Shown in pieces: positions 1-64,000 of a stretch of DNA of 64,000 nt. This DNA is from Nitrospirota bacterium. GTDB taxonomy: Bacteria; Nitrospirota; Nitrospiria; Nitrospirales; Nitrospiraceae. The notes beneath the pieces are model-generated. The model was not told where the DNA came from. It saw nothing but the letters and a program-made list of their open reading frames with translations, and searched no databases. The stretch's first letter is position 1. Every line of letters starts with the position of its first letter. The stretch is taken from contig CAVPBK010000006.1 in NCBI GenBank assembly GCA_963701855.1, forward strand, positions 544,001 through 608,000, given 5' to 3'. The translations under genes were made by a program, and so were the position numbers.

Positions 1-166
1 CAGGACGCAACCTGATCTGCACCTCATCTTCGAGAGCAACCGTCTGCATGATCGACCAGAGATTATGGAATCCGTCTGGGCGGCGGTTGAGGATACGAAG
101 AATCAGGTTGATTTTGGCGGGAGCGAAGACGGTGATCTCGGAGGGACTCGGCTGCGGATTAATCAC
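1..166 (-). CDS. ispE: 4-diphosphocytidyl-2-C-methyl-D-erythritol kinase, N-terminal part (runs off window)
   Basis: Manual translation from GTG at 166: ...ITVFAPAKINLILRILNRRPDGFHNLWSIMQTVALED, the IspE N-terminal signature. Absent from the ORF track; overlaps the pilR stop. Confidence 0.9.
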   Translation of the reverse strand, partial: MINPQPSPSEITVFAPAKINLILRILNRRPDGFHNLWSIMQTVALEDEVQIRLRP

Positions 167-1541
167 GGCCCCCCTTGATGGCATACTTCTCTAGTCGATA
201 GCGAAAGGATCGCGTGTTGAGCTTGAGAAGCCTGGCGGCCTTTTTCTTCACCCACATGGTCCGTTCAAGGGCCTTCAAGAGCAAATCTTTTTCAATGCCG
301 TCGATCAGCGCTTCCAAATCCAACCCGTCTTCTGGCAAATCGGTGGGCACGCCCTGCTGCTGAGGGGTCACGACTCGATGAAGCCAGCCACGAATATCCT
401 CATCCGAAATAGGCGCACCGACAGAAAACGTCACCACGCGCTCAATCAAGTTCTCAAGTTCGCGTACATTGCCACGCCACTCATGGCCTAGCAACACATG
501 CATCGCCTCTGGTGTCAATACGGGAACAGGCTTGCCGCTTTCCTGTGAAAACTTTTCGAGAAAATGTTTGACGAGAAGTGGGATGTCTCCTGTTCGAAGC
601 CGCAACGGTGGGAGCCGAATCGGAATCACGTCTAAGCGATAGTACAAATCTTCGCGAAACGAGCCGTCGGCCACAGCTTTCTCAAGATCCTTATTGGTCG
701 CGGCCACAATGCGCACATCGACCTTGACATCCTGGTTACCGCCTACACGCCGGAACTCTCGTTCCTGAATGACGCGCAACAGCTTGACTTGAATCGTTGG
801 GGTCGTATCGCCGATTTCATCCAAAAAGATCGTACCTCCGTTGGCGACTTCAAACAACCCCGCCTTATTGGCCATCGCGCCGGTAAAGGATCCCTTCATG
901 TGCCCAAAGAGTTCACTTTCGAGCAACGTTTCCGGCACCGCGCTGCAATTCACCGCCACAAACGGCATCGTGCTCCGGACACTATTATAGTGAATCGCGC
1001 GCGCCACCAACTCTTTTCCCGTTCCACTCTCCCCACAAATCAACACATTGCTCTTGGCATCCGCGACTTTGCGCACTACGTCGAACACCTTTTGCATGCC
1101 CTCGCTTTGGCCGACAATCTGCGCAAACGACGACTGGCTCGCCATCTCGCGCTTTAATAAAATATTTTCCGCCGAGAGACGCCGTTTTTCCAAGGCGTTG
1201 CGAATGATCAACTGGACTTCATCGACCTGGAACGGTTTGGTCAGGTAGTCGTATGCGCCCTGTTTCATCGCATCGACCGCCGAGTCCGCGGTCGCAAACG
1301 CCGTAATGACGAGGACTACGGTTTCAGGAGAAGAAGACTTCACCGCCTTCAGGACTGCCATGCCATCGGCTTTCGGCATGCGGAGGTCGGTGATGACGAG
1401 ATCGAAGATTTCCTTGCTTATATGACCAATGGCTTCTTCGCCATCCGATGCTTCGGTCACGGCGTAACCCGCGCGTTTGAGCATGATGCTCAAGACTTCT
1501 CGCAGCCCCCTCTCATCATCGACAACTAGGATCTTTTCCAC
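159..1541 (-). CDS. pilR: sigma54-dependent response regulator (receiver-AAA+-Fis HTH), PilR-like
   Basis: Receiver domain, GESGTGKE Walker A, GSFTGA loop, C-terminal HTH; next to pilS and pilC. Confidence 0.88.
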   Translation of the reverse strand: MEKILVVDDERGLREVLSIMLKRAGYAVTEASDGEEAIGHISKEIFDLVITDLRMPKADGMAVLKAVKSSSPETVVLVITAFATADSAVDAMKQGAYDYLTKPFQVDEVQLIIRNALEKRRLSAENILLKREMASQSSFAQIVGQSEGMQKVFDVVRKVADAKSNVLICGESGTGKELVARAIHYNSVRSTMPFVAVNCSAVPETLLESELFGHMKGSFTGAMANKAGLFEVANGGTIFLDEIGDTTPTIQVKLLRVIQEREFRRVGGNQDVKVDVRIVAATNKDLEKAVADGSFREDLYYRLDVIPIRLPPLRLRTGDIPLLVKHFLEKFSQESGKPVPVLTPEAMHVLLGHEWRGNVRELENLIERVVTFSVGAPISDEDIRGWLHRVVTPQQQGVPTDLPEDGLDLEALIDGIEKDLLLKALERTMWVKKKAARLLKLNTRSFRYRLEKYAIKGGRD

Positions 1542-3223
1542 GGCGTCCGTCCCTCATGCCACAACCGCACTCCGGCATCCCCTGAGCGCGGCATACATAC
1601 GACAAACCGCGAGCCTTGACGCTCCTGACTTTCGACCTTAATCCACCCCCCGTGCAGATCGACAATGCGATGCACCGCTGCGAGACCTAACCCAGACCCT
1701 TCTTTCTTTGTCGTGAAAAATGGAAGAAATATCTTGTCGAAGTTCTGCTTCGGAATACCTTCCCCAGTGTCTTGAAACGCAATTTCGATGACATCGCCTT
1801 TGCGGCCGCCGGCATCAACGTGGCGGCAATTCGTTGAAATCGTCAACTGTCCTCCCTCCGGCATTGCGTCAAACGCATTCGTCGCCATATTCCACAAGAC
1901 CTGCCTGAGCTGATCTTGATCGACCAGGGCCGTGAGCGCCCCGGTTGCCAGGGACGTGACAATTTTGATCTTGGTACGCGTTCGCGCTTCATGTTGAACG
2001 AGATCGAGCGTCTCAGCAAGTACTTTGTTGAGATCACGTTCTGTGAGATTGAGCGCCGGCGGACGTGCATATTGAAGGAATTCGGTAATAATATTGTCGA
2101 GCCGTGTGGCCTCTCGAATTGCAATGTCCATCAACCGGCGATCGGTTTCGTCTTCCATGGCATCTTTTCGAAGCATTTGCATCGCGCCAGCCAACGCGCC
2201 AAGTGGGTTCCGAATCTCATGGGCCATCCCAGCAGACATCTCACCCAAACTCGCCAGCCAATCCTTGCGCCGCATCTCCTCTTCGAGATCCCGAATTTGT
2301 GTTAGATCTTTGAATACACCAACCAAGCCTGTCCGTTTCCCCTGCTCATGCAATGGGGAAAGTGTCATACCAAGAATCAGACGATTGCCGTCAGCTCGCT
2401 TACATTCCACTTCGAATCGCGTCGTCGTCGACACGGCACCGCCGAGCTGCTCGTCTGATTCCTGGTTAGGGTGCCAGTTGAAGACTTCGCGCCATGGACG
2501 TCCGACCACGTGAGCGATCGTATACCCGGTTGCTTCCTGTGCCGCCGGGTTGAACGACGTGATACCCCCCAAGGCATCTGCCGTAAATACGCCGCTGCTG
2601 ATGCTGTGGATGATATTCTCATGGAAAGCTTGAAGGCGAGTCAGTCCCCGTTCCTTCTCGCGCAACGTCTGATCAGCCTGTTGAAGCTGTTCAGCTAAGG
2701 TTCCGCCCAGGATCCCAACGACAAGAAGGGCGAGGGCATAGACGCCGAACGTTTGGAATGTTTCAGGCACGGTCAGCCGACTCGGCGGCAGCCACCCCCA
2801 CTCCTCAATCAGACTATGTAATTGAATGTTCGTTAAGAGCCCGAACATAATAATGGAGAAACAGGCGGTAAGAAGCCCCACTCGCCGACGGGGAACAAGA
2901 CTGGCCATCGCCACCGTCATAACATACAGCACCGCGAATGGGCTCTCGATCCCTCCTGTTCTGGCAACCAACACCGTTTCAAGAAGAAAGTCGATCCCTA
3001 CCTGCACCCAAAAAAATATCGTGAGCGCCATCGGTGAGGTGAACACGCGGAGTAGAAGGACGGAGGGGATCGTCAGGATATAGGTGACAATAATCAGAGC
3101 GTAGAATGTTTCGACCCACCCGCCCTTCGCAGCCTGAAATGTGAGAGACAGGCCGAGTATCAGGGTCACGAGGGCCATCCGAAGCCCCATAATCCAATAC
3201 AGCCTTGAGCGCATATCATTCAT
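1526..3223 (-). CDS. pilS: Membrane sensor histidine kinase, PilS-like
   Basis: Multiple N-terminal TM helices, PAS-like region, AHEIRNPL H-box, G1/F/G2 boxes. Confidence 0.85.
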   Translation of the reverse strand: MNDMRSRLYWIMGLRMALVTLILGLSLTFQAAKGGWVETFYALIIVTYILTIPSVLLLRVFTSPMALTIFFWVQVGIDFLLETVLVARTGGIESPFAVLYVMTVAMASLVPRRRVGLLTACFSIIMFGLLTNIQLHSLIEEWGWLPPSRLTVPETFQTFGVYALALLVVGILGGTLAEQLQQADQTLREKERGLTRLQAFHENIIHSISSGVFTADALGGITSFNPAAQEATGYTIAHVVGRPWREVFNWHPNQESDEQLGGAVSTTTRFEVECKRADGNRLILGMTLSPLHEQGKRTGLVGVFKDLTQIRDLEEEMRRKDWLASLGEMSAGMAHEIRNPLGALAGAMQMLRKDAMEDETDRRLMDIAIREATRLDNIITEFLQYARPPALNLTERDLNKVLAETLDLVQHEARTRTKIKIVTSLATGALTALVDQDQLRQVLWNMATNAFDAMPEGGQLTISTNCRHVDAGGRKGDVIEIAFQDTGEGIPKQNFDKIFLPFFTTKKEGSGLGLAAVHRIVDLHGGWIKVESQERQGSRFVVCMPRSGDAGVRLWHEGRTPWKRS

Positions 3224-3423
3224 GATCGGAAAACCGCTGGACGAGAAGGAGATCGGCGGAGCATGAAAAAAGATATTCCTTGTTCATTCTCCTCGAATTT
3301 GAGGCCTGAAACCGTGCTATCGAACACCTGACCGAGCGCCAAGTGGTTTGGCCAGAAAGGGGACTTAGAGCTTTCAGGCTGGAAAATAGGCCAGCCCTGT
3401 GAGAGGGGCCTGAACACCGTCTG

Positions 3424-4641
3424 CTATCCGATCGCAGACGCCATTTTGAAGATCGGGAGATACATCGCAATCACGATAAACCCAATCACAATCCCCAGAA
3501 ACACCATCATCATCGGCTCAAGCAGAGCCGTCAACGAGGCAACTGCCTGATCAACTTCGTCTTCGTAAAAGTCTGCAATTTTCCCTAACATCGCGTCCAA
3601 CGCGCCAGTTGACTCACCGACGGCGATCATGTGCGTCACCATCTTTGGAAAAACCCCGCTAGCTGCCAAGGGATCGGCGATCGTCTTTCCGCCACTGATA
3701 CTGAGGCGAGCATTGATCAACGTTTCTTCAATAACCTTATTGCCCGAAGTTTTTGCACAGATGGTCATTCCATCGAGTAATGGAACTCCGCTGGAAAGCA
3801 ATGTCCCGAGTGTACGCGTAAACTTGGCAACCGAAGCTTTTCTGATTAAGTCCCCAACCACTGGTAACCTGAGAAGCAACTTATCAATAACCATCCGTCC
3901 TTGAACGGTCCCGCGGTATTTTTTAATACCAAAAATGGCTCCCACAATACCCCCGAGAATGACATACCAGTACGCGATAAAGAAGTTACTGGTGTCGATG
4001 ACTATTTGTGTGGGGCCTGGCAACGCAACTTTCCCGCCTGAAAGTTCAAGAAACATCTTTGCAAAGATTGGAATGACAAACAGCATGAGAATAGTGATCA
4101 CAGCAACGGCAACTCCCATGATCGTGGCAGGATAGACCATGGCGGACTTGATCTGTCCTTTGAGTTTCATTGCTTTTTCAATGTATTTGGCGAGACGCGT
4201 CAAGATCGTATCGAGCAAGCCACCCACCTCACCCGCATGCACCAGATTGGTGTATAGATCGTCGAAGACTTTTGGGTGGCGACGTAAGGCATCCGAAAAG
4301 GTCGATCCTGCCTCCACCTGAATCTTCACTTCCCCGATGGTTTCCCGCAGCACCTTATTCTCAGACTGGGTTGAGAGGATTTCGAGACACTGCACTAAGG
4401 GCAAACCCGCATTAATCATCGTGCCGAATTGGCGTGTAAAGACAACCAAGTCTTTATCGGTAAGACCAGACCCCAAACTAATCTTGAATCCGCCTGCACC
4501 ACTTTTCTTTTCTTCAAGGCTCGTAACGACGACGCTTTGCTTGCGGAGTTGATCCACCGCCTCATCTCGGGTTTTTGCGCTCAGCTCGCCCTTCTTGACG
4601 GCACCTGATCTGGTTCTCCCAACATACGCAAAGGTAGCCAT
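3424..4641 (-). CDS. pilC: Type IV pilus platform protein (GspF family)
   Basis: MATFAYVGR start, FTRQFGTMINAGLPL, GEVGG and GESTG repeats. Confidence 0.93.
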   Translation of the reverse strand: MATFAYVGRTRSGAVKKGELSAKTRDEAVDQLRKQSVVVTSLEEKKSGAGGFKISLGSGLTDKDLVVFTRQFGTMINAGLPLVQCLEILSTQSENKVLRETIGEVKIQVEAGSTFSDALRRHPKVFDDLYTNLVHAGEVGGLLDTILTRLAKYIEKAMKLKGQIKSAMVYPATIMGVAVAVITILMLFVIPIFAKMFLELSGGKVALPGPTQIVIDTSNFFIAYWYVILGGIVGAIFGIKKYRGTVQGRMVIDKLLLRLPVVGDLIRKASVAKFTRTLGTLLSSGVPLLDGMTICAKTSGNKVIEETLINARLSISGGKTIADPLAASGVFPKMVTHMIAVGESTGALDAMLGKIADFYEDEVDQAVASLTALLEPMMMVFLGIVIGFIVIAMYLPIFKMASAIG

Positions 4642-4712
4642 ACGCAACACTCACCCTTCGATGTGGCCATTGCCCTGGCCGGTTGTAGACTGAGGGGAAT
4701 ACCTACCAGGCG

Positions 4713-4741
4713 AGTCTACTGGCCACCCCAAAACCTGTCAA
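4713..4741 (-). promoter_or_regulatory. sigma70-type promoter for pilC-pilS-pilR-ispE
   Basis: TTGACA-17 bp-TAGACT on the minus strand. Confidence 0.6.
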
Positions 4742-4799
4742 ACAAATGCAGAATCTCTGCGCAGGCGACGAGGCACTCAGGCTCAAGCAATATAGGGCC

Positions 4800-5336
4800 T
4801 TAGCTGCTGATCGCATTCGTGCACCGAAAACCTCGGTAGAGATAATGCAACCCGGACAGTATCGTGAAGGAGATCATGCCAAACAAAAGAGGTAGTATGA
4901 GGGTAAGATCGATGTGACGGGAGCTTAGGAGTATGACCATTACGACATAGGCCAGCTGGAGAAACGTGGTGCCCTTGCCCAAGAAAGTTGGGGTAAGATC
5001 AACGCGAGATTCTGTGAAGTGCGCGACAGCCGTTCCCAGCAGCAGTATCACGTCCCGGCTGACCACGAGGATGGTGACCCACAACGGAACCAAATGAATT
5101 ATCGAGAGCGTGATGAACCCGGAGGTGAGAAGCAACTTATCGGCTAGAGGGTCCAACACGGCCCCAAGCCGGGTATGCTGATTCGTCACACGGGCGATCA
5201 GCCCATCAAGCGCATCAGTGAGTCCTGCCACAAGAAGAACGATGAGCGCTTGACCAAATCTGCCGTAGACGAGTAACCCAATGTAGCAGGGAATCAGGAT
5301 AATACGAAGGATGGTCAAGCTGTTGGGGATATTCAT
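4800..5336 (-). CDS. CDP-alcohol phosphatidyltransferase (PgsA/cardiolipin synthase-like)
   Basis: MNIPNSLTILR start; DALDGLIAR...GAVLDPLADK motif. Confidence 0.88.
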   Translation of the reverse strand: MNIPNSLTILRIILIPCYIGLLVYGRFGQALIVLLVAGLTDALDGLIARVTNQHTRLGAVLDPLADKLLLTSGFITLSIIHLVPLWVTILVVSRDVILLLGTAVAHFTESRVDLTPTFLGKGTTFLQLAYVVMVILLSSRHIDLTLILPLLFGMISFTILSGLHYLYRGFRCTNAISS

Positions 5337-5375
5337 AATCTTCCAAAGCACAGCGGCTTACGGCAGCGGGGGGAG

Positions 5376-5450
5376 ATGATAGGAGGGCGTTACACTGTTG
5401 TCAACGGCTTGCAGTCACGGCTTGCAGTCAACGCGGCCTCGCCCTATAAT
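5376..5450. promoter_or_regulatory. Back-to-back sigma70-type promoters
   Basis: Minus strand: TTGACA(5404-5399)-17-TATCAT. Plus strand: TTGCAG(5422-5427)-17-TATAAT. A 13-bp tandem repeat ACGGCTTGCAGTC lies between them. Confidence 0.55.
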
Positions 5451-5495
5451 AATTGTGGCGCTGAACTATTTCATTTGTATGTCATGGAGATCGTG

Positions 5496-5813
5496 ATGAG
5501 TTCGCTTCCGCTGCTTTTCAAAAAAGAAGGACTGGTTGAAAAGCACCAGGTTGAAGGAGTCGACCCGAGTGATCGGTATTTCAATCGCATGATCCTCGTC
5601 AATCGAACCACCTCTGGCTACGCAGCTAAGGTCATGTATGAAGCCCTGATGGTCGAAGGGCACTCGCATCCAACCATAGCTGCCGCGGTACAAGAACTCA
5701 TCGAAGCGATGCAAAAATTCGGCTTCAGCAGAATAAGAACTCGCGCCAATTTCAAAGGCACCAAGTATCTCGCCGAAAAAGAGACCTGGGTCGATTACCA
5801 GGATTTCGCATAG
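5496..5813 (+). CDS. Hypothetical protein
   Basis: ORF with GGAG RBS before ATG 5496 and a promoter upstream; no family recognised. Confidence 0.7.
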   Translation: MSSLPLLFKKEGLVEKHQVEGVDPSDRYFNRMILVNRTTSGYAAKVMYEALMVEGHSHPTIAAAVQELIEAMQKFGFSRIRTRANFKGTKYLAEKETWVDYQDFA

Positions 5814-5822
5814 CCCTGCCCC

Positions 5823-6959
5823 TTACACAGACACAAACTCCCGGTAGACTAGGTCATGAATATAAGGGCGGAAGGCCTTAATTTTCTCATTCCTTCGGCT
5901 CGGATGTACCCGGTTTGATAGCAGCACCACCTCCAATTCGCACAGCGGATCAATCCACACCGACGTACCTGTGTAGCCAAGATGCCCGAACGACCGCTCG
6001 GAAAAACTGGACCCCGATGAGGACGGCGCAGACGGAGTGTCCCATCCCAATGCCCAACTCAGTCGAGCGACAGATTCTTGGCGGGTCGTAAACTGCCTGA
6101 CAAGCTCCCCCTCCAAAATCGACTCTCTTCCATGATAGCCGCAGAGCCAGGCTCCGGAAACCGCCAGTACAGATTCAGCAGTCCCGAATAGCCCTGCATG
6201 ACCCGCGACACCACCCATCGCTGCGGCATTCTCATCGTGCACCTCCCCACGTAACAGTCGATTTCGCCACTCGTCCTGTTCGGTCGGGGCTATTAGTGAA
6301 GCATCTATCGTAGAGCGTGCAACATCTAATTGCGTTCGCCCTACCGTGGGGCTAAACATCATGGGGTTAGCCCGTAGCGGTCGGACAATTGCCTCTTCGC
6401 ACCAAAGATCCATCGGCATTCCACTAAGACGCTCAACCAGAAACCCTAGCAACATGAATCCAAGGTCGCTATAGACGCTTCGCTCGCCCCGCACATAAAT
6501 TAATGGTTCGTCACGAACCATCTTCAGTACATGTTGCTTAACAGGCTGATTCCCGCCAGAGAGCTCAGGAACAACACCTCCGGCGTCAAGCCGCTCGTAA
6601 AATGGTCGCCATCCGGGCAAGCCCGAGCGATGGGCCAAGAGGTCTCTCACCGTTGCCTGACCGATCGGCGTCCCTTCAAGTTCGGCTAATACCTCTTGCA
6701 CCGGATCCTCAAGAGCCACCTTGGCGCGTTGAGCCAGAAGTAAGACTGATGTGCCCGTCGCCAGCGGCTTCGTGAGAGAGGCAAGGTCATAAATAGTGGT
6801 GGGTTGTACGGGAGGGCCTGGAGGCTCTGACGACAATCGCCCAGCTACAATCATGCATTGCAGCTCTCCACGCAGACGCACCGCCAACTGAGCACCGGGA
6901 AAGACACCCTCGTCGACGGCCGATTGCAGTGCCGCCTGAATGACGTGATGGGTAGCCAT
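5823..6959 (-). CDS. Serine hydrolase, class C beta-lactamase/AmiE-like
   Basis: SxxK (ASLTK), LLAHRSG, YSD, GHLGYTGTS motifs. Confidence 0.88.
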   Translation of the reverse strand: MATHHVIQAALQSAVDEGVFPGAQLAVRLRGELQCMIVAGRLSSEPPGPPVQPTTIYDLASLTKPLATGTSVLLLAQRAKVALEDPVQEVLAELEGTPIGQATVRDLLAHRSGLPGWRPFYERLDAGGVVPELSGGNQPVKQHVLKMVRDEPLIYVRGERSVYSDLGFMLLGFLVERLSGMPMDLWCEEAIVRPLRANPMMFSPTVGRTQLDVARSTIDASLIAPTEQDEWRNRLLRGEVHDENAAAMGGVAGHAGLFGTAESVLAVSGAWLCGYHGRESILEGELVRQFTTRQESVARLSWALGWDTPSAPSSSGSSFSERSFGHLGYTGTSVWIDPLCELEVVLLSNRVHPSRRNEKIKAFRPYIHDLVYREFVSV

Positions 6960-7058
6960 AGGCGAAACACCTGTCATGCGTGGGGAAGTCTGCTGGTGGG
7001 CGCCGCGAAGCAAACCAGGAACCACATCAATGAACGAGGACCGACCAAGTCAAACACG

Positions 7059-7571
7059 TCACAACGCCGGGCTCGATTCTCCTTCGAGCTTCTCCGCAGA
7101 TGCGGTCGCGGAGTCATGGAACGCTTCCTGTTCTTCCACTTCCAACATACGCTCGAACATCCGCAATGACGCGCGCAACCGTTCAACCATGAGCAGTCGC
7201 TGTTTCTGAAGCGCCGAAAGGTCGCGCTGCGTATCGGTCAGCTCGACCCGAGCCTGACGGATCAACTCGCCGGCCTTCAGTTCAGCCTCCTTTATGACAA
7301 GATCCGCCTCCCGTTGAGCATTCCGCTTCACATCCTCTGCCAGCGATTGAGCAGACAGAAGAGTACTCGACAATGTCGCTTCCGTCCGCTTCAGCTCAGC
7401 AAGCTGTTGTTCTAGAAATATAATTTTTTCTTGCTGAATCGCATGGTCTCGATTCAACGACTCGACGGTCTGAGCCAGTTCTTCAAGGAAGCGATTGACC
7501 TCTTCCTTATCGTATCCTCGAAAGTTGACCTTAAACACCATTTGCTGGATATCGAGTGGTGTAATTCTCAT
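7059..7571 (-). CDS. divIVA: DivIVA-domain protein
   Basis: MRITPLDIQQMVFKVNFRGYDKEEV followed by coiled coil. Confidence 0.9.
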   Translation of the reverse strand: MRITPLDIQQMVFKVNFRGYDKEEVNRFLEELAQTVESLNRDHAIQQEKIIFLEQQLAELKRTEATLSSTLLSAQSLAEDVKRNAQREADLVIKEAELKAGELIRQARVELTDTQRDLSALQKQRLLMVERLRASLRMFERMLEVEEQEAFHDSATASAEKLEGESSPAL

Positions 7572-7590
7572 GGCATCCCCCATGGTCATC

Positions 7591-7887
7591 TCAGTTCATC
7601 CTCATGGCCAATTCCTTGAGTGACTGCACAACTGCCTTTTGCAGAAAGATAATGATCAGGATCACGACGATGGGCGACACATCCATCCCTATCCGCACCC
7701 CGATCATCCGTCGAATCGGAGAGAGGACAGGTTCGGTCGCACGATTGAGAAATTGGACGATTGGGTTCCATGGATCCGGGTTGACCCACGAGATTAGAGC
7801 ACGAGCAATGATCACCCACATATAGAGCTCTAGCACATAGTCAAGAATGGTCGCCACCGCGGAAAGAACATTCCCCGCGACAAACAT
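7591..7887 (-). CDS. yggT: YggT/YlmG membrane protein
   Basis: ALISWVNPDPWNPIV...TEPVLSPIRR...DVSPI. Confidence 0.92.
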   Translation of the reverse strand: MFVAGNVLSAVATILDYVLELYMWVIIARALISWVNPDPWNPIVQFLNRATEPVLSPIRRMIGVRIGMDVSPIVVILIIIFLQKAVVQSLKELAMRMN

Positions 7888-8720
7888 CAGCTTCCCAACT
7901 CTTTCGATCGCGTGGTCGCCGCTTCGACCGCCGCCATTAATGTAGCACGAAATCCTCCCTGTTCGAGCCGATGAAGCCCGGCGATGGTGGTACCTCCAGG
8001 AGACGCCACCCGATCTTTCAGTTGAGCGGGGTGTACACCTGATTCGAGCACCAAGCGAGCCGCGCCAAGCACCGTCTGGGCGGCAAGGAGTTCGGCGGTC
8101 TGCCTCGGCAAACCCATCATCACCCCCCCATCCGCCAACGCTTCAATGGCCTGAAATACATAGGCCGGCCCACTGCCACTCAGTCCGGTCACCGCATCCA
8201 TCAATCGTTCCTCAACCAGCACCACTCGACCGACTGCTTCGAATACCGTACGAGCCATGCGACTATCATCTTCGGACACCGCACTGCCCAAGGCCAAAGC
8301 GGTCATACCCTCTCGGACCAATGCCGGAACATTTGGCATCGCACGAATGACCCGCGTCGTCCCGGCAAGCTGTTCCACGATTGTCCGAATCTGCACCCCC
8401 GCGGCAATAGAAATCACAAGGGCATGGACCATGATCGGGCCAAGCTCACGAAGCACAACGGGAAGCGTCTGGGGCTTCACCGCCAAGACAACCACATCAG
8501 CCCAAGCAACCGCTTCACGATTGGCAGAACCAACCAGAATGCCGAACTGACCTTTTAAGCGATCACGGCGCTCAGAAACAGGATCTGTCGCCCATATCGA
8601 CTCCGCAGAACAGACCTGCCCTGAGAGGAGACCACCGATCATGGCCTCGGCCATCTGGCCACCTCCGATGAACGCGATCTTGCTCGTGATCGTTGGATTA
8701 GGCACGCCGCACTTCTCCAC
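7887..8720 (-). CDS. proC: Pyrroline-5-carboxylate reductase
   Basis: IGGGQMA, LAVKPQ, RAMPN, SGSGPAY, SPGGTT motifs. Confidence 0.95.
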   Translation of the reverse strand: MEKCGVPNPTITSKIAFIGGGQMAEAMIGGLLSGQVCSAESIWATDPVSERRDRLKGQFGILVGSANREAVAWADVVVLAVKPQTLPVVLRELGPIMVHALVISIAAGVQIRTIVEQLAGTTRVIRAMPNVPALVREGMTALALGSAVSEDDSRMARTVFEAVGRVVLVEERLMDAVTGLSGSGPAYVFQAIEALADGGVMMGLPRQTAELLAAQTVLGAARLVLESGVHPAQLKDRVASPGGTTIAGLHRLEQGGFRATLMAAVEAATTRSKELGS

Positions 8721-8879
8721 CGGATCTCCTTGAAAACGAATCGAATGTTCTCACCAATCGAACCTCCAGCCTGCAGATCCATCGCATCTAATCAGCCATA
8801 GCTGAAGCGCCGTCTCTCGAAAACTTGGAATTATTGTACCGAAACCGCCTGGCAAATGTCAGCGCGCGGACCCAGACCA

Positions 8880-9178
8880 GGAGTCTGCGGAAAAACTATT
8901 GTGGCACGGTGAACCTTCCATGGCCCGCACGTCAAGGACAACAGGAGATCACCTCGCAGGATGCTCAAAAGGCCAGACTTCTCACTCTCCCAACCCTGGC
9001 CACTTCACCCGCCCGCCCTGAGTCTGCCAAGACAGCCTCTTAGCCCAGAGACGCGCCTTATCCCAAACAAGGCCACAGCTCTGCGATTGACCCTCGTCTA
9101 CGTTTCACGCCTCACGTTTCACGGTTCCTGGGAATGAAGCGAGAACGCCGCTGGCGGATTTTTCCAGCATCCTGCTAG
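8880..9178. repeat. Intergenic repeat family A (GCAGGATGCT(C/G)AAAA...TTTT(T/C)CAGCATCCTGC ends) plus an upstream fragment of the 53220/58571 subfamily
   Basis: Terminal inverted repeats at 8956 and 9175; 8880-8935 resembles 58571-58625. Confidence 0.75.
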
Positions 9179-9181
9179 CTC

Positions 9182-9922
9182 CTATCGGTGAGAGAGCAGA
9201 GTGATCCCGCTGACCATCGTCCCGTTCACCCGGCCTTCTCGTCGATAGGAATAGAAGAGTTGATCGTGACAGATCGTACATAAATTGACCGAGGAAATAG
9301 AGAGTGCGGACACACCCTCTCCTTCCACTTGCCGACGGATCAAGGCCTTGAGGTCCAGCCGAGCCTTATGTCCTCGATAGTCATGCACAACCGACTCCCA
9401 ATCAGACAGCCCCATTCGGAGCTGACTGAGCACCGGATCATCCACTTCATAGCAGCAGGGACCAGCCGAGGGTCCAATACTGACTCGCAGATCCGACCTT
9501 GTCGATCCAAATCTGTCTGCCATCAGCGCAAAGGTCTTCGAAACAATCCCGGCCACAGCGCCCCGCCAACCGGCATGAATCGACGCGACAACACGCTGGC
9601 GCGGGTCATGCACGAGCACGGGAACACAATCCGCCGTGCGCACCGCCACCGTCACGCCAGGTTGATCAGTCACCAGGGCATCCCACCCGCCGGGAAACTG
9701 ATCTGATGTAGTGAGGGGACGATCCAGCACCAAGGCATTGGTCCCATGCACTTGCTTGACGGACAGCAACCAACCGCGCCCCTGCGCCCCGGACTGACGA
9801 GCGGGCACTCCTACATCGAGTGCCAGCGAGTCTGCATGACTGCGCGTCCCAAAGAAATGTCGAACGCCGTCGCGTGCGGACGCAAAGGCAGGAACCGTGA
9901 TGACCGCTGCACTCATAGGCAT
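9182..9922 (-). CDS. pgeF: Peptidoglycan editing factor / purine nucleoside phosphorylase PgeF (YfiH/YlmD)
   Basis: QVHG, TADCVPVL, HAGWRG, CYEV, YSYRR motifs. Confidence 0.93.
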   Translation of the reverse strand: MPMSAAVITVPAFASARDGVRHFFGTRSHADSLALDVGVPARQSGAQGRGWLLSVKQVHGTNALVLDRPLTTSDQFPGGWDALVTDQPGVTVAVRTADCVPVLVHDPRQRVVASIHAGWRGAVAGIVSKTFALMADRFGSTRSDLRVSIGPSAGPCCYEVDDPVLSQLRMGLSDWESVVHDYRGHKARLDLKALIRRQVEGEGVSALSISSVNLCTICHDQLFYSYRREGRVNGTMVSGITLLSHR

Positions 9923-9960
9923 ACTCCGCTGAGGCTACTCATCCCTACAGACCTGTCGGC

Positions 9961-11157
9961 TCAATCGACCTGCTTGCGCAGAAAGGTGGGTACATCCCAT
10001 TCATCTTCTGTGACCGCCGCGGTTCGCTCCATCGATTCTCTACCGTCCCCCATCCGCCGCAAGAAGGTCGGGCGGTCGAGATCTTTGAAAGGCCGCTCCG
10101 CATACGAGCGTTCTCCCATCGTCTGGCTGGCGCCGGCCATCGCCTGTTGCCCGTTGCGAGAAGTCCGAGCCGCAGCCACGTGAACCGGAGCGGATTGCTC
10201 ATCTCGTTCAAATCCGGTGGCAATCACCGTCACGACCAGGTCGTCGCCCATATCGGGGTTGATCACCTGTCCGACAATGATATTGGCTTCAGGATCAGCA
10301 GTCTGCTGGATAATCGTGGCCGCTTCCTCGATTTCGTGCAACGACATGTTGGGCCCGCCGGTGATATTCAACAACACACCGCGCGCGCCCTCGACACTGC
10401 CCTCCTCCAACAACGGGCTGCAAATTGCCTTTTGAGCCGCTTCGATCGCCCGATTCGTCCCGCGCGCCACGCCCATCCCCATGACAGCACGGCCCGTATG
10501 CGACATCACGGTGCGGACATCGGCAAAATCTACGTTCACATGACCGGTGGTCGTGATCACATCCGCAATCCCTTGAATGGCCTGTCGAAGCACGTCATCG
10601 GCCACCTTGAAGGCTTCAAGCAGCGGTGTCGCTTTGTCGACGATGCCGAGCAATCTCTGATTCGGGATCACGAGCAAGGTGTCCACATGGCGGCGGAGAT
10701 CGCGAATCCCTTCATCCGCATGAACCATCCGACGATGACCTTCGTATGAAAAAGGTTTCGTCACGACCCCGACCGTCAAGATACCGAGTTCGCGAGCAAT
10801 GCTCGCCACGATCGGCGCGGCACCAGTCCCAGTTCCACCGCCCATCCCCGCAGTCACGAACACCATATCCGCGCCCTCAAGACACTCCCGAATCTGATCT
10901 TTGCTTTCTAAGGCCGAGTCTTTTCCGACTTCCGGTTTCGCCCCGGCGCCGAGTCCCCTCGTCCGCTCAGGACCCAGTTGAACCTTATACGACGCCCGCG
11001 ACCGATCCAACGCCTGCAGATCGGTATTCGCCGCGATGAAATCGACCCGCGCCAATCCTGACGTGATCATGGTATTCAGGGCGTTGCACCCGGCGCCACC
11101 AACACCGATCACTTTGATCCGAACGGGGGACACAACATCTTCTTCAAACGAAAACAT
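9961..11157 (-). CDS. ftsZ: Cell division protein FtsZ
   Basis: GMGGGTGTG tubulin motif; C-terminal DVPTFLR. Start trimmed to MFSFEED after a GGAGG RBS. Confidence 0.98.
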
Positions 11158-11211
11158 CAGGACACCTCCCTTGATAAAATCCGCGTAGCGGACATCCGCC
11201 CCGCGCAACGG

Positions 11212-12447
11212 TTAAAAGAACTCGAACATCCAGGACTTCATACGATCGAATACCTTATACAACGGCCGTCCGCTGCGCAGACCAGCCGTAGCCATCTCCT
11301 CAAGATGATGCCGGGCATGGAGCAGCAGGCCGACACCGGTGGCATGCATGGGATTACTGACGATGTCGCGAAGCCCTCCGATCCCTCCGGGCGCGCCTCG
11401 GCGAGCCGGAAGATTCAAGACCTGCTCTGCCGCATCGGGCATCCCCTCCAACAACAACGTCCCGCCTGTAATGACCACCCCTGCCCCCAGCATGCCCTCG
11501 TAGCCGGCACGCGCAATTTCTCGGCGAACCAGCTCGAATATTTCTTCGACCCGCGGCTCAAGAATCTCGGCAACGTCACGGCGCGAGAACGTCCGTGCCG
11601 GACGGTCTCCGACCGAGGGGACCTCCACCGTTTCATGGCCTTGCACTAATCCTGTTCGAGCAATCCCACGATGCAGTTTGATCTTCTCGGCTTCGGTCTG
11701 AGAGGTCAGCAACCCGATGGCAAGATCCTTCGTCAGATTCTGCCCGCCGATCGGCAAGACCGCGGAATGCCTGATGCTCCCATCGAGGAAAATCGCGAGA
11801 TCGGTCGTCCCACCACCGAGATCAACCATGGCAACCCCCAGATCCCGCTCTTCCTGGCTAAGGACGGCCTCACTGGAAGCCAAGGGCTGCAGCACCATAT
11901 CCACAACATCGAGCCCTGCGCGATTCACACACTTGATGATGTTCTGCGCTGAAGTCACGGCGCCGGTAATGACATGCACGTTGACTTCGAGACGGTTTCC
12001 GGACAGACCCAACGGCTCCCGAACCCCCTCCTGTCCGTCCACCATGAATTCACGGGGCAGCACATGAAGAATACGCCGTTCATGGGGGATGACTGCCAGA
12101 GTCCGCGCACTTTCGATCGCACGTTGGATATCTTCTCGTGTGACTTCTGACTTTTTGAGCGCCACAACACCCTTGCAGTTTTCCGCAGAGATGTGGCTGC
12201 CGGCGATGCCGGTATAGACGGAATTGATCTGGACCGCCGCCATCAGCTCGGCTTCCTCCACTGCCTTCTTGATCGATTCCACGGTACTTTCGATATCAAC
12301 CACAACGCCCTTGCGGAGTCCTCGCGACGGGCTCGAACCGACCCCGATGATGTTGAGCGCCCCTTCATCGGTAACTTCCGAAACGATGGCGCAGATCTTC
12401 GTGGTTCCAATGTCCAACCCCACAAGAATCTGATCACGCTTCGGCAT
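11212..12447 (-). CDS. ftsA: Cell division protein FtsA
   Basis: GLDIGTTK, DLGGGTTD, amphipathic C-terminus. Confidence 0.97.
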   Translation of the reverse strand: MPKRDQILVGLDIGTTKICAIVSEVTDEGALNIIGVGSSPSRGLRKGVVVDIESTVESIKKAVEEAELMAAVQINSVYTGIAGSHISAENCKGVVALKKSEVTREDIQRAIESARTLAVIPHERRILHVLPREFMVDGQEGVREPLGLSGNRLEVNVHVITGAVTSAQNIIKCVNRAGLDVVDMVLQPLASSEAVLSQEERDLGVAMVDLGGGTTDLAIFLDGSIRHSAVLPIGGQNLTKDLAIGLLTSQTEAEKIKLHRGIARTGLVQGHETVEVPSVGDRPARTFSRRDVAEILEPRVEEIFELVRREIARAGYEGMLGAGVVITGGTLLLEGMPDAAEQVLNLPARRGAPGGIGGLRDIVSNPMHATGVGLLLHARHHLEEMATAGLRSGRPLYKVFDRMKSWMFEFF

Positions 12448-12452
12448 AGCCC

Positions 12453-13322
12453 TCACGCCTTTTCTCGTACAATGACACGGTTGTTGTAACGCAGATCGAT
12501 CTCGCTCACCGTGCGCTTCCGGTCATCGAGTGGGGCAATTTTGAATGACGGATTCACTTTCCGAAATCGCTCCCACTGGTCAACCAGGGAATCGTCGCCA
12601 AACTGGAATCGCACCCCATTGGCTGACGCCACCACATTCGAAAACTTCGTGAGATCGACTTCAACCCGCCCATCGAAGGTACTGGCAATGAGCTTGGCCA
12701 GCACGATACCGGACTGAACCGCGTTGCGGGCGCCTGCTTCACCGTGCTGAAGAGACTGAGTATCCAGCCCGATCAACAAGGGCAGCATCTGATCATCCCG
12801 CCTGCCCAACTGAGCGAGAAGGTACCCGCTCTCATCGCTCAACCAATGGTCAGCGCCAGTCCGAATAATGGCTGCGGGTGTACGCTCCAATATGGTGACG
12901 TGCAGCAGATGCGGCGGACGGCGTTCGACCGTCGCCTCCTTGATCCAGGCATGCATCCGCACTCGCTCGGCAAGAAATGCTGTACTGACTTGATGGAGCC
13001 CCATGCCGGGCTTCAAGACGAGCCGCTCCAACACCTCCGGTTTCGTCACATGGTGAATGCCCTCAATCTCTACCTCGCGGATTTCCAACCAGCCCTGAAG
13101 AACCGGCCCCATCTCTCGCGTGACCATGGTCAGCCCCCAAGCCAACACCGCAATACCGACAATCCATTTCCCCACGCGCAACGCACGCCGACCTCGCAAG
13201 AGGAGTCTCTCCCGGCGCGCTTGTTGACGCTGATCTGAGACCTGATCCGCACGGGCGCCCTTCCATTGGTTCACCCGAAGACCGATTTCAGGCGCCGTTC
13301 GTTTCCGCATGAGCACCTTCAT
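12453..13322 (-). CDS. ftsQ: Cell division protein FtsQ/DivIB
   Basis: Single TM, POTRA-like region, IDLRY C-terminus; dcw position. Confidence 0.88.
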   Translation of the reverse strand: MKVLMRKRTAPEIGLRVNQWKGARADQVSDQRQQARRERLLLRGRRALRVGKWIVGIAVLAWGLTMVTREMGPVLQGWLEIREVEIEGIHHVTKPEVLERLVLKPGMGLHQVSTAFLAERVRMHAWIKEATVERRPPHLLHVTILERTPAAIIRTGADHWLSDESGYLLAQLGRRDDQMLPLLIGLDTQSLQHGEAGARNAVQSGIVLAKLIASTFDGRVEVDLTKFSNVVASANGVRFQFGDDSLVDQWERFRKVNPSFKIAPLDDRKRTVSEIDLRYNNRVIVREKA

Positions 13323-14329
13323 GACATGCTCCCTTCCTCTGACGAATGGGCAAAGCGGGCCGCGCGAACGAGTGCGGACTCGAGAATCCGCTCGGTCAGC
13401 TCGTCATAGTCGATCTCGCTCTGTGCCGCCGCCATCGGAAGCAAACTCGTTTCGGTCATGCCAGGCGCCGTATTAATTTCCAATACAACGGGACGGCCAC
13501 GCGGGGTGATGCGGAAATCGACCCGGGCCGCGCCTTCACAGCCCAGCACCTCATAGGTGCGCAGCGCCAACGTGCGAATCTGCCGGGTCACCGCTGCGGT
13601 CAAGGGTGCAGGACAGAGATACTGTGTGTTCCCCTTTGCATACTTCGCTGCAAAATCGTAAAAGCCTCCTGGCGCCACAATTTCCACGGCGGGGAGCACC
13701 AAGGGAGAGGAAGTACGCCGACCAATGATTGACACCGTGACCTCATGCCCAGGAATATAGGCCTCGACCATCGCATCTGTATCGTAGCGATGGGCCAAAG
13801 CCAAAGCGTCGCGCCACTGCGACATCTTCCGCACGATGGTGACGCCGATCGTGGACCCTTGCGACGCAGGCTTCACCACAACTGGCCAGCGTACTTTTGC
13901 CGCTCGCAGTATGGTGGCGCTGGAAACCTTTTCCCCGCGCTTCACGACTGTGCCGTCCGGTACAGGAATGCCCGCTGAGGCCAAGAGCGTTTTCGTCGTC
14001 ACTTTATGCATGCCGATCGCACTGGCCTGGATGCCGGATCCGGTATAGGGAACTCCCAAAGTTTCCAGGAATCCTTGAATCGCCCCATCTTCCCCACCCG
14101 GTCCATGCAAAGCCAGAAATGCGAGGGCAACCTTCTGGTCACGCAAGTCCTGAAAGAGTGTCGGTCCAACATCGATGGCCACCGCTTCGTAGCCACGACG
14201 GACCAACGACCGATGTACCGCAGCGCCCGTCCTGAGTGACACATCACGCTCCGCCGATTGCCCGCCCATCAGCACCCCGATGCGGGCACGGGTCAGAAGG
14301 GGTCGCTCTGTCAGACTGGACTCGCTCAT
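13319..14329 (-). CDS. ddl: D-alanine--D-alanine ligase
   Basis: GGQSAERDVS, LHGPGGEDG, EINTAPG. Confidence 0.96.
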   Translation of the reverse strand: MSESSLTERPLLTRARIGVLMGGQSAERDVSLRTGAAVHRSLVRRGYEAVAIDVGPTLFQDLRDQKVALAFLALHGPGGEDGAIQGFLETLGVPYTGSGIQASAIGMHKVTTKTLLASAGIPVPDGTVVKRGEKVSSATILRAAKVRWPVVVKPASQGSTIGVTIVRKMSQWRDALALAHRYDTDAMVEAYIPGHEVTVSIIGRRTSSPLVLPAVEIVAPGGFYDFAAKYAKGNTQYLCPAPLTAAVTRQIRTLALRTYEVLGCEGAARVDFRITPRGRPVVLEINTAPGMTETSLLPMAAAQSEIDYDELTERILESALVRAARFAHSSEEGSMS

Positions 14330-14333
14330 ACCG

Positions 14334-15284
14334 CTACGCCTTTCCTACGATTTTGAGTTCAAGATCTAACCGCACACCTGCTCGGCGTCGAATCTCGCTG
14401 CGGACCATCCCGATCAGCGCAATCACGTCCGCCGCGCTCGCCTGCCCCCGATTGACCATGAAGTTGGCATGCTTCATCGAGACTTCCACATCGCCAACGC
14501 GTGCACCCTTGAGGCCAATCGCCTCAATCAGTCGGCCGGCAGAATCGTTTGGAGGGTTCTTGAACACACACCCGGCGCTCGGCATTGCAAGCGGCTGCGT
14601 GTCCCGTCGATAGTGGAGGTAGTCTTTGACCACTCGCTCAATCTCCGATCGAACCCCTTGTTTCAATTGAAGCCACACCCCCACAACGATGCCGCGCGGC
14701 AGTAAGGCCCGTCGATACTCGAACTTCACCTGAGCTGCCTCCAAATCCACGATGTGGCCTTTCATATTCACCATGCGAAGGGCCTTAATCGAATCCTTCA
14801 TTTCCCCGAGCTTTGTCCCCGCGTTCATCACGACACAGCCAGCCACAGTACCGGGAATTCCCGCCGCCCATTCCAATCCCGCAAGGGAGTGGCGAATGGC
14901 ATACCCAATCAATGTCGGCATTCCGACGCCCCCTTCGGCATAGAGGACGGACCCCGGTCCTTCCTTAATCCCCCGCAACCGAGCCAGGCTGACCACAATG
15001 CCGCGGATTCCTCCATCTCGGACCAACAGATTCGTCCCACCCAGGACAAACAACGGAATCTTGCGCGCGCGTGCCTGGAGCACCGCCAAACAGAGATCCT
15101 CGATATCGAACGGCTCAACCACAACGTCTGCCGGCCCACCAATCTTGAATGAGGTGTACTCTCGTAGCGGAGCCCCAAAGGACACGGACCCCCGGAGTCC
15201 TGCCATCGCAGCCCGCACATCCGCCTGCGTGAACTGCGCACGCATTCTCGCCGCTGTCGTGACATGCCGACCACCTCGCTTCAT
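14334..15284 (-). CDS. murB: UDP-N-acetylenolpyruvoylglucosamine reductase
   Basis: GIPGTVAG..MNAG, SAGCVFKNP, HANF. Confidence 0.95.
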   Translation of the reverse strand: MKRGGRHVTTAARMRAQFTQADVRAAMAGLRGSVSFGAPLREYTSFKIGGPADVVVEPFDIEDLCLAVLQARARKIPLFVLGGTNLLVRDGGIRGIVVSLARLRGIKEGPGSVLYAEGGVGMPTLIGYAIRHSLAGLEWAAGIPGTVAGCVVMNAGTKLGEMKDSIKALRMVNMKGHIVDLEAAQVKFEYRRALLPRGIVVGVWLQLKQGVRSEIERVVKDYLHYRRDTQPLAMPSAGCVFKNPPNDSAGRLIEAIGLKGARVGDVEVSMKHANFMVNRGQASAADVIALIGMVRSEIRRRAGVRLDLELKIVGKA

Positions 15285-15291
15285 GGCATCA

Positions 15292-16683
15292 TCATGCGAT
15301 GGGGTTCAATCGTGCTAACAGTCCAAGCCCCGCCTTCCAAATATCTCCCGCCCCTAATGTAATGACGAGATCTCCTGCTTTCAGATGGGGCAGCACCTGA
15401 TCCACCAACTGCTCTTTTTGTTCCACAAAGGTTACGGACGGATGACCGGCCGCACGAACAATGTCAGCCAACTTGGCTCCGGACACCCCATCAATCGGCT
15501 GCTCCCCCGCCGCGTAGATGTCCGCCAAGAACAGTACGTCTGATTGGTCGAACGCCTTCGCAAAATCCTCCAGCAGGTCTCGCGTCCTGGTATAACGATG
15601 CGGCTGAAACAGCACCACCAAACGCCGGTCCCCCCATCCTTGCTTCGCTGCGGCCAGGGTGGCCTTGATCTCGGTGGGATGATGACCGTAATCGTCCACA
15701 ACCATGATCCCTTTGGCTTCGCCTCGAAGATGAAAGCGGCGCTCTACCCCGGCATAGGCCGCCAGCGCTTTTCTGATGAGATCCACCGGCACGTCCAATT
15801 CGATCCCGATCGCAATCGCCACGAGCGCGTTGGAAACGTTGTGTCGGCCGGGCACCGCCAGGCGAAACGGGCCTAAATTGCGCCCACGGAACTGCGCCCG
15901 AAACTCAGCGCCCCATTGGTTTAAGCTGATCTCTGTTGCAAAGAAGTCAGGCGTGACTCCCTCACGTTCACTGAGCCCATAGGTCTGATAGCGCTTCACG
16001 ATGTTCGGGAAAAGCGCCCGGAGACGATCGTCGTCGGCACACAACACGGCCAATCCATAGAACGGCACCTTATTGATGAACTCGAGAAAAGACTCGTTGA
16101 TGCGCTCCATGCTTCCGTAGTGATCGAGATGTTCCCGATCGAGATTCGTCACTGCAGCAATGGTCGGAGACAGGCGGAGAAATGACCCATCGCTCTCGTC
16201 GGCTTCCGCCACAAGGAAATCGCCTCGACCAAGGCGAGCATGACTTCCCAGCGCATTCACTTTTCCCCCGATCACCATCGTCGGATCCAACCCGCCCTGC
16301 GCCAGCACATTGGCAACCATTGATGTGGTCGTGGTTTTTCCGTGCGCGCCGGCAATGGCAACTCCGAATTTCAGTCGCATCAGCTCCGCGAGCATCTCGG
16401 CCCGAGGAATCACGGGAATCTGCTTCGCCTTGGCCGCCACGACCTCGGGGTTCTGTGCTGACACGGCGGAGGAGATGACCACCACTTGGGCCTCCCCCAC
16501 ATTCGATTCCTGATGGCCGACAAAGATGCGCCCGCCGAGCTCTTCCAATCTCCGCGTCGTATCGGAGGCCTGCAGGTCCGAGCCCGTCACTTTGTATCCC
16601 AGCGTCAACAGCACCTCGGCGATGCCGCTCATCCCCGATCCCCCTATTCCGACTAAGTGAATCTGTTGCGTCTTACGAAACAT
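15292..16683 (-). CDS. murC: UDP-N-acetylmuramate--L-alanine ligase
   Basis: GIGGSGMSG, GAHGKTTT, DDYGHHPTE. Start trimmed to MFRKTQQ. Confidence 0.96.
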   Translation of the reverse strand: MFRKTQQIHLVGIGGSGMSGIAEVLLTLGYKVTGSDLQASDTTRRLEELGGRIFVGHQESNVGEAQVVVISSAVSAQNPEVVAAKAKQIPVIPRAEMLAELMRLKFGVAIAGAHGKTTTTSMVANVLAQGGLDPTMVIGGKVNALGSHARLGRGDFLVAEADESDGSFLRLSPTIAAVTNLDREHLDHYGSMERINESFLEFINKVPFYGLAVLCADDDRLRALFPNIVKRYQTYGLSEREGVTPDFFATEISLNQWGAEFRAQFRGRNLGPFRLAVPGRHNVSNALVAIAIGIELDVPVDLIRKALAAYAGVERRFHLRGEAKGIMVVDDYGHHPTEIKATLAAAKQGWGDRRLVVLFQPHRYTRTRDLLEDFAKAFDQSDVLFLADIYAAGEQPIDGVSGAKLADIVRAAGHPSVTFVEQKEQLVDQVLPHLKAGDLVITLGAGDIWKAGLGLLARLNPIA

Positions 16684-16750
16684 CGGCGCGCGCCTTACTC
16701 CACCGGTTGGTGGATACGACTGTGATCCCTGTCCACGTTGCTCAATACCA

Positions 16751-17869
16751 TTAGCTTCCTGCCGCTCCAACAGACCGGTTAACATCATGATGCCCCTCCA
16801 TGAGTGCGTAGCATTCGCGAACGATGACTTCGGCTGCATCGATTCGCCGCAGAGATAGGCTGGCTTCACCCATCGCCCGCAGTCGCTCAGGTTCCCCGAG
16901 GATACCCACCACTGTGCGGACCAACAGGGGGCCGGTGAGCACAGATTGCGGGAGCACCACGGCAGCTCCGGCTGCTTCCATCACCTTGGCATTCCTCGTC
17001 TGGTGGTCGTAGATGGCGGACGGCAGAGGAATTAGGATGGCCGGCTTTCCGCACGCCGTAAGTTCCGCCACCGTCATGGCTCCGGCTCTCGCCACCACGA
17101 GATCTGCCTGCCGTAATGCAGCAGGCATGTCATAGATAAATGGCATGACTTGCGGTTCGATGCCGGCACGACGATAGGCCTCGGCCACCCGCGCATGGTC
17201 GGACTCGCCGGTCTGATGGGTCACTGTGAGACGCGGCAGCTGCGTCATCAGATCGGGCAATCCTTCTGTCACCGCTACGTTAATCGTCTTCGCCCCTTGA
17301 CTTCCCCCAAAAATCAGCAGATGTGGCGATCCTGACTTCTCTTGGTTCCGTTCAATACTTTCCATGAACGCCTTGCGAATCGGAGTCCCCACCACACGTA
17401 CCTTGGAACGGTTGAACGAGTCGGCTGTCGATTCGAATGCGAGAAAGACGCGTTGAGCGAACGGCCCCACCGCTTTGTTAGCCATACCGGGATGTGCATT
17501 CGGCTCAAGAATCACACGCGCCACCCCGGTCAATGCTGCAGCAAGAAGCATCATTGGACTCGTATACCCGCCGACCCCGATCACCAAATCCGCCCGCCTG
17601 GTTCGTAGGATTCTCAGGCACTGCCACAAACTAACCGGCAGTGCGCACAGCCCTGTCAAAGCACCGAGCAGGCCTCTCCCCATCACTGGCTTGGCACTGA
17701 TCAACGCCAGATCGAATCCCTCGTGGGCGAGCACCTTCGACTCAAGTCCACGTGCCGTCCCCACGAAGAAAACCTTGGCCCTGGGATCGTACCGAAGAAA
17801 CTCTCGCGCCAATGCCACAGCCGGATAGAGATGGCCACCTGTACCTCCTGCTGCTATGACAATCGTCAT
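16751..17869 (-). CDS. murG: Lipid I N-acetylglucosamine transferase
   Basis: AGGTGGH, GGSQGA, RAGAMT. Real start MTIVIAAGG overlaps the ftsW stop. Confidence 0.96.
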   Translation of the reverse strand: MTIVIAAGGTGGHLYPAVALAREFLRYDPRAKVFFVGTARGLESKVLAHEGFDLALISAKPVMGRGLLGALTGLCALPVSLWQCLRILRTRRADLVIGVGGYTSPMMLLAAALTGVARVILEPNAHPGMANKAVGPFAQRVFLAFESTADSFNRSKVRVVGTPIRKAFMESIERNQEKSGSPHLLIFGGSQGAKTINVAVTEGLPDLMTQLPRLTVTHQTGESDHARVAEAYRRAGIEPQVMPFIYDMPAALRQADLVVARAGAMTVAELTACGKPAILIPLPSAIYDHQTRNAKVMEAAGAAVVLPQSVLTGPLLVRTVVGILGEPERLRAMGEASLSLRRIDAAEVIVRECYALMEGHHDVNRSVGAAGS

Positions 17870-19062
17870 CCGTGATCCAACCCATCGCGTCCACCTCGAG
17901 ACCCGCCGGCATGCCGGTCGCGAGAAATGCTGAGCAAGATCCCCACGCCGATCAGACTGACCACCAACGACGACCCTCCGTAGCTCACGAACGGCAAGGT
18001 GAGCCCTTTCGTCGGCAAAAGCCCCGTCACCACCGCGGCATTCACTAATGCTTGACTGCCGATCAACAAGGTAATGCCCATGCCCAGATAGCGGCCAAAC
18101 GGCACCCGCGCGCGCGCGGCGATCTGAAACCCCCGCCACACAAAAAATGCAAATAACAGGATGACCGTGGCGGTGCCGATAAGCCCTAGCTCTTCGCCGA
18201 CCAGCGCCAAGACAAAATCTGTATGTGCCTCCGGAAGAAAGTAGAGCTTCTGTTTGCCCTCGCCCAGTCCCACCCCAAACGGACCGCCGCTGCCGAAGGA
18301 CAGGAAGGATTGCGTGATTTGGAATCCGCCGTCCGACGCATCCTTCCACGGAGCCAGAAACGTCATAAGCCGTTGGCGTCGATAACTGGAACCAAGAACC
18401 AACGCCAGCACGATCGGGATCGCGCAGAGGCCTAATGCCAAGAGATGAAGGAAACGCGCCCCGGCGAGAAAACACATCCCGACCGTCACCAGTCCGAGCA
18501 CCACGACCGTCCCAAGATCCGGCTCCAGCAACACCAGTCCACTCAACAATCCGATCACGATCAAAGCCGGCAGAAGTCCATCGCGAAACAACGTAATCTT
18601 GTCCCCTTTTTTGGTCAGATACGCCGCCATGTAGACAACAGCCACAAGCTTGACCATTTCCGCCGGCTGCACCGAGATGAATCCCACCCGCAACCATCGC
18701 CGCGCCCCCTTGGCCGCCACACCGAGCGACGGGAGCAGCACCATGATGAGCAGGAGCAACATGCAGACCACCATCGGAATGGAGAGCTTTTTCCAAAATG
18801 TGTAATCGATGCGCGACGCGAGATGCATCAACAGTAAGCCGAACGCAAGCCAGGCGATCTGCCGTTTCAGAAAAAAACCGGGATCCTGAAACCTGTTGCC
18901 CGCCACGATGGCGCTCGCACTGAACACCATGACCAGTCCCACTAGCGCTAGGATCATGGTGACCGCCAGCAGCGTGTGGTCCGCCGCCACCCGTTGCTTG
19001 CCCGATCGTTGGCTGGTCTGGGACCATGGGAGCGCCAGAGTCCCTGCTGATCGATGCACCAT
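17866..19062 (-). CDS. ftsW: SEDS peptidoglycan polymerase FtsW
   Basis: QPAE, PEAHTDF, PTKGLTLPFVSYGGSS. Confidence 0.96.
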   Translation of the reverse strand: MVHRSAGTLALPWSQTSQRSGKQRVAADHTLLAVTMILALVGLVMVFSASAIVAGNRFQDPGFFLKRQIAWLAFGLLLMHLASRIDYTFWKKLSIPMVVCMLLLLIMVLLPSLGVAAKGARRWLRVGFISVQPAEMVKLVAVVYMAAYLTKKGDKITLFRDGLLPALIVIGLLSGLVLLEPDLGTVVVLGLVTVGMCFLAGARFLHLLALGLCAIPIVLALVLGSSYRRQRLMTFLAPWKDASDGGFQITQSFLSFGSGGPFGVGLGEGKQKLYFLPEAHTDFVLALVGEELGLIGTATVILLFAFFVWRGFQIAARARVPFGRYLGMGITLLIGSQALVNAAVVTGLLPTKGLTLPFVSYGGSSLVVSLIGVGILLSISRDRHAGGSRGGRDGLDHG

Positions 19063-19094
19063 GGCTCAGAACCACCCCTCCCTCTCCTTGCACG

Positions 19095-20504
19095 TCACGC
19101 CGGTAACGCATGGACCAATGCCTTGAATTGGCGACCACGGTCTTGATAGTCCGCAAACATGTCGAAGCTGGCACAGGCCGGGGACAACAACACGACATCT
19201 CCCCGTGCGGCTCCCTGCGCCGCCAGATCCACAGCCTCCCGCAATGTGGCCGCTTCGGTCATCGTAGCAACACCCTCCCAAGCCTGTCGCAGCAGCGGAG
19301 CCGCTTCTCCGATCAGAATCACGCGCGTGACCCGCCGACTGACCGCCTGGGCCAGTCGCGAAAAGTCGCCTCCCTTATCTCGTCCTCCAGCAATGAGCCA
19401 AATCGGGTGATCGATACTCTCCAGTGCTTTGAGTGTGGCATCGACATTCGTACCCTTCGAATCGTTTACAAATCGGACCCCCCGACGCTCGCGAACAATT
19501 TCAAGGGCATGCTCGAGTCCGGGAAATGTCGTGAGGACACGGCGAATCGCGTCGAGAGAACAGCCGCACAGCAGGCCATAGGTCGCAGCTGCCATGATGT
19601 TCTCCGCGTTGTGGCTGCCGATGATGCGGATCTCGCTTCGATGGCAAATTTCCTGCCGTATCCCGGTCACTGTCGTCACGATCCGGTCGCCTTCGATGTA
19701 GGTTCCTCCATACATATCGGAGCCGATCGTCGACGTGGTCGTAAACCCCAAGCGTTTCGCACGAACTTGATGTCGTAGCCCAGCCACACGGTCATCATCA
19801 AGGTTGAATAGCGCAAAGTCCGACGCGATTTGATTCTCGAAGATCCGTTGTTTAGCCGCGAGATACTCATCCAGCGACTCATACCGATCCTGGTGATCGA
19901 CCGTCACGTTAAGCAATGCGGCGATCCAGGGATGGAATTGATCGATCGTTTCAAGTTGAAAACTGGAGACCTCCACAACGAGATAATCGTACGGACTCGA
20001 CTTCCCTGCTTGACCGGCGCGAAGATCTTCCACCGCGGCTTCGCTCGCGGCGGTGCCCAAATTGCCGCCGACAAATGCCCGCTTGCCACTCTCAGCAAGA
20101 AACTTGCCGATCAGGGTCACAGTCGTGCTCTTACCGTTAGTACCAGTGACTGCGAGGAGCGGGCTTCGGAGGAACTGCGAGGCGAGCTCCAATTCACTGA
20201 TCACCTTCACGCCACGCCGACGCACCGCTTCGAGCGGGGCTAGTCGATAGGGTACTCCTGGGCTGATCACCACCAAGTCTGCCTCATCAAGCGACGATTC
20301 GTACCGCGCCCCGACGGCCACGCTGACATGGTCGCGGTCGATACCGCCAAGGATCGATGCCAGTTCCGACGATTCTTTCCGGTCGGCGACCGTGACACGT
20401 GCTCCCGCCGCCTGCAGCAACCGGCACGCCGCTACACCGCTTCTGGCAAGTCCTATTACCGTGACACATGCTCCCGAAAGTTCCACAGCCGCTTCTCCCA
20501 CCAT
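19095..20504 (-). CDS. murD: UDP-MurNAc-L-Ala--D-glutamate ligase
   Basis: [30 protein letters not shown]. Confidence 0.96.
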
Positions 20505-20508
20505 GCTG

Positions 20509-21585
20509 TCATCGAAGCTTTAAGGTACTCAGACTCAACAAGGCCAACAGAATGGCAATAATCCACAAACGCACCACGACCTTAGGCTCTTCCCACCCTT
20601 TCATCTCAAAGTGATGATGGATGGGCGCCATGAGAAAAATGCGTTTCCCGCGCGACTTAAACGAGATCACCTGAAAAATGACCGAGACCGCTTCGATCAC
20701 AAACACGCCGCCGACCATTAGTAGTAGCAGCTCGTGCTTGCTGATCACCGCAACCGTGCCCAACGCCGCTCCCAGCGGAAGTGAGCCCACATCCCCCATG
20801 AACACGGAGGCCGGATAGGTGTTGAACCACAGAAACCCCAGACTCGCCCCCAGAATAGCGGCGGTGAACACCGCGAGTTCACCCGCACCTTCGATGTGCG
20901 GAATGAGCAAATAATCAGACATGAGTCGGTGGCCTGTGACATAGGCCACAATCGTGTAGGCCATCGCCGCGATCATGACGGGGCCAATCGCGAGTCCATC
21001 AAGACCATCGGTCAGATTGACGGCATTGGAGCTCCCGACAATCACCAGCACGGCAAAGGCAACATAGAACCAGCCGAGATCCGGAACGATGTTCTTAAAG
21101 AACGGAATGCTGAGCTTGGTCGTATAGCCAGGCAGAAAATAGAGGACCAGCGCAATCGCCAGAGCCAGCGCCACTTGCGCCGTAAACTTCTGCCACGCCG
21201 ACAACCCCTTCGATTGGGCCTTGACGAATTTGAGATAGTCATCGACAAATCCAATCGCTCCGAACCCCAGCATGGCGGCAAGCACCAGCCAGACGTAGGG
21301 CTTCGCAATATCGGCCCAGAGGAGCGTCGAGAGGACTACGGCAAAGAGAATGAGCATCCCGCCCATGGTGGGTGTGCCGCTCTTCGCCAGGTGACGTTTG
21401 GGGCCATCACCACGAATCTGCTGGCCCAGCTTAATGTCTTGCAACTTCTTGATCACCCACGGGGCCAGCACAAAGGCGATCAAGAACGCCGTCACAGCCG
21501 CATAGATGATACGGAAGCTCAAATATCGAAAGACGTTCAGGAACGAATAGTCTGTATGAAACGGATACAGCCAGTTATAGAGCAT
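20509..21585 (-). CDS. mraY: Phospho-N-acetylmuramoyl-pentapeptide transferase
   Basis: [27 protein letters not shown]. Confidence 0.97.
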
Positions 21586-21658
21586 GCGGTCTTTACCTTA
21601 GCAATAACAATGACCCGTCCCGTTTGACCGACTCTTGAGTCGGATGGGCACCACCCCT

Positions 21659-23113
21659 TTACGATGCCTGCTTGATGACTGCCCTCATCCCTGTCAGCGC
21701 CGACACAACCTGTTCCATTTTCATGCCGCGAGAGGCCTTCACCAACACCACGTCACCTTGCCGCACGATCCTCTTGAGACAGTCAGCTGCTGCAGCCGCA
21801 TCGACCACTTCGTCGATCTGCGAATCTCCCATCCCGCTCTGCCGGGCCCCTTCCGCAATGTCTCGACCCAACGTCCCGCAGACAATCAGCCGCGACAGCC
21901 CCTGTGTGGCGAGGAATTGTCCAACGTCCCGGTGCATGAGACCGGTCTCGGGGCCGAGTTCGAGCATGTCTCCCAACACAGCGATCCGTTCGCGTGCAGG
22001 ACTCCATTGGGCTAGCAATTGGAGCGCCGCTTTCATCGACGCAGGGTTGGCGTTGTAGCAATCGTTGATAAAATAGACGCCGTGATGAGCCACCACCTGC
22101 GACCGCATCGCAGCAGGACGAAATCGGCCCAGCCCTTGAGCAATCATCGAACCGGAGAAGTTCAAGGCGGCACCCGTCGCCGCAGCGGCGAGCGCATTGG
22201 TGACGTTATGAGTCCCATGCACCTTGATTCGAACGATCGTGGGACGGCTTTTCCCAGGGAGATGCAAGCGGAAGGTCGTGCCGTGGCGTGCATCGGACGT
22301 GACCCCGCTCGCACGGACATCGGCCATCTCCGAAAATCCGAATGACAGGACGCGGCATTGTGCGCGCGCGGCAAGGTAATCAAAGTAGGGATCGTCGGCA
22401 TTTAAAATGGCCATGCCATCGGAGGGAAGTAAGTCCAGCAATTCCGCCTTGGCCTGCGCCGACCCTTCCATGCTTCCGAAGAACTCGAGGTGATCGGGAC
22501 CAATATTGGTAATCACTCCGATCGTGGGCCTGACAATCTCACAGAGCCTGGTCGTCTGCCCCTGCTGATCCACCCCCATCTCAATCACGGCCGCTTGATG
22601 GCGAGCCGTGAGCCGGAACAGGGTATAGGGCACGCCGATCCGATTGTTGAAATTCCCCTCGGTCTTCAGCACCGGCCACCGTTGAGCCAATACCGCCGCC
22701 ACCATCTCTTTCGTCGTCGTCTTTCCATTGCTGCCAGTCACCGCTACCATGGGGATATGGAATCGACTGCGGTAATGCGTCGCTAGCTGCTGATAGGCAA
22801 ACAGCGGATCGCGCACGCCGAAAAGAAATGGTGCAGGTCGACCACCGACACGGCGTATCGCTGCGGAGCTTGAAGGAAGGCAATATTCATCGTGAACGAT
22901 GGCTCCCACTGCGCCCCGCGCAAGTACAGTCGGCACGAACTCATGACCGTCGAATCGATCGCCTCGGAGCGCGACAAATAGATCGCCACGGCGAACCGAT
23001 CGGGAGTCCGTACTGATTTGTCTGATCCGGCGCTTCCCCGATAACGAGTCCTGTCCCGCAAGAATTTTCACGCTGATGACTTCTCGTAACTCCTCGACTG
23101 TAAACAGTCCCAT
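21659..23113 (-). CDS. murF: UDP-MurNAc-tripeptide--D-Ala-D-Ala ligase
   Basis: GSNGKTTTKE, DCYNANPASM, GDMLELG, KASRGM. Start trimmed to MGLFTVEE. Confidence 0.95.
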   Translation of the reverse strand: MGLFTVEELREVISVKILAGQDSLSGKRRIRQISTDSRSVRRGDLFVALRGDRFDGHEFVPTVLARGAVGAIVHDEYCLPSSSAAIRRVGGRPAPFLFGVRDPLFAYQQLATHYRSRFHIPMVAVTGSNGKTTTKEMVAAVLAQRWPVLKTEGNFNNRIGVPYTLFRLTARHQAAVIEMGVDQQGQTTRLCEIVRPTIGVITNIGPDHLEFFGSMEGSAQAKAELLDLLPSDGMAILNADDPYFDYLAARAQCRVLSFGFSEMADVRASGVTSDARHGTTFRLHLPGKSRPTIVRIKVHGTHNVTNALAAAATGAALNFSGSMIAQGLGRFRPAAMRSQVVAHHGVYFINDCYNANPASMKAALQLLAQWSPARERIAVLGDMLELGPETGLMHRDVGQFLATQGLSRLIVCGTLGRDIAEGARQSGMGDSQIDEVVDAAAAADCLKRIVRQGDVVLVKASRGMKMEQVVSALTGMRAVIKQAS

Positions 23114-23154
23114 TGACTCCTCACCTTGCATAGTCCCGGTCGTGGCCTGGATTC

Positions 23155-24672
23155 TCACGCGCAATCCCGCAATTTCTGAATCGCCTCGCGAGCCACCTCA
23201 CGATCGTCAAAATGAAATTTCTTAGTCCCGATGATTTGATAGTCCTCATGCCCCTTGCCAGCAATGAGCACCATATCGCCTCGTCGAGCCTCGCGAATGG
23301 CAGCGCCAATCGCTTCACGACGATCCGGCACCAAGCGATACTGCACATGATTGCGGCGCGCTAGCGCATCGCGCACGCCAATCTCAACTTCTTGGAGGAT
23401 CGCCATGGGGTCCTCGGTCCGAGGATTATCGGACGTCAAGATCACCACATCACTGCATTCCACGGCAGCGCGCCCCATCTTGGGACGCTTCCCTCGATCC
23501 CGATCACCACCACATCCAAATACTGTAATGATCCGATCGGTCTTTAATGCTTGAGCTGCCGTCAGCAGTCTGAGAAGTGCATCTTCCGTATGGGCATAAT
23601 CGACGACCACGGTAAAGTCTTCCTCGGACGAGACCCGCTCAAAACGACCTGGAACATTAGTGATATGAGCGGTCGCTTCGCGGATCTGATCGGTCGTCGC
23701 CCCTTCGTGCAGCGCCACCCCGATCGCCCCCAGCAAGTTGTAGACGTTGTGCTCCCCGACCAACCGACTCTCGACAGTGAACGATCCCGCAGGAGTCGCG
23801 GCTATGAAAGTTGTACCGGCTAGCGAGAGACACACTCGTTCTGCCTTAAGATCTGCCTGGGTCTTAAGGGCATAGCCCCAGACCGGTACAGGACAGGCTG
23901 CGCGGATCGTGGCTCCTCGGGGATCGTCCAAATTGACAATCGCGCGCTTCCCGGTCTTCTGCCCCCCGGCCAATCCGGTAAACAATCGCAACTTCGCTTC
24001 AAAGTACTCATCCATCGTGTGATGGAAATCGAGGTGATCCTGCGTGAGGTTCGTGAAGACCGCCGTGTCGTACTCGCAACCCGATGTTCGGTCTAACGCG
24101 AGGGCGTGGGACGATACTTCCATTACTGCAGCGGTGAGTCCGCTTTCGACCATCTTCGCCAAGAGTGCTTGAAGATCAAGTGCGCCTGGCGTCGTGTGAG
24201 GGGCAGGTAGTGTTTCCTGCCCAATCTGGTACCCCACCGTGCCGATCAACCCCACCTGCCGGCCAATCCCTTCCAGTAACGCCTTACAGAGATACGTCGT
24301 CGTCGTCTTCCCATTCGTGCCCGTCACACCGATCATCTTGAGACGGGCGGATGGATCCCCATGAAACCGGCTGCCGAGAAGACCGAGCGCTTTGCGCGAA
24401 TCAGCCACCCGCACGAACGGTACCGCCCCCAATGCCACATGTGCCTGTGCGATCACCGCAAGCGCTCCGGCCTTGATGGCCTGCTCGACAAATCCATGAC
24501 CATCAACTCGCTCACCCTTCACGGCAACAAAGAGGCTCCCATCCGTCACCGCTCGTGAATCGTCCGTGATCGCATGCACCGGACAACTCACATTGCCGCG
24601 CTGCTCAAAAATCTCAACCTGCCCATGGAGCGCCGCGAGCAACTGCGTGAGGGTGATGGGATCGCGCGCCAT
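23155..24672 (-). CDS. murE: UDP-MurNAc-dipeptide--meso-DAP ligase
   Basis: GTNGKTT, DYAHT, DNPR (mDAP-type), AGKGHE. Confidence 0.96.
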   Translation of the reverse strand: MARDPITLTQLLAALHGQVEIFEQRGNVSCPVHAITDDSRAVTDGSLFVAVKGERVDGHGFVEQAIKAGALAVIAQAHVALGAVPFVRVADSRKALGLLGSRFHGDPSARLKMIGVTGTNGKTTTTYLCKALLEGIGRQVGLIGTVGYQIGQETLPAPHTTPGALDLQALLAKMVESGLTAAVMEVSSHALALDRTSGCEYDTAVFTNLTQDHLDFHHTMDEYFEAKLRLFTGLAGGQKTGKRAIVNLDDPRGATIRAACPVPVWGYALKTQADLKAERVCLSLAGTTFIAATPAGSFTVESRLVGEHNVYNLLGAIGVALHEGATTDQIREATAHITNVPGRFERVSSEEDFTVVVDYAHTEDALLRLLTAAQALKTDRIITVFGCGGDRDRGKRPKMGRAAVECSDVVILTSDNPRTEDPMAILQEVEIGVRDALARRNHVQYRLVPDRREAIGAAIREARRGDMVLIAGKGHEDYQIIGTKKFHFDDREVAREAIQKLRDCA

Positions 24673-24679
24673 CGCCTAA

Positions 24680-26398
24680 TTAGTGATCCTTCATTGCCAG
24701 GGCGATTTTCACAGTGTCTTCTCTGGACACACCAAGATAGTTAAGCGCTTGCTCCCCGACCCGCCGAAAGACAGGCGCCGCCACAGTCCCGCCCCAAGCT
24801 TCGCCTTGAGGTTCATCGAGGACGACGATCATCGCCAACCGCGGAGATTCTGCCGGAACATACCCGACAAACGACCCGACAAACTGCGTAGAAGAATACA
24901 CGCCGGTTCGCGAATCGATTTTTTGCGCGGTCCCGGTTTTACCCGCCACGCGGAAACCCGGAATGGCCGCCTTGGTTCCCGTCCCATTCGTCACGACACC
25001 TTCCAGCATCGTCGTCATCGTCCGGGCCGTATCCGGTGACACGACTCGCCGCTTCACTTGTGGTCGTACTTCCTTAAGCAAGCGACCTTTCTGATCGCGC
25101 ACTTCGGATACCACGTAAGGTTTCATCATCACGCCCCCATTGGCGAGAGTCGCCACTGCCGACACCATCTGGAGCGCCGTTACCCCAATCTCCTGTCCCA
25201 TCGAAATCGACGCCGCTGATCGACGGCCCCAGTCTTTGGGCGCCTTCAAGAGCCCGCTCACTTCACCCGGCAGGTCGATATCAGTACGTTGGCCGAATCC
25301 GAACGCTTGGAGATAGTGGTAAAGCCGCTGTTCTCCAAGGGCCATCCCGGTTTTGGCAGCGGCGATGTTGCTGGACTTTTGAATCGCTTCAGAGAACGTC
25401 ATCCACCCCAGCTTGTCATGGTCATGAATCGTCGTATTCGCGATCACCATCTGGCCGTTTTCACCGAAGACCATGGAATCAGGCGTCATCACTTTTTCTT
25501 CGAGCGCCGCAGCCGCAACCATCGCTTTCATGGTCGACCCAGGCTCGTACGTATCGGTCAAGGCACGATTGCGCCACCGATCGGGCGTCAATGCGGCAAC
25601 GACATTCGGATCAAATCGTGGACTGACGGCCATCGCGAGAAGCGCACCAGATTGCGGCTCCATGACGATGATCGTTCCAGACTTGGCGCGGGAATGAGTG
25701 ACGGCCTCTTCGAGCTCTTTTTCCGCAATGTATTGAATGACCTCGTCGACGGTCAGTGTAAGGGCATGTCCCGGCGTCGGCGCTTGCTCCGACAAACCCT
25801 TGGGAAATACCGTGCGGCCTAACGCATCGCGCTGCAACACGGTGACGCGCTTCTCTCCATGCAAATGCGAATCGTATCGGCGTTCGAGACCTTCAAGCCC
25901 TTGCCCATCCATCCCGGAAAATCCGAGGACATGGGCCAGCAACGGACCCTTGGGATAAAACCGCCGCCCCTCCATCACCACGCCGATGCCGTCCAACGAT
26001 AACTGCTCCAACCTACGGCCTTGCTCAGGCTCGACCTTTCGCGCCAACCACACGAAGCTCTTGTCTTGCCGAAGCTTTCTCTCAAGCTCATCGATTCGAA
26101 TGTGAAGTACCGGAGAAAGATTCCGGGCGACGATCGAGGGGCTCTCCAGCGACGTCGGTACACCAAACACAGATGGTACCTCCACATTCATCGCAAGCAC
26201 TTTGCCGTGCCGATCCGATACCATGCCTCTGGCCCCCTCGAAAGATACGGTCTTTTGATGTTGCCGATCGGCCTTGGCCGTCAGTTCTGCTGCTTGAAGC
26301 ACTTGAAGCGTAACCAGCCGAAAGAGAATAATGCTGAACCCGCAAAGGAGCAGGAGCAACACGACATAGCGACGACCACGAGAAGGGCCGGCAATCAC
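24680..26398 (-). CDS. ftsI: Class B penicillin-binding protein FtsI
   Basis: EPGSTMK, SSN, KTGTAQ motifs. Confidence 0.95.
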   Translation of the reverse strand: MIAGPSRGRRYVVLLLLLCGFSIILFRLVTLQVLQAAELTAKADRQHQKTVSFEGARGMVSDRHGKVLAMNVEVPSVFGVPTSLESPSIVARNLSPVLHIRIDELERKLRQDKSFVWLARKVEPEQGRRLEQLSLDGIGVVMEGRRFYPKGPLLAHVLGFSGMDGQGLEGLERRYDSHLHGEKRVTVLQRDALGRTVFPKGLSEQAPTPGHALTLTVDEVIQYIAEKELEEAVTHSRAKSGTIIVMEPQSGALLAMAVSPRFDPNVVAALTPDRWRNRALTDTYEPGSTMKAMVAAAALEEKVMTPDSMVFGENGQMVIANTTIHDHDKLGWMTFSEAIQKSSNIAAAKTGMALGEQRLYHYLQAFGFGQRTDIDLPGEVSGLLKAPKDWGRRSAASISMGQEIGVTALQMVSAVATLANGGVMMKPYVVSEVRDQKGRLLKEVRPQVKRRVVSPDTARTMTTMLEGVVTNGTGTKAAIPGFRVAGKTGTAQKIDSRTGVYSSTQFVGSFVGYVPAESPRLAMIVVLDEPQGEAWGGTVAAPVFRRVGEQALNYLGVSREDTVKIALAMKDH

Positions 26399-26730
26399 TC
26401 TCTCTCCCTCCCGATAGATTCATGTTTCGCCACACGGACTTGATCCACTGGTGGGAGTGATAGGCTCGGAACCTCTCCTGGCATATGCACCATCAGCACT
26501 TGCCCCTGCTGCGGCGGAACCAGCCCCAACTTTTCTGTCGCCACCTTCGCGATTCGCGCTGGAGCCATCAGCGCGGAAAACTTCACTTGCAATTGATCCC
26601 GCTCTCGCTCCAGCAATATTTTCTGGGTCTTCAATCGTTCGATCTGATAACCCAATCGAACGACATCGACACGCTCCCACACAAACACAAAGACCAACAA
26701 CACACCCGCCACAATCGTTACCGCCTTCAT
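26395..26730 (-). CDS. ftsL: Cell division protein FtsL
   Basis: TM plus leucine zipper and PARIAKVATEKLGL; between rsmH and ftsI. Confidence 0.85.
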   Translation of the reverse strand: MKAVTIVAGVLLVFVFVWERVDVVRLGYQIERLKTQKILLERERDQLQVKFSALMAPARIAKVATEKLGLVPPQQGQVLMVHMPGEVPSLSLPPVDQVRVAKHESIGRERE

Positions 26731-27644
26731 GAATAACCCTCCCTGGATACCCGTTGGGCAGCCCGCAACTTGGCACTGCGGGATCGAGGATTCCTGTCCG
26801 ATTCTTCCTTAGTGGGGATCTGTGGCTTCTTAGTGAGTACCATCAAGGCAGGATCATCCTTGCTGGAGAGCGCGCGAAGCGTGTGTTTCACAATCCGATC
26901 TTCGAGCGAATGGAATGAAATCACACAGAGGCGACCACCGGGAGACAACACATCTGCCGCATCTCGCAATGCTGGATCAAGACAGTCAAGCTCGTGATTC
27001 ACTGCAATGCGAATGGCCTGAAACGTACGGGTGGCACAGTGAAGACGACCATGCCGGTAATGCGCCGGAACAGCCCCCTCGATCACTGAGACCAACTCAT
27101 TCGTCGTCGCCAGCAGATGGCGTTCTCGCGCACGGACAATGGCACGGGCAATTCGTCGAGAAAACCGTTCTTCGCCGAACTGAAAAATTGTATCGGCCAA
27201 CTGTGCTTCCGGCCAGCTATTGACCAGGTCAGCTGCGGTCCCGCTCATCGATTGATCCATACGCATGTCCAACGGACCATCCCCTTGAAAGCTAAATCCT
27301 CGAGCAGGCTCTTCCAACTGCGGGGACGAGATCCCAAGATCAAACAGAATTCCATCGACCTGGCCAATGCCACAGAAAGTAAGATGCCGTTTCAAATCCA
27401 CAAAATGACCATGGAGAAGGAACACGCGGTCGCCGAATCGTGCAAGCCTTTCTCGACTGGCGGCGATGGCCATCACATCGCGATCAATCCCAATAAGCCT
27501 GCTCTCAGGATCGCTCGTCTCAAGGATTTCCTCAGCATGCCCACTGTACCCCACCGTACAGTCAAGATAGGTTCGACCACTCTCTTGAACCAGCCAAAAT
27601 AGAGCCTCTTTTGACATGACTGGGATATGTCGAGAGGCCCCCAT
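26727..27644 (-). CDS. rsmH: 16S rRNA C1402 N4-methyltransferase
   Basis: HIPVM, DLGISSPQ, PLDMRMD, SFHSLEDR, NPRSRSAKLR. Confidence 0.97.
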   Translation of the reverse strand: MGASRHIPVMSKEALFWLVQESGRTYLDCTVGYSGHAEEILETSDPESRLIGIDRDVMAIAASRERLARFGDRVFLLHGHFVDLKRHLTFCGIGQVDGILFDLGISSPQLEEPARGFSFQGDGPLDMRMDQSMSGTAADLVNSWPEAQLADTIFQFGEERFSRRIARAIVRARERHLLATTNELVSVIEGAVPAHYRHGRLHCATRTFQAIRIAVNHELDCLDPALRDAADVLSPGGRLCVISFHSLEDRIVKHTLRALSSKDDPALMVLTKKPQIPTKEESDRNPRSRSAKLRAAQRVSREGYS

Positions 27645-27666
27645 AAATTCTTACTAGCCAGACTCA

Positions 27667-27719
27667 CCCACTTTCTCCCACTAAAGGGCGCAGTATACAC
27701 CCACTTAAAGACTTGTCAA
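27667..27719 (-). promoter_or_regulatory. dcw promoter with MraZ-type AGTGGG direct repeats
   Basis: TTGACA(27719-27714)-16-TATACT(27697-27692). AGTGGG at 27705-27700, 27682-27677 and 27672-27667; the last two are 10 bp apart. Confidence 0.75.
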
Positions 27720-28064
27720 TAGAAAATTCATGTACTTATGAAGATTTTGACGCTTTCAGATTTTCCATGAAATCTGAGAGAGAGAAAGTATGCCATACGG
27801 GATACAGCACTCCATGTGGGAAAGAGTTTTCCCATTTTTAGGTTAATTCAAACCCCTACGGAGAGAGCTTATTCGGCATCTGGGTCAGGGAATAATCGCC
27901 ACCGCCGATGGTCAAGTTGTAGACTCGGGGCTACCGAACGTTCGTTGATCACTCTTTGGGTCATGATAAGCTTAACGACATCACATCTTGACCAGCACTC
28001 CGTTATGCGAACGAAGTTAGTGAGATTCATTGACAAGAATTCGAGTCGGGTTGAAAATGGTTTT

Positions 28065-29120
28065 ATGCATTCACTCGTAACAGCCAAGGCCATCTGCGTG
28101 ACTGTCTTCATGGTGGGAGTCGCCTTCACATCCGGCGGTATCACAGCCACCAGGGCGTCCGCGGCATCAACGCTCTATTGGTGTCCCGATCAAAGAACCG
28201 ATCGGCAATATTCAGCAAAACAAGAGCCAGGATGCGTGCCGGTTGTGGAGAAAAAGGAAACCCCGTCAACAGAGCAAGAAGGGGAAACACCTACCGGCGA
28301 GAAACCACCACGCGACTTCAAGATCGAGAATCTGCAAGGCGACGTATCGATATTCCTGAACAAGTATCGCGATTTTCTCGATTGCTGCAAGACCGATCTC
28401 TCGGAACTTCAACGGATCCAAGAAATGGGAGACGAAGTTGGAGATTTACTCAAGTCCACTCAGACTAATATGTCGAATCATTCGATGGCTTCACGTGGCA
28501 TCATGTTGCGCGAAATGATCCCGACTGTCTCCAAAGCCCGTGCTGACCTTAAAAAACTGCGCGCGACGCTCGAACGAATCAGCACCTCGTCCAACACTCG
28601 CAATGCAGGAGACTTTGAAGCTTCAGGCCGGGAAGCTAGCGCGATTCGGGAAATGGAAGAATCGATTGAGAGAGACATCCGTGCGCCAAAGCTGTCGACA
28701 GGGCCAAAGACGGGCGCCAGTATCGGCACCGCACCAGCAGCTGGGCCAAGTATCGGAAAAACTCCGAAGACCGGCAACACGATCGGTGGAGAAGGCGTCA
28801 GCGGCAAAGACATCGGGGCGTCATCGAAAAATAGCCACGACATCGGCGGCTCAGGGCCAGCAGGGTTTGGAATCGGCACCACAGGCCGTGCGGGCCCTTC
28901 AATCGGCGAGTCCACCTTCAACAGCGAATCGTCTTCGGCCGTCGGTTCATCGCTGCAACGTTCCACCGTGGGGTCTAGCCTGTCGGATTCGACGGTAGGA
29001 TCGAGCTTTGGCGGCTCCAGTGTGGGATCGAGTCTTGGAGACTCGAATGTTGGTTCGTCGTTCGGTTCGCCTGGTGTCAGTTCAACCAACCAAGAACGGA
29101 GCACCAGCCCGCAGCAGTAA
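28065..29120 (+). CDS. Secreted hypothetical protein with Gly/Ser-rich 10-aa and 9-aa repeats
   Basis: Signal peptide-like segment ending ASA, helical middle, GxxIG decads then GSS(L/F)xxS/PxV nonads. Start uncertain. Confidence 0.7.
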   Translation: MHSLVTAKAICVTVFMVGVAFTSGGITATRASAASTLYWCPDQRTDRQYSAKQEPGCVPVVEKKETPSTEQEGETPTGEKPPRDFKIENLQGDVSIFLNKYRDFLDCCKTDLSELQRIQEMGDEVGDLLKSTQTNMSNHSMASRGIMLREMIPTVSKARADLKKLRATLERISTSSNTRNAGDFEASGREASAIREMEESIERDIRAPKLSTGPKTGASIGTAPAAGPSIGKTPKTGNTIGGEGVSGKDIGASSKNSHDIGGSGPAGFGIGTTGRAGPSIGESTFNSESSSAVGSSLQRSTVGSSLSDSTVGSSFGGSSVGSSLGDSNVGSSFGSPGVSSTNQERSTSPQQ

Positions 29121-29126
29121 TCTCCC

Positions 29127-30146
29127 TTATTGGCTCGAAAGTGCGGTCGGCACCGATTCCCAGACCTCTCCACGATTTTTACTCCTATACAAGCCGCTCC
29201 CGTTCGTGCCTGCATAAAACACAGCCGGATCGGTCGGACTCTGCACGAGTGATCGGATATTGAGTGTCGCAAGACCCGTATTCAACGTGCCCCACGTCGT
29301 CCCACCATCTTCGCTCCGATGGACACCTTCCCGACCGCCCAGATATATGACGCCCTTCTTCGTGCGATCCAAGATCATCGAAAACAACATCTGATCTTGT
29401 AGCAACTGCCCGATCCGCACCCACACCTTCCCGCCATCCGTCGTCTTATAGAGTCCTTCCAGCGTAGAGGCATACACCGTATCCGGCTCAAACGGATCGA
29501 CCAACACCAACGTCACATTGAGCGCCCGCGACGACTTAATGATATCCGGCGACACAAGGCCGTTGTTCACCTTCTCCCAATGACCGGCCTCGTCGATCGT
29601 TTTGTACACTCCGCCGCTCGTGCCCGCGTATAAGATCGCCGGTCTTGTCGGATCCATGCCCAACGTGACCACCATCAGCACTTCCTTCATCCCTTCCATT
29701 TTCTTCACCCAATGCTCACCGCCGTCTTTCGTCTCAGACACACCCATCGTCGTGGCGATAAAGATGTGATTGCTGTCCGCCGGATCGAAGAGGAATTGAT
29801 TGACCACCGACGAAATCGTCGCATCGTCTAACCCCGAACGCATTGAAGCCCAGCGCTGCCCGCCATCATGACTCTTATAGACCGCATCACCCTTCGTACC
29901 CGCATACACCGTGGCCGGGTAGGCCGGATCAAGCGCCATCGAAATCACACGCGAATGGCTCATCCCATGTGACAGATTCGTCCAGGTTTGGCCCCCATCG
30001 CGCGTCTTATAGATGTAGTCGTTCGTCGCGACGTAGATGATGTCAGGATTCTTCGGATTGAGCTGAATGACGACGATGGGATCGCCGCGATTGCAGCCTG
30101 AGAGGGATATTGCCAGCAGAAGAGCGAGAATAAGAATTCTAGCCAT
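29127..30146 (-). CDS. BNR/Asp-box beta-propeller lipoprotein (YCF48/VPS10-like)
   Basis: Lipobox LSGC; repeated (K/R)(T/S)xDGGxxW motifs. Confidence 0.85.
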   Translation of the reverse strand: MARILILALLLAISLSGCNRGDPIVVIQLNPKNPDIIYVATNDYIYKTRDGGQTWTNLSHGMSHSRVISMALDPAYPATVYAGTKGDAVYKSHDGGQRWASMRSGLDDATISSVVNQFLFDPADSNHIFIATTMGVSETKDGGEHWVKKMEGMKEVLMVVTLGMDPTRPAILYAGTSGGVYKTIDEAGHWEKVNNGLVSPDIIKSSRALNVTLVLVDPFEPDTVYASTLEGLYKTTDGGKVWVRIGQLLQDQMLFSMILDRTKKGVIYLGGREGVHRSEDGGTTWGTLNTGLATLNIRSLVQSPTDPAVFYAGTNGSGLYRSKNRGEVWESVPTALSSQ

Positions 30147-30163
30147 GCACAAGACAAGGCCTT

Positions 30164-30288
30164 ACGGGATAGTCAAAAATGTCGTCCAGCGAGGCCGCAG
30201 CGAGTGAAGGCCCGAGGCGTACCCTTGCGGTACGTTGAGGGCCTGAACGATGCGAGAACAAAGCTGGCGGCATTTTTCACCATCCCGT
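30164..30288. repeat. Intergenic repeat family A
   Basis: Close match to 37944-38068; terminal IR ACGGGAT...ATCCCGT. Confidence 0.85.
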
Positions 30289-30294
30289 TAGCAG

Positions 30295-30792
30295 TTACCG
30301 GTAGTTGGTGAATTGCAGATCAATCCCAAAATCCTTGCTCTTGAGAAACGCCATAGCCGCTTGAAGGTCGTCCTTGCTCTTGCTCAGCACGCGCACTTGC
30401 TCACCTTGAATCTGCGCTTGCACTTTCAATTTTGACTCCTTGATAGCCTTCGTCACCTCTTTCGCCTTGTCCGTCGCGATACCGCTTTGAATCTTCGCCA
30501 CCTGTCGCACCGTCCCACTCAGCGCAGGCTCCACGGTCCCATAGGTGAAGGCCTTCAGCGAGACCCCGCGCTTCACACACTTGGTCTTGATAATATCGTT
30601 TACGGCATTAAGCTTGTACTCATCGTCGGACACCAGGGACAATTCCTTTTCTTTCTCCTTCAACGTAATCTCCGTCTTTGAGTCTTTGAAGTCGAAGCGC
30701 TGCTTGATTTCCTTCGTCGCCTGATCGACGACATTCCTCATCTCTTGCATATCCACTTCCGAGACCACATCGAATGAAAACTGCTCAGCCAC
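30295..30792 (-). CDS. yajQ: YajQ family nucleotide/c-di-GMP-binding protein
   Basis: SFDVVSEVD, RFDFK, QIQGEQVRV..KSKDDLQ, LQFTNYR. Confidence 0.95.
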   Translation of the reverse strand: MAEQFSFDVVSEVDMQEMRNVVDQATKEIKQRFDFKDSKTEITLKEKEKELSLVSDDEYKLNAVNDIIKTKCVKRGVSLKAFTYGTVEPALSGTVRQVAKIQSGIATDKAKEVTKAIKESKLKVQAQIQGEQVRVLSKSKDDLQAAMAFLKSKDFGIDLQFTNYR

Positions 30793-30842
30793 GATCCCCT
30801 CCTCTTCTCACGTTATCCATTTCCTTTTCTACACTTCTCCAA

Positions 30843-30937
30843 AGGGAGTGGCCGCGGCTGCCCTTTACTGCGCGCATAGGACGAGCACGGTTTCATCGTG
30901 CGCGTTCTGCGAGCAAGAAAGGCACCTGGCCGCTCCC
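30843..30937. repeat. Structured repeat family C
   Basis: Core TACTGCGCGC...ACGAG-hairpin-GCGTT..GCGAGCA inside an outer stem. Confidence 0.8.
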
Positions 30938-30945
30938 GCCATCCC

Positions 30946-32961
30946 TCAACAGCAACCCCCTCCGGGCAGCTGCAATCGCTTCTCCTCATCATGACGAATC
31001 GTCGTCCGCAATCTTCCCGGAGAACCTCCACCGGCCATCACCACCACTTCGCTGCTAGTGAACGGCCGCTTCAAGATCACATAGCCATACCACTGCCTGA
31101 TACTATCGCCCAAGACGATCACCGCGAGCAAGGCCACCACCGCCACCAGCCCCGCATCCAGATACAAGGCAAAAGCCTGCCCGCCATCGGCGAGGGACGA
31201 AGCCTTGGCCACAAACATGCCGAACATCTCATAGGACCCCATCAAAGTAATCGTGCCGATAAACAACATCGGCAACGCGGTGATCCATAGATATTGCGCC
31301 TTCCGCATCTTAATGAGCACCGTCGTTCCGATACAGAGTGCCAAGGTGCCGAGCAGCTGATTTGCCGCGCCGAACATCGGCCAGAGGGTCGAGATGCTGC
31401 CGGTGCCGATGAGATAGCCCCAAGCCCCCACGATCAGCCCACTGCTCACTGCCACGCCAGGCCACCAATTGATGCGCCGCAACGGAGGGTAGAAGCGCCC
31501 GCCCATCTCCTGGATGAGATAGCGACCCACGCGCGTACCTGTATCGATCGTCGTCAAAATAAACAACGCCTCGAACACCAGCGCAAATTGATACCAGTAG
31601 GCCATCAACCCAGCCATCCCAGGGAGCGCAGAAAAAATGGACGCCATGCCAACCGCAAGCGACACGGCCCCACCAGGCCGACCCGCTACATCCGTCTCGA
31701 CGAGTTGCGAGAGTTCTTGAATCCGTGAGACAGGAAAGCCCATCGCAGCCAACGCATCGGGCGAGAGCATCGTATTGATCGCCAGATAGTCGCCGGGGAT
31801 CAACACCGAAGCCGCGATCAACGCCATCACACCGACAAAACTTTCCAGCAACATCGCCCCATAGCCGACCGTAGCCTGGGACTCCTGCTCGATCATCTTC
31901 GGCGTGGTCCCGGAAGAGACCAGAGAGTGAAAGCCAGACACAGCCCCGCAGGCAATCGTGATAAAGAGAAAGGGAAAGAGCGTGCCGGGAATAATCGGCC
32001 CTCCTCCGCTCGCAAATATCGTGACGCGCGGCATTTCAATGGTCGGCGCCATGAGAACTACCCCCACCCCCAGCAATGCCACCACCCCAAGCTTCATAAA
32101 GGTCGAGAGATAGCCCCGTGGCACCAGCAACATCCACCCGGGCAAGACAGACGCAAGAAACCCGTAGCCGGCCAATGCCCAGACCAATGTCGCTCTTTCC
32201 AATTCGAACCAGCCAGCAATCGAAGACTGAGCCACTATCCGCCCAAAGATCACAGCCGCAACCAACAACACCACACCAAACAGAGACACTTCCGCCACCT
32301 GACCAGGCCGAAACCGTTGAAGATAGAAACCCATAATCAAGCCAATGGGAATCGTCATTGCGATCGTGAATGTGCCCCAGGCATTGCGATAGAGCGCATT
32401 CACAACGGCAAACCCCAGCCCGGCCAGTGCCACCACCACAATGAAGAGCACCGCCACCGCCGTCGCCGTGCCGGTGACAAGGCCCAGTTCATCCCGCGCA
32501 ATTTCAGGAAGAGAGCGGCCATTCCGCCGCATCGACGCAACCAGGATGATAAAGTCCTGCACCGCCCCCGCCAAGACCGCGCCGATCACCAACCAGAGAA
32601 AGCCTGGCAAAAATCCAAACTGCGCCGCCAACACCGGCCCAAGCAGCGGTCCCGCCCCGGCAATCGCCGCAAAGTGATGACCGAAGAGCACATATTTATT
32701 GGTGGGATGAAAATTGATTCCGTCATTCAACCGTATCGCCGGCGTCACCCGCTGATCGTTCAGTTCAACGACGCGCCGCGAAATCCAGCGGCCATAGAAC
32801 CGAAACGCGAGCACATAAATACAGGCCGCAGCCACGACCAACCAGAGACCATTCACTTTTTCCTGTGGATTGACGAAACCGACCACAAAGGCAAGCGCCA
32901 CCGAGCCGAGGATCGCGATCAGGCCCCAAATCAAGACGAGAAAGTGTCTCACGTGCAGCAT
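30946..32961 (-). CDS. cstA: Carbon starvation protein A family transporter
   Basis: FGHHFAAIAGAGPLLGP, IACGAVSGFH, TIDTGTR, WPMFGAANQLL. Confidence 0.95.
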   Translation of the reverse strand: MLHVRHFLVLIWGLIAILGSVALAFVVGFVNPQEKVNGLWLVVAAACIYVLAFRFYGRWISRRVVELNDQRVTPAIRLNDGINFHPTNKYVLFGHHFAAIAGAGPLLGPVLAAQFGFLPGFLWLVIGAVLAGAVQDFIILVASMRRNGRSLPEIARDELGLVTGTATAVAVLFIVVVALAGLGFAVVNALYRNAWGTFTIAMTIPIGLIMGFYLQRFRPGQVAEVSLFGVVLLVAAVIFGRIVAQSSIAGWFELERATLVWALAGYGFLASVLPGWMLLVPRGYLSTFMKLGVVALLGVGVVLMAPTIEMPRVTIFASGGGPIIPGTLFPFLFITIACGAVSGFHSLVSSGTTPKMIEQESQATVGYGAMLLESFVGVMALIAASVLIPGDYLAINTMLSPDALAAMGFPVSRIQELSQLVETDVAGRPGGAVSLAVGMASIFSALPGMAGLMAYWYQFALVFEALFILTTIDTGTRVGRYLIQEMGGRFYPPLRRINWWPGVAVSSGLIVGAWGYLIGTGSISTLWPMFGAANQLLGTLALCIGTTVLIKMRKAQYLWITALPMLFIGTITLMGSYEMFGMFVAKASSLADGGQAFALYLDAGLVAVVALLAVIVLGDSIRQWYGYVILKRPFTSSEVVVMAGGGSPGRLRTTIRHDEEKRLQLPGGGCC

Positions 32962-33007
32962 CCTAAACAACCGATATGTTGCTTGCAAATCATCGCCTGC
33001 ACCCTGG

Positions 33008-33049
33008 TTGCTTCCAGGCAGTAATGTGCTTACAATGTAGCCTCATTGT
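33008..33049 (+). promoter_or_regulatory. TA operon promoter and palindromic operator
   Basis: TTGCTT-17-TACAAT; ACAATG-N6-CATTGT overlaps the -10. Confidence 0.65.
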
Positions 33050-33059
33050 GGAGGGTCAC

Positions 33060-33311
33060 ATGAAAGCGTATATCGTTCGCATTGGCAACTCCAAAGGCAT
33101 CCGCCTACCAAAAATTCTGCTTCAAGAAGCGCAACTTGAAAACGAAGTTGAACTCCAGGCCGAACCGGGCCGGATTCTGATTTCCAGGACGGCGCAGCCT
33201 CGAACCGGCTGGGCGGAAGCGGCCCAACGCATGCGGGCACAGGGAGAAGATCGCCTCCTCGACCCGCCGACAGCAACGCAGTTTGATAAGGAAGACTGGA
33301 AGTGGCGCTAA
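33060..33311 (+). CDS. mazE: AbrB/MazE family antitoxin
   Basis: MKAYIVRIGNSKGIRLPK; GAGG RBS. Confidence 0.9.
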   Translation: MKAYIVRIGNSKGIRLPKILLQEAQLENEVELQAEPGRILISRTAQPRTGWAEAAQRMRAQGEDRLLDPPTATQFDKEDWKWR

Positions 33312-33640
33312 CGAACTCGCCACCGACCCGAGGTGACGTCTTTCTGATTGACCTCGATCCCACCCGTGGCAGCGAAATCCGAAAAACAAGACCCTGCCTG
33401 GTCGTCTCTCCGGATGAGTTGAATCAACATCTACGGACAGTGATCGTCGCACCGATGACGACCGGAGGGAAAGCCTATCCCTGGCGTGTTCGATGCCGCT
33501 TTCGCGAGCGGGCTGGCTTCGTGGCCATCGACCAACTCCGCACAGTGGATAGCACGCGACTCGTAAAACGGCTCGGACGTGTATCTCCCGGTACTCTCAC
33601 ATCCGTATTGGCCATCTTGCAGGAAATGTTCACGCCGTAA
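33302..33640 (+). CDS. mazF: PemK/MazF family endoribonuclease toxin
   Basis: RGDVFLIDLDPTRGSEIRKTRPCLVVS, DQLRTVD. Confidence 0.93.
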   Translation: MALTNSPPTRGDVFLIDLDPTRGSEIRKTRPCLVVSPDELNQHLRTVIVAPMTTGGKAYPWRVRCRFRERAGFVAIDQLRTVDSTRLVKRLGRVSPGTLTSVLAILQEMFTP

Positions 33641-33673
33641 CCCCTGCACGCGAATCACTCCCGCACCAACCGG

Positions 33674-33928
33674 TCAATACTCGGCACCATCATTCAACTG
33701 CACCGTCGGCGTCACACGCTGATCGTTCAGCTCCACCACACGCCGAGAAATCCAGCGGCCATAGAATCGAAATGCGAGCACATAAATACAAGCCGCAGCC
33801 ACGACCAGCCCGAGGCGATTCACTTTTTCCTGTGGATTGACGAAACCGACCACAAAGGCGAACGCAACCCAACCCAGAACGGTGAGGAATCCCCAAGGCA
33901 CCAGCTTTAACGCCGAAATGTGCGGCAT
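33674..33928 (-). pseudogene. Truncated duplicate of the cstA 5' end
   Basis: AFVVGFVNPQEKVN...RVVELNDQRVTP matches the CstA N-terminus; DNA ~33687-33900 parallels ~32719-32930. Confidence 0.88.
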
Positions 33929-33986
33929 CCTAGCACAAGAGAGCGGAAGAACACCCCTGTCGGTCCGTTGCTCCCGGAGCAGAGAA

Positions 33987-34113
33987 GGGGATGGAGCCTG
34001 ATGATCTTATGTGCTCGCGCAACGCGCGGCCTCCGAAGGCCCTCGTTGGACGCGCACAGTGGAAGATCAATCAGCCCCCATCCCTGAAGAGAGAACGAGC
34101 GAGCTTGGAGGGA
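33987..34113. repeat. Structured repeat family C (reverse orientation)
   Basis: Close reverse complement of 61945-62073. Confidence 0.88.
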
Positions 34114-35051
34114 ACACTGTAAAGCGGTACTTAATCGAATTCGCGCACCGAAATACATTCCTGCTATTCTCTGCGAGAAAGAGAGTGTGGTATTGAGTAG
34201 CAATGCCGAACCCTCCACCGCTTGCAACTTATATCTCCTTCAGAGCGTTCACAGGTGAGTCCTGCACACCTGATGAACTCAAAACATTCCTATCTAAATT
34301 CTTAAGAACTGAGGTTCTGTTCTTATGCGCTCTGTTGAATACAATTCTGGAAACATGGAGTGGCAAGATTCGGCGCGATGTGCATGACGATCTAATAGGC
34401 ATGGCTTTCTTGCCTGACGATGCAAACCGCCTCAAAGCCATAATATCAAAATCAACCGAGCCGGCATTCGTGTTTCACCGCCTGCAGATATTGTTCATCG
34501 CAAAGCAGGCTGTCATGAACTGTCATGACGACGGCAATGTTATTGATCCCTCGAACCATCTGCATTGGGGAGGTCTTGGCTTAGCTTTCTTAATGGCAAA
34601 CGATCTTCTTCATTTCGAATTTAATGACACGGAAAGAACTCTCCCACATTCACTGATAAGGATGGCTCACTCAATCCCAATGATGGAGTCCTCGGGAAAA
34701 ACCTCCTTGAACTACAAAGCGGGAAGGGCTTGGTTGATGCTAAAACAATTTAGCCCTTCTCCCCATAGCAAGGGTTATATCGATGTTGAGGGAGCTTTCA
34801 ACGCCGCAACTGGCCTATCCACTGAGGACTACCTATCACTTTGCGTCGGTATGGTGAGCCATTATCTTTCACTGGACTTCGAGCGCCTCAGGAAGAAAGA
34901 GGACAGCATTATGATAACCAAAGAATGGTTCACAAAAGCTGGGATCCGTCCCGTAACAGTGGATCACTTTTTTGAGGAGGTCTCCGCCTGACCCTCCCCT
35001 GATTTCATAGACACCTCCATAAGTGGGAGAATGATGAAATCGGAGGTCAGC

Positions 35052-35348
35052 ATGCCAAAAATAACGCGACGTCAGTTTACTGACGCATTCAAGTCCGAGG
35101 CAGTCCGGCTCACGCGGGAATCGGGCCGGCCGGTGGCCCAGGTGGCTCGGGAACTTGGGATTTCTGACAATGTGCTGTATCGCTGGAGGAGCGAACAGCA
35201 ACAGGTCGAATCCCAGGGCCGCACGCGCCAGGCGGTGCGGGTCGAGCAGGACGAGCTGACACGGCTCAAACGAGAAAACGAGACGCTGCGGAAGGAACGG
35301 GATTTTTTAAAACGTGCGGCGGCGTTCTTCGCGAGGGAATCCCAATGA
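35052..35348 (+). CDS. IS3 transposase OrfA (HTH + leucine zipper)
   Basis: RRQFTDAFKSEAV..VARELGI..LYRW; LKRAAAFF. GGAGG RBS before ATG 35052. Confidence 0.93.
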   Translation: MPKITRRQFTDAFKSEAVRLTRESGRPVAQVARELGISDNVLYRWRSEQQQVESQGRTRQAVRVEQDELTRLKRENETLRKERDFLKRAAAFFARESQ

Positions 35349-36208
35349 GATACCGCGCGATCCAGGAGCATGACCGTCGCTATCCGATCCGGTTGATGTG
35401 CCGCGCCCTCGCTGTATCGGCTGCGGGCTATTACGCGTGGCGCATACGGCCCGAGAGTACCCGTTCGGTGTCCGCCCGGACCGTGCTCTCGGCCATCCGG
35501 GTGATCCATCGAGAGTCCCGCGAGACCTACGGCAGTCCCAGCATCTGGGACGCCTTGATCAAGCAGGGACACCGCATCGGTGAACATCGCGTGGCCCGGT
35601 TGATGCGCCAGGACGGCATCCGTGCCAAGACCGTGAAGAAGTGGCGAGCCACGACGCAGTCCCATCATCGGTTCCCCGTGGCGGCGAACACCCTCAATCG
35701 CCAGTTCACGGTCGAGGCTCCAAATCGGGTATGGGCCGGGGACCTCACCTACGTGTGGACTACCGAGGGCTGGCTCTACCTCGCCGTCATCCTCGACCTC
35801 TACTCGCGCACCGTGATTGGCTGGGCCATGGGCACCAGGCTCATCGGAGATCTGGCCGAACGTGCCCTCATCATGGCGCTGGCGAACCGGATACCCGCGA
35901 CTGGGCTCCTGCACCATTCGGATCGCGGCAGTCAGTACGCCGCCACGAGCTACCAGCGTCTGCTCGGCGAGTATGGCATCATCACCAGCATGAGCCGCAC
36001 CGGCAACTGCTGGGACAACGCCTGTGTCGAGAGCTTCTTCGGGACACTCAAGCGCGAGCTCGTCTACCATCGGCATTACGCAACCCGTGAAGACGCGAAG
36101 CAAGACATCTTCGAGTACATTGAGGTGTTCTATAATCGGAAGCGCCGTCACTCGACCCTTGGCTATGTCTCCCCGGCCGAGTACGAAGCGAGGACGGCTG
36201 TGGCTTAA
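35345..36208 (+). CDS. IS3 transposase OrfB (DDE integrase core)
   Basis: WAGDLTY, HSDRGSQY, NCWDNACVESFF, YNRKRRHSTLG. Confidence 0.96.
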   Translation: MRYRAIQEHDRRYPIRLMCRALAVSAAGYYAWRIRPESTRSVSARTVLSAIRVIHRESRETYGSPSIWDALIKQGHRIGEHRVARLMRQDGIRAKTVKKWRATTQSHHRFPVAANTLNRQFTVEAPNRVWAGDLTYVWTTEGWLYLAVILDLYSRTVIGWAMGTRLIGDLAERALIMALANRIPATGLLHHSDRGSQYAATSYQRLLGEYGIITSMSRTGNCWDNACVESFFGTLKRELVYHRHYATREDAKQDIFEYIEVFYNRKRRHSTLGYVSPAEYEARTAVA

Positions 36209-37325
36209 CCCGGTGTCCACGGAATCGGGGGAAGGTCAGCCTTCCCCGATACGTTAGCCACTCGCTTCTCATCGAGAGACGGGGGTCCCTCCGACATGAC
36301 TTGGTTTCGCGACAAGCCTGTCTGCAGACTAAGGGAGGATGCAATATTTGCGTTGGACACGAAATGTCTTACGGAAAAACTAGATTCGGGGATTTTCTGG
36401 CGCGTGCACTCTCATTTGAAGAGTGGAAAGGACAAAGACAGCCTTCATAACTACTGGGGAATCGCATTTGAAAACTACCTCAACTGGCTCCTTGGACAGG
36501 CCTGCAGGGATAGCCGAAACAAATTCTATCCATCCCCTCATTACAAAAAGACGGGAGAGGAGGTCTGTGATGCTATCGTTGTTTGTGGCACGTCGGCCGT
36601 GTTTCTTGAATACAAAGGAAGCACATTTACTGCAACTTCAAAATACAAAGGAGATTTAAACGAACTTGCAGCAGAGATTGAAGAGAATTTGATTGGCACA
36701 GAATCGAAGCGGAAAGGTATTAGGCAATTAGCGAATGCCATCCTTGGCGTATTCGACAAGCAAACTCCTACCGTTGTCGCAGATGTTGACCTTTCAAAAG
36801 TCAGTACCATCTATCCCGTGCTCATTACACGGGACGAAATTGGCGGATGTTTTGGCATCTCGCCTTACCTAAACAAGAAAGCAGAAGCCTTCTTTTATCG
36901 GCGAAAGATCAAACCAAAAATTGTCACACCTATCTTTTGCCTTTCAAGCGAAGGGATCGAGACAATTTCAGCATATCTTCAGGATGACACTCTGTCTCAT
37001 CTTCTCCAAGGATGGTACAGGGAAGACCCAGGCCTCCATTGGTCGTTTCCCGCAGTAGAGGATTCTGTCATTGGCTCTCGTGGTTACAAGACGAACTCGG
37101 ATCTCGACACTGCATTTAACCAGGTGTTTGAGAATGCTATACGAGTCTTGTTCCCAAACTCGAAGCCTACCAGCCTCTCTTGAATTATGGAGGATAAAAG
37201 GTGCTGAGAACCATTCTTTTCATACTTGTAATCGCTCACCCCGTTTGATTCCCTTCTCGCTTAATTAAATAGTGGACAGCCAACCATGTAATAGCCGATT
37301 CTAATCGCCGGCGGGATATAAATGA

Positions 37326-37455
37326 CCCTTCTCAGGTCGCTCGCTACTCTCTCCCCAGGGGGTGGCCTCCGATTGTCCTCTACTGCGCGCGTCGGACGAG
37401 GCCCTTCCCAGGGCGCGCGTTCCGCGAGCAAAGAGGACATCGGAGGCCGCCCCCT
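37326..37455. repeat. Structured repeat family C
   Basis: Same core as 30843 and 61975 with different, pairing outer stems. Confidence 0.8.
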
Positions 37456-37516
37456 CTTCCCCCTTCTAATGGGGAATACCTTCCCCTCGTCCCGACTCCG
37501 TTAGACTCTCCCCTCC

Positions 37517-37879
37517 ATGGAACAGACCAGGCCCTACCAACGCAGCCTCTACCGCCTGACAGTCACCTGCCCAGTGATGTACTGTGTGACGTCGACGGTC
37601 GGCGAAGGAACGATTAAAAATCTTTCGGCCGTGGGATGCACGATCGAAACGGGCCAACCCCTGCTGACAGACCAGAACGTCGCATTGCGCCTGATGCTCC
37701 CCGATCATCACGAGTCGCTACCGATCGATGAAGCCTACGTGCGGTGGGTGCATGGTAATCTGGCTGGAATTGAATTTGTCGAAGTAGAACGTACCGCGAA
37801 TCTCCGGCTGCACGGTTTCGTATGGGATGGGATGGTCCAACACTTCCAGTCGATTCAACAGAAGCGCGCAACATCTTAG
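37517..37879 (+). CDS. Stand-alone PilZ domain protein
   Basis: RSLYR and NLSAVG motifs; VRWV...GIEF. Confidence 0.85.
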   Translation: MEQTRPYQRSLYRLTVTCPVMYCVTSTVGEGTIKNLSAVGCTIETGQPLLTDQNVALRLMLPDHHESLPIDEAYVRWVHGNLAGIEFVEVERTANLRLHGFVWDGMVQHFQSIQQKRATS

Positions 37880-37943
37880 CGGGCTACGGAAAAACCATTT
37901 TGGCATAACAGCGCTTGAATAGGGGCAAGGGGAGAGCTTCTCC

Positions 37944-38068
37944 GCAGGATGCTCAAAAAGTCCGTCTAGCAAGGCCGCAGCGCGTGAAGGCCCGATGCGT
38001 ACCCTTGCGGTACGTTGAGGGTCAGAACGATGCGAGAACGACTCTGGCGGACCCTTAAGGCATCCAGC
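37944..38068. repeat. Intergenic repeat family A
   Basis: Matches 30164-30288. Confidence 0.85.
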
Positions 38069-38075
38069 TAGGGAA

Positions 38076-39095
38076 TCAGGAGCCATTTCCTGTATTGTCG
38101 GTCCGGCCTTCCTGAATTGCCGCTGTCCGCCCGCCGTCGAGAGCCAGACAGAGTAAGCCTAGCCCGATCCAGACTAACTCGCGGAACCGCCGGAGCAGCG
38201 CGAAGGTGATGCCTGTGACGTCGGAATAACCAAAGGCGCTCAGCAAGAGCATGTTCCCGCCGTCTTGGGCGCCAAGGCTGCCGGGGATAAAGAAGGTGCC
38301 GCCTTTGATAAAGACAGAGAGCGCGCCGATGGAGATGGCGGAGAGGGCCATAGCAGGGCCACCCAGATAATAGATGATGACATACACTTCCAACGCTTCC
38401 GCCATCCACCCAAGAAAGAACAGCCCGGTGGAGGCATAAAAGGCCGGACGGTTGTCGCGATAGAAGGTTAAGATCGTTCGATCCAATGACCGTAACTTTT
38501 CCTCACGCGCTTCGAGATAGGCAATCTTCAACCCGACCTTCCGCAGAAATCCCAAGAGCCACGTAAAGAGTCCCTGCCGCTGCACGAACACGAATGCTGC
38601 AGTTCCGAAGGCCAGCAACCCCACACTCACAAGTGCCGCGGCCACGATGTGACCGGATGAATTGTTCCCGCCTAACAGCCACACACCCGATGCAATGCCG
38701 AGCAAAATAAAGAGCACCTCGGCAATCGTCATCGTTGTTTTCGCAATAATGACCGAGGCAAGCCCCTCGACCATCGGCACATGGTGTTTCTTGAGGAGAT
38801 AGGCCTTGAGCGGTTCGCCCCCGGCGTAGGCGGTCGGGGTCGTCATGTTCACCACTTCACCAGCAGTCCGAATTGCGAGCACACGCCAGAACGGAATACC
38901 CTTCGCCGACGGCCCCAACGTGACTTTCCACCCGTACGCTTCGACGACATACATGATGAGGGAGGGAATCAGCAGGACAAGGAGCGCGACCGGCCCAAGT
39001 TGCGCCGCTGCATCGTAAATTTGCCCGGGGCCAATATGCCAAACGATAAGAAGGAGGGTGAGGAGACCGACAACGAGTAGGAAAAGTTTTAGCAC
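38076..39095 (-). CDS. Lysylphosphatidylglycerol synthase TM / flippase-like membrane protein (HpnL/YbhN-like)
   Basis: NMTTPTAYAGGEPLKAYLL, IPGSLGAQDG, LLRRFRE; polytopic membrane protein. Confidence 0.8.
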   Translation of the reverse strand: MLKLFLLVVGLLTLLLIVWHIGPGQIYDAAAQLGPVALLVLLIPSLIMYVVEAYGWKVTLGPSAKGIPFWRVLAIRTAGEVVNMTTPTAYAGGEPLKAYLLKKHHVPMVEGLASVIIAKTTMTIAEVLFILLGIASGVWLLGGNNSSGHIVAAALVSVGLLAFGTAAFVFVQRQGLFTWLLGFLRKVGLKIAYLEAREEKLRSLDRTILTFYRDNRPAFYASTGLFFLGWMAEALEVYVIIYYLGGPAMALSAISIGALSVFIKGGTFFIPGSLGAQDGGNMLLLSAFGYSDVTGITFALLRRFRELVWIGLGLLCLALDGGRTAAIQEGRTDNTGNGS

Positions 39096-39221
39096 GCTAG
39101 GCTAGAAACCCACGGTGAGAACAAGCAGAGTAGGTTATAGGGGAACGTATCGTTATCTCCACTCCTTCAGCAAGAGAGCGCTTTAATGGCCTACACGTCT
39201 GGGACAAAAGGCGTATACGCT

Positions 39222-39405
39222 GCAGGATGCTCAAAAAAGGCCGTCCAGCAAGGCCGCAGCGAGCGAAGAGGCGAGGAGGTACCAACCACACTTTGTGTGG
39301 CCGTTCGCCCGTAGCATGGGTCTTGGCGAACGGAAAATACCCTCCAGTACTTCCGAGCCTCTGAGCGATGCGAGAACGACGCTGGCGGACTTTTTCAGCA
39401 TCCTG
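39222..39405. repeat. Intergenic repeat family A with inserted hairpins
   Basis: Same terminal IR and GCAAGGCCGCAG...TGCGAGAAC core; extra central hairpins. Confidence 0.85.
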
Positions 39406-40833
39406 TTAAGCACGGGTCCTGGCGGACGGTCTGATGACCCAGAGCATCAGGAGCGAGAACACCACAGATCCGGTCGCGGCCAGACCGAGAAACCAATCGA
39501 GCTTGCCGATCACAGCGAACACCAGCACGACGACGGAAAAATCCCGGCTCGCGACGTTCTTAAGCATGAAGTCCGACCAAGCAGCCTGCACCGGTGTCTT
39601 CCATCCATTCGAAGACTTGATCCTTTGCGCACGAGTGACGAGCCAAAATGAGAGCCCATTTCCAAGGACCGCTGCCGCACCCAGAGCAAGAGGAACCCAG
39701 GCATAATCGGTTCCAGCCATACGCAGGTAGGAGCCCGTGGCAATGCCGGCAAAGATCGCCATGTGCACCACGTTGTCCATTGTGATATCGAGCCAGGCCC
39801 CGAACGGCGATTCGGTAAACGTCAGCCTGGCCACTTCCCCGTCACAGCAATCGATGACCGCCGCCAGTTGGAACAACAACGCGGCCATGATGCCCGCGCT
39901 GTAGGTCCCGACGCCAAAACCGGCGGCCGCGGCCAACCCAACCAGGGTCGCCAGGATCGTGATGACATTTGGCGAGAAGCCTGCGGCGAGAAAGATACGC
40001 GTGAACCAGCGGGAGACCTTCCGATTGAAGTACCGGTCGACGAAACCCTCGAACTCGCTTTTGAGGGAATTGAACAGCTTCCTCTCAGCGGCCTTGACAT
40101 CGACAGCATCTCTCACGTCCTGATACCAGTGGGAGCGGTTCGTCTCCGTAGATATCACCCGCACATGCCCGTCCACCGCAGCCCGCTCGAGCCATGGACG
40201 AATCGGCAACGTACCGGTTTCCACATCGACTTGGCCGACAGTGCGCATAAAGCCGGATGGAACTACCACCAGATCTGTCGCTACCAACGCTGCGTCGTCC
40301 TGTTTCGATGTGATCGAGAGGAGTCGTCCTGCCTGCACCTTCATACGCACACTCGACCGTCGTGACTGTCGGTCTCGCTCGCTATCGGCTCGTGCCACGA
40401 CGATCGCCTGGCCCTCTTGCACCTCATGGCGCAGGCTCTCGATCAAGGGGCCAGCAAACACCCCCTGTACGCCGGACAGGAGACAGAAGCCGCGAATTTC
40501 AGAGGCCAGCGCCTCCCATGTGCGTGGATCATCCAACGGAAACTCACGAATCGGCAACCAGCGCACAGGAATTGTCACGCGTGAACCTTTGCTCAACGCC
40601 TGTTTGAGCTGATCTTCCTCTGGCCCGACCAACACCATAAGCTGTCGAATACCGGCGCGCTGCAGTGTCAACACCGTCCGCTGAAACAGGCCTATGCCCA
40701 CCACGCTGGTGAGCGGACCCACCTCCCCGGCGTACAATCCAGCCGGCTCACCGAACAGACTCACTGACGGCAAGAGAATCGCCGTGTTTAATCCCTGGAG
40801 GCCTGTCTGCTTCTGAACTGTGCTCTCGCTCAT
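39406..40833 (-). CDS. Fusion of a degenerate nucleotidyltransferase-like domain and a CDP-alcohol phosphotransferase
   Basis: C-terminal DCCDGEVAR...GAWLDITMD signature; N-terminus resembles an NTP-transferase but lacks GxGxR. Confidence 0.82.
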   Translation of the reverse strand: MSESTVQKQTGLQGLNTAILLPSVSLFGEPAGLYAGEVGPLTSVVGIGLFQRTVLTLQRAGIRQLMVLVGPEEDQLKQALSKGSRVTIPVRWLPIREFPLDDPRTWEALASEIRGFCLLSGVQGVFAGPLIESLRHEVQEGQAIVVARADSERDRQSRRSSVRMKVQAGRLLSITSKQDDAALVATDLVVVPSGFMRTVGQVDVETGTLPIRPWLERAAVDGHVRVISTETNRSHWYQDVRDAVDVKAAERKLFNSLKSEFEGFVDRYFNRKVSRWFTRIFLAAGFSPNVITILATLVGLAAAAGFGVGTYSAGIMAALLFQLAAVIDCCDGEVARLTFTESPFGAWLDITMDNVVHMAIFAGIATGSYLRMAGTDYAWVPLALGAAAVLGNGLSFWLVTRAQRIKSSNGWKTPVQAAWSDFMLKNVASRDFSVVVLVFAVIGKLDWFLGLAATGSVVFSLLMLWVIRPSARTRA

Positions 40834-40935
40834 GATCGGACGATCCTTCGTATTCGGGGGAAGGGCTATTCCAAATCACCCCGCCATCCTAACCGCCAGT
40901 ACCCCGTTTACCCCGATACTCCACTATCCCCGCTG

Positions 40936-41655
40936 TTAGAGTTTCGGCAACACATCCCGTTCCGCTTTCGTCACATCTTCCATAAAATCGATTTCGGTCC
41001 AGGGAAGTCCACCGATCTTTTCATGCCCGACTTTGACGTCACGGAAAAATCCCACAAGCGCATCTTCATATTCCATCTGCCAGGCCTCACGATCCACATG
41101 GGTCTTGAGCGACGCAATCACATGCGGCGCATCGGCATGCCGGACCTTGAGGAACCCCACGCCTTCTCCGGCATAATCATAGTGTAACGGCATCGTTTTC
41201 GTCAGTGCAATCACGCGCCCGCCTTCGACCACGACCATGCACTCTTCCCCTGTCTGCTTAACGGTGTCGTCCATGAGCAGCGCGTTCTCATAGGGAGATT
41301 GTACCAAACGGCGCAAGATCTCTTGATGAAAGAGCACGTCTGCATCCATGACGATTGCGTCGTCATCCAATGCCGTGCGCGCGATCCAGAGCGAGGAAAT
41401 GCTGCCGCGATGGAACTGCTCATTCACAAGGAAATTCACGCGCATGCCACAAGAATTCGCTGCCACAGCCGCGCGAATCATCTCCTGCTTGTAGCCCACC
41501 ACCATGTCGGCACAGTGAATACCGACGCTCCGAAGCGACGTGAGGTAGCGATGCAAGAGGGTCTGCCCGCCGATCTCGATCAGGCACTTAGGCCGATGCT
41601 GCGTGACCTGCCACAGGCGCTTCCCGACCCCGGCTGCGAGAATAACGGCTTTCAT
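40936..41655 (-). CDS. Phosphocholine/phosphonate cytidylyltransferase (LicC/PntC-like)
   Basis: ILAAGVGKRL..PKCL, MDADVLF, GEGVGF, EYED, WTEIDFMED. Confidence 0.85.
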   Translation of the reverse strand: MKAVILAAGVGKRLWQVTQHRPKCLIEIGGQTLLHRYLTSLRSVGIHCADMVVGYKQEMIRAAVAANSCGMRVNFLVNEQFHRGSISSLWIARTALDDDAIVMDADVLFHQEILRRLVQSPYENALLMDDTVKQTGEECMVVVEGGRVIALTKTMPLHYDYAGEGVGFLKVRHADAPHVIASLKTHVDREAWQMEYEDALVGFFRDVKVGHEKIGGLPWTEIDFMEDVTKAERDVLPKL

Positions 41656-42734
41656 ACTGTGCCGCAAATCCGTTCAAATGCGTCGAGGAATCCGACCAAC
41701 TGCGCCTCCGTGAGGGCTCCCATATTCGCGACACGGAAAATTTGGCTCTGGAGCTGGCCTTGACCCGCATAGATCACGTAGCCTTGATCCTTTAGCCGAT
41801 CGTGCAATGATTGATAGGTCACACCCTCGGGAAGGTAATAGGCGGTGATCGTGTTGGACAGTTTGTCGGGGGACAGGAGCGGCTTCATGCCGAGTTTCGC
41901 CATACGGTCTCTGATTAAGGTCGCAACTTTCTTGTACCGTTGAATCCGCTTGGCGACCCCTTCCTCCATGAGTTCGTTCAAGGCTTCGTCGAACGCGTAA
42001 TAGACCTGCACAGCCGGCGTAAACGGAATCGTCCCACGACCTTGGTCGTCCACATATTGGGTGATGTGAAGATAGATCGACCGTCTGGGGTAGGCACGCA
42101 TCCGCTCCAGAAATCCCTTGCGGACGAGCACGAAGGACACACCGGGGAATCCCTGGATACATTTTCCCGCTGTACCCGCCACCATGTAGATATGCGACCC
42201 GGCGATATCCAGCGGCTCCCCCGCCAAGGCACTGACCGCATCAAGAATAAACACGCGGTTCTGGCTGTCCACGACATCCGCGATTTCTTTGACCGGATTG
42301 ATGAGCCCGGTGGTTGTTTCATGATGGACCATGGCAACTGCATGGGCTTCCGGGTGTTGCCGCAGTGCGAGCCGCAACCGTTCAGGGTCCGGCTTTGTCG
42401 TCCAATCGTATTTAAGTTCGGACACGCCCAGGCGATAGAGGCCGGCCATCTGGGAAATGCGTTCGCCGTATACGCCGTTGTTCAGCACCAGCATCCGTTT
42501 GCCGGATGGGAGCGCCGACATCACGGCGGACTCGACTGCCGCAGTACCCGATCCAGTCAACACCACCGCGGCATAATCCGCTTCCGCCCCCGGCACAAAG
42601 AGCTTTAGCAGCTTCGCCTGAATCCCGAGCAAGAGCTCAGTAAATTCCGATTCCCGATGGCAAACATCCGGACGCAACAGTGCCTGCCGCACCCGCTCCG
42701 ATACGTTGACCGGTCCTGGATTCAATAGAACCAC
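41652..42734 (-). CDS. Class V aminotransferase, 2-aminoethylphosphonate transaminase-like (PhnW/AepZ)
   Basis: LLNPGPV, GSGTAAVE, VHHETTTGLINP, DAVS, KCIQGFPG, FTPAV, YVIYAGQG. Confidence 0.85.
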   Translation of the reverse strand: MVLLNPGPVNVSERVRQALLRPDVCHRESEFTELLLGIQAKLLKLFVPGAEADYAAVVLTGSGTAAVESAVMSALPSGKRMLVLNNGVYGERISQMAGLYRLGVSELKYDWTTKPDPERLRLALRQHPEAHAVAMVHHETTTGLINPVKEIADVVDSQNRVFILDAVSALAGEPLDIAGSHIYMVAGTAGKCIQGFPGVSFVLVRKGFLERMRAYPRRSIYLHITQYVDDQGRGTIPFTPAVQVYYAFDEALNELMEEGVAKRIQRYKKVATLIRDRMAKLGMKPLLSPDKLSNTITAYYLPEGVTYQSLHDRLKDQGYVIYAGQGQLQSQIFRVANMGALTEAQLVGFLDAFERICGTV

Positions 42735-42838
42735 AACACCCCCCGTTAATCGTTAACCGTACAATGTTAATCGCAGAAAGGGCCAACCTTCATTCTTTAG
42801 TCGAACTGCCATTCACAAATACCGTTGTTCGAGTCACG

Positions 42839-43417
42839 TCATTCGATCGCCTGCATGAACCGTTTCGTAATATCCGGTGGATCCAGCATCACGCGCCCGG
42901 CATCTTCCACCATCTCGTTGACTTTCACCAGCAACATGCTCGGCCCGTCTTTCTTCAGCATATCTTTGAATTCATAGACGAGATCTTCGCGTTCCCGCAC
43001 TCGTTCAACGTTCACATACCCGGCTGCCTTCGCGACCTTCTCAAGCGGGACCACATTGGATATCGTCGGCTGATTGCCGGTTGTGCCGTAGACTTCATTG
43101 TCGAACACCACATGAATAAAATTCTTCGGCCTCAGCGCCCCCACCGTCGCGAGCGTCCCCATGCCCATGAGGACGTTCCCGTCGCCGTCGAAGACGATCA
43201 CTTGTTTATTCGGCTTCGACAACGCCACGCCCAGTGCAATCGCCGCCGCCGATCCCATCGACCCGATCATATAGAAATGAGTCGGCCGGTCGGCAATCTT
43301 TTGCGCTTCACGAGATGGAAATCCATTACAAATGACGACGGGCTGGTCGGTGAGCAACTCTAACAGCGCGGCCATCGCCATGGCCCGGCTCTGCATGGTA
43401 CCTTCTTCGGGCCTCAT
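42839..43417 (-). CDS. Phosphonopyruvate/sulfopyruvate decarboxylase beta subunit (ThDP)
   Basis: FYMIGSMG, DGDGNVLM...DN, TTGNQPT. Confidence 0.85.
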   Translation of the reverse strand: MRPEEGTMQSRAMAMAALLELLTDQPVVICNGFPSREAQKIADRPTHFYMIGSMGSAAAIALGVALSKPNKQVIVFDGDGNVLMGMGTLATVGALRPKNFIHVVFDNEVYGTTGNQPTISNVVPLEKVAKAAGYVNVERVREREDLVYEFKDMLKKDGPSMLLVKVNEMVEDAGRVMLDPPDITKRFMQAIE

Positions 43418-43449
43418 CGATCCTGCTCCTTCATCGCCCCCTCACACCG

Positions 43450-43947
43450 CTAAGGATGTAACCCCTTCACGACGCCCTTTGTAATATTCAGTGCCACGGG
43501 AATCCGTTTCTTCATAAATGTCTCGGCCACCCACTTCAGATCGTCGATGGCCGTCTTTTCCGTCAACGTCCGATGAGGGATCTTCATTGTATCAAGAAAC
43601 TGCGGCATGACTTCGCCCATCACCAGATGCTCCGGCGCATCTTTGCCGCCTTGACCACGCCAGGACACGATCAGAATGCAAGGCTGCCGATAGATATAGT
43701 TGAGGGAGATGAGCGTATTCAGCGATGTCCCAAGCCCGGAGTTCTGCATCAAGACGGCGGGAATCTTGCCGGCCATATAAGCCCCGGCTGCCATGGCTAC
43801 GGCTTCGTCTTCGCGCACCGCTGGGGTGTAGAGACGCCGCTCCATCAACTCGGCAATGATGCCACCCAGGATCGAGTCTGGAACCCCCGTAAAGAAATCC
43901 ACCCCCATATCTTGAAGCGCTTGGACAAACGCATCGCTTTCAATCAT
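43450..43947 (-). CDS. Phosphonopyruvate/sulfopyruvate decarboxylase alpha subunit
   Basis: FFTGVPDS, REDEAVAMAAG, MQNSGLG, WRG...DAPEH..MG. Confidence 0.87.
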   Translation of the reverse strand: MIESDAFVQALQDMGVDFFTGVPDSILGGIIAELMERRLYTPAVREDEAVAMAAGAYMAGKIPAVLMQNSGLGTSLNTLISLNYIYRQPCILIVSWRGQGGKDAPEHLVMGEVMPQFLDTMKIPHRTLTEKTAIDDLKWVAETFMKKRIPVALNITKGVVKGLHP

Positions 43948-43988
43948 GTATCGAATCCTTGCCCCAACGCACATAGAAAAACCGGCGC

Positions 43989-44018
43989 ATTATAAGCTAT
44001 GCCTTCGGACATTCTCAA
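43989..44018 (-). promoter_or_regulatory. sigma70-type promoter for the decarboxylase operon
   Basis: TTGAGA-18-TATAAT on the minus strand. Confidence 0.55.
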
Positions 44019-44067
44019 CAAAACTGCGGGAGTTGCGCCATACGATTGGCCATGGTAGCGTTCTGCC

Positions 44068-44601
44068 ATGATCGGACTACAAAGACCTCATATAGGTCGA
44101 TACCTGAGCCTGCTGGGACTCCTGCTCTGTCTGAGCCGCCCCTTCCCTGTCCATGCGGTGCCAATGGTGAATGATCCGAACGGTTTTCAGAGCCTGGCCT
44201 GGGGTATTGCCCTGACCACGAGGCCGGATCTGGAAATCGCCAGAGCAGGCCCGCATATAAATGAATACCAACTGAAAGACAGCCCGCCATCGTATGCCGG
44301 AGTCCCGGTTGAGAGTCTCCATTTAGTATCTGTCGACGAGCAATTCGCCCGCGTGACCATCCACTATCAAGGTGAGGGTCGGCACAAACAAATCCTCGCC
44401 TACATGGAGCGACAGTTCGGTTCTCTTGAGCGCATCCCAGGACAGATGATGCGGGGCCTCAATCAGCAGTATACGTGGCGCGGGACTGATACTGAGATCA
44501 ACGTGACGTACCATGCGAACACGGAGAGGGGATTTATCTTCATCGACAGTCGAACCCTCGCCCCTCTGTTCAACGACCATATATCCGATTCGGCGGAGTA
44601 A
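44068..44601 (+). CDS. Secreted hypothetical protein (paralog of next gene)
   Basis: Signal peptide; NDPNGFQSLAWG, FARVTIHYQG. Confidence 0.78.
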   Translation: MIGLQRPHIGRYLSLLGLLLCLSRPFPVHAVPMVNDPNGFQSLAWGIALTTRPDLEIARAGPHINEYQLKDSPPSYAGVPVESLHLVSVDEQFARVTIHYQGEGRHKQILAYMERQFGSLERIPGQMMRGLNQQYTWRGTDTEINVTYHANTERGFIFIDSRTLAPLFNDHISDSAE

Positions 44602-44602
44602 C

Positions 44603-45142
44603 ATGCCGCGCTGGCCCCGCACAGACCATTGGATCCGCCATGTCTCCCTCATCATCCTTTTCTTCTCGCTCATCCTGCATGGCACCCCGGCTTTCGCCGT
44701 GCCGATACAGAACGATCCAAACGGGTTCGAAGGAATCCCCTGGGGCGCAACGTTTTCAGAAACCGATACGTTCGTGAAAGTCGAGGACACCGGTCGGTCT
44801 CAAATCTATGAATTAAGGACTGGGGCTCCTCTGCTTGGCACAGCACAGGTCGACTCCATGCAATTCGTAACTTCCGAAGGCAAGTTTGCACGTGTCACCA
44901 TCCGTTACCAAGGCAAGGCGACTCACGACAAGATTCTTGCCTATCTCCAATCCCTCTATGGCCCGCTCGACCACACACCAGGACAGATCGCCGGCGGTTC
45001 CGTCAAATTATTTAGCTGGACTGGGTTCGAAACCGATGTGACCCTCCGATATGAGACCGGCATCGATCGCGGCATCATTTTTTTCGAAAGCCAGGAGTTC
45101 CGCCGAAAAATGACCGACAGCAATTCAGCCACCGTGTTTTGA
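44603..45142 (+). CDS. Secreted hypothetical protein (paralog of previous gene)
   Basis: Signal peptide ending AFA; NDPNGFEGIPWG, FARVTIRYQG. Confidence 0.78.
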   Translation: MPRWPRTDHWIRHVSLIILFFSLILHGTPAFAVPIQNDPNGFEGIPWGATFSETDTFVKVEDTGRSQIYELRTGAPLLGTAQVDSMQFVTSEGKFARVTIRYQGKATHDKILAYLQSLYGPLDHTPGQIAGGSVKLFSWTGFETDVTLRYETGIDRGIIFFESQEFRRKMTDSNSATVF

Positions 45143-45177
45143 CTGACACCCCCTGCCTACCTATCTGAAGCATCTTA

Positions 45178-45441
45178 GCGGGATGCTCAAAAAGTTCAGA
45201 CTTCTCACCCGCCCAACCCTGGCGCGCCAAGACGCGCCGTTCCACAGGCAAAGCCGCAGACGATGAAAGCACCGGAGGCGTAGCCTCTTCTCACCCGCCC
45301 ACCCCAAGCTGCCAAGACAGCTTGTTCTCCGAGTGGGCTACGTTGAGGATGCTTTCGAGGTGAGAACGCTGCCTGGCGAAAGGCGCGTCTCGGCGCGCCA
45401 GGGTTGGGCGGGTGAGAACGGAGACTTTTTCAGCATCCTGC
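45178..45441. repeat. Intergenic repeat family A, long nested form
   Basis: Terminal IR plus internal IR CTCACCCGCCCAACCCTGGCGCGCC / GGCGCGCCAGGGTTGGGCGGGTGAG. Confidence 0.85.
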
Positions 45442-45602
45442 CTGGAAACCCTTGCCAATTGTGCCAGGACCCCCTACTCCCCCCTCTTCCGATGGGGCTT
45501 TTATCCCCTCTCATTGGGGATTGTTGAAATTTTTGAATACGGTATTCTCAAACTGTCGCCGGGGGATAGCAGAACCTCGGCGGAACCACTGAGGAGGCAC
45601 TG

Positions 45603-46019
45603 ATGAAGCTGGTCCACCCCATTCTCAAAGTCAACCACCAGAAAGCCCATTCGCTCTTGGATCGGCGCTATGCCGAACGGGTTCCGATTGGGTATCGAAT
45701 CAGCTACTCCGGGGAAGAAGGTGCACGGATCGTCAAAGGAGAGGGATTCCTGAAAGATCTCTCCAAAACTGGCTGCAAGATCCTGGGCGCGACCACGAGC
45801 TCGCTCGGTAGCAGGCTCACTCTGCTCCTAGACTTTGAAGATGGACAAGCCTCTTTGCGCCTTACCGACGTCATCGTCTCCTGGATTTCCAAAGACTCCT
45901 TTGCCGTCAGATTCCCCAAGTTGTCAGCAGAAGAACGAAGGCGGGTACAAGAAGTTATCTGGAAAAATGTCAGCCTGTCGTCCTTAGACGATCAACGGAC
46001 TGCGTTCCGCATCATCTAA
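45603..46019 (+). CDS. Stand-alone PilZ domain protein
   Basis: RYAER and DLSKTG. Confidence 0.85.
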   Translation: MKLVHPILKVNHQKAHSLLDRRYAERVPIGYRISYSGEEGARIVKGEGFLKDLSKTGCKILGATTSSLGSRLTLLLDFEDGQASLRLTDVIVSWISKDSFAVRFPKLSAEERRRVQEVIWKNVSLSSLDDQRTAFRII

Positions 46020-46047
46020 GCATCGATCCAACACCACGGAGAAAATC

Positions 46048-46446
46048 ATGGGTCCTCACACCCCTGCACCCGTCACCAGCGTCGCTGAATTCCCGGGCCA
46101 ATCCGATCGCCGGCATAACAACCGAACCCCGGCGCTCTTCTCTTTGCTCTATTCCGGTATAAACACTGGCCAAATGCTGATAGGTGATGGCACCGCCTCT
46201 AACCTCTCACGAAGCGGGATCGGCATTCGCGGGAACCGATCAGTCACACCCGGCATGGAAATGGCCCTCTTTATTGACCTTCCTGGACTGGGAGAGCCAC
46301 TGTGCATTGCCCAGGGCCGCGTCTCCTGGGTTGAGGGACGTCGATTTGGAATGGAGCTGGGACCCATGAAGCTGGAGGGGGAGAAGCATCTGCAATTCTT
46401 CTTGTGGGATCGCGTCACCCCTTCAGATCGAGATAGTGACATCTGA
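46048..46446 (+). CDS. Stand-alone PilZ domain protein
   Basis: RHNNR and NLSRSG. Confidence 0.85.
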   Translation: MGPHTPAPVTSVAEFPGQSDRRHNNRTPALFSLLYSGINTGQMLIGDGTASNLSRSGIGIRGNRSVTPGMEMALFIDLPGLGEPLCIAQGRVSWVEGRRFGMELGPMKLEGEKHLQFFLWDRVTPSDRDSDI

Positions 46447-46475
46447 GACCGTAACAGGAGCACGGAGGTGTCCTC

Positions 46476-46862
46476 ATGAAACGAGAACAGATCACATCTA
46501 GAAACGGGCTTCAGTCTGTGACAGGAGCGATCAATCGGAGGCAAGACCCTCGCCCCTCGGTAGAGTTCGGATTGATGTACTCAGCTCAAGACCATTCCGG
46601 TGAGATCCTCATGGGCGATGGCATGGTGACAGATCTCTCGCCCACGGGATTAGGCATTCGCGGCAATGCCCCTGTCACACCGGAGATGGAACTCACGATT
46701 TTTCTCTACCTCCCCGATGGAAAAGACCCGCTCTTTGTGATGGAAGCGAGGGTGGCCTGGACTGCAGGACATCGGTTCGGAGTCGAGATCCTGAAGATGA
46801 ACTTACGGGAACGAAACCGACTCAGTTCTTTCTTACGCTCGAATCTCGTGCATTCCGATTAG
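46476..46862 (+). CDS. Stand-alone PilZ domain protein
   Basis: RQDPR and DLSPTG. Confidence 0.85.
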   Translation: MKREQITSRNGLQSVTGAINRRQDPRPSVEFGLMYSAQDHSGEILMGDGMVTDLSPTGLGIRGNAPVTPEMELTIFLYLPDGKDPLFVMEARVAWTAGHRFGVEILKMNLRERNRLSSFLRSNLVHSD

Positions 46863-46889
46863 ATCGATTGCCTGCTCACGGAGAACTCG

Positions 46890-47348
46890 ATGACCACACG
46901 ACGAAAGACGCACAAACGAGCGACGACCCATCGCCAAATTCAGGCCACTGACCGCAGAGCGGCTCAGCGGGTCCCTGTTCAAATCATGGTTCGATTTTCA
47001 GCAACAGACAGCTTCCAGCATGTTGGCCAGGGGGTTGCTCTTGACCTGTCTGAGAGCGGGTGTAAACTCTGCAGCACACTGATGTTGCCACTGGGAAGCT
47101 TCTGGGATCTCTACCTGACAATCCCCGAGACATCCCATCCGATCCTCATCTCGAAGGTTCGGGTAGTCCGGGTCGAGGGAAACGAATACGGAATCGAATT
47201 TCTTCTCGTCACGGAACGAGAGCGAACCCGGTTACGCCATTTCATCTGGAAACATATGAACCACTCCACAGTCAGAGGTGGACCTCCATTATTTACCCTC
47301 GTCGACCATTCATCCATACATCGGCCACGTCTCAAATCCCTGCTCTAG
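46890..47348 (+). CDS. Stand-alone PilZ domain protein
   Basis: RAAQR and DLSESG. Confidence 0.85.
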   Translation: MTTRRKTHKRATTHRQIQATDRRAAQRVPVQIMVRFSATDSFQHVGQGVALDLSESGCKLCSTLMLPLGSFWDLYLTIPETSHPILISKVRVVRVEGNEYGIEFLLVTERERTRLRHFIWKHMNHSTVRGGPPLFTLVDHSSIHRPRLKSLL

Positions 47349-47590
47349 TCCGCATGATTCATGAAGCTTCTGCTGCACGCGCGGATACGCGGCTATGACA
47401 GGCCATCTCGCCGTTTAGCCCTTTGACATACTGTTGGGGACTGGCACTCTTCTTCTCGGTGCCTATCCCCGTCTGAAGAGCGGGGCAGGCACTGCCGCAG
47501 ACGGCAGAGCCAGTCCCTGGCCTCCGTGTGCCGGTATCACTTCACGTCTGCACGCTTTCGCGACGAAGGTTCATGAATCATGCGGGCTAG
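47345..47590. mobile_element. MITE-like element bounded by CTAG
   Basis: CTAGTCCGCATGATTCATGAAGCTTC ... GAAGGTTCATGAATCATGCGGGCTAG terminal IR; no ORF inside. Confidence 0.65.
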
Positions 47591-47630
47591 AGCGATTTTG
47601 ACCTAATGCTTGTTCTCTAGAAACGCTGCG

Positions 47631-47659
47631 TGCTAGGATAATGGTGAGTGAGCACTTAC
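47631..47659 (+). promoter_or_regulatory. Extended -10 and probable TetR operator
   Basis: TGcTAGGAT followed by the imperfect palindrome GTGAGTG-AG-CACTTAC. Confidence 0.5.
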
Positions 47660-47664
47660 TTACC

Positions 47665-48306
47665 ATGAAAAAACGAATTGCCCGGGTCCCGAGCGGGCAG
47701 CGGGCTTCTGCGCGCGACCGTCAAGCCAGCCTCATCATGGCCGCCGCTTCCCTCTTCGCCGCGAAAGGGTTCAACGGCACCACCACAAAAGAAATTGCCA
47801 GAGTGGCGGGTATAAGCGAGGCCTTGGTCTTCAAATATTTCCCGACGAAACGGACGCTCTACGCCGCAATCCTGGAAGAAAAGGTCACCGTCAACGAACT
47901 GCTCGAAGCGGTGGAGGTTGCGGCCAAGAAACACGACGACTATCACGTGTTTACGATGATAGCGCGCTATCGTATTCGCCCCGGCGTCGATTCGACGTTC
48001 TTGCGACTCCTCTTGTTCAGCGCGCTGGAAGGGCATGAACTATCCGACATGTTCTTCGGGAAGCACCACAAAGTGTTCTACGATCACCTCGCCGCGTACA
48101 TTCGTACAAGGATTGAAGACGGCGCATTTCGCGCGGTCGATCCCCTCCTGGCCGCCCGCGCATTCATCGGCATGGTTGTCCATCACCGTCTGCTCCATGA
48201 GATCTTCGGGGTCCCGATGCATCAATCCCATGAGGAAACGGTGGCATCCTACGTCGACCTCTTCCTTACCGGACTGATTAAAGCGCCGGGAAGGATCTCG
48301 CAATGA
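47665..48306 (+). CDS. TetR/AcrR family regulator
   Basis: FAAKGFNGTTTKEIARVAGISEALVFKYFPTK HTH. Start may be 47641. Confidence 0.93.
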   Translation: MKKRIARVPSGQRASARDRQASLIMAAASLFAAKGFNGTTTKEIARVAGISEALVFKYFPTKRTLYAAILEEKVTVNELLEAVEVAAKKHDDYHVFTMIARYRIRPGVDSTFLRLLLFSALEGHELSDMFFGKHHKVFYDHLAAYIRTRIEDGAFRAVDPLLAARAFIGMVVHHRLLHEIFGVPMHQSHEETVASYVDLFLTGLIKAPGRISQ

Positions 48307-49478
48307 ATCCCCTGAAACAACATCCGATTGTCACGCTCGGAGTGATCATTTTTTTTGCGGTCTCGGCCCTCGTCGTGTTTCGCCTCAGCAGCGGCGCCAA
48401 GACCGACACCCGCAAAGCCCGCATCATCACCGTCGCCACTGCGGCGCCGCTGAAACAGGACCTCGACGTTCGGCTTGCCTATACCGCCGACATCACCCCC
48501 AACCAAGTGGTCAATCTGTTTTCACGGGTCGACGGCTACATTGCCAAGGTCTACGTCGAGAAAGGCGACTTGGTCAAAGCCAACCAGCTCCTGATCGAGA
48601 TCGATCACTCGGATTATCGGCATGCCGTCGACCAGGCCAAGGCAAATCTGGCCGCAGCCAGAGCGAGAGTCGCGCAGCAGGATGCGAGTGTCCGCAATAC
48701 CACCCTCACGCTGAGCCGGATGCAGGCGCTGATCAAAGACCAGTTTGTCTCGCAGCAAGATATGGATAACGCACAAGTTGCGTACGACGCGGCGGCGGCG
48801 GCGCTCGACTCACTCCGCGCACAGGTCCAGCAGATGGAGGTCGCCCTGGCGCAGGCTGAGACGAACCTCGCCTACTCGTATATCCGCGCGCCCTTCGCGG
48901 GCTATGTGGCCGAGCGCAACCTCGATCTCGGCGCCTATGTCAGCGGGACAACCGCCGGCACTTCCACCATCTCGCGCGGGATTCTCACCCTCCATGAAAT
49001 TCAGACGGTCCGCATTCTGATCGAGGTCGTCGAGAAAGATGTCCCACTTGTCCATGTGGGTCAAAGGGCAGAAGTACGCGCCGAGGCCTATCCCGATCGC
49101 GTCATCGAGGGCACAGTCACCCGTGTCGTTCAGGCCCTGAACCGGGCCACCCGCACGATGACGATCGAAGTGGATCTCCCCAACAAGGATCATGTCCTGA
49201 AAGGCGGCATGTTCGCCCGTGTAGAAGTCCTGGTCGGCACCCATCGCAGCGCGATTCAGATCCCCATCGACGCAGTGAGTCGATTGGAAGACTCCCAATA
49301 TGTCTACATCGTGCGCGAAGGAAAGGCCCAACGGGTGCCGGTGGAGATCGGAGCCCGCGACGAGAATCGAGTGGAGATCACCAAGGGCTTGGACGGGTCG
49401 GAGCAGGTGATCGTCTCCGGAAAAGATCTCGTACACGACGGCAGCCCCGTGCAGACGCAACCGCTCACTCAGTCCTGA
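48303..49478 (+). CDS. RND efflux periplasmic adaptor (MFP)
   Basis: SRVDGYIAKVYVEKGD, alpha-hairpin, IRAPFAG, ATRT..LKGGMF. Confidence 0.93.
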   Translation: MNPLKQHPIVTLGVIIFFAVSALVVFRLSSGAKTDTRKARIITVATAAPLKQDLDVRLAYTADITPNQVVNLFSRVDGYIAKVYVEKGDLVKANQLLIEIDHSDYRHAVDQAKANLAAARARVAQQDASVRNTTLTLSRMQALIKDQFVSQQDMDNAQVAYDAAAAALDSLRAQVQQMEVALAQAETNLAYSYIRAPFAGYVAERNLDLGAYVSGTTAGTSTISRGILTLHEIQTVRILIEVVEKDVPLVHVGQRAEVRAEAYPDRVIEGTVTRVVQALNRATRTMTIEVDLPNKDHVLKGGMFARVEVLVGTHRSAIQIPIDAVSRLEDSQYVYIVREGKAQRVPVEIGARDENRVEITKGLDGSEQVIVSGKDLVHDGSPVQTQPLTQS

Positions 49479-49585
49479 GTTCTGAGCGGAATTTGCCGAT
49501 GTTGGGTGACGCGGAAGAATAATGCAAGCACACCTAAAATGATCTTGTACCCAACACCCAGCACCCAGCACTCAGCACTTTCATC

Positions 49586-52500
49586 ATGTGGCTGACCCTC
49601 CTTGCACTTCGCAACCGCATCGGCATCCTGATGCTGTCCTTGGCCATGGTGATCCTGGGCGCTACCTCCGTGCAGCGGCTACCGGTCGATCTCTTTCCAC
49701 AAATTCAAGTGCCCGTCGCTTTCGTCGGCGTCATCTATAAAGGCGCGCCGCCGCTCGACATCGAACAGAGCGTCGTCTATCCCATCGAGAAAGCCGTCAG
49801 TTCTGCGTCGAACGTCGAGCATGTCGAGTCGTTTGCAAAGCAGGGCATCGGTGCCGTGCAGATCTGGTTCAACTGGGGTGCGGACATTAACGTCGGTCAG
49901 ATGGAGGTGATGCAACGCGTCACCCAAATTCTCAACAGCCTCCCGCCCGGCATTTTGCAACCCTTCATCGTCAAATTTGACGTCTCCAATATCCCTGTCT
50001 CCCTCGTGACGGTCTCCAGCGACGATCTGGACGAACGAGCCTTGTACGATCTGGCCTCGAATACGATTGCGCCACAGATTGAACAGATTGCCAACGTCGC
50101 CGCTGCCACAGTGGAAGGTGGGAAGATCCGTCAAATCAACATCAACCTTGACCCAGCGCTGTTGAACGCTCGAAGCCTGTCAATCCTCGACGTCGTCAAA
50201 TCCGTGAAGGCCGCCAACCTCATCCTTCCCTCGGGCGACATCAAAGCCGGCAATCTGGACTACAACGTGTTCACCAATAATCAGTTCCGCTCGGTCGACC
50301 CGATTCAGGACGTGATCGTGAAGGTCAACCAGCAGGGCAGCCCCGTGCGTGTACGGGATGTCGGAACCGTGACCGACTCGTCGGACATTCAGACCAACAT
50401 CGTCAGGACGGATGGGGCCAGGGCCGTCTATCTTCGGGTGAACAAACAGCCCATCGCTAACACTGTGGAGGTGGTGGATGCGCTGCGCAATGTTCTGCCG
50501 AAACTGGTCGGCATTCCGCCCAGCGTGAAAGTCGGGATTTCCTTCGATCAATCGGTCTATATCCGCCAATCGATCAGCAACCTCGTCGAACAGGCGCTGC
50601 ACGGATCGTTGCTGGCTGCAGCGGTCATCTTGATTTTTCTCCGCAGCTTTACGAGCACGCTGATCATCTCGGTCGCCATTCCTCTCTCGATCATGGTGAC
50701 CTTCATCGTGTTGTACTTTTCCGGGCAAACTCTCAACGTGTTCACTCTGGGAGGCTTGGCCCTTGGGATCGGCCGGCTCGTCGACGATTCCATCGTAGAG
50801 CTCGAAAACATTCAACGCCACCTCAACACTTCGCCCCACCGCTGGAACGCCATCCTGGAAGCGGCCCGCGAAGTGGCGATGCCCATTCTCGCCTCGACGG
50901 TCACCACGGTCGTCGTCTTCCTCCCAATTTTCTTCGTCGCCGGGATTGCCCGCTTGCTCCTGATTCCCCTGACTATCACGATTGCAATCTCGCTGTTCAC
51001 CTCCTTCTTCGTCTCCCGCACGGTCACTCCTGCACTCTGCTACAGATTCCTCAAGCCGGAACAGGAGTCTCACCGTTCGATGCCTGCATGGTTCGTGCGC
51101 TTGATGGATTGGAGTCGCGGACGATATGAGTCGTTAGATAAAGGCTACGAAGAATCGCTCCGTTGGGTCTTGGCTCATCGCTGGCGTTTCATCATCGGCA
51201 TTCTGCTCCTCTTCGCCGCTTCGCTCGCGCTGGCGTCCAAAATCGGCACGGAGTTTTTACCGGTGTCGGATGAAAGCCAGTTCCGTATCGTCCTGCGCGG
51301 GCCGGTCGGTCAGCGAGTGGAAAAGACTGAGCAGCAAGTGGCCGAGGTCGAACGGGTACTACGGGCACAGATCCCCGCAGAGGAATTGGAAACGATCGTC
51401 TCCAGTACCGGCGTGCTGGCCCAGGGCCGTTCCTCTTTATTCAATCCGAATACCGGCCCCCATACGTCGAGCATCTCCGTCCATCTCGTCACGCCGGACA
51501 AACGGACACGAAACCAAGTGCAAATCATGAACGACGTAAGACCCAAAGTCCTCAAACTCTTTCCGGGCGTCGCGATGTTTTTCGATCCAGGCGGCCTCAT
51601 CAAACGAGTCACCAGTTTTGGGTCGCAGAAGTCCGTCGACGTAGAGATCTACGGGTACGATTTCGAGCAGGCGCGTGGAGTTATCCGGCAGGTCGAAAGC
51701 ATAATGCACCAAGTCCCGGGCCTGGCCGACATCGAAGTCAGCCGCGAGGAAAACTATCCCGAGGTCAACGTAGTGGTGGATCGTGAAAAGGCAGCGCTCC
51801 TCGGCATCAGTGAAACGGACGTCGCCAGCGCCGTGCTGTTCTCACTCAACGGCAACGGCCCAACCGATCCGATCATCTATACCGACCCCCAAAATGGGAA
51901 CGAATACTACATCAGCGCCTGGCTCGCGGAAGAACACAGAAAAGATTTCACAGACCTCGAAAATATTATTTTGACCGCACGAACAGGGGAGCCGGTTCTT
52001 CTGAAAAATGTTGCCTCACTCAAGCTCAATGCGGGTCCGGTCAAGATCGACCGCAAGTACTTTCAGCGGGTAGTCCATGTGACCGCCAACCCTGTGGACC
52101 GGGATCTGGGCGCCGTCGCTGCCGACCTGGAAGCAGCCATTGCCAAGATTCAACTCCCCACCGGCTTCAGCATCCGGTTAGCCGGGCAGATTCAACAACA
52201 GCGGGAAACATTTGAGGGGCTGTTGTTTGCGACGGTTCTGGCACTGGTTCTCGTCTACATGGTGATGGCTGCGCAGTTTAAATCGCTGATCGACCCCTTC
52301 GTGATCATGTTTTCCGTCCCGATGGGCTTCCCCGGCGTGATTCTGATTCTCTTCCTGACCGATACCACCCTCTCCACCACGTCGATGATGGGTATCATCA
52401 TGATGTTGGGCATCGTGGTCTCAAACGGCGTCCTGCTGGTCGATTATACGAACGTGCTGCGCCGGCGAGGGCGGGAGTTGCACGACGCGGCGGTCACCGC

Positions 52501-52765
52501 CGCGCGGACGCGACTCCGGCCCATTCTGATGACCTCCCTTGCTACCGTGTTGGGGCTGCTCCCCATGGCCATCGGCTGGGGAACCGGCGGTGAAACGAAC
52601 GCTCCTTTAGCGCGCGCGGTCGTTGGAGGACTCAGCTTCTCAACGATCCTTACACTCTTTCTCATCCCCACAATCTACGTGATCTTAGAGGAACGCTTTC
52701 CCCGCCATGCGGAGAAAGCGCCACAGGATGTGGACTGGATACCGGCCGAGCCAGCTAGTCGATAG
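49586..52765 (+). CDS. RND efflux permease (AcrB/AcrD/AcrF family)
   Basis: LPVDLFPQI, GRLVDDSIVELENI, RLRPILMT; 1059 aa. Confidence 0.95.
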   Translation: MWLTLLALRNRIGILMLSLAMVILGATSVQRLPVDLFPQIQVPVAFVGVIYKGAPPLDIEQSVVYPIEKAVSSASNVEHVESFAKQGIGAVQIWFNWGADINVGQMEVMQRVTQILNSLPPGILQPFIVKFDVSNIPVSLVTVSSDDLDERALYDLASNTIAPQIEQIANVAAATVEGGKIRQININLDPALLNARSLSILDVVKSVKAANLILPSGDIKAGNLDYNVFTNNQFRSVDPIQDVIVKVNQQGSPVRVRDVGTVTDSSDIQTNIVRTDGARAVYLRVNKQPIANTVEVVDALRNVLPKLVGIPPSVKVGISFDQSVYIRQSISNLVEQALHGSLLAAAVILIFLRSFTSTLIISVAIPLSIMVTFIVLYFSGQTLNVFTLGGLALGIGRLVDDSIVELENIQRHLNTSPHRWNAILEAAREVAMPILASTVTTVVVFLPIFFVAGIARLLLIPLTITIAISLFTSFFVSRTVTPALCYRFLKPEQESHRSMPAWFVRLMDWSRGRYESLDKGYEESLRWVLAHRWRFIIGILLLFAASLALASKIGTEFLPVSDESQFRIVLRGPVGQRVEKTEQQVAEVERVLRAQIPAEELETIVSSTGVLAQGRSSLFNPNTGPHTSSISVHLVTPDKRTRNQVQIMNDVRPKVLKLFPGVAMFFDPGGLIKRVTSFGSQKSVDVEIYGYDFEQARGVIRQVESIMHQVPGLADIEVSREENYPEVNVVVDREKAALLGISETDVASAVLFSLNGNGPTDPIIYTDPQNGNEYYISAWLAEEHRKDFTDLENIILTARTGEPVLLKNVASLKLNAGPVKIDRKYFQRVVHVTANPVDRDLGAVAADLEAAIAKIQLPTGFSIRLAGQIQQQRETFEGLLFATVLALVLVYMVMAAQFKSLIDPFVIMFSVPMGFPGVILILFLTDTTLSTTSMMGIIMMLGIVVSNGVLLVDYTNVLRRRGRELHDAAVTAARTRLRPILMTSLATVLGLLPMAIGWGTGGETNAPLARAVVGGLSFSTILTLFLIPTIYVILEERFPRHAEKAPQDVDWIPAEPASR

Positions 52766-52865
52766 CAGGGTACCGAGAAGGCTGAGGTTGAGGCTGGATG
52801 AAAAATGGTCTCGGTCTTCGCTCAACCTCGACCTCAACCTTGGCCTGCTGAGCGAAACCGACCGG

Positions 52866-53198
52866 TTACCCGACAGTTGGAAAGAGCGCCCTCAATTGCA
52901 TTGCCAAACCGATGTCCCCGCTGATCTTGAGCCGGCCCGACATGGCGACAGAGGTCCCACTCAACTGGCCCTTCAAAATCTTGATGCAATCTTCGCCTGC
53001 CATCGAAAGCACAACGTGAGGGTCTGCATGCAGCCCCTCTGCAATCTGACAGGCCCCCTCCCGGATCGTGAGAATATACTGCCCGCCCTGTGCGCCGCTC
53101 AGATCGAACTGATAGACCGCATCAAGATCTTCGGCCGCATCTGAATCGAGCTGATCCGGGAGAAGCTGAAAAAACTCTTTGACGGTGGTGGGATTCAT
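52866..53198 (-). CDS. SCP2 sterol/lipid-binding domain protein
   Basis: YQFDLSG..GG.Y, AMSGRLKISGDIGLAMQL. Confidence 0.9.
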   Translation of the reverse strand: MNPTTVKEFFQLLPDQLDSDAAEDLDAVYQFDLSGAQGGQYILTIREGACQIAEGLHADPHVVLSMAGEDCIKILKGQLSGTSVAMSGRLKISGDIGLAMQLRALFPTVG

Positions 53199-53219
53199 AG
53201 CTCGTGAGAAGGCGCTTTA

Positions 53220-53371
53220 GCAGAATGCTGAAAAAGTCCACCAGTATATTAAGACCGTTATTTGGCTTGTTTGGTTTGTCTCGTTTGTTTAGTTGAACCA
53301 GAGAAACCAGATAGACCAGACATGAGGACCATCGAATGTTAGCCTGCCACAATGGTCTTCCCGCAGCCTGC
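53220..53371. repeat. Family A ends enclosing an inverted 9-mer array
   Basis: GCAGAATGCTGAAAAAG end; reverse complement resembles 58571-58759. Confidence 0.7.
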
Positions 53372-53417
53372 TCGGAATGAGACCGGAGGCCGCGGCATCG
53401 CGGCCCCCGGTCACTTC

Positions 53418-53858
53418 CTAGTATCGGAGCGTAACCGTCGCGGTACTGCGACGCGCGCCGAAAAAGTCTTTGGAGAAGGTCTCAACGACGGCAGGGTCAT
53501 AGCCCTTGCAGCTGAAAATGTCGAGATAGGCGTTGTTCGTATCGTTCGCAAAATGGCCGCTGATCAACGAGGTCGAGATCAGCTGCACCATGGAATAGCC
53601 GGCCACGCGGCCTGAGCCGAAATCGACGACCTGGCACTCGCCAAAACGCTTCATGTCGATGAGCTCGCACAGCTCGACAACATAGCGACGGATATGATCG
53701 GCATTTCGAATCAGGTCGGGATGACAATCTTGAAGATCGAGGGCGGTACAGAGTCCCCACGCCTTCCCTTCACCCACCATCTCCTGGGGGGCAATGGAAG
53801 CAGCTACTGGGGACTCGGTTGGAAAGATTGCGGACTCGGAGTCAGCTGGGCTACTCAT
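53418..53858 (-). CDS. speD: S-adenosylmethionine decarboxylase proenzyme-like (pyruvoyl)
   Basis: DLQDC, GYSMVQLISTSLISGHF, YLDIFSCK. Confidence 0.8.
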   Translation of the reverse strand: MSSPADSESAIFPTESPVAASIAPQEMVGEGKAWGLCTALDLQDCHPDLIRNADHIRRYVVELCELIDMKRFGECQVVDFGSGRVAGYSMVQLISTSLISGHFANDTNNAYLDIFSCKGYDPAVVETFSKDFFGARRSTATVTLRY

Positions 53859-54037
53859 AGATGTTATACACCTTTCTGTTAGGAGGGTGAAAAACCGTGA
53901 CGGTCAACAGTTATTTCGGACTATATCACGAAATTTTTCACGTGAGTGAGAATGGAGAAACTTTTTTTCACACCGAGGCGTTCCGGAGCCACTCGATCGA
54001 TTGACAAGGCTCTCGGCAGTCGGAGAGAATACTTCCC

Positions 54038-54235
54038 ATGGCTGATGTCACTCCATCAACCCCGAACCTGACTCCACCCGCAGCCGACTCCCCCGATCGC
54101 CTCTGCACTTGGTGCCAGGTGGCGATGAAGAAGCGGCTCGTCGGCGGCAAGCAGTTCGTCCACTATACCTGCCCGAAGTGCATCTTTCAGCACACCACCA
54201 GACTCGGCCCAAAACCACCCAGCCCCGCACACTAA
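54038..54235 (+). CDS. Small CxxC/CxxC zinc-ribbon protein
   Basis: CTWCQVAM...YTCPKC; TTGACA promoter just upstream. Confidence 0.6.
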   Translation: MADVTPSTPNLTPPAADSPDRLCTWCQVAMKKRLVGGKQFVHYTCPKCIFQHTTRLGPKPPSPAH

Positions 54236-54240
54236 CCCGG

Positions 54241-54340
54241 TCTGTCTGGTTGATCTGGTTTGCTTTGTTTATCCGGTTGATTTGGTTCATCTGGTTAGCT
54301 TAGATCAACCGAAAACCCGACAAACCAAATGAACAAGACC
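54241..54340. repeat. Inverted array of degenerate 9-mers (family B)
   Basis: (T(C/T)TGGTTNA)n followed by (AACCAGA-like)n. Confidence 0.75.
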
Positions 54341-54342
54341 GG

Positions 54343-54666
54343 CTACCGGCGAGAAAAACTGGTCTGTACGTGATCGTCAAGGATATGGGCCAGTCGCTCC
54401 CTCTCCTCCGGGCTGATCGATGTAATCTTCGCTCCAAACTTAGGGGAACGCACGTGGACGACTTGCAACCCGCAGACTAAGGTTCTCCCTTGCTCTAACT
54501 CAATTGTGAGTTGGAGCGCATCACCGCTCTTCACGAACAAGCGGCTTTCAATCCGGACACCAGTCTCGCTGACATCCAGAACTTTGCACGGCGCTGAAAG
54601 TGCCCCCCGCTGCAGACGGCCCGCCCGGCTTACCTCAACCCGTGACCCTTTTCGCTTGAATCCCAC
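54343..54666 (-). CDS. Stand-alone PilZ domain protein
   Basis: RKGSR and DVSETG. Confidence 0.82.
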   Translation of the reverse strand: MGFKRKGSRVEVSRAGRLQRGALSAPCKVLDVSETGVRIESRLFVKSGDALQLTIELEQGRTLVCGLQVVHVRSPKFGAKITSISPEERERLAHILDDHVQTSFSRR

Positions 54667-54736
54667 GACTCCAGCCTCCTGTTTTCGACATCATACGCAA
54701 GAGGCGCACAATGCCAAAGGAAAATGCCAAATAGCG

Positions 54737-55099
54737 CTACAGCCGTTGGCCTACAAGGGCACGCACCTGCTCCATGCGCTTGCGATTAACGCCCAAATCG
54801 CCGTATCCGGTGCGGGAAGCGGAACGGAAATGGATGGTCTTGGTCTCGTCGTCGAACAGAAATTCGACATCGTCAACGAAGCGAAGCAGTAGACTGGTGG
54901 CCTCGTAGTGAAGATAGATCTCGTCTTCCTCGACGAGTTGCATGCGGGGCAAGGAATGGATGGCTTCCTTGAGTGCCTCCTTCGCCTCTGCCCGCGATTT
55001 GCGATAGTGAATGGGCGCAATCGCATGGCCCTCGTCCTGGGCCTGGGTCGAGACGCAGTTAGGGCTAGAGGGGCAGGGTCCTAAGGTACGAGGATTCAT
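54737..55099 (-). CDS. DUF1499 family protein
   Basis: CPSSPNCVST, RFVDDVEF, RSASRTGYGDLGVNRKR. Confidence 0.9.
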   Translation of the reverse strand: MNPRTLGPCPSSPNCVSTQAQDEGHAIAPIHYRKSRAEAKEALKEAIHSLPRMQLVEEDEIYLHYEATSLLLRFVDDVEFLFDDETKTIHFRSASRTGYGDLGVNRKRMEQVRALVGQRL

Positions 55100-55117
55100 G
55101 TGCCGCCAGTTAACGCC

Positions 55118-55473
55118 TTACGAGGGACGGGTGCTCACAATGTCGCGCAACCAGATCTCACAAATCAACACCGCGTCGGAAGAAATGAGGTTCGGGAGGC
55201 CTAGTCGCGATAGGCCAAGTGCGGGCTGATGCGCACCTTCCCATAACCGCCAACTTTCATGCCCATCAAGGCATACTCGACACCGGCCATTATCTGGCGG
55301 CTCCCGAGCAGGGCCTTGTGGTCGACAAAGGTGACGCCTCCTTCGACTCGAATCATGTCTTTGGGAAGGTGTTCCACCCGTTTCGCATTCAGCGGAACCT
55401 CGTCGCCTTTGTTCGCAGGCGTCCCTTCGCCTTTTCGCTCCTCAAGCAGCTTGAGACCACTAAGGCGTTTCAT
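55118..55473 (-). pseudogene. Frameshifted FKBP-type peptidyl-prolyl isomerase
   Basis: GVEYALMGMKVGG..ISPHLAYRD* continues in another frame as GLPNLISSDAVLICEIWL. Confidence 0.75.
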
Positions 55474-55477
55474 GGTA

Positions 55478-56587
55478 TTAGTACAAGAACGTTCTGGCCA
55501 TGGCTCCTGTCTCTCCCCGCTCAGCCACCTCAACAGACACTTGCCCGATCACTCGACCGTCTTCGGTTTCGACATCGACGCGCCAGTCTCCGGGATCGAG
55601 CCGCTGCTTGAACGTGTAGGCCCGATAGCCGCCTTCGCGGCCACCGGCAATCTTGATTGGAATCTTGTCGGCATGGGTAAAGGGTTTGCCATCGTTCGGG
55701 CGGAAGTACCAGTGATGATAGATGGTCGTGTTCAGCGCGACCGGGGCAAAGACCGCTGTGAAGCAGTAGATCGGCTCGTTGGCCGGGAAGATGTCATCCG
55801 ATCGTTTCCAGATTTGATACCACTGTCTCTCAAACGAGAGTTCGAACCGATCTCCGGTCTTCTTCACCTCATGGTAAACCCCGCCGAACTTCAGTGCGAG
55901 CGGCACAGGCGGAATCCAATTCAGGAAATAAAACCCGACGAGCAGACCAATGAGCGTGAAGGCAGGGACCGTGACCCCGATCGCCTCGCGTTTCGAACGA
56001 TCCGGATTGTTGCGATAGACTAATTGGACCACGCGGAATGTCACGACCGCGCTCAGGACGGCTCCGACCAGGAAGACCGTCGCATTCATGTACCCGGTCA
56101 TGACCGGGAGAAAAAACGTGAAAAAGGCGAAGCACACCAGTGCGTAGAGGCTTATGAGGAGGCGCAAGCTGGAGAGTCGATCGCGTAGAAATTCGTTGCC
56201 GACCAACAGCACGATCAACAGAGCAAAAAAGATTGCCGTGCTGGTGAGTGTGGCGCTACGGGAATAGAAAATCGCATAAGCGCTGAACAACCCGCCCAAG
56301 AGAAACTGCACAGCCATTGGATAGAAGGGCCTTACACGCAACACCCAACGCACGAAGGGTGAGAAGGTGGCCAACTGTTCCCGCTCCGGTGCGGGCTCGA
56401 TCCCCAACCGCCCGGTCAGCACGATGAGCACACCCAAGAGAAGTAGATAGATCAGCAGCAAGAGGTTGTCTTGCAGTCGATCGATCCGGGTGAGTGTCAG
56501 CGTGTCATAGGTCACACCGGAAAAAAAGAACACCGGCGGCATGAAGGGCTTGCCCAAAATGGTTCTGAGTGCAGAGGAAGGGGACAT
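55478..56587 (-). CDS. Membrane protein with C-terminal DUF2914-like domain
   Basis: TM helices; FTAVFAP..IYHHW..GGREGGYRAYT..GDWRVDVETEDGR. Confidence 0.8.
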   Translation of the reverse strand: MSPSSALRTILGKPFMPPVFFFSGVTYDTLTLTRIDRLQDNLLLLIYLLLLGVLIVLTGRLGIEPAPEREQLATFSPFVRWVLRVRPFYPMAVQFLLGGLFSAYAIFYSRSATLTSTAIFFALLIVLLVGNEFLRDRLSSLRLLISLYALVCFAFFTFFLPVMTGYMNATVFLVGAVLSAVVTFRVVQLVYRNNPDRSKREAIGVTVPAFTLIGLLVGFYFLNWIPPVPLALKFGGVYHEVKKTGDRFELSFERQWYQIWKRSDDIFPANEPIYCFTAVFAPVALNTTIYHHWYFRPNDGKPFTHADKIPIKIAGGREGGYRAYTFKQRLDPGDWRVDVETEDGRVIGQVSVEVAERGETGAMARTFLY

Positions 56588-56674
56588 GAGTCCTAAACTT
56601 CAGGATATTCGTAGGATTGTCAAATGAAGGAGCGAAAGCGGACGGCTCAAAACGATCTCGTTTTCAGCCGTCCG

Positions 56675-57736
56675 CTAAACGAAAGGAGGAAGAGGCGCAT
56701 ACACCACCCCATGCCCAATCACCCGTTCCAACCAGGAGATCATCAGATCTTCGTGAAGCGGGGCTCGGTTCAGGCGGGCCTCAATGTGAAATCCCGTCTC
56801 GTTGCCGAAGATCCCGATGATAGCGGAGGCATCCTCCCCATCTGGAAGCAGTTCCTGAGTTTGAAACTCACAGAGAGTGCTGTAGAGGCGGCCGTCGGGT
56901 TCGATTGCAGATCGAATCTCCGGCAAGTCATCGAGCGGACAATGGACCGAACAGCGATACACGGAGCGGGCGATAGGTTCAATCGCTTGAAAGTTATCAA
57001 GCGCTTCCTCTGAAAAGCCCGTCAGGTAGGCTCGGATGCCGGCTGGTTCCGATACAGAAGTCGCGGCCAATTTACTGGCCGGCACTAGGAACTCGTAGGC
57101 GTCTGCCGTGTTGTATTCAAACTGACAGGGCCCAAAGGCATCGGGCCAGGAGCAGAAGAAGGGTACGGAGGGATCGACCTGGCGCAACATGAGATGCTGC
57201 TTCTCAACCAATGTCTCGATTGGAAGCTCCAACAGCGTGATCGCTTCGAGAAACGCCGTGCGCCGTTCCTCCAGCCACTGTGCCCGTTCGGCATCGCCCC
57301 GCATCTCGCCGGGAGTGATGACCTCTTTCGTCTGGAGCCGTACACGGATAAACGAATGGGCGTGGCGAAATCCCAGCCAGAACATGCTGCGAGGGTCGTG
57401 CAGCCGCAAGGGATCGCGAATGCGCCAGGGATGGCTGATCGAGCAGTAGGTGCCCACATCCTGATAGCGCTGGTAAACAGTATGGTAGGCCCCGGCCAGG
57501 AGAAAAAAATCTCCCCGCCATCCCTCTCGGATGTGGATCAGGGTCGCATCTTCCGTAGACCACGCATCCAGTTGATCAAAATCTTCAGGAGACTCGACCG
57601 TCCATTCTTCGACGTAACAGATGACGTCCTTCGCGGGCACCGCCGGCTTCAACCCCAACGCAGCCAGCCGGTCGCCCACGGCGAGCACCTGACCGAAGGT
57701 CAGCGGGGTCGTCGTTTCCCAACGACGTTCACGCAC
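56675..57736 (-). CDS. Hypothetical protein
   Basis: 353-aa ORF with normal composition, co-oriented with neighbours; no family recognised. Confidence 0.75.
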   Translation of the reverse strand: MRERRWETTTPLTFGQVLAVGDRLAALGLKPAVPAKDVICYVEEWTVESPEDFDQLDAWSTEDATLIHIREGWRGDFFLLAGAYHTVYQRYQDVGTYCSISHPWRIRDPLRLHDPRSMFWLGFRHAHSFIRVRLQTKEVITPGEMRGDAERAQWLEERRTAFLEAITLLELPIETLVEKQHLMLRQVDPSVPFFCSWPDAFGPCQFEYNTADAYEFLVPASKLAATSVSEPAGIRAYLTGFSEEALDNFQAIEPIARSVYRCSVHCPLDDLPEIRSAIEPDGRLYSTLCEFQTQELLPDGEDASAIIGIFGNETGFHIEARLNRAPLHEDLMISWLERVIGHGVVYAPLPPFV

Positions 57737-57762
57737 GGTGGGTCATCTCTTCCCCCAGCCCA

Positions 57763-58419
57763 TCAACGTGCCGGTCGCAACGCCTTGTGCTCGATCGTCG
57801 TATCGGCGAGGTACCGATCGATACCGTCCTTCAGGGTCGCCGCCAGTAACTCTTGCACATCTTCCTCGCTGAACCAGACGACGGTATCCCGTTGTGCTCC
57901 CTCGACACCTCTGATCGTCAAGCTCTGGTCGCTGATGTTCCTCGCGGAGATCACCAGCTTGCTGCTTGTGTTTACCACGGTCGAGAAGAGTCGGCTCCTG
58001 GCGTTGGCTGAAAAATCGAGCAGTTGCCCGCTGATGACGATGTCGGCATCGTTCAGATTCGTCACGTCCCCGCTGGAAACCGCCCGCACCGTCCAGGCCC
58101 GATCTTTCCATCCGCGCGTTTTCAGACGATCCACAAGGGCCTGGGTAATTACGTCTCCTGGTCGCTCACCCGCCACATTGAAATAGGTCACCCCACCCCA
58201 CAAATGGGTCCGCAGACCGAGCCGATTCTTCTCCAGTCGCCGATCCTCGAAGGACTCGATGACGATCCTGACTGGTTCCGGCTCCATGAATTGCGCCGCC
58301 GCCTGTTTTTGGTGAAGATCCAGATAGAACGTTTTCCCGGTGCCCCCGCAGCCCGCGCCCAGCAGCAGACTTGCCGTCAGCACGATACCGATGCACAGTC
58401 GTCCCCTTGTCTGTTTCAC
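57763..58419 (-). CDS. Lipoprotein (YajG-like)
   Basis: Lipobox GAGC, FEDRR motif; AGGAGG RBS. Confidence 0.75.
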   Translation of the reverse strand: MKQTRGRLCIGIVLTASLLLGAGCGGTGKTFYLDLHQKQAAAQFMEPEPVRIVIESFEDRRLEKNRLGLRTHLWGGVTYFNVAGERPGDVITQALVDRLKTRGWKDRAWTVRAVSSGDVTNLNDADIVISGQLLDFSANARSRLFSTVVNTSSKLVISARNISDQSLTIRGVEGAQRDTVVWFSEEDVQELLAATLKDGIDRYLADTTIEHKALRPAR

Positions 58420-58570
58420 GATATCATCCTCCTTGCGATTGGCCGCACCGCCGTTCAGGCGGACTCAGTGTACCCAAGTTGATGATCAGAGACAAATAAT
58501 AACCCGCAGGTACCGGGGAAGGGCTCTCCCATTGACCAAATCCTAGACCGGGGGCTAATATCGCTCCTAC

Positions 58571-58759
58571 GTAGACGGCGAAAAATTATTGTGCCACGCG
58601 AGAACTTCGATGGTTTGCACGTGTGGCACAAGCTTGGTTTGTCTGGTTCATCTGGTTGATTTGGGTCATCTGGTTAGTTCCGTTCAACCAAAAAACAAGG
58701 CAGACCAGACAAACCAAACAACTATCTTCATATGCTGGAGGCCTTTTTCAGCATCCTGC
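58571..58759. repeat. Family A end with an inverted 9-mer array
   Basis: TCTGGTT 9-mers, ending CTTTTTCAGCATCCTGC. Confidence 0.75.
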
Positions 58760-58787
58760 CAGATCAACTCAATTCCACGGAGGAAGT

Positions 58788-59087
58788 ATGGCCGATGTCC
58801 CTGATGTCTATGCCGATCAATTTCAGCTCAACCTTGGGCCGCTTGGGTGCACGCTGAACTTTCAAGTCTCCGGAGCCAATCCGGTGGCCCCAGGTTCTCC
58901 GCCGCCGATTGAACGTGTGGCCACTATTCGACTGAGCCTACAGCACTTAAAAGCCATGGCGTTCATTTTGCACAAACAAATAGTGGGGTACGAGGCCCAG
59001 GCTCAGCTCTCCACTGGTCTTCCGGTCGATGTGCTTCGAGCGCTGCAAATTCGGCAAGAAGACTGGGAGGCCTTCTGGCGGCCCTAA
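58788..59087 (+). CDS. Hypothetical protein (DUF3467-like)
   Basis: GGAGG RBS; PDVYADQF...VATIRLSLQHLKAM. Confidence 0.7.
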   Translation: MADVPDVYADQFQLNLGPLGCTLNFQVSGANPVAPGSPPPIERVATIRLSLQHLKAMAFILHKQIVGYEAQAQLSTGLPVDVLRALQIRQEDWEAFWRP

Positions 59088-59236
59088 CCCACATTATTCA
59101 TGAACGTTTCTACCCCCATCGCGGATGCCTGACTCAAGCAATACGGGCAAGACTGGCTGAAAAGGCGCGACAGACAAGGACAGGGCTCACACGTCACGCG
59201 AGTCTCACTCCTCGCGCTTGTCGCGCGGCGATATTC

Positions 59237-59857
59237 CTAACGGGTCACGATGGGAAGGATAGCCAGAAATGTCTCGCGGCTGAATTCCGGCATCTGACCT
59301 GATTGAATCCGCGGATCGGAGAACGGCAGGAACCGGACGATCTTCAAGAAGGACCGTTCGGCCAACACGGCGGCGATCTGCGCCTTGCGATCGTGGGTAA
59401 TCGGCAACGTATACCCCTCGCCACGTTTCCATTCCCACAACGTCGGCGCCAATGACAGTTCCAGCCCCTGCCCGGCGAGCTGATGAAACCGGTTCACAAT
59501 CCGTGCCTTGTGCTGCGTGATCCCCTCCCCCTCCAACATCAAGGCGCACACGACGTAGTGCCCCCACCAAAAGAGCGTTCGAAAAGCAAACGCGTTCGAG
59601 TCCTGGAAGTGTTTTGGAAAGTCCAGATATTGGTAGGGAAAGAGTTCCAGAGACTCTCCCTTCACAAAGTGATGGTTGGCGGAATTGAAGTCCGGCGGAG
59701 TCACGAGAACAGCCGATGCCACTTCCTCTTTCAAGGTCGCATGCGTGGCCGTGAGCAAGCGGCGCACCTTAGCCATAATCTGCGCCTTGGTGAGAAAAAA
59801 GCGCTGATCAGCCATCAAGGCCGCTTCTTCGTGACTAAACTGTGATGGCAATGGCAT
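59237..59857 (-). CDS. Hypothetical protein
   Basis: KGESLELFPYQYLDFPK..AFRTLFWWG; function unknown. Confidence 0.75.
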   Translation of the reverse strand: MPLPSQFSHEEAALMADQRFFLTKAQIMAKVRRLLTATHATLKEEVASAVLVTPPDFNSANHHFVKGESLELFPYQYLDFPKHFQDSNAFAFRTLFWWGHYVVCALMLEGEGITQHKARIVNRFHQLAGQGLELSLAPTLWEWKRGEGYTLPITHDRKAQIAAVLAERSFLKIVRFLPFSDPRIQSGQMPEFSRETFLAILPIVTR

Positions 59858-59896
59858 GGTTGACGATCGGTGGACGACTGTCACGAAAAACGCCGG

Positions 59897-60265
59897 CTAC
59901 TTTTGATGCGTTTCGAACTGAGAGACTATCAGATCGTACTGCGCACGGCACTCCGCACAGCGAAGCCACAGCGCATCCTGAAACACATCCATCTCCCGAA
60001 GAGACAGGGCGGGAGCATGGGTGCCCATGCAGGCCTTAAGCGCTACGAGCCCATCCGGCGGCGCAGGATCCGGCTCAGGCAAGGAAGAATCCCCCGTCGA
60101 TACTTGTCTGGTGATTACACCGGTAGTCACCCGATGCACCATGCGGCAGGAGCTGCACGTCAGCACCACGATACGCTCCGGCTCGACGCGCTTGACCGTC
60201 AGGCAGAGCGGATGCACCGACCAACATTGTTGGAGAAAGGCCCCGCTCCGGATAATCTCTGCCAT
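59897..60265 (-). CDS. Hypothetical protein with two Cx3H...CxxC modules
   Basis: GAGG RBS; internal duplication visible in the translation. Confidence 0.75.
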   Translation of the reverse strand: MAEIIRSGAFLQQCWSVHPLCLTVKRVEPERIVVLTCSSCRMVHRVTTGVITRQVSTGDSSLPEPDPAPPDGLVALKACMGTHAPALSLREMDVFQDALWLRCAECRAQYDLIVSQFETHQK

Positions 60266-60280
60266 CGACCATCCTCACAC

Positions 60281-60378
60281 GTCTGTCTCGTTCGTCTGGT
60301 TTGTTTTGTTTATTTGGTTCGTTTGGTTCAAGTTTCGTTCAACCAAAAAAACCAGACAGACCAGATAAACCAAACAAC
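60281..60378. repeat. Inverted array of degenerate 9-mers (family B)
   Basis: TCTGGTT/TTTGGTT repeats then AACCAGA repeats. Confidence 0.75.
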
Positions 60379-60385
60379 AATCTTC

Positions 60386-60724
60386 TCAGAGTGCCCACAG
60401 AGCCACCATCACTAACACCCCGATCACATAGGGGAGCACACAGGAATAGAGCACTGCCGACCACGCACGGCCCGGCGACTCATTGCGCGACAGCTGCTCC
60501 TTGTAGACGAATTCTCGGGAGAGGATCAATACGGTAAGAGTCAGCGCCAGCGTCCCGCTGGTCCGTGGCCAGGTGTAGGAACCACTGATGAGAAAGTTCG
60601 CCGTGAACAATCCACTGAGGAGGAGAATCACCGGCGCCAGGATGAGCCGGACTAAGTCGGAAAAAAAAGCATGCCGCCAGCCCGGACGGGCTTCCACCGA
60701 TCTTGATTGTGAGTGAGAATTCAC
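60386..60724 (-). CDS. Small membrane protein (3 TM)
   Basis: Three hydrophobic segments; GTGA overlap with the upstream gene. Confidence 0.7.
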   Translation of the reverse strand: MNSHSQSRSVEARPGWRHAFFSDLVRLILAPVILLLSGLFTANFLISGSYTWPRTSGTLALTLTVLILSREFVYKEQLSRNESPGRAWSAVLYSCVLPYVIGVLVMVALWAL

Positions 60725-61008
60725 GACCCGACGGCCACCGGAATCACCGTCTTTGGCGGAATGGAAGGAGTGCTATCTTGGGCAGTACGACAACTCTTAC
60801 ACACACGGGGACGGGCTTTCAGGAACGAAACCTTTCCGTTGGCCAGGCAGCTGTAGTGGACAAAGTCCTCGCACAACGCGCAACGAGACCATCCGCCGCT
60901 GAAAAACGTCTTATTGCGGTAGAGCTCTTCCTTGCAGACCTTGCAGTACCGGGGCTCAATCCCCAACAACATTGGCTCCCAGGTCCCGGCGGCTTTTCTG
61001 ATACTCAT
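60721..61008 (-). CDS. C4HC3 (PHD-like) zinc-finger protein
   Basis: CKVC-x17-CALC-x4-H-x2-C-x15-CKSC. Start uncertain (61056/61008/60972). Confidence 0.7.
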   Translation of the reverse strand: MSIRKAAGTWEPMLLGIEPRYCKVCKEELYRNKTFFSGGWSRCALCEDFVHYSCLANGKVSFLKARPRVCKSCRTAQDSTPSIPPKTVIPVAVGS

Positions 61009-61120
61009 GCATCGGAGTATATCGAAGCGTTCGTCGGAAAAACAAGGAGCCTTCACTTTTAGCTCGATGGTGAGGAACGGGAAACGCTACAATTTATTGG
61101 AATGAGTAAACAGTCTATTT

Positions 61121-61731
61121 CTAGCGACGATGGCTACTTCTGCGCGATTCTTTCTTCGGAGGTTGAAACGTGCACACAGGAACAAGATGGCTGGCCTCGA
61201 TCAGATAGAAGGTTGTTCCGAGATGTGGTAGATCTCCTGCTCTTTCTTCTACCGTATCCCAAGTCACTACATATATATGTGACACCGTTTTTGTGATGCT
61301 AACAGAGTCATGCCTCTTCAGGTCAAAGAGGTGGGCAGGCTCTATCGAAAAAAATGGTCCAGCCCTGTATAGAGATTGGATGTGACCTCATCCAATACAT
61401 CTTTGCCTTCAGGACCTAGGTACAAGTTTTCGAACTGATACTGCCCAGTAAAAAAAGTTCGACGAGATAGACGCTGCAATGATCCATCATTCTCGAACTT
61501 AATTTGGACTGTGGCAGTGGTATCCGAAAGCTGCTCCCACTCAATAGGGATTTCGTTTGGCACGATTGGAAAGTCAAATTTTGAGGTGGGACACTTGTGC
61601 TCCAAAGACTGAAACGTTTGTACCCAGCTCCGAATTGATGCTGCAGAGGCAGAGCAATTCCAAGCAACAACTATAAGACTAAATGCTAGAAGAAAATTAC
61701 GACTCATGATGCGGATTATACCAAGGGTCAT
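61121..61731 (-). pseudogene. AT-rich secreted hypothetical protein frameshifted at a T7 run
   Basis: Signal peptide; stop at 61342 just after T7 (61354-61348); the alternative frame stays open for 75 more codons to 61121. Confidence 0.55.
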
Positions 61732-61819
61732 CCATATGGCCTCTCTTATTCCTCATTCTCCCAGGGACTACACTCGTGATTGGGTCCACAGCGCCCGTTG
61801 ATCTAGCACGCCATTTTTA

Positions 61820-62073
61820 AGGGAGAGGGGTTTTGTTGGTCTCCCACTGTGCGCGTCCAATGAGGAGTCCCCAACTCCCTATTCTCCTCTCTTTAGGGAG
61901 TGGCCGAGGCTGCCCTTTACTGCGCACATCGAACGATATACATGCTCCCTCCAAGCTTGCTCGTGTTTTCTCTAGGGATGGGGGCTGATTGATCTTCTAC
62001 TGCGCGCGTCCAACGAGGGCCTGCCGAGGCCGCGCGTTGCGCGAGCACAGAAGATCATCAGGCTCCATCCCCC
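61820..62073. repeat. Compound cluster of family C repeats
   Basis: Three ACTG(C/T)GC(G/A)C cores; 61896-61927 matches 30843; 61945-62073 matches the reverse complement of 33987-34113. Confidence 0.85.
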
Positions 62074-62080
62074 GCTCCGT

Positions 62081-62109
62081 TTGACAGCCTCCGGGCCATT
62101 TGCTACGCT
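62081..62109 (+). promoter_or_regulatory. sigma70-type promoter for ispA-hpnA
   Basis: TTGACA-17-TACGCT with extended TG. Confidence 0.6.
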
Positions 62110-62152
62110 CCGCGCCGGTTCAGCGCCTGTCGCAGCACAGGTAATTTATCCC

Positions 62153-63043
62153 ATGAACATCAAGGACTACCTCGAACAGAAGCGGATCGATGTGGATCGG
62201 TTCCTCGATGCCGTCATGCCTGGCGTTGCCACGCCGCCCACCACACTCCACGAGAGCATGCGCTACAGTCTCATGGCGGGAGGGAAGCGTGTCCGCCCGA
62301 TCCTGGCCATCGCCGCGGCGGAAGCGGTTGGGCAGTCGGCGCCGGGGTTGATGCCGATTGCCTGTTCCCTGGAGCTGATCCACACCTACTCCTTGATTCA
62401 CGACGACCTGCCCGCGATGGACAACGACGACTTTCGGCGCGGGAAACCGACGAATCACAAGGTCTACGGCGATGCGATGGCAATCCTGGCCGGTGACGCG
62501 TTATTGACGATGGCCTTCGATCTCTGCAGTCATCCGGATCTGATGAAGGGCTGCGACCCGACGCGCCAAGTGCGACTGATTCAAGAACTAGCCTACGGAT
62601 CGGGAAACATGGGAATGGTGGGCGGTCAGGTACTTGATATCCAGGCTGAAAACAAGGACATTGATCTTCCGACGCTCCAGAACATCCACAAACATAAGAC
62701 CGGCATGTTGATTCGCGCAGCGGTGCGGATGGGCGCCCTTGCCGCCGGTGCAAGCGATCGACAACTGGACGATCTCACGAGCTATGCTGAGGACGTCGGA
62801 CTGGCCTTTCAGATCGCAGACGATGTGCTCAACGTGACCGGCACCCGCGAGGAACTGGGCAAGAATCCCAATACCGACGCAGAACGCGGAAAAAAAACCT
62901 ACCCGACGTTCTACGGGGCCGAGGGAGCCAGAACACTAGCGGACGACTGCGTGGCCCGCGCAATCGCCCGCCTCTCTCCCTTCGGTCCAGCCGCAGACCC
63001 GCTCCGCGAACTGGCCCGGTATATCACGTCACGGAAAAACTAG
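62153..63043 (+). CDS. ispA: Farnesyl/geranylgeranyl diphosphate synthase
   Basis: GGKRVRP, HTYSLIHDDLPAMD..RRG, FQIADDVL, GK..TYP. Confidence 0.93.
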   Translation: MNIKDYLEQKRIDVDRFLDAVMPGVATPPTTLHESMRYSLMAGGKRVRPILAIAAAEAVGQSAPGLMPIACSLELIHTYSLIHDDLPAMDNDDFRRGKPTNHKVYGDAMAILAGDALLTMAFDLCSHPDLMKGCDPTRQVRLIQELAYGSGNMGMVGGQVLDIQAENKDIDLPTLQNIHKHKTGMLIRAAVRMGALAAGASDRQLDDLTSYAEDVGLAFQIADDVLNVTGTREELGKNPNTDAERGKKTYPTFYGAEGARTLADDCVARAIARLSPFGPAADPLRELARYITSRKN

Positions 63044-63141
63044 TGCTGAGCCATGAGTGCTGAGACGGAAACAGGATCATACGCCCTAATATGCTGTTCG
63101 GGCAGCAATCCTGTCTTAACCCTCCCCCCTCAGCACTTTCC

Positions 63142-64000
63142 ATGAAAGTTCTCGTCACTGGCGCAACCGGATTTGTCGGCGGCGCAGTGGTACGCGCGCT
63201 GGTCAAGAGCGGCATTGATGTCCGCGTTCTGGCACGAGCAAGAGCTGACCTCCAGAATCTTCAGAATCTGACCGTCGAGCGGGTCGAAGGCGATCTGCGC
63301 GATCCAACCTCGTTGCGCACATCGCTCACCGGCTGCCGGCAGCTCTACCATGTGGCGGCGCACTATGCGCTCTGGGCCAAAGATCCGTCGATCTTTTACG
63401 ACATCAATGTCACTGGCACGAAGAATCTACTGGAAGCGGCTCGCGAAGTCGGTACCGAACGGATCGTCTACTGCAGCACCATCGGCGCGATCGGCCTTCC
63501 ACACGGCGGAGGGCTCGGCACGGAAGAGACGCCCGTCTCGCTCGAACAGATGGCTGGCCACTACAAACGGTCGAAGTACCTGGCTGAACAAGAAGTCTTG
63601 AAGCTCGCAAAGGCAGGGCTGCCGGTCGTCATTGTGAATCCGAGCGCCCCGGTCGGCACAGGCGACGTGAAGCCAACTCCAACGGGGCAAGTCATCGTAG
63701 ATTTCATGAAAGGCCGCATGCCGGCCTATATCGAAACTGGGATGAATATCGTGGACGTCGATGACGTGGCTGCCGGCCACCTGCTCGCAATGGAAAAGGG
63801 TCGGATCGGCGAGCGATACATTCTGGGCAACAAGAACTTGATGCTGCGTGAGGTGCTTGAGATCTTGAGTCGCCTGACCGGCGTCAAGGCGCCCTCGATC
63901 AAGTTGCCAAGATTGGCAATCCTTCCGTTGGCCTATGCCAATCAATGGATCGCAAATCTCACGGGCCAGTCTCCTCGTATTCCGCTGGAAGGGGTGAAGA
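63142..64000 (+). CDS. hpnA: Hopanoid-associated NAD-dependent epimerase/dehydratase (partial, runs off window)
   Basis: Manual translation: MKVLVTGATGFVGG..YHVAAHYALW..HYKRSK..VNPSAPVG..DVKPTPTG..MPAYIETG. Absent from the ORF track. Confidence 0.82.
   Translation, partial: MKVLVTGATGFVGGAVVRALVKSGIDVRVLARARADLQNLQNLTVERVEGDLRDPTSLRTSLTGCRQLYHVAAHYALWAKDPSIFYDINVTGTKNLLEAAREVGTERIVYCSTIGAIGLPHGGGLGTEETPVSLEQMAGHYKRSKYLAEQEVLKLAKAGLPVVIVNPSAPVGTGDVKPTPTGQVIVDFMKGRMPAYIETGMNIVDVDDVAAGHLLAMEKGRIGERYILGNKNLMLREVLEILSRLTGVKAPSIKLPRLAILPLAYANQWIANLTGQSPRIPLEGVK

Follow-up and report, generated by a model that had tools for sequence, protein, structure and literature searches.

The window, a 64,000-nt stretch of the genome of a Nitrospira-family nitrifier, contains a genuine six-gene operon whose products probably perform the later steps in a pathway for a 2-aminoethylphosphonate (AEP) head group, with the first enzyme encoded elsewhere in the same genome. 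The operon product is most likely a membrane head group that contains a carbon-phosphorus bond (aminoethylphosphonate). The six ORFs are co-oriented on the minus strand within positions 38076 to 44018 (Table 1), and the ORF list and profile scores agree with the family types assigned by a first-pass annotation. All six ORFs are intact and show 84-99% identity within the genus, with the gene order kept. Among the 80 related loci kept for comparison, nearly all of which are from Nitrospirales, 66 hold all six genes and 65 of these have the identical order, indicating that the arrangement is not due to chance.

Table 1. Features of the operon and its flanks (positions in the window)
Feature	Position	Strand	Family or other evidence
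Flippase-like membrane protein, LPG_synthase_TM (MprF transmembrane/HpnL-like) family	38076..39095	-	PF03706, 109.6 bits
Dispersed-repeat copy with inverted ends, between the fusion and flippase-like genes	39215..39410	.	266 genome-wide blastn HSPs
Degenerate nucleotidyltransferase-fold domain (about 1-250) plus CDP-alcohol phosphotransferase membrane domain (about 260-470)	39406..40833	-	PF01066
PntC-like cytidylyltransferase (putative)	40936..41667	-	PF12804 (NTP_transf_3)/PF00483; canonical AAGVGKRL...PK motif
aepT, 2-aminoethylphosphonate:pyruvate aminotransferase (AepZ/PhnW type)	41652..42734	-	TIGR03301
ppdB, decarboxylase beta subunit (C-terminal TPP domain)	42839..43417	-	PF02775 (TPP_enzyme_C)
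ppdA, ThDP decarboxylase alpha subunit (N-terminal TPP domain)	43450..43974	-	PF02776 (TPP_enzyme_N)
sigma-70-like promoter candidate, TTGAGA-18-TATAAT	43989..44018	-	11/12 consensus matches
Secreted-looking protein, no assigned function, Nitrospirota-specific, divergent	44068..44601	+	no Pfam family
Paralogue of the 44068..44601 gene; probable start Met31 = 44603	44513..45142	+	

The promoter proposed ahead of the operon is present as a promoter-like site within a 93-nt divergent intergenic region; it is weak by itself because the number of such sites across the region does not exceed the expectation from shuffles (3 observed versus 3.6 expected). The proposed ATGA coupling of aepT and the cytidylyltransferase gene is borne out by the geometry, with the Met5 ATG of the latter at 41655-41653 and the aepT stop at 41654-41652. 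The cytidylyltransferase therefore likely starts at 41655, overlapping the aepT stop, and the alignments of its relatives begin at residue 5. The true start of ppdA is probably Met10 (43947), which has AAGGA 8 nt upstream, and the alignments of relatives begin at residue 4-10. The fusion and flippase-like genes are separated by a 310-nt gap that holds the dispersed repeat and overlap in other genera (e.g., locus L037). The divergent gene at 44068..44601 is a conserved operon neighbor, lying beside ppdA in Nitrospiraceae loci, and the Atlas clusters nearest to its product are Nitrospirota hypothetical proteins. The paralogue is followed by a linked PepM-like gene in relatives and by four PilZ genes in the window.

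In the proposed pathway, PEP would be converted to phosphonopyruvate by a PEP mutase-NTP-transferase fusion (G000:C3:191841-193475), and phosphonopyruvate would be irreversibly decarboxylated to phosphonoacetaldehyde by the split ThDP enzyme of the window (PpdAB), which would pull the unfavorable mutase reaction. The aminotransferase would then form AEP, and the PntC-like cytidylyltransferase, possibly together with the domain fused to the mutase, would join AEP and CTP to give CMP-AEP. The fusion protein, through its CDP-alcohol phosphotransferase domain, may transfer the phosphonyl group of CMP-AEP to an alcohol in the membrane, most simply diacylglycerol (DAG), and the flippase-like protein may carry the resulting lipid, which bears an amine, to the outer leaflet. 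All catalytic activities, as well as the acceptor and the flipping step, are predicted from the observed gene content, domains and motifs, fold, uniqueness of the Ppd, unlinked pepM, and co-occurrence.

AepT scores 349.3 bits on TIGR03301, under the cut-off of 360.8, and this is its best family by a margin of 79 bits; its best solved relatives are the AEP-pyruvate transaminases 9kk8 (E 2.7e-60) and 1m32. A catabolic role for it is unlikely, since a genome search found no PhnJ and every PhnX match was below the family cut-off (best 33.8 bits versus 220). The cytidylyltransferase has the GxGxR motif at residue 13. Among solved structures its closest relative is 6pd1 (E 4.1e-14, residues 6-241), which fuses a nucleotidyltransferase to a class-V aminotransferase and which we take to be the PntC characterized by Rice et al. 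2019. Two PntC-type nucleotidyltransferases are predicted in the genome, the stand-alone 243-aa protein and residues 303-423 of PepM, both assigned to PF12804.

The observation that the window has no pepM was confirmed by a profile search and by tblastn. The one other PF13714 match on the window's contig reaches 20.6 bits and falls beyond the window, and the linked mutase of relatives matched only the cytidylyltransferase gene, with no pepM remnant in the window. The first-pass annotation had suggested that pepM might be unlinked and that a genome search for a PepM with the EDKx5NS motif, which sets Ppm apart from the rest of the isocitrate lyase superfamily (PMC6697681), would be informative. 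This search recovered one canonical pepM, located on contig C3, with the operon on C6. Its product scores 392.5 and 390.1 bits in two scans on TIGR02320 (cut-off, 319.55), carries EDKLFPKTNS at residue 116, matches the solved mussel PEP mutase 1m1b with 428 bits, and is fused to an NTP-transferase domain. Across the genomes compared, the neighbors of the canonical gene are not conserved, indicating that its functional partner is not local. The only Ppd-like decarboxylase of the genome is the split enzyme of the window, with other matches reaching 25 and 21 bits. The predicted pathway thus appears to be complete but divided over two loci.

The co-occurrence of the two loci in the family also supports an unlinked pepM. 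In a sample of 121 Nitrospiraceae genomes, in which a PepM-type gene was called at a best E value of <1e-50, the fusion gene is present in 103 genomes and a PepM-type gene in 100; 98 genomes have both, 5 have the operon only, 2 have the mutase only, and 16 have neither, counts that overstate the number of events because related genomes are not independent. Two forms of PepM are found. The canonical unlinked form occurs alone in 34 genomes, including all 11 of the window's genus, and the linked, sub-cut-off form, in which EDNx5CS replaces EDKx5NS, occurs alone in 65, with both being present only in G044. The forms are almost mutually exclusive and yet both occur within each of the genera g2, g10, and g37, an argument for the same operon being served by either form. 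At the order level, 85 of the 91 genomes sampled carry a PepM-type gene, which scores above the cut-off in 56 of these. The genomes with the operon and no detected PepM-type gene are G016 (92% complete), G047 (81%), G078 (80%), G099 (75%), and G068 (72%).

The first-pass annotation had also considered a different head group, made from sulfopyruvate or another 2-oxo acid. Such a route, through a ComDE-like decarboxylase and independent of any PEP mutase, found no support and is extremely unlikely, even though ppdB scores slightly higher on ComE (TIGR03846, 187.4 bits) than on Ppd (TIGR03297, 175.5 bits), pepM is unlinked, and the five genomes named above have the operon but no detected PepM-type gene. 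Neither subunit reaches its cut-off (ppdA, 109.5 bits versus 147.95 on ComD, TIGR03845; ppdB, 187.4 bits versus 221.5 on ComE), and ComA (PF02679) has no match in the 97.1% complete genome; a ComDE identity was rejected on these grounds. The Ppd scores (TIGR03297; 129.4 bits for ppdA, 175.5 bits for ppdB) likewise fall short of the whole-protein cut-off of 312.5 bits. The best solved relative of ppdB is 9iz3_B, annotated as "Putative phosphonopyruvate decarboxylase beta subunit" (E 6.9e-27). In addition, a PepM-type gene is present in 98 of the 103 genomes that carry the operon and adjoins it in 15 of the 80 related loci. Sulfonates such as taurine lack a phosph(on)ate group with which to attack CTP, and the conserved cytidylyltransferase would therefore be left without a substrate. 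It is also very unlikely that the unlinked PepM-NTase serves another phosphonate pathway and that the operon is an unfed relic of the loss of a linked mutase. A PepM-like gene beside the operon in relatives and missing there in this genome, together with a dispersed repeat inserted between two operon genes, would fit such a history; against it, the six ORFs are intact, closely similar within the genus, and in the same order, all 11 genomes of the genus retain both the operon and canonical pepM, no second Ppd is available in this genome to pull the mutase reaction, and the canonical pepM has no conserved biosynthetic neighbors.

The AEP pathway is the preferred reading. The fusion protein matches PF01066 (CDP-OH_P_transf) with 43.5 bits at residues 288-438 and has an intact D-x2-DG-x2-AR-x8-G-x3-D-x3-D catalytic motif at residue 328. 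Its N-terminal nucleotidyltransferase-fold domain has lost its catalytic signature, with no GxGxR/PK in residues 1-60, and this signature is retained by the distant homologs P0207, P0214, P0237, and P0240. The AF2 model of the fusion protein (pLDDT, 83.7) has IPCT-DIPPS 4mnd as its top fold match (E 1.1e-18). An identity as the IPCT-DIPPS bifunctional enzyme was rejected, however, as the score on NF041135 is 99.6 bits versus a cut-off of 580 and the N-domain signature is missing, although the fold and architecture do match. The flippase-like protein, the genome's sole PF03706 member, scores 79.2 bits on TIGR00374, above the cut-off, and 152.4 bits on TIGR03476 (HpnL), below the cut-off of 195.65.

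An acceptor other than a glycerolipid, such as a bacteriohopanepolyol hydroxyl, a glycan linked to polyprenol, or a soluble polyol like that used in di-myo-inositol-phosphate synthesis, would leave the steps to CMP-AEP as proposed and is an unlikely but not negligible alternative. The closest folds, IPCT-DIPPS and AF2299, do not use DAG, and the acceptors of these nearest solved enzymes are soluble or undefined. The hopanoid version, raised earlier from the HpnL-like last gene, stands as a weak lead. That gene is the only one of its kind in a genome that possesses shc (squalene-hopene cyclase, 791 bits), and in locus L124 shc (811 bits) and hpnA (466 bits, which exceeds its cut-off) lie among the genes of the cluster; HpnL, with a function described as unknown, is enriched near shc (PMC12324291). 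Against this, its product is below the HpnL cut-off, shc (C6:467992-469911) lies about 114 kb from the operon, L124 is the only one of the 80 related loci in which shc is linked to the cluster, and a flippase-family partner suits any lipid, including DAG lipids. We know of no phosphono-hopanoid. It is improbable that Nitrospirales join AEP to a non-glycerolipid membrane alcohol, e.g., the side chain of a bacteriohopanepolyol, with the HpnL-like protein handling the conjugate. If this were true, it would define a phosphono-hopanoid class never described before, provide the first function for HpnL-type proteins, and mean that, in two thirds of the Nitrospiraceae sampled, the C-P bond of this lipid is made by a motif-divergent (EDNx5CS) mutase, which standard phosphonate surveys discard.

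Among solved proteins, IPCT-DIPPS (4mnd) and AF2299 (4o6m) of Archaeoglobus fulgidus share with the fusion protein an architecture in which a six-helix CDP-alcohol phosphotransferase domain comes after a cytosolic nucleotidyltransferase fold, with TM scores of 0.70/0.80 over 462 columns for 4mnd and sequence similarity at E 2e-19 (4mnd) and 2e-13 (4o6m) but an identity of 19%. Unlike IPCT-DIPPS, the N-domain here has no GxGxR...K, and the genomic context is phosphonate rather than inositol phosphate. The literature searched contained no bacterial CMP-AEP:alcohol transferase from this family. MprF translocates amine-modified lipids, and the flippase-like protein shares PF03706 membership with its transmembrane (flippase) domain but has no synthase domain. 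HpnL is the nearest NCBIfam model, yet the protein is below its cut-off and is not encoded near shc.

The Pnt pathway, Ppm-Ppd-AEPT-PntC (Rice et al. 2019, PMC6697681), shares the formation of AEP and its CTP-dependent activation to CMP-AEP. The PF12804 domain is fused to one third of Ppm enzymes, and clusters with both a fused and a separate nucleotidyltransferase exist (PMC6697681). The window nucleotidyltransferase has 6pd1 as its nearest solved protein, with 56 bits, and its PntC activity is putative. The characterized examples described in PMC6697681 feed glycans through LicD-type transferases, whereas the operon has a CDP-alcohol phosphotransferase and a flippase-like partner.

The uncharacterized membrane lipid envisaged by the first-pass annotation is a fair inference but not a new one, as the same gene set has been predicted in the Group 1 phosphonolipid/Burkholderiales_CDP-OH ppm cluster (Yu et al. 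2013, as cited; Li & Horsman 2022, PMC8942020; Nostoc version, PMC5987646). In these accounts, a CMP-phosphonate and a lipid alcohol are predicted to yield a phosphonolipid, and the product of the cluster has never been characterized. The window gene set appears to be a variant of this cluster by gene content, the Burkholderia and Nostoc proteins being compared by description rather than by sequence; a plasmid search for related sequences gave no match. The shared components are a Ppm-PntC-type NTase fusion, a second NTase, a CDP-alcohol phosphatidyltransferase, and an HpnL-annotated membrane protein, the last two represented here by the PF01066 and PF03706 proteins. The Ppd and AEPT of that cluster have probable counterparts in PpdAB and AepT, which score below the curated cut-offs. 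The Group 1 cluster has a 2OG-Fe(II) oxygenase that gives 1-hydroxy-AEP, whereas the operon proteins and the scanned window ORFs yielded no such domain, and AEP rather than 1-hydroxy-AEP is therefore expected. In Group 1, ppm lies beside the other core genes, whereas it is on a separate contig here. The Ppd of the window is split into two proteins, a form that is seen occasionally (PMC8942020), its transferase bears the degenerate IPCT-DIPPS-like N-terminal domain, and its lineage is Nitrospirales.

The six-gene operon that the first-pass annotation described as phosphonolipid-like is a genuine feature of the window, and its gene list agrees with the Pfam and NCBIfam assignments. Six ORFs on one strand encode the two halves of a split decarboxylase (ppdA and ppdB), an aminotransferase (aepT), a stand-alone nucleotidyltransferase (NTase), a CDP-alcohol phosphotransferase fusion protein, and a flippase-like protein. 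The 2-aminoethylphosphonate (AEP) aminotransferase family TIGR03301 is by far the top-scoring NCBIfam family for aepT. The proposed ATGA coupling of the aminotransferase and cytidylyltransferase genes can be read directly, with the aepT stop codon overlapping the ATG of NTase Met5, and it is supported by the alignments of relatives, which begin at NTase residue 5. The ppdA gene probably starts at Met10 (43947), which is preceded by AAGGA. A promoter belonging to the operon itself had also been proposed; a suitable site is present before ppdA, but there is no excess of such sites in the region overall. An Rfam scan of positions 37000 to 47500 (E≤0.1) matched nothing, and metatranscriptome runs matched to the genome contained ≤0.20 of the sampled words.

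Features of the window and of related loci. Coordinates refer to the window unless a second contig of the same genome (G000:C3) or an extracted locus (L numbers) is named.
Feature	Location	Strand	Assignment
Six-gene operon	38076-43974	-	
TTGAGA-18-TATAAT site	44018->43989		
ppdA, split thiamine-diphosphate decarboxylase alpha	43450-43974	-	TPP_enzyme_N; phosphonopyruvate decarboxylase (Ppd) 129.4, sulfopyruvate decarboxylase ComD 109.5 bits
ppdB, decarboxylase beta	42839-43417	-	TPP_enzyme_C; ComE 187.4, Ppd 175.5 bits
aepT, class V aminotransferase	41652-42734	-	TIGR03301 349.3 bits, cut-off 360.8
NTP_transf_3 nucleotidyltransferase, 243 aa	40936-41667	-	Pfam
CDP-alcohol phosphotransferase fusion, 475 aa	39406-40833	-	domain at residues 288-438
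LPG_synthase_TM protein, 339 aa	38076-39095	-	closest NCBIfam model HpnL 152.4 bits, cut-off 195.65
Dispersed repeat, about 190 nt, inverted ends	39215-39410		
Dispersed repeat, also at	about 37944-37989		
Small secreted-looking genes	44068-44601, 44513-45142		
Four tandem PilZ genes	45603-47348		
Further PilZ gene	37517-37879		
IS3-type transposase pair	35031-36208		HTH_Tnp_1 (orfA), rve (orfB)
ORFs without a family	34203-34991, 36296-37183		
Stand-alone CDP-alcohol phosphatidyltransferase, 183 aa	4800-5351		PF01066 114 bits
Division/cell-wall (dcw) cluster	9961-27644		
PEP mutase match	G000:C3:192627-193439		TIGR02320 392.5 bits, cut-off 319.55
ORF containing this match, 544 aa	C3:191841-193475		PF13714, then NTP_transf_3
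NodU/CmcH-type carbamoyltransferase, 614 aa	L004:6836-8680 (C3)		
Linked (class B) mutases, examples	L037:6414-8126, L039:5684-7363, L040:11610-13286, plus 15 of loci L047-L126		
Cluster with hopanoid genes	L124:870-13936		

As the first-pass annotation had stated, the window holds no gene for PEP mutase (PepM, also Ppm) that a profile search or tblastn could find, and the first of its two alternatives, an unlinked pepM, is supported. The TIGR02320 search of the whole genome gave one match, on contig C3, which scores above the family cut-off, carries the Ppm-specific EDKx5NS motif as EDKLFPKTNS at residue 116, and matches the solved PEP mutase 1m1b at 428 bits. The apparent lack of a PEP mutase is thus due to a canonical gene that is unlinked. 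Apart from the window's pair, the genome has no Ppd-like decarboxylase, the remaining matches having 25 and 21 bits. Since the mutase equilibrium lies far on the PEP side and a coupling enzyme is required, as is established and restated in PMC8942020, the sole Ppd in the window and the sole pepM on C3 complement each other. ComA and PhnJ were not found in the genome search, and the best match to PhnX had 33.8 bits against a family cut-off of 220; with no PhnJ, and no PhnX at cut-off, a catabolic function for aepT is unlikely.

Two forms of the mutase occur among the 121 Nitrospiraceae genomes sampled, which include that of the window. Class A, the canonical form (383 to 396 bits, above the TIGR02320 cut-off), is carried by 35 genomes, among them all 11 sampled from the window's genus; it is never close to the operon, and its neighbours vary between genomes. 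The carbamoyltransferase gene directly downstream of the window genome's pepM was considered as a member of the system and rejected, because it accompanies pepM in this genome alone and was not found at 14 other class A loci (11 plus three longer ones). Class B (184 to 293 bits, below the cut-off) lies 1 to 3 kb from ppdA on the opposite strand, with one to three copies of a gene for a small secreted-looking protein in between; 65 of the 121 genomes have it linked to the operon. The two classes are nearly exclusive, with class A only in 34 genomes, class B only in 65 (62 without the unpublished genomes), and both in a single genome (G044; 700 contigs, 3% contamination). Class B, too, combines mutase and NTase in one protein, with about 34% identity to class A, and has the motif IEDN[VI][YF]PKRCS where class A has EDKx5NS (3/3 aligned sequences, 15/15 linked-copy loci among the 80 loci described below, and 120/120 database homologues). 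Its NCBIfam scores for PEP mutase (274 to 288 bits), phosphonopyruvate hydrolase (262 to 274 bits), and methylisocitrate lyase (about 207 bits) are all below the cut-offs and so do not decide its family; among solved structures it is closest to the PEP mutase 5unc (290 bits), with phosphonopyruvate hydrolase second (250 bits). NCBI names these proteins, including that of N. moscoviensis, "isocitrate lyase/phosphoenolpyruvate mutase family protein."

That the two forms alternate with almost no overlap argues for the divergent one as a working PEP mutase, and the simplest reading is that either class supplies the same operon. Both classes are present inside single genera (g2, g10, and g37), and most simply, a free-standing canonical PepM-NTase gene has repeatedly replaced the linked divergent one. 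The window retains two of the small secreted-looking genes, and four tandem PilZ genes occupy the position where relatives have class B; a search with the relatives' linked mutase found no class B remnant in the window's genome. A fifth gene for a small PilZ protein, single-domain like the other four, lies on the other side of the operon.

Across the family sample, the fusion gene was found in 103/121 genomes and a PepM-type gene (best E<1e-50) in 100/121, matches of about 140 to 155 bits being left out as other isocitrate-lyase-family paralogues. Both were found in 98 genomes and neither in 16; five had the fusion gene only (G016, 92% complete; G047, 81%; G078, 80%; G099, 75%; and G068, 72%), and two had the PepM-type gene only (G053, 76% complete, and G057, 84%). 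These counts include the unpublished genomes G006 and G076 (both genes) and G053, without which they become 96, 16, 5, and 1, respectively, and because the genomes are related rather than independent, the co-occurrence is a pattern and not a statistic. Of 91 genomes sampled across the order, a PepM-type gene is present in 85; classed by score alone, it exceeds the cut-off in 56 and stays below in the other 29, and the remaining 6 genomes have none.

A scan with one genome per species kept 80 loci, 66 of which have all six genes, in the window's order at 65 and rearranged at L124. Twelve other loci, from Nitrospirales or Nitrospinota, are short or end within the cluster, one of them (L113) having no NTase match, and L125 and L126 hold no more than a distant fusion-protein homologue. 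A tblastn search of the fusion protein against plasmids, aimed at Burkholderia replicons, matched nothing. The fusion and flippase-like genes overlap in other genera and are 310 nt apart in the window because of an inserted dispersed repeat, for which blastn gives 266 HSPs across the genome. A similar copy, identified by eye, immediately precedes the unlinked pepM; this shared element was rejected as evidence of co-regulation in view of how often the repeat occurs genome-wide.

Elsewhere in the window, the orfA and orfB of an IS3-type transposase pair overlap, and the ORFs on either side may together represent a single interrupted gene. An ordinary second CDP-alcohol phosphatidyltransferase gene adjoins type IV pilus/T2SS-F and PilS/PilR-like genes. 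The dcw cluster is complete (mraW, mur ligases, mraY, murB, ddl, and ftsQ-ftsA-ftsZ) and includes a long 815-aa ORF with MurG domains between mraY and murB.

The stand-alone NTase of the operon has the canonical AAGVGKRL...PK signature, and its closest solved relative is 6pd1 (nucleotidyltransferase/class V aminotransferase fusion, E 4.1e-14), which we take to be the AEP-specific cytidylyltransferase PntC. In the fusion protein, the full CDP-alcohol motif, DCCDGEVARLTFTESPFGAWLDITMD, is intact at residue 328. The best fold match of its AlphaFold model (19 homologues, pLDDT 83.7) is the bifunctional IPCT-DIPPS membrane protein 4mnd (E 1.1e-18, TM 0.70/0.80), and the N-terminal half of the model resembles nucleotidyltransferases such as RmlA, MurU, and IPCT. 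The GxGxR...PK signature is lost from this half but kept in the distant homologues P0207, P0214, P0237, and P0240, and on the basis of that loss, the half is read as a non-catalytic remnant. CMP-AEP would be supplied to the fusion protein in trans. AEP is without a hydroxyl, and its chemistry suggests that it can only be the activated donor in a CDP-alcohol-type reaction; the acceptor would be an alcohol, with diacylglycerol as the simplest candidate.

The last operon protein is the only PF03706-type (LPG_synthase_TM) protein in the genome, and this family includes the MprF flippase domain. Its resemblance to HpnL had raised the possibility of a hopanoid acceptor. The genome does encode a squalene-hopene cyclase (791 bits), but the gene (shc) is 114 kb from the operon, and the last operon gene scores below the HpnL cut-off. 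At L124, from an unclassified bacterium, shc (811 bits) and hpnA (466 bits, over its cut-off) sit among the phosphonate genes, the only such case in the 80 loci. HpnL is described in PMC12324291 as enriched near shc, with no known function. On this evidence, a hopanoid or other non-glycerolipid acceptor is kept as a minority reading. A CruF-like membrane protein gene is also interleaved in the L124 cluster. Diacylglycerol remains the simplest acceptor.

Soils, fresh water, sediments, and treatment plants all host abundant Nitrospira-type nitrifiers. Should their membranes carry AEP decorations, these bacteria would be a source of C-P compounds that is widespread but has gone unrecognised, with lipids expected to withstand enzymes that cleave phosphate esters. 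Phosphonate surveys undercount producers, as neighbourhood-based mining overlooks two-locus pathways, and filters that require EDKx5NS or a score above the TIGR02320 cut-off drop the linked mutase-like enzyme of most sampled Nitrospiraceae.

A literature search for phosphonolipids or AEP lipids in Nitrospira turned up nothing beyond a metagenome report that pepM occurs in Nitrospirota (PMC10734540), and one for an AEP transferase of the CDP-alcohol family returned only the prediction in a Nostoc genome paper. According to that paper, Nostoc carries the same gene set, including a CDP-alcohol phosphatidyltransferase and "hpnL," and CMP-phosphonate is proposed to react with DAG (PMC5987646). Individual elements of the system also have precedents: PF12804 is fused to about a third of Ppm enzymes, some clusters have both a fused and a separate NTase (PMC6697681), and Ppd domains are occasionally split (PMC8942020). 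The "Burkholderiales_CDP-OH" group, which PMC8942020 equates with the Group 1 phosphonolipids from Yu et al. 2013, has a seven-gene core of Ppm, Ppd, AEPT, a 2OG-Fe(II) oxygenase, two PntCs (one of them Ppm-fused), and two phospholipid-biosynthesis genes, and the same source states that no phosphonolipid of the group has been characterised. Unlike this group, the window's system has an unlinked ppm and a split Ppd, has no 2OG-Fe(II) oxygenase among the operon proteins and window ORFs scanned, and has a transferase fused to an NTase domain that is read as dead. With these differences, it is a Nitrospirales variant of the predicted phosphonolipid pathway.
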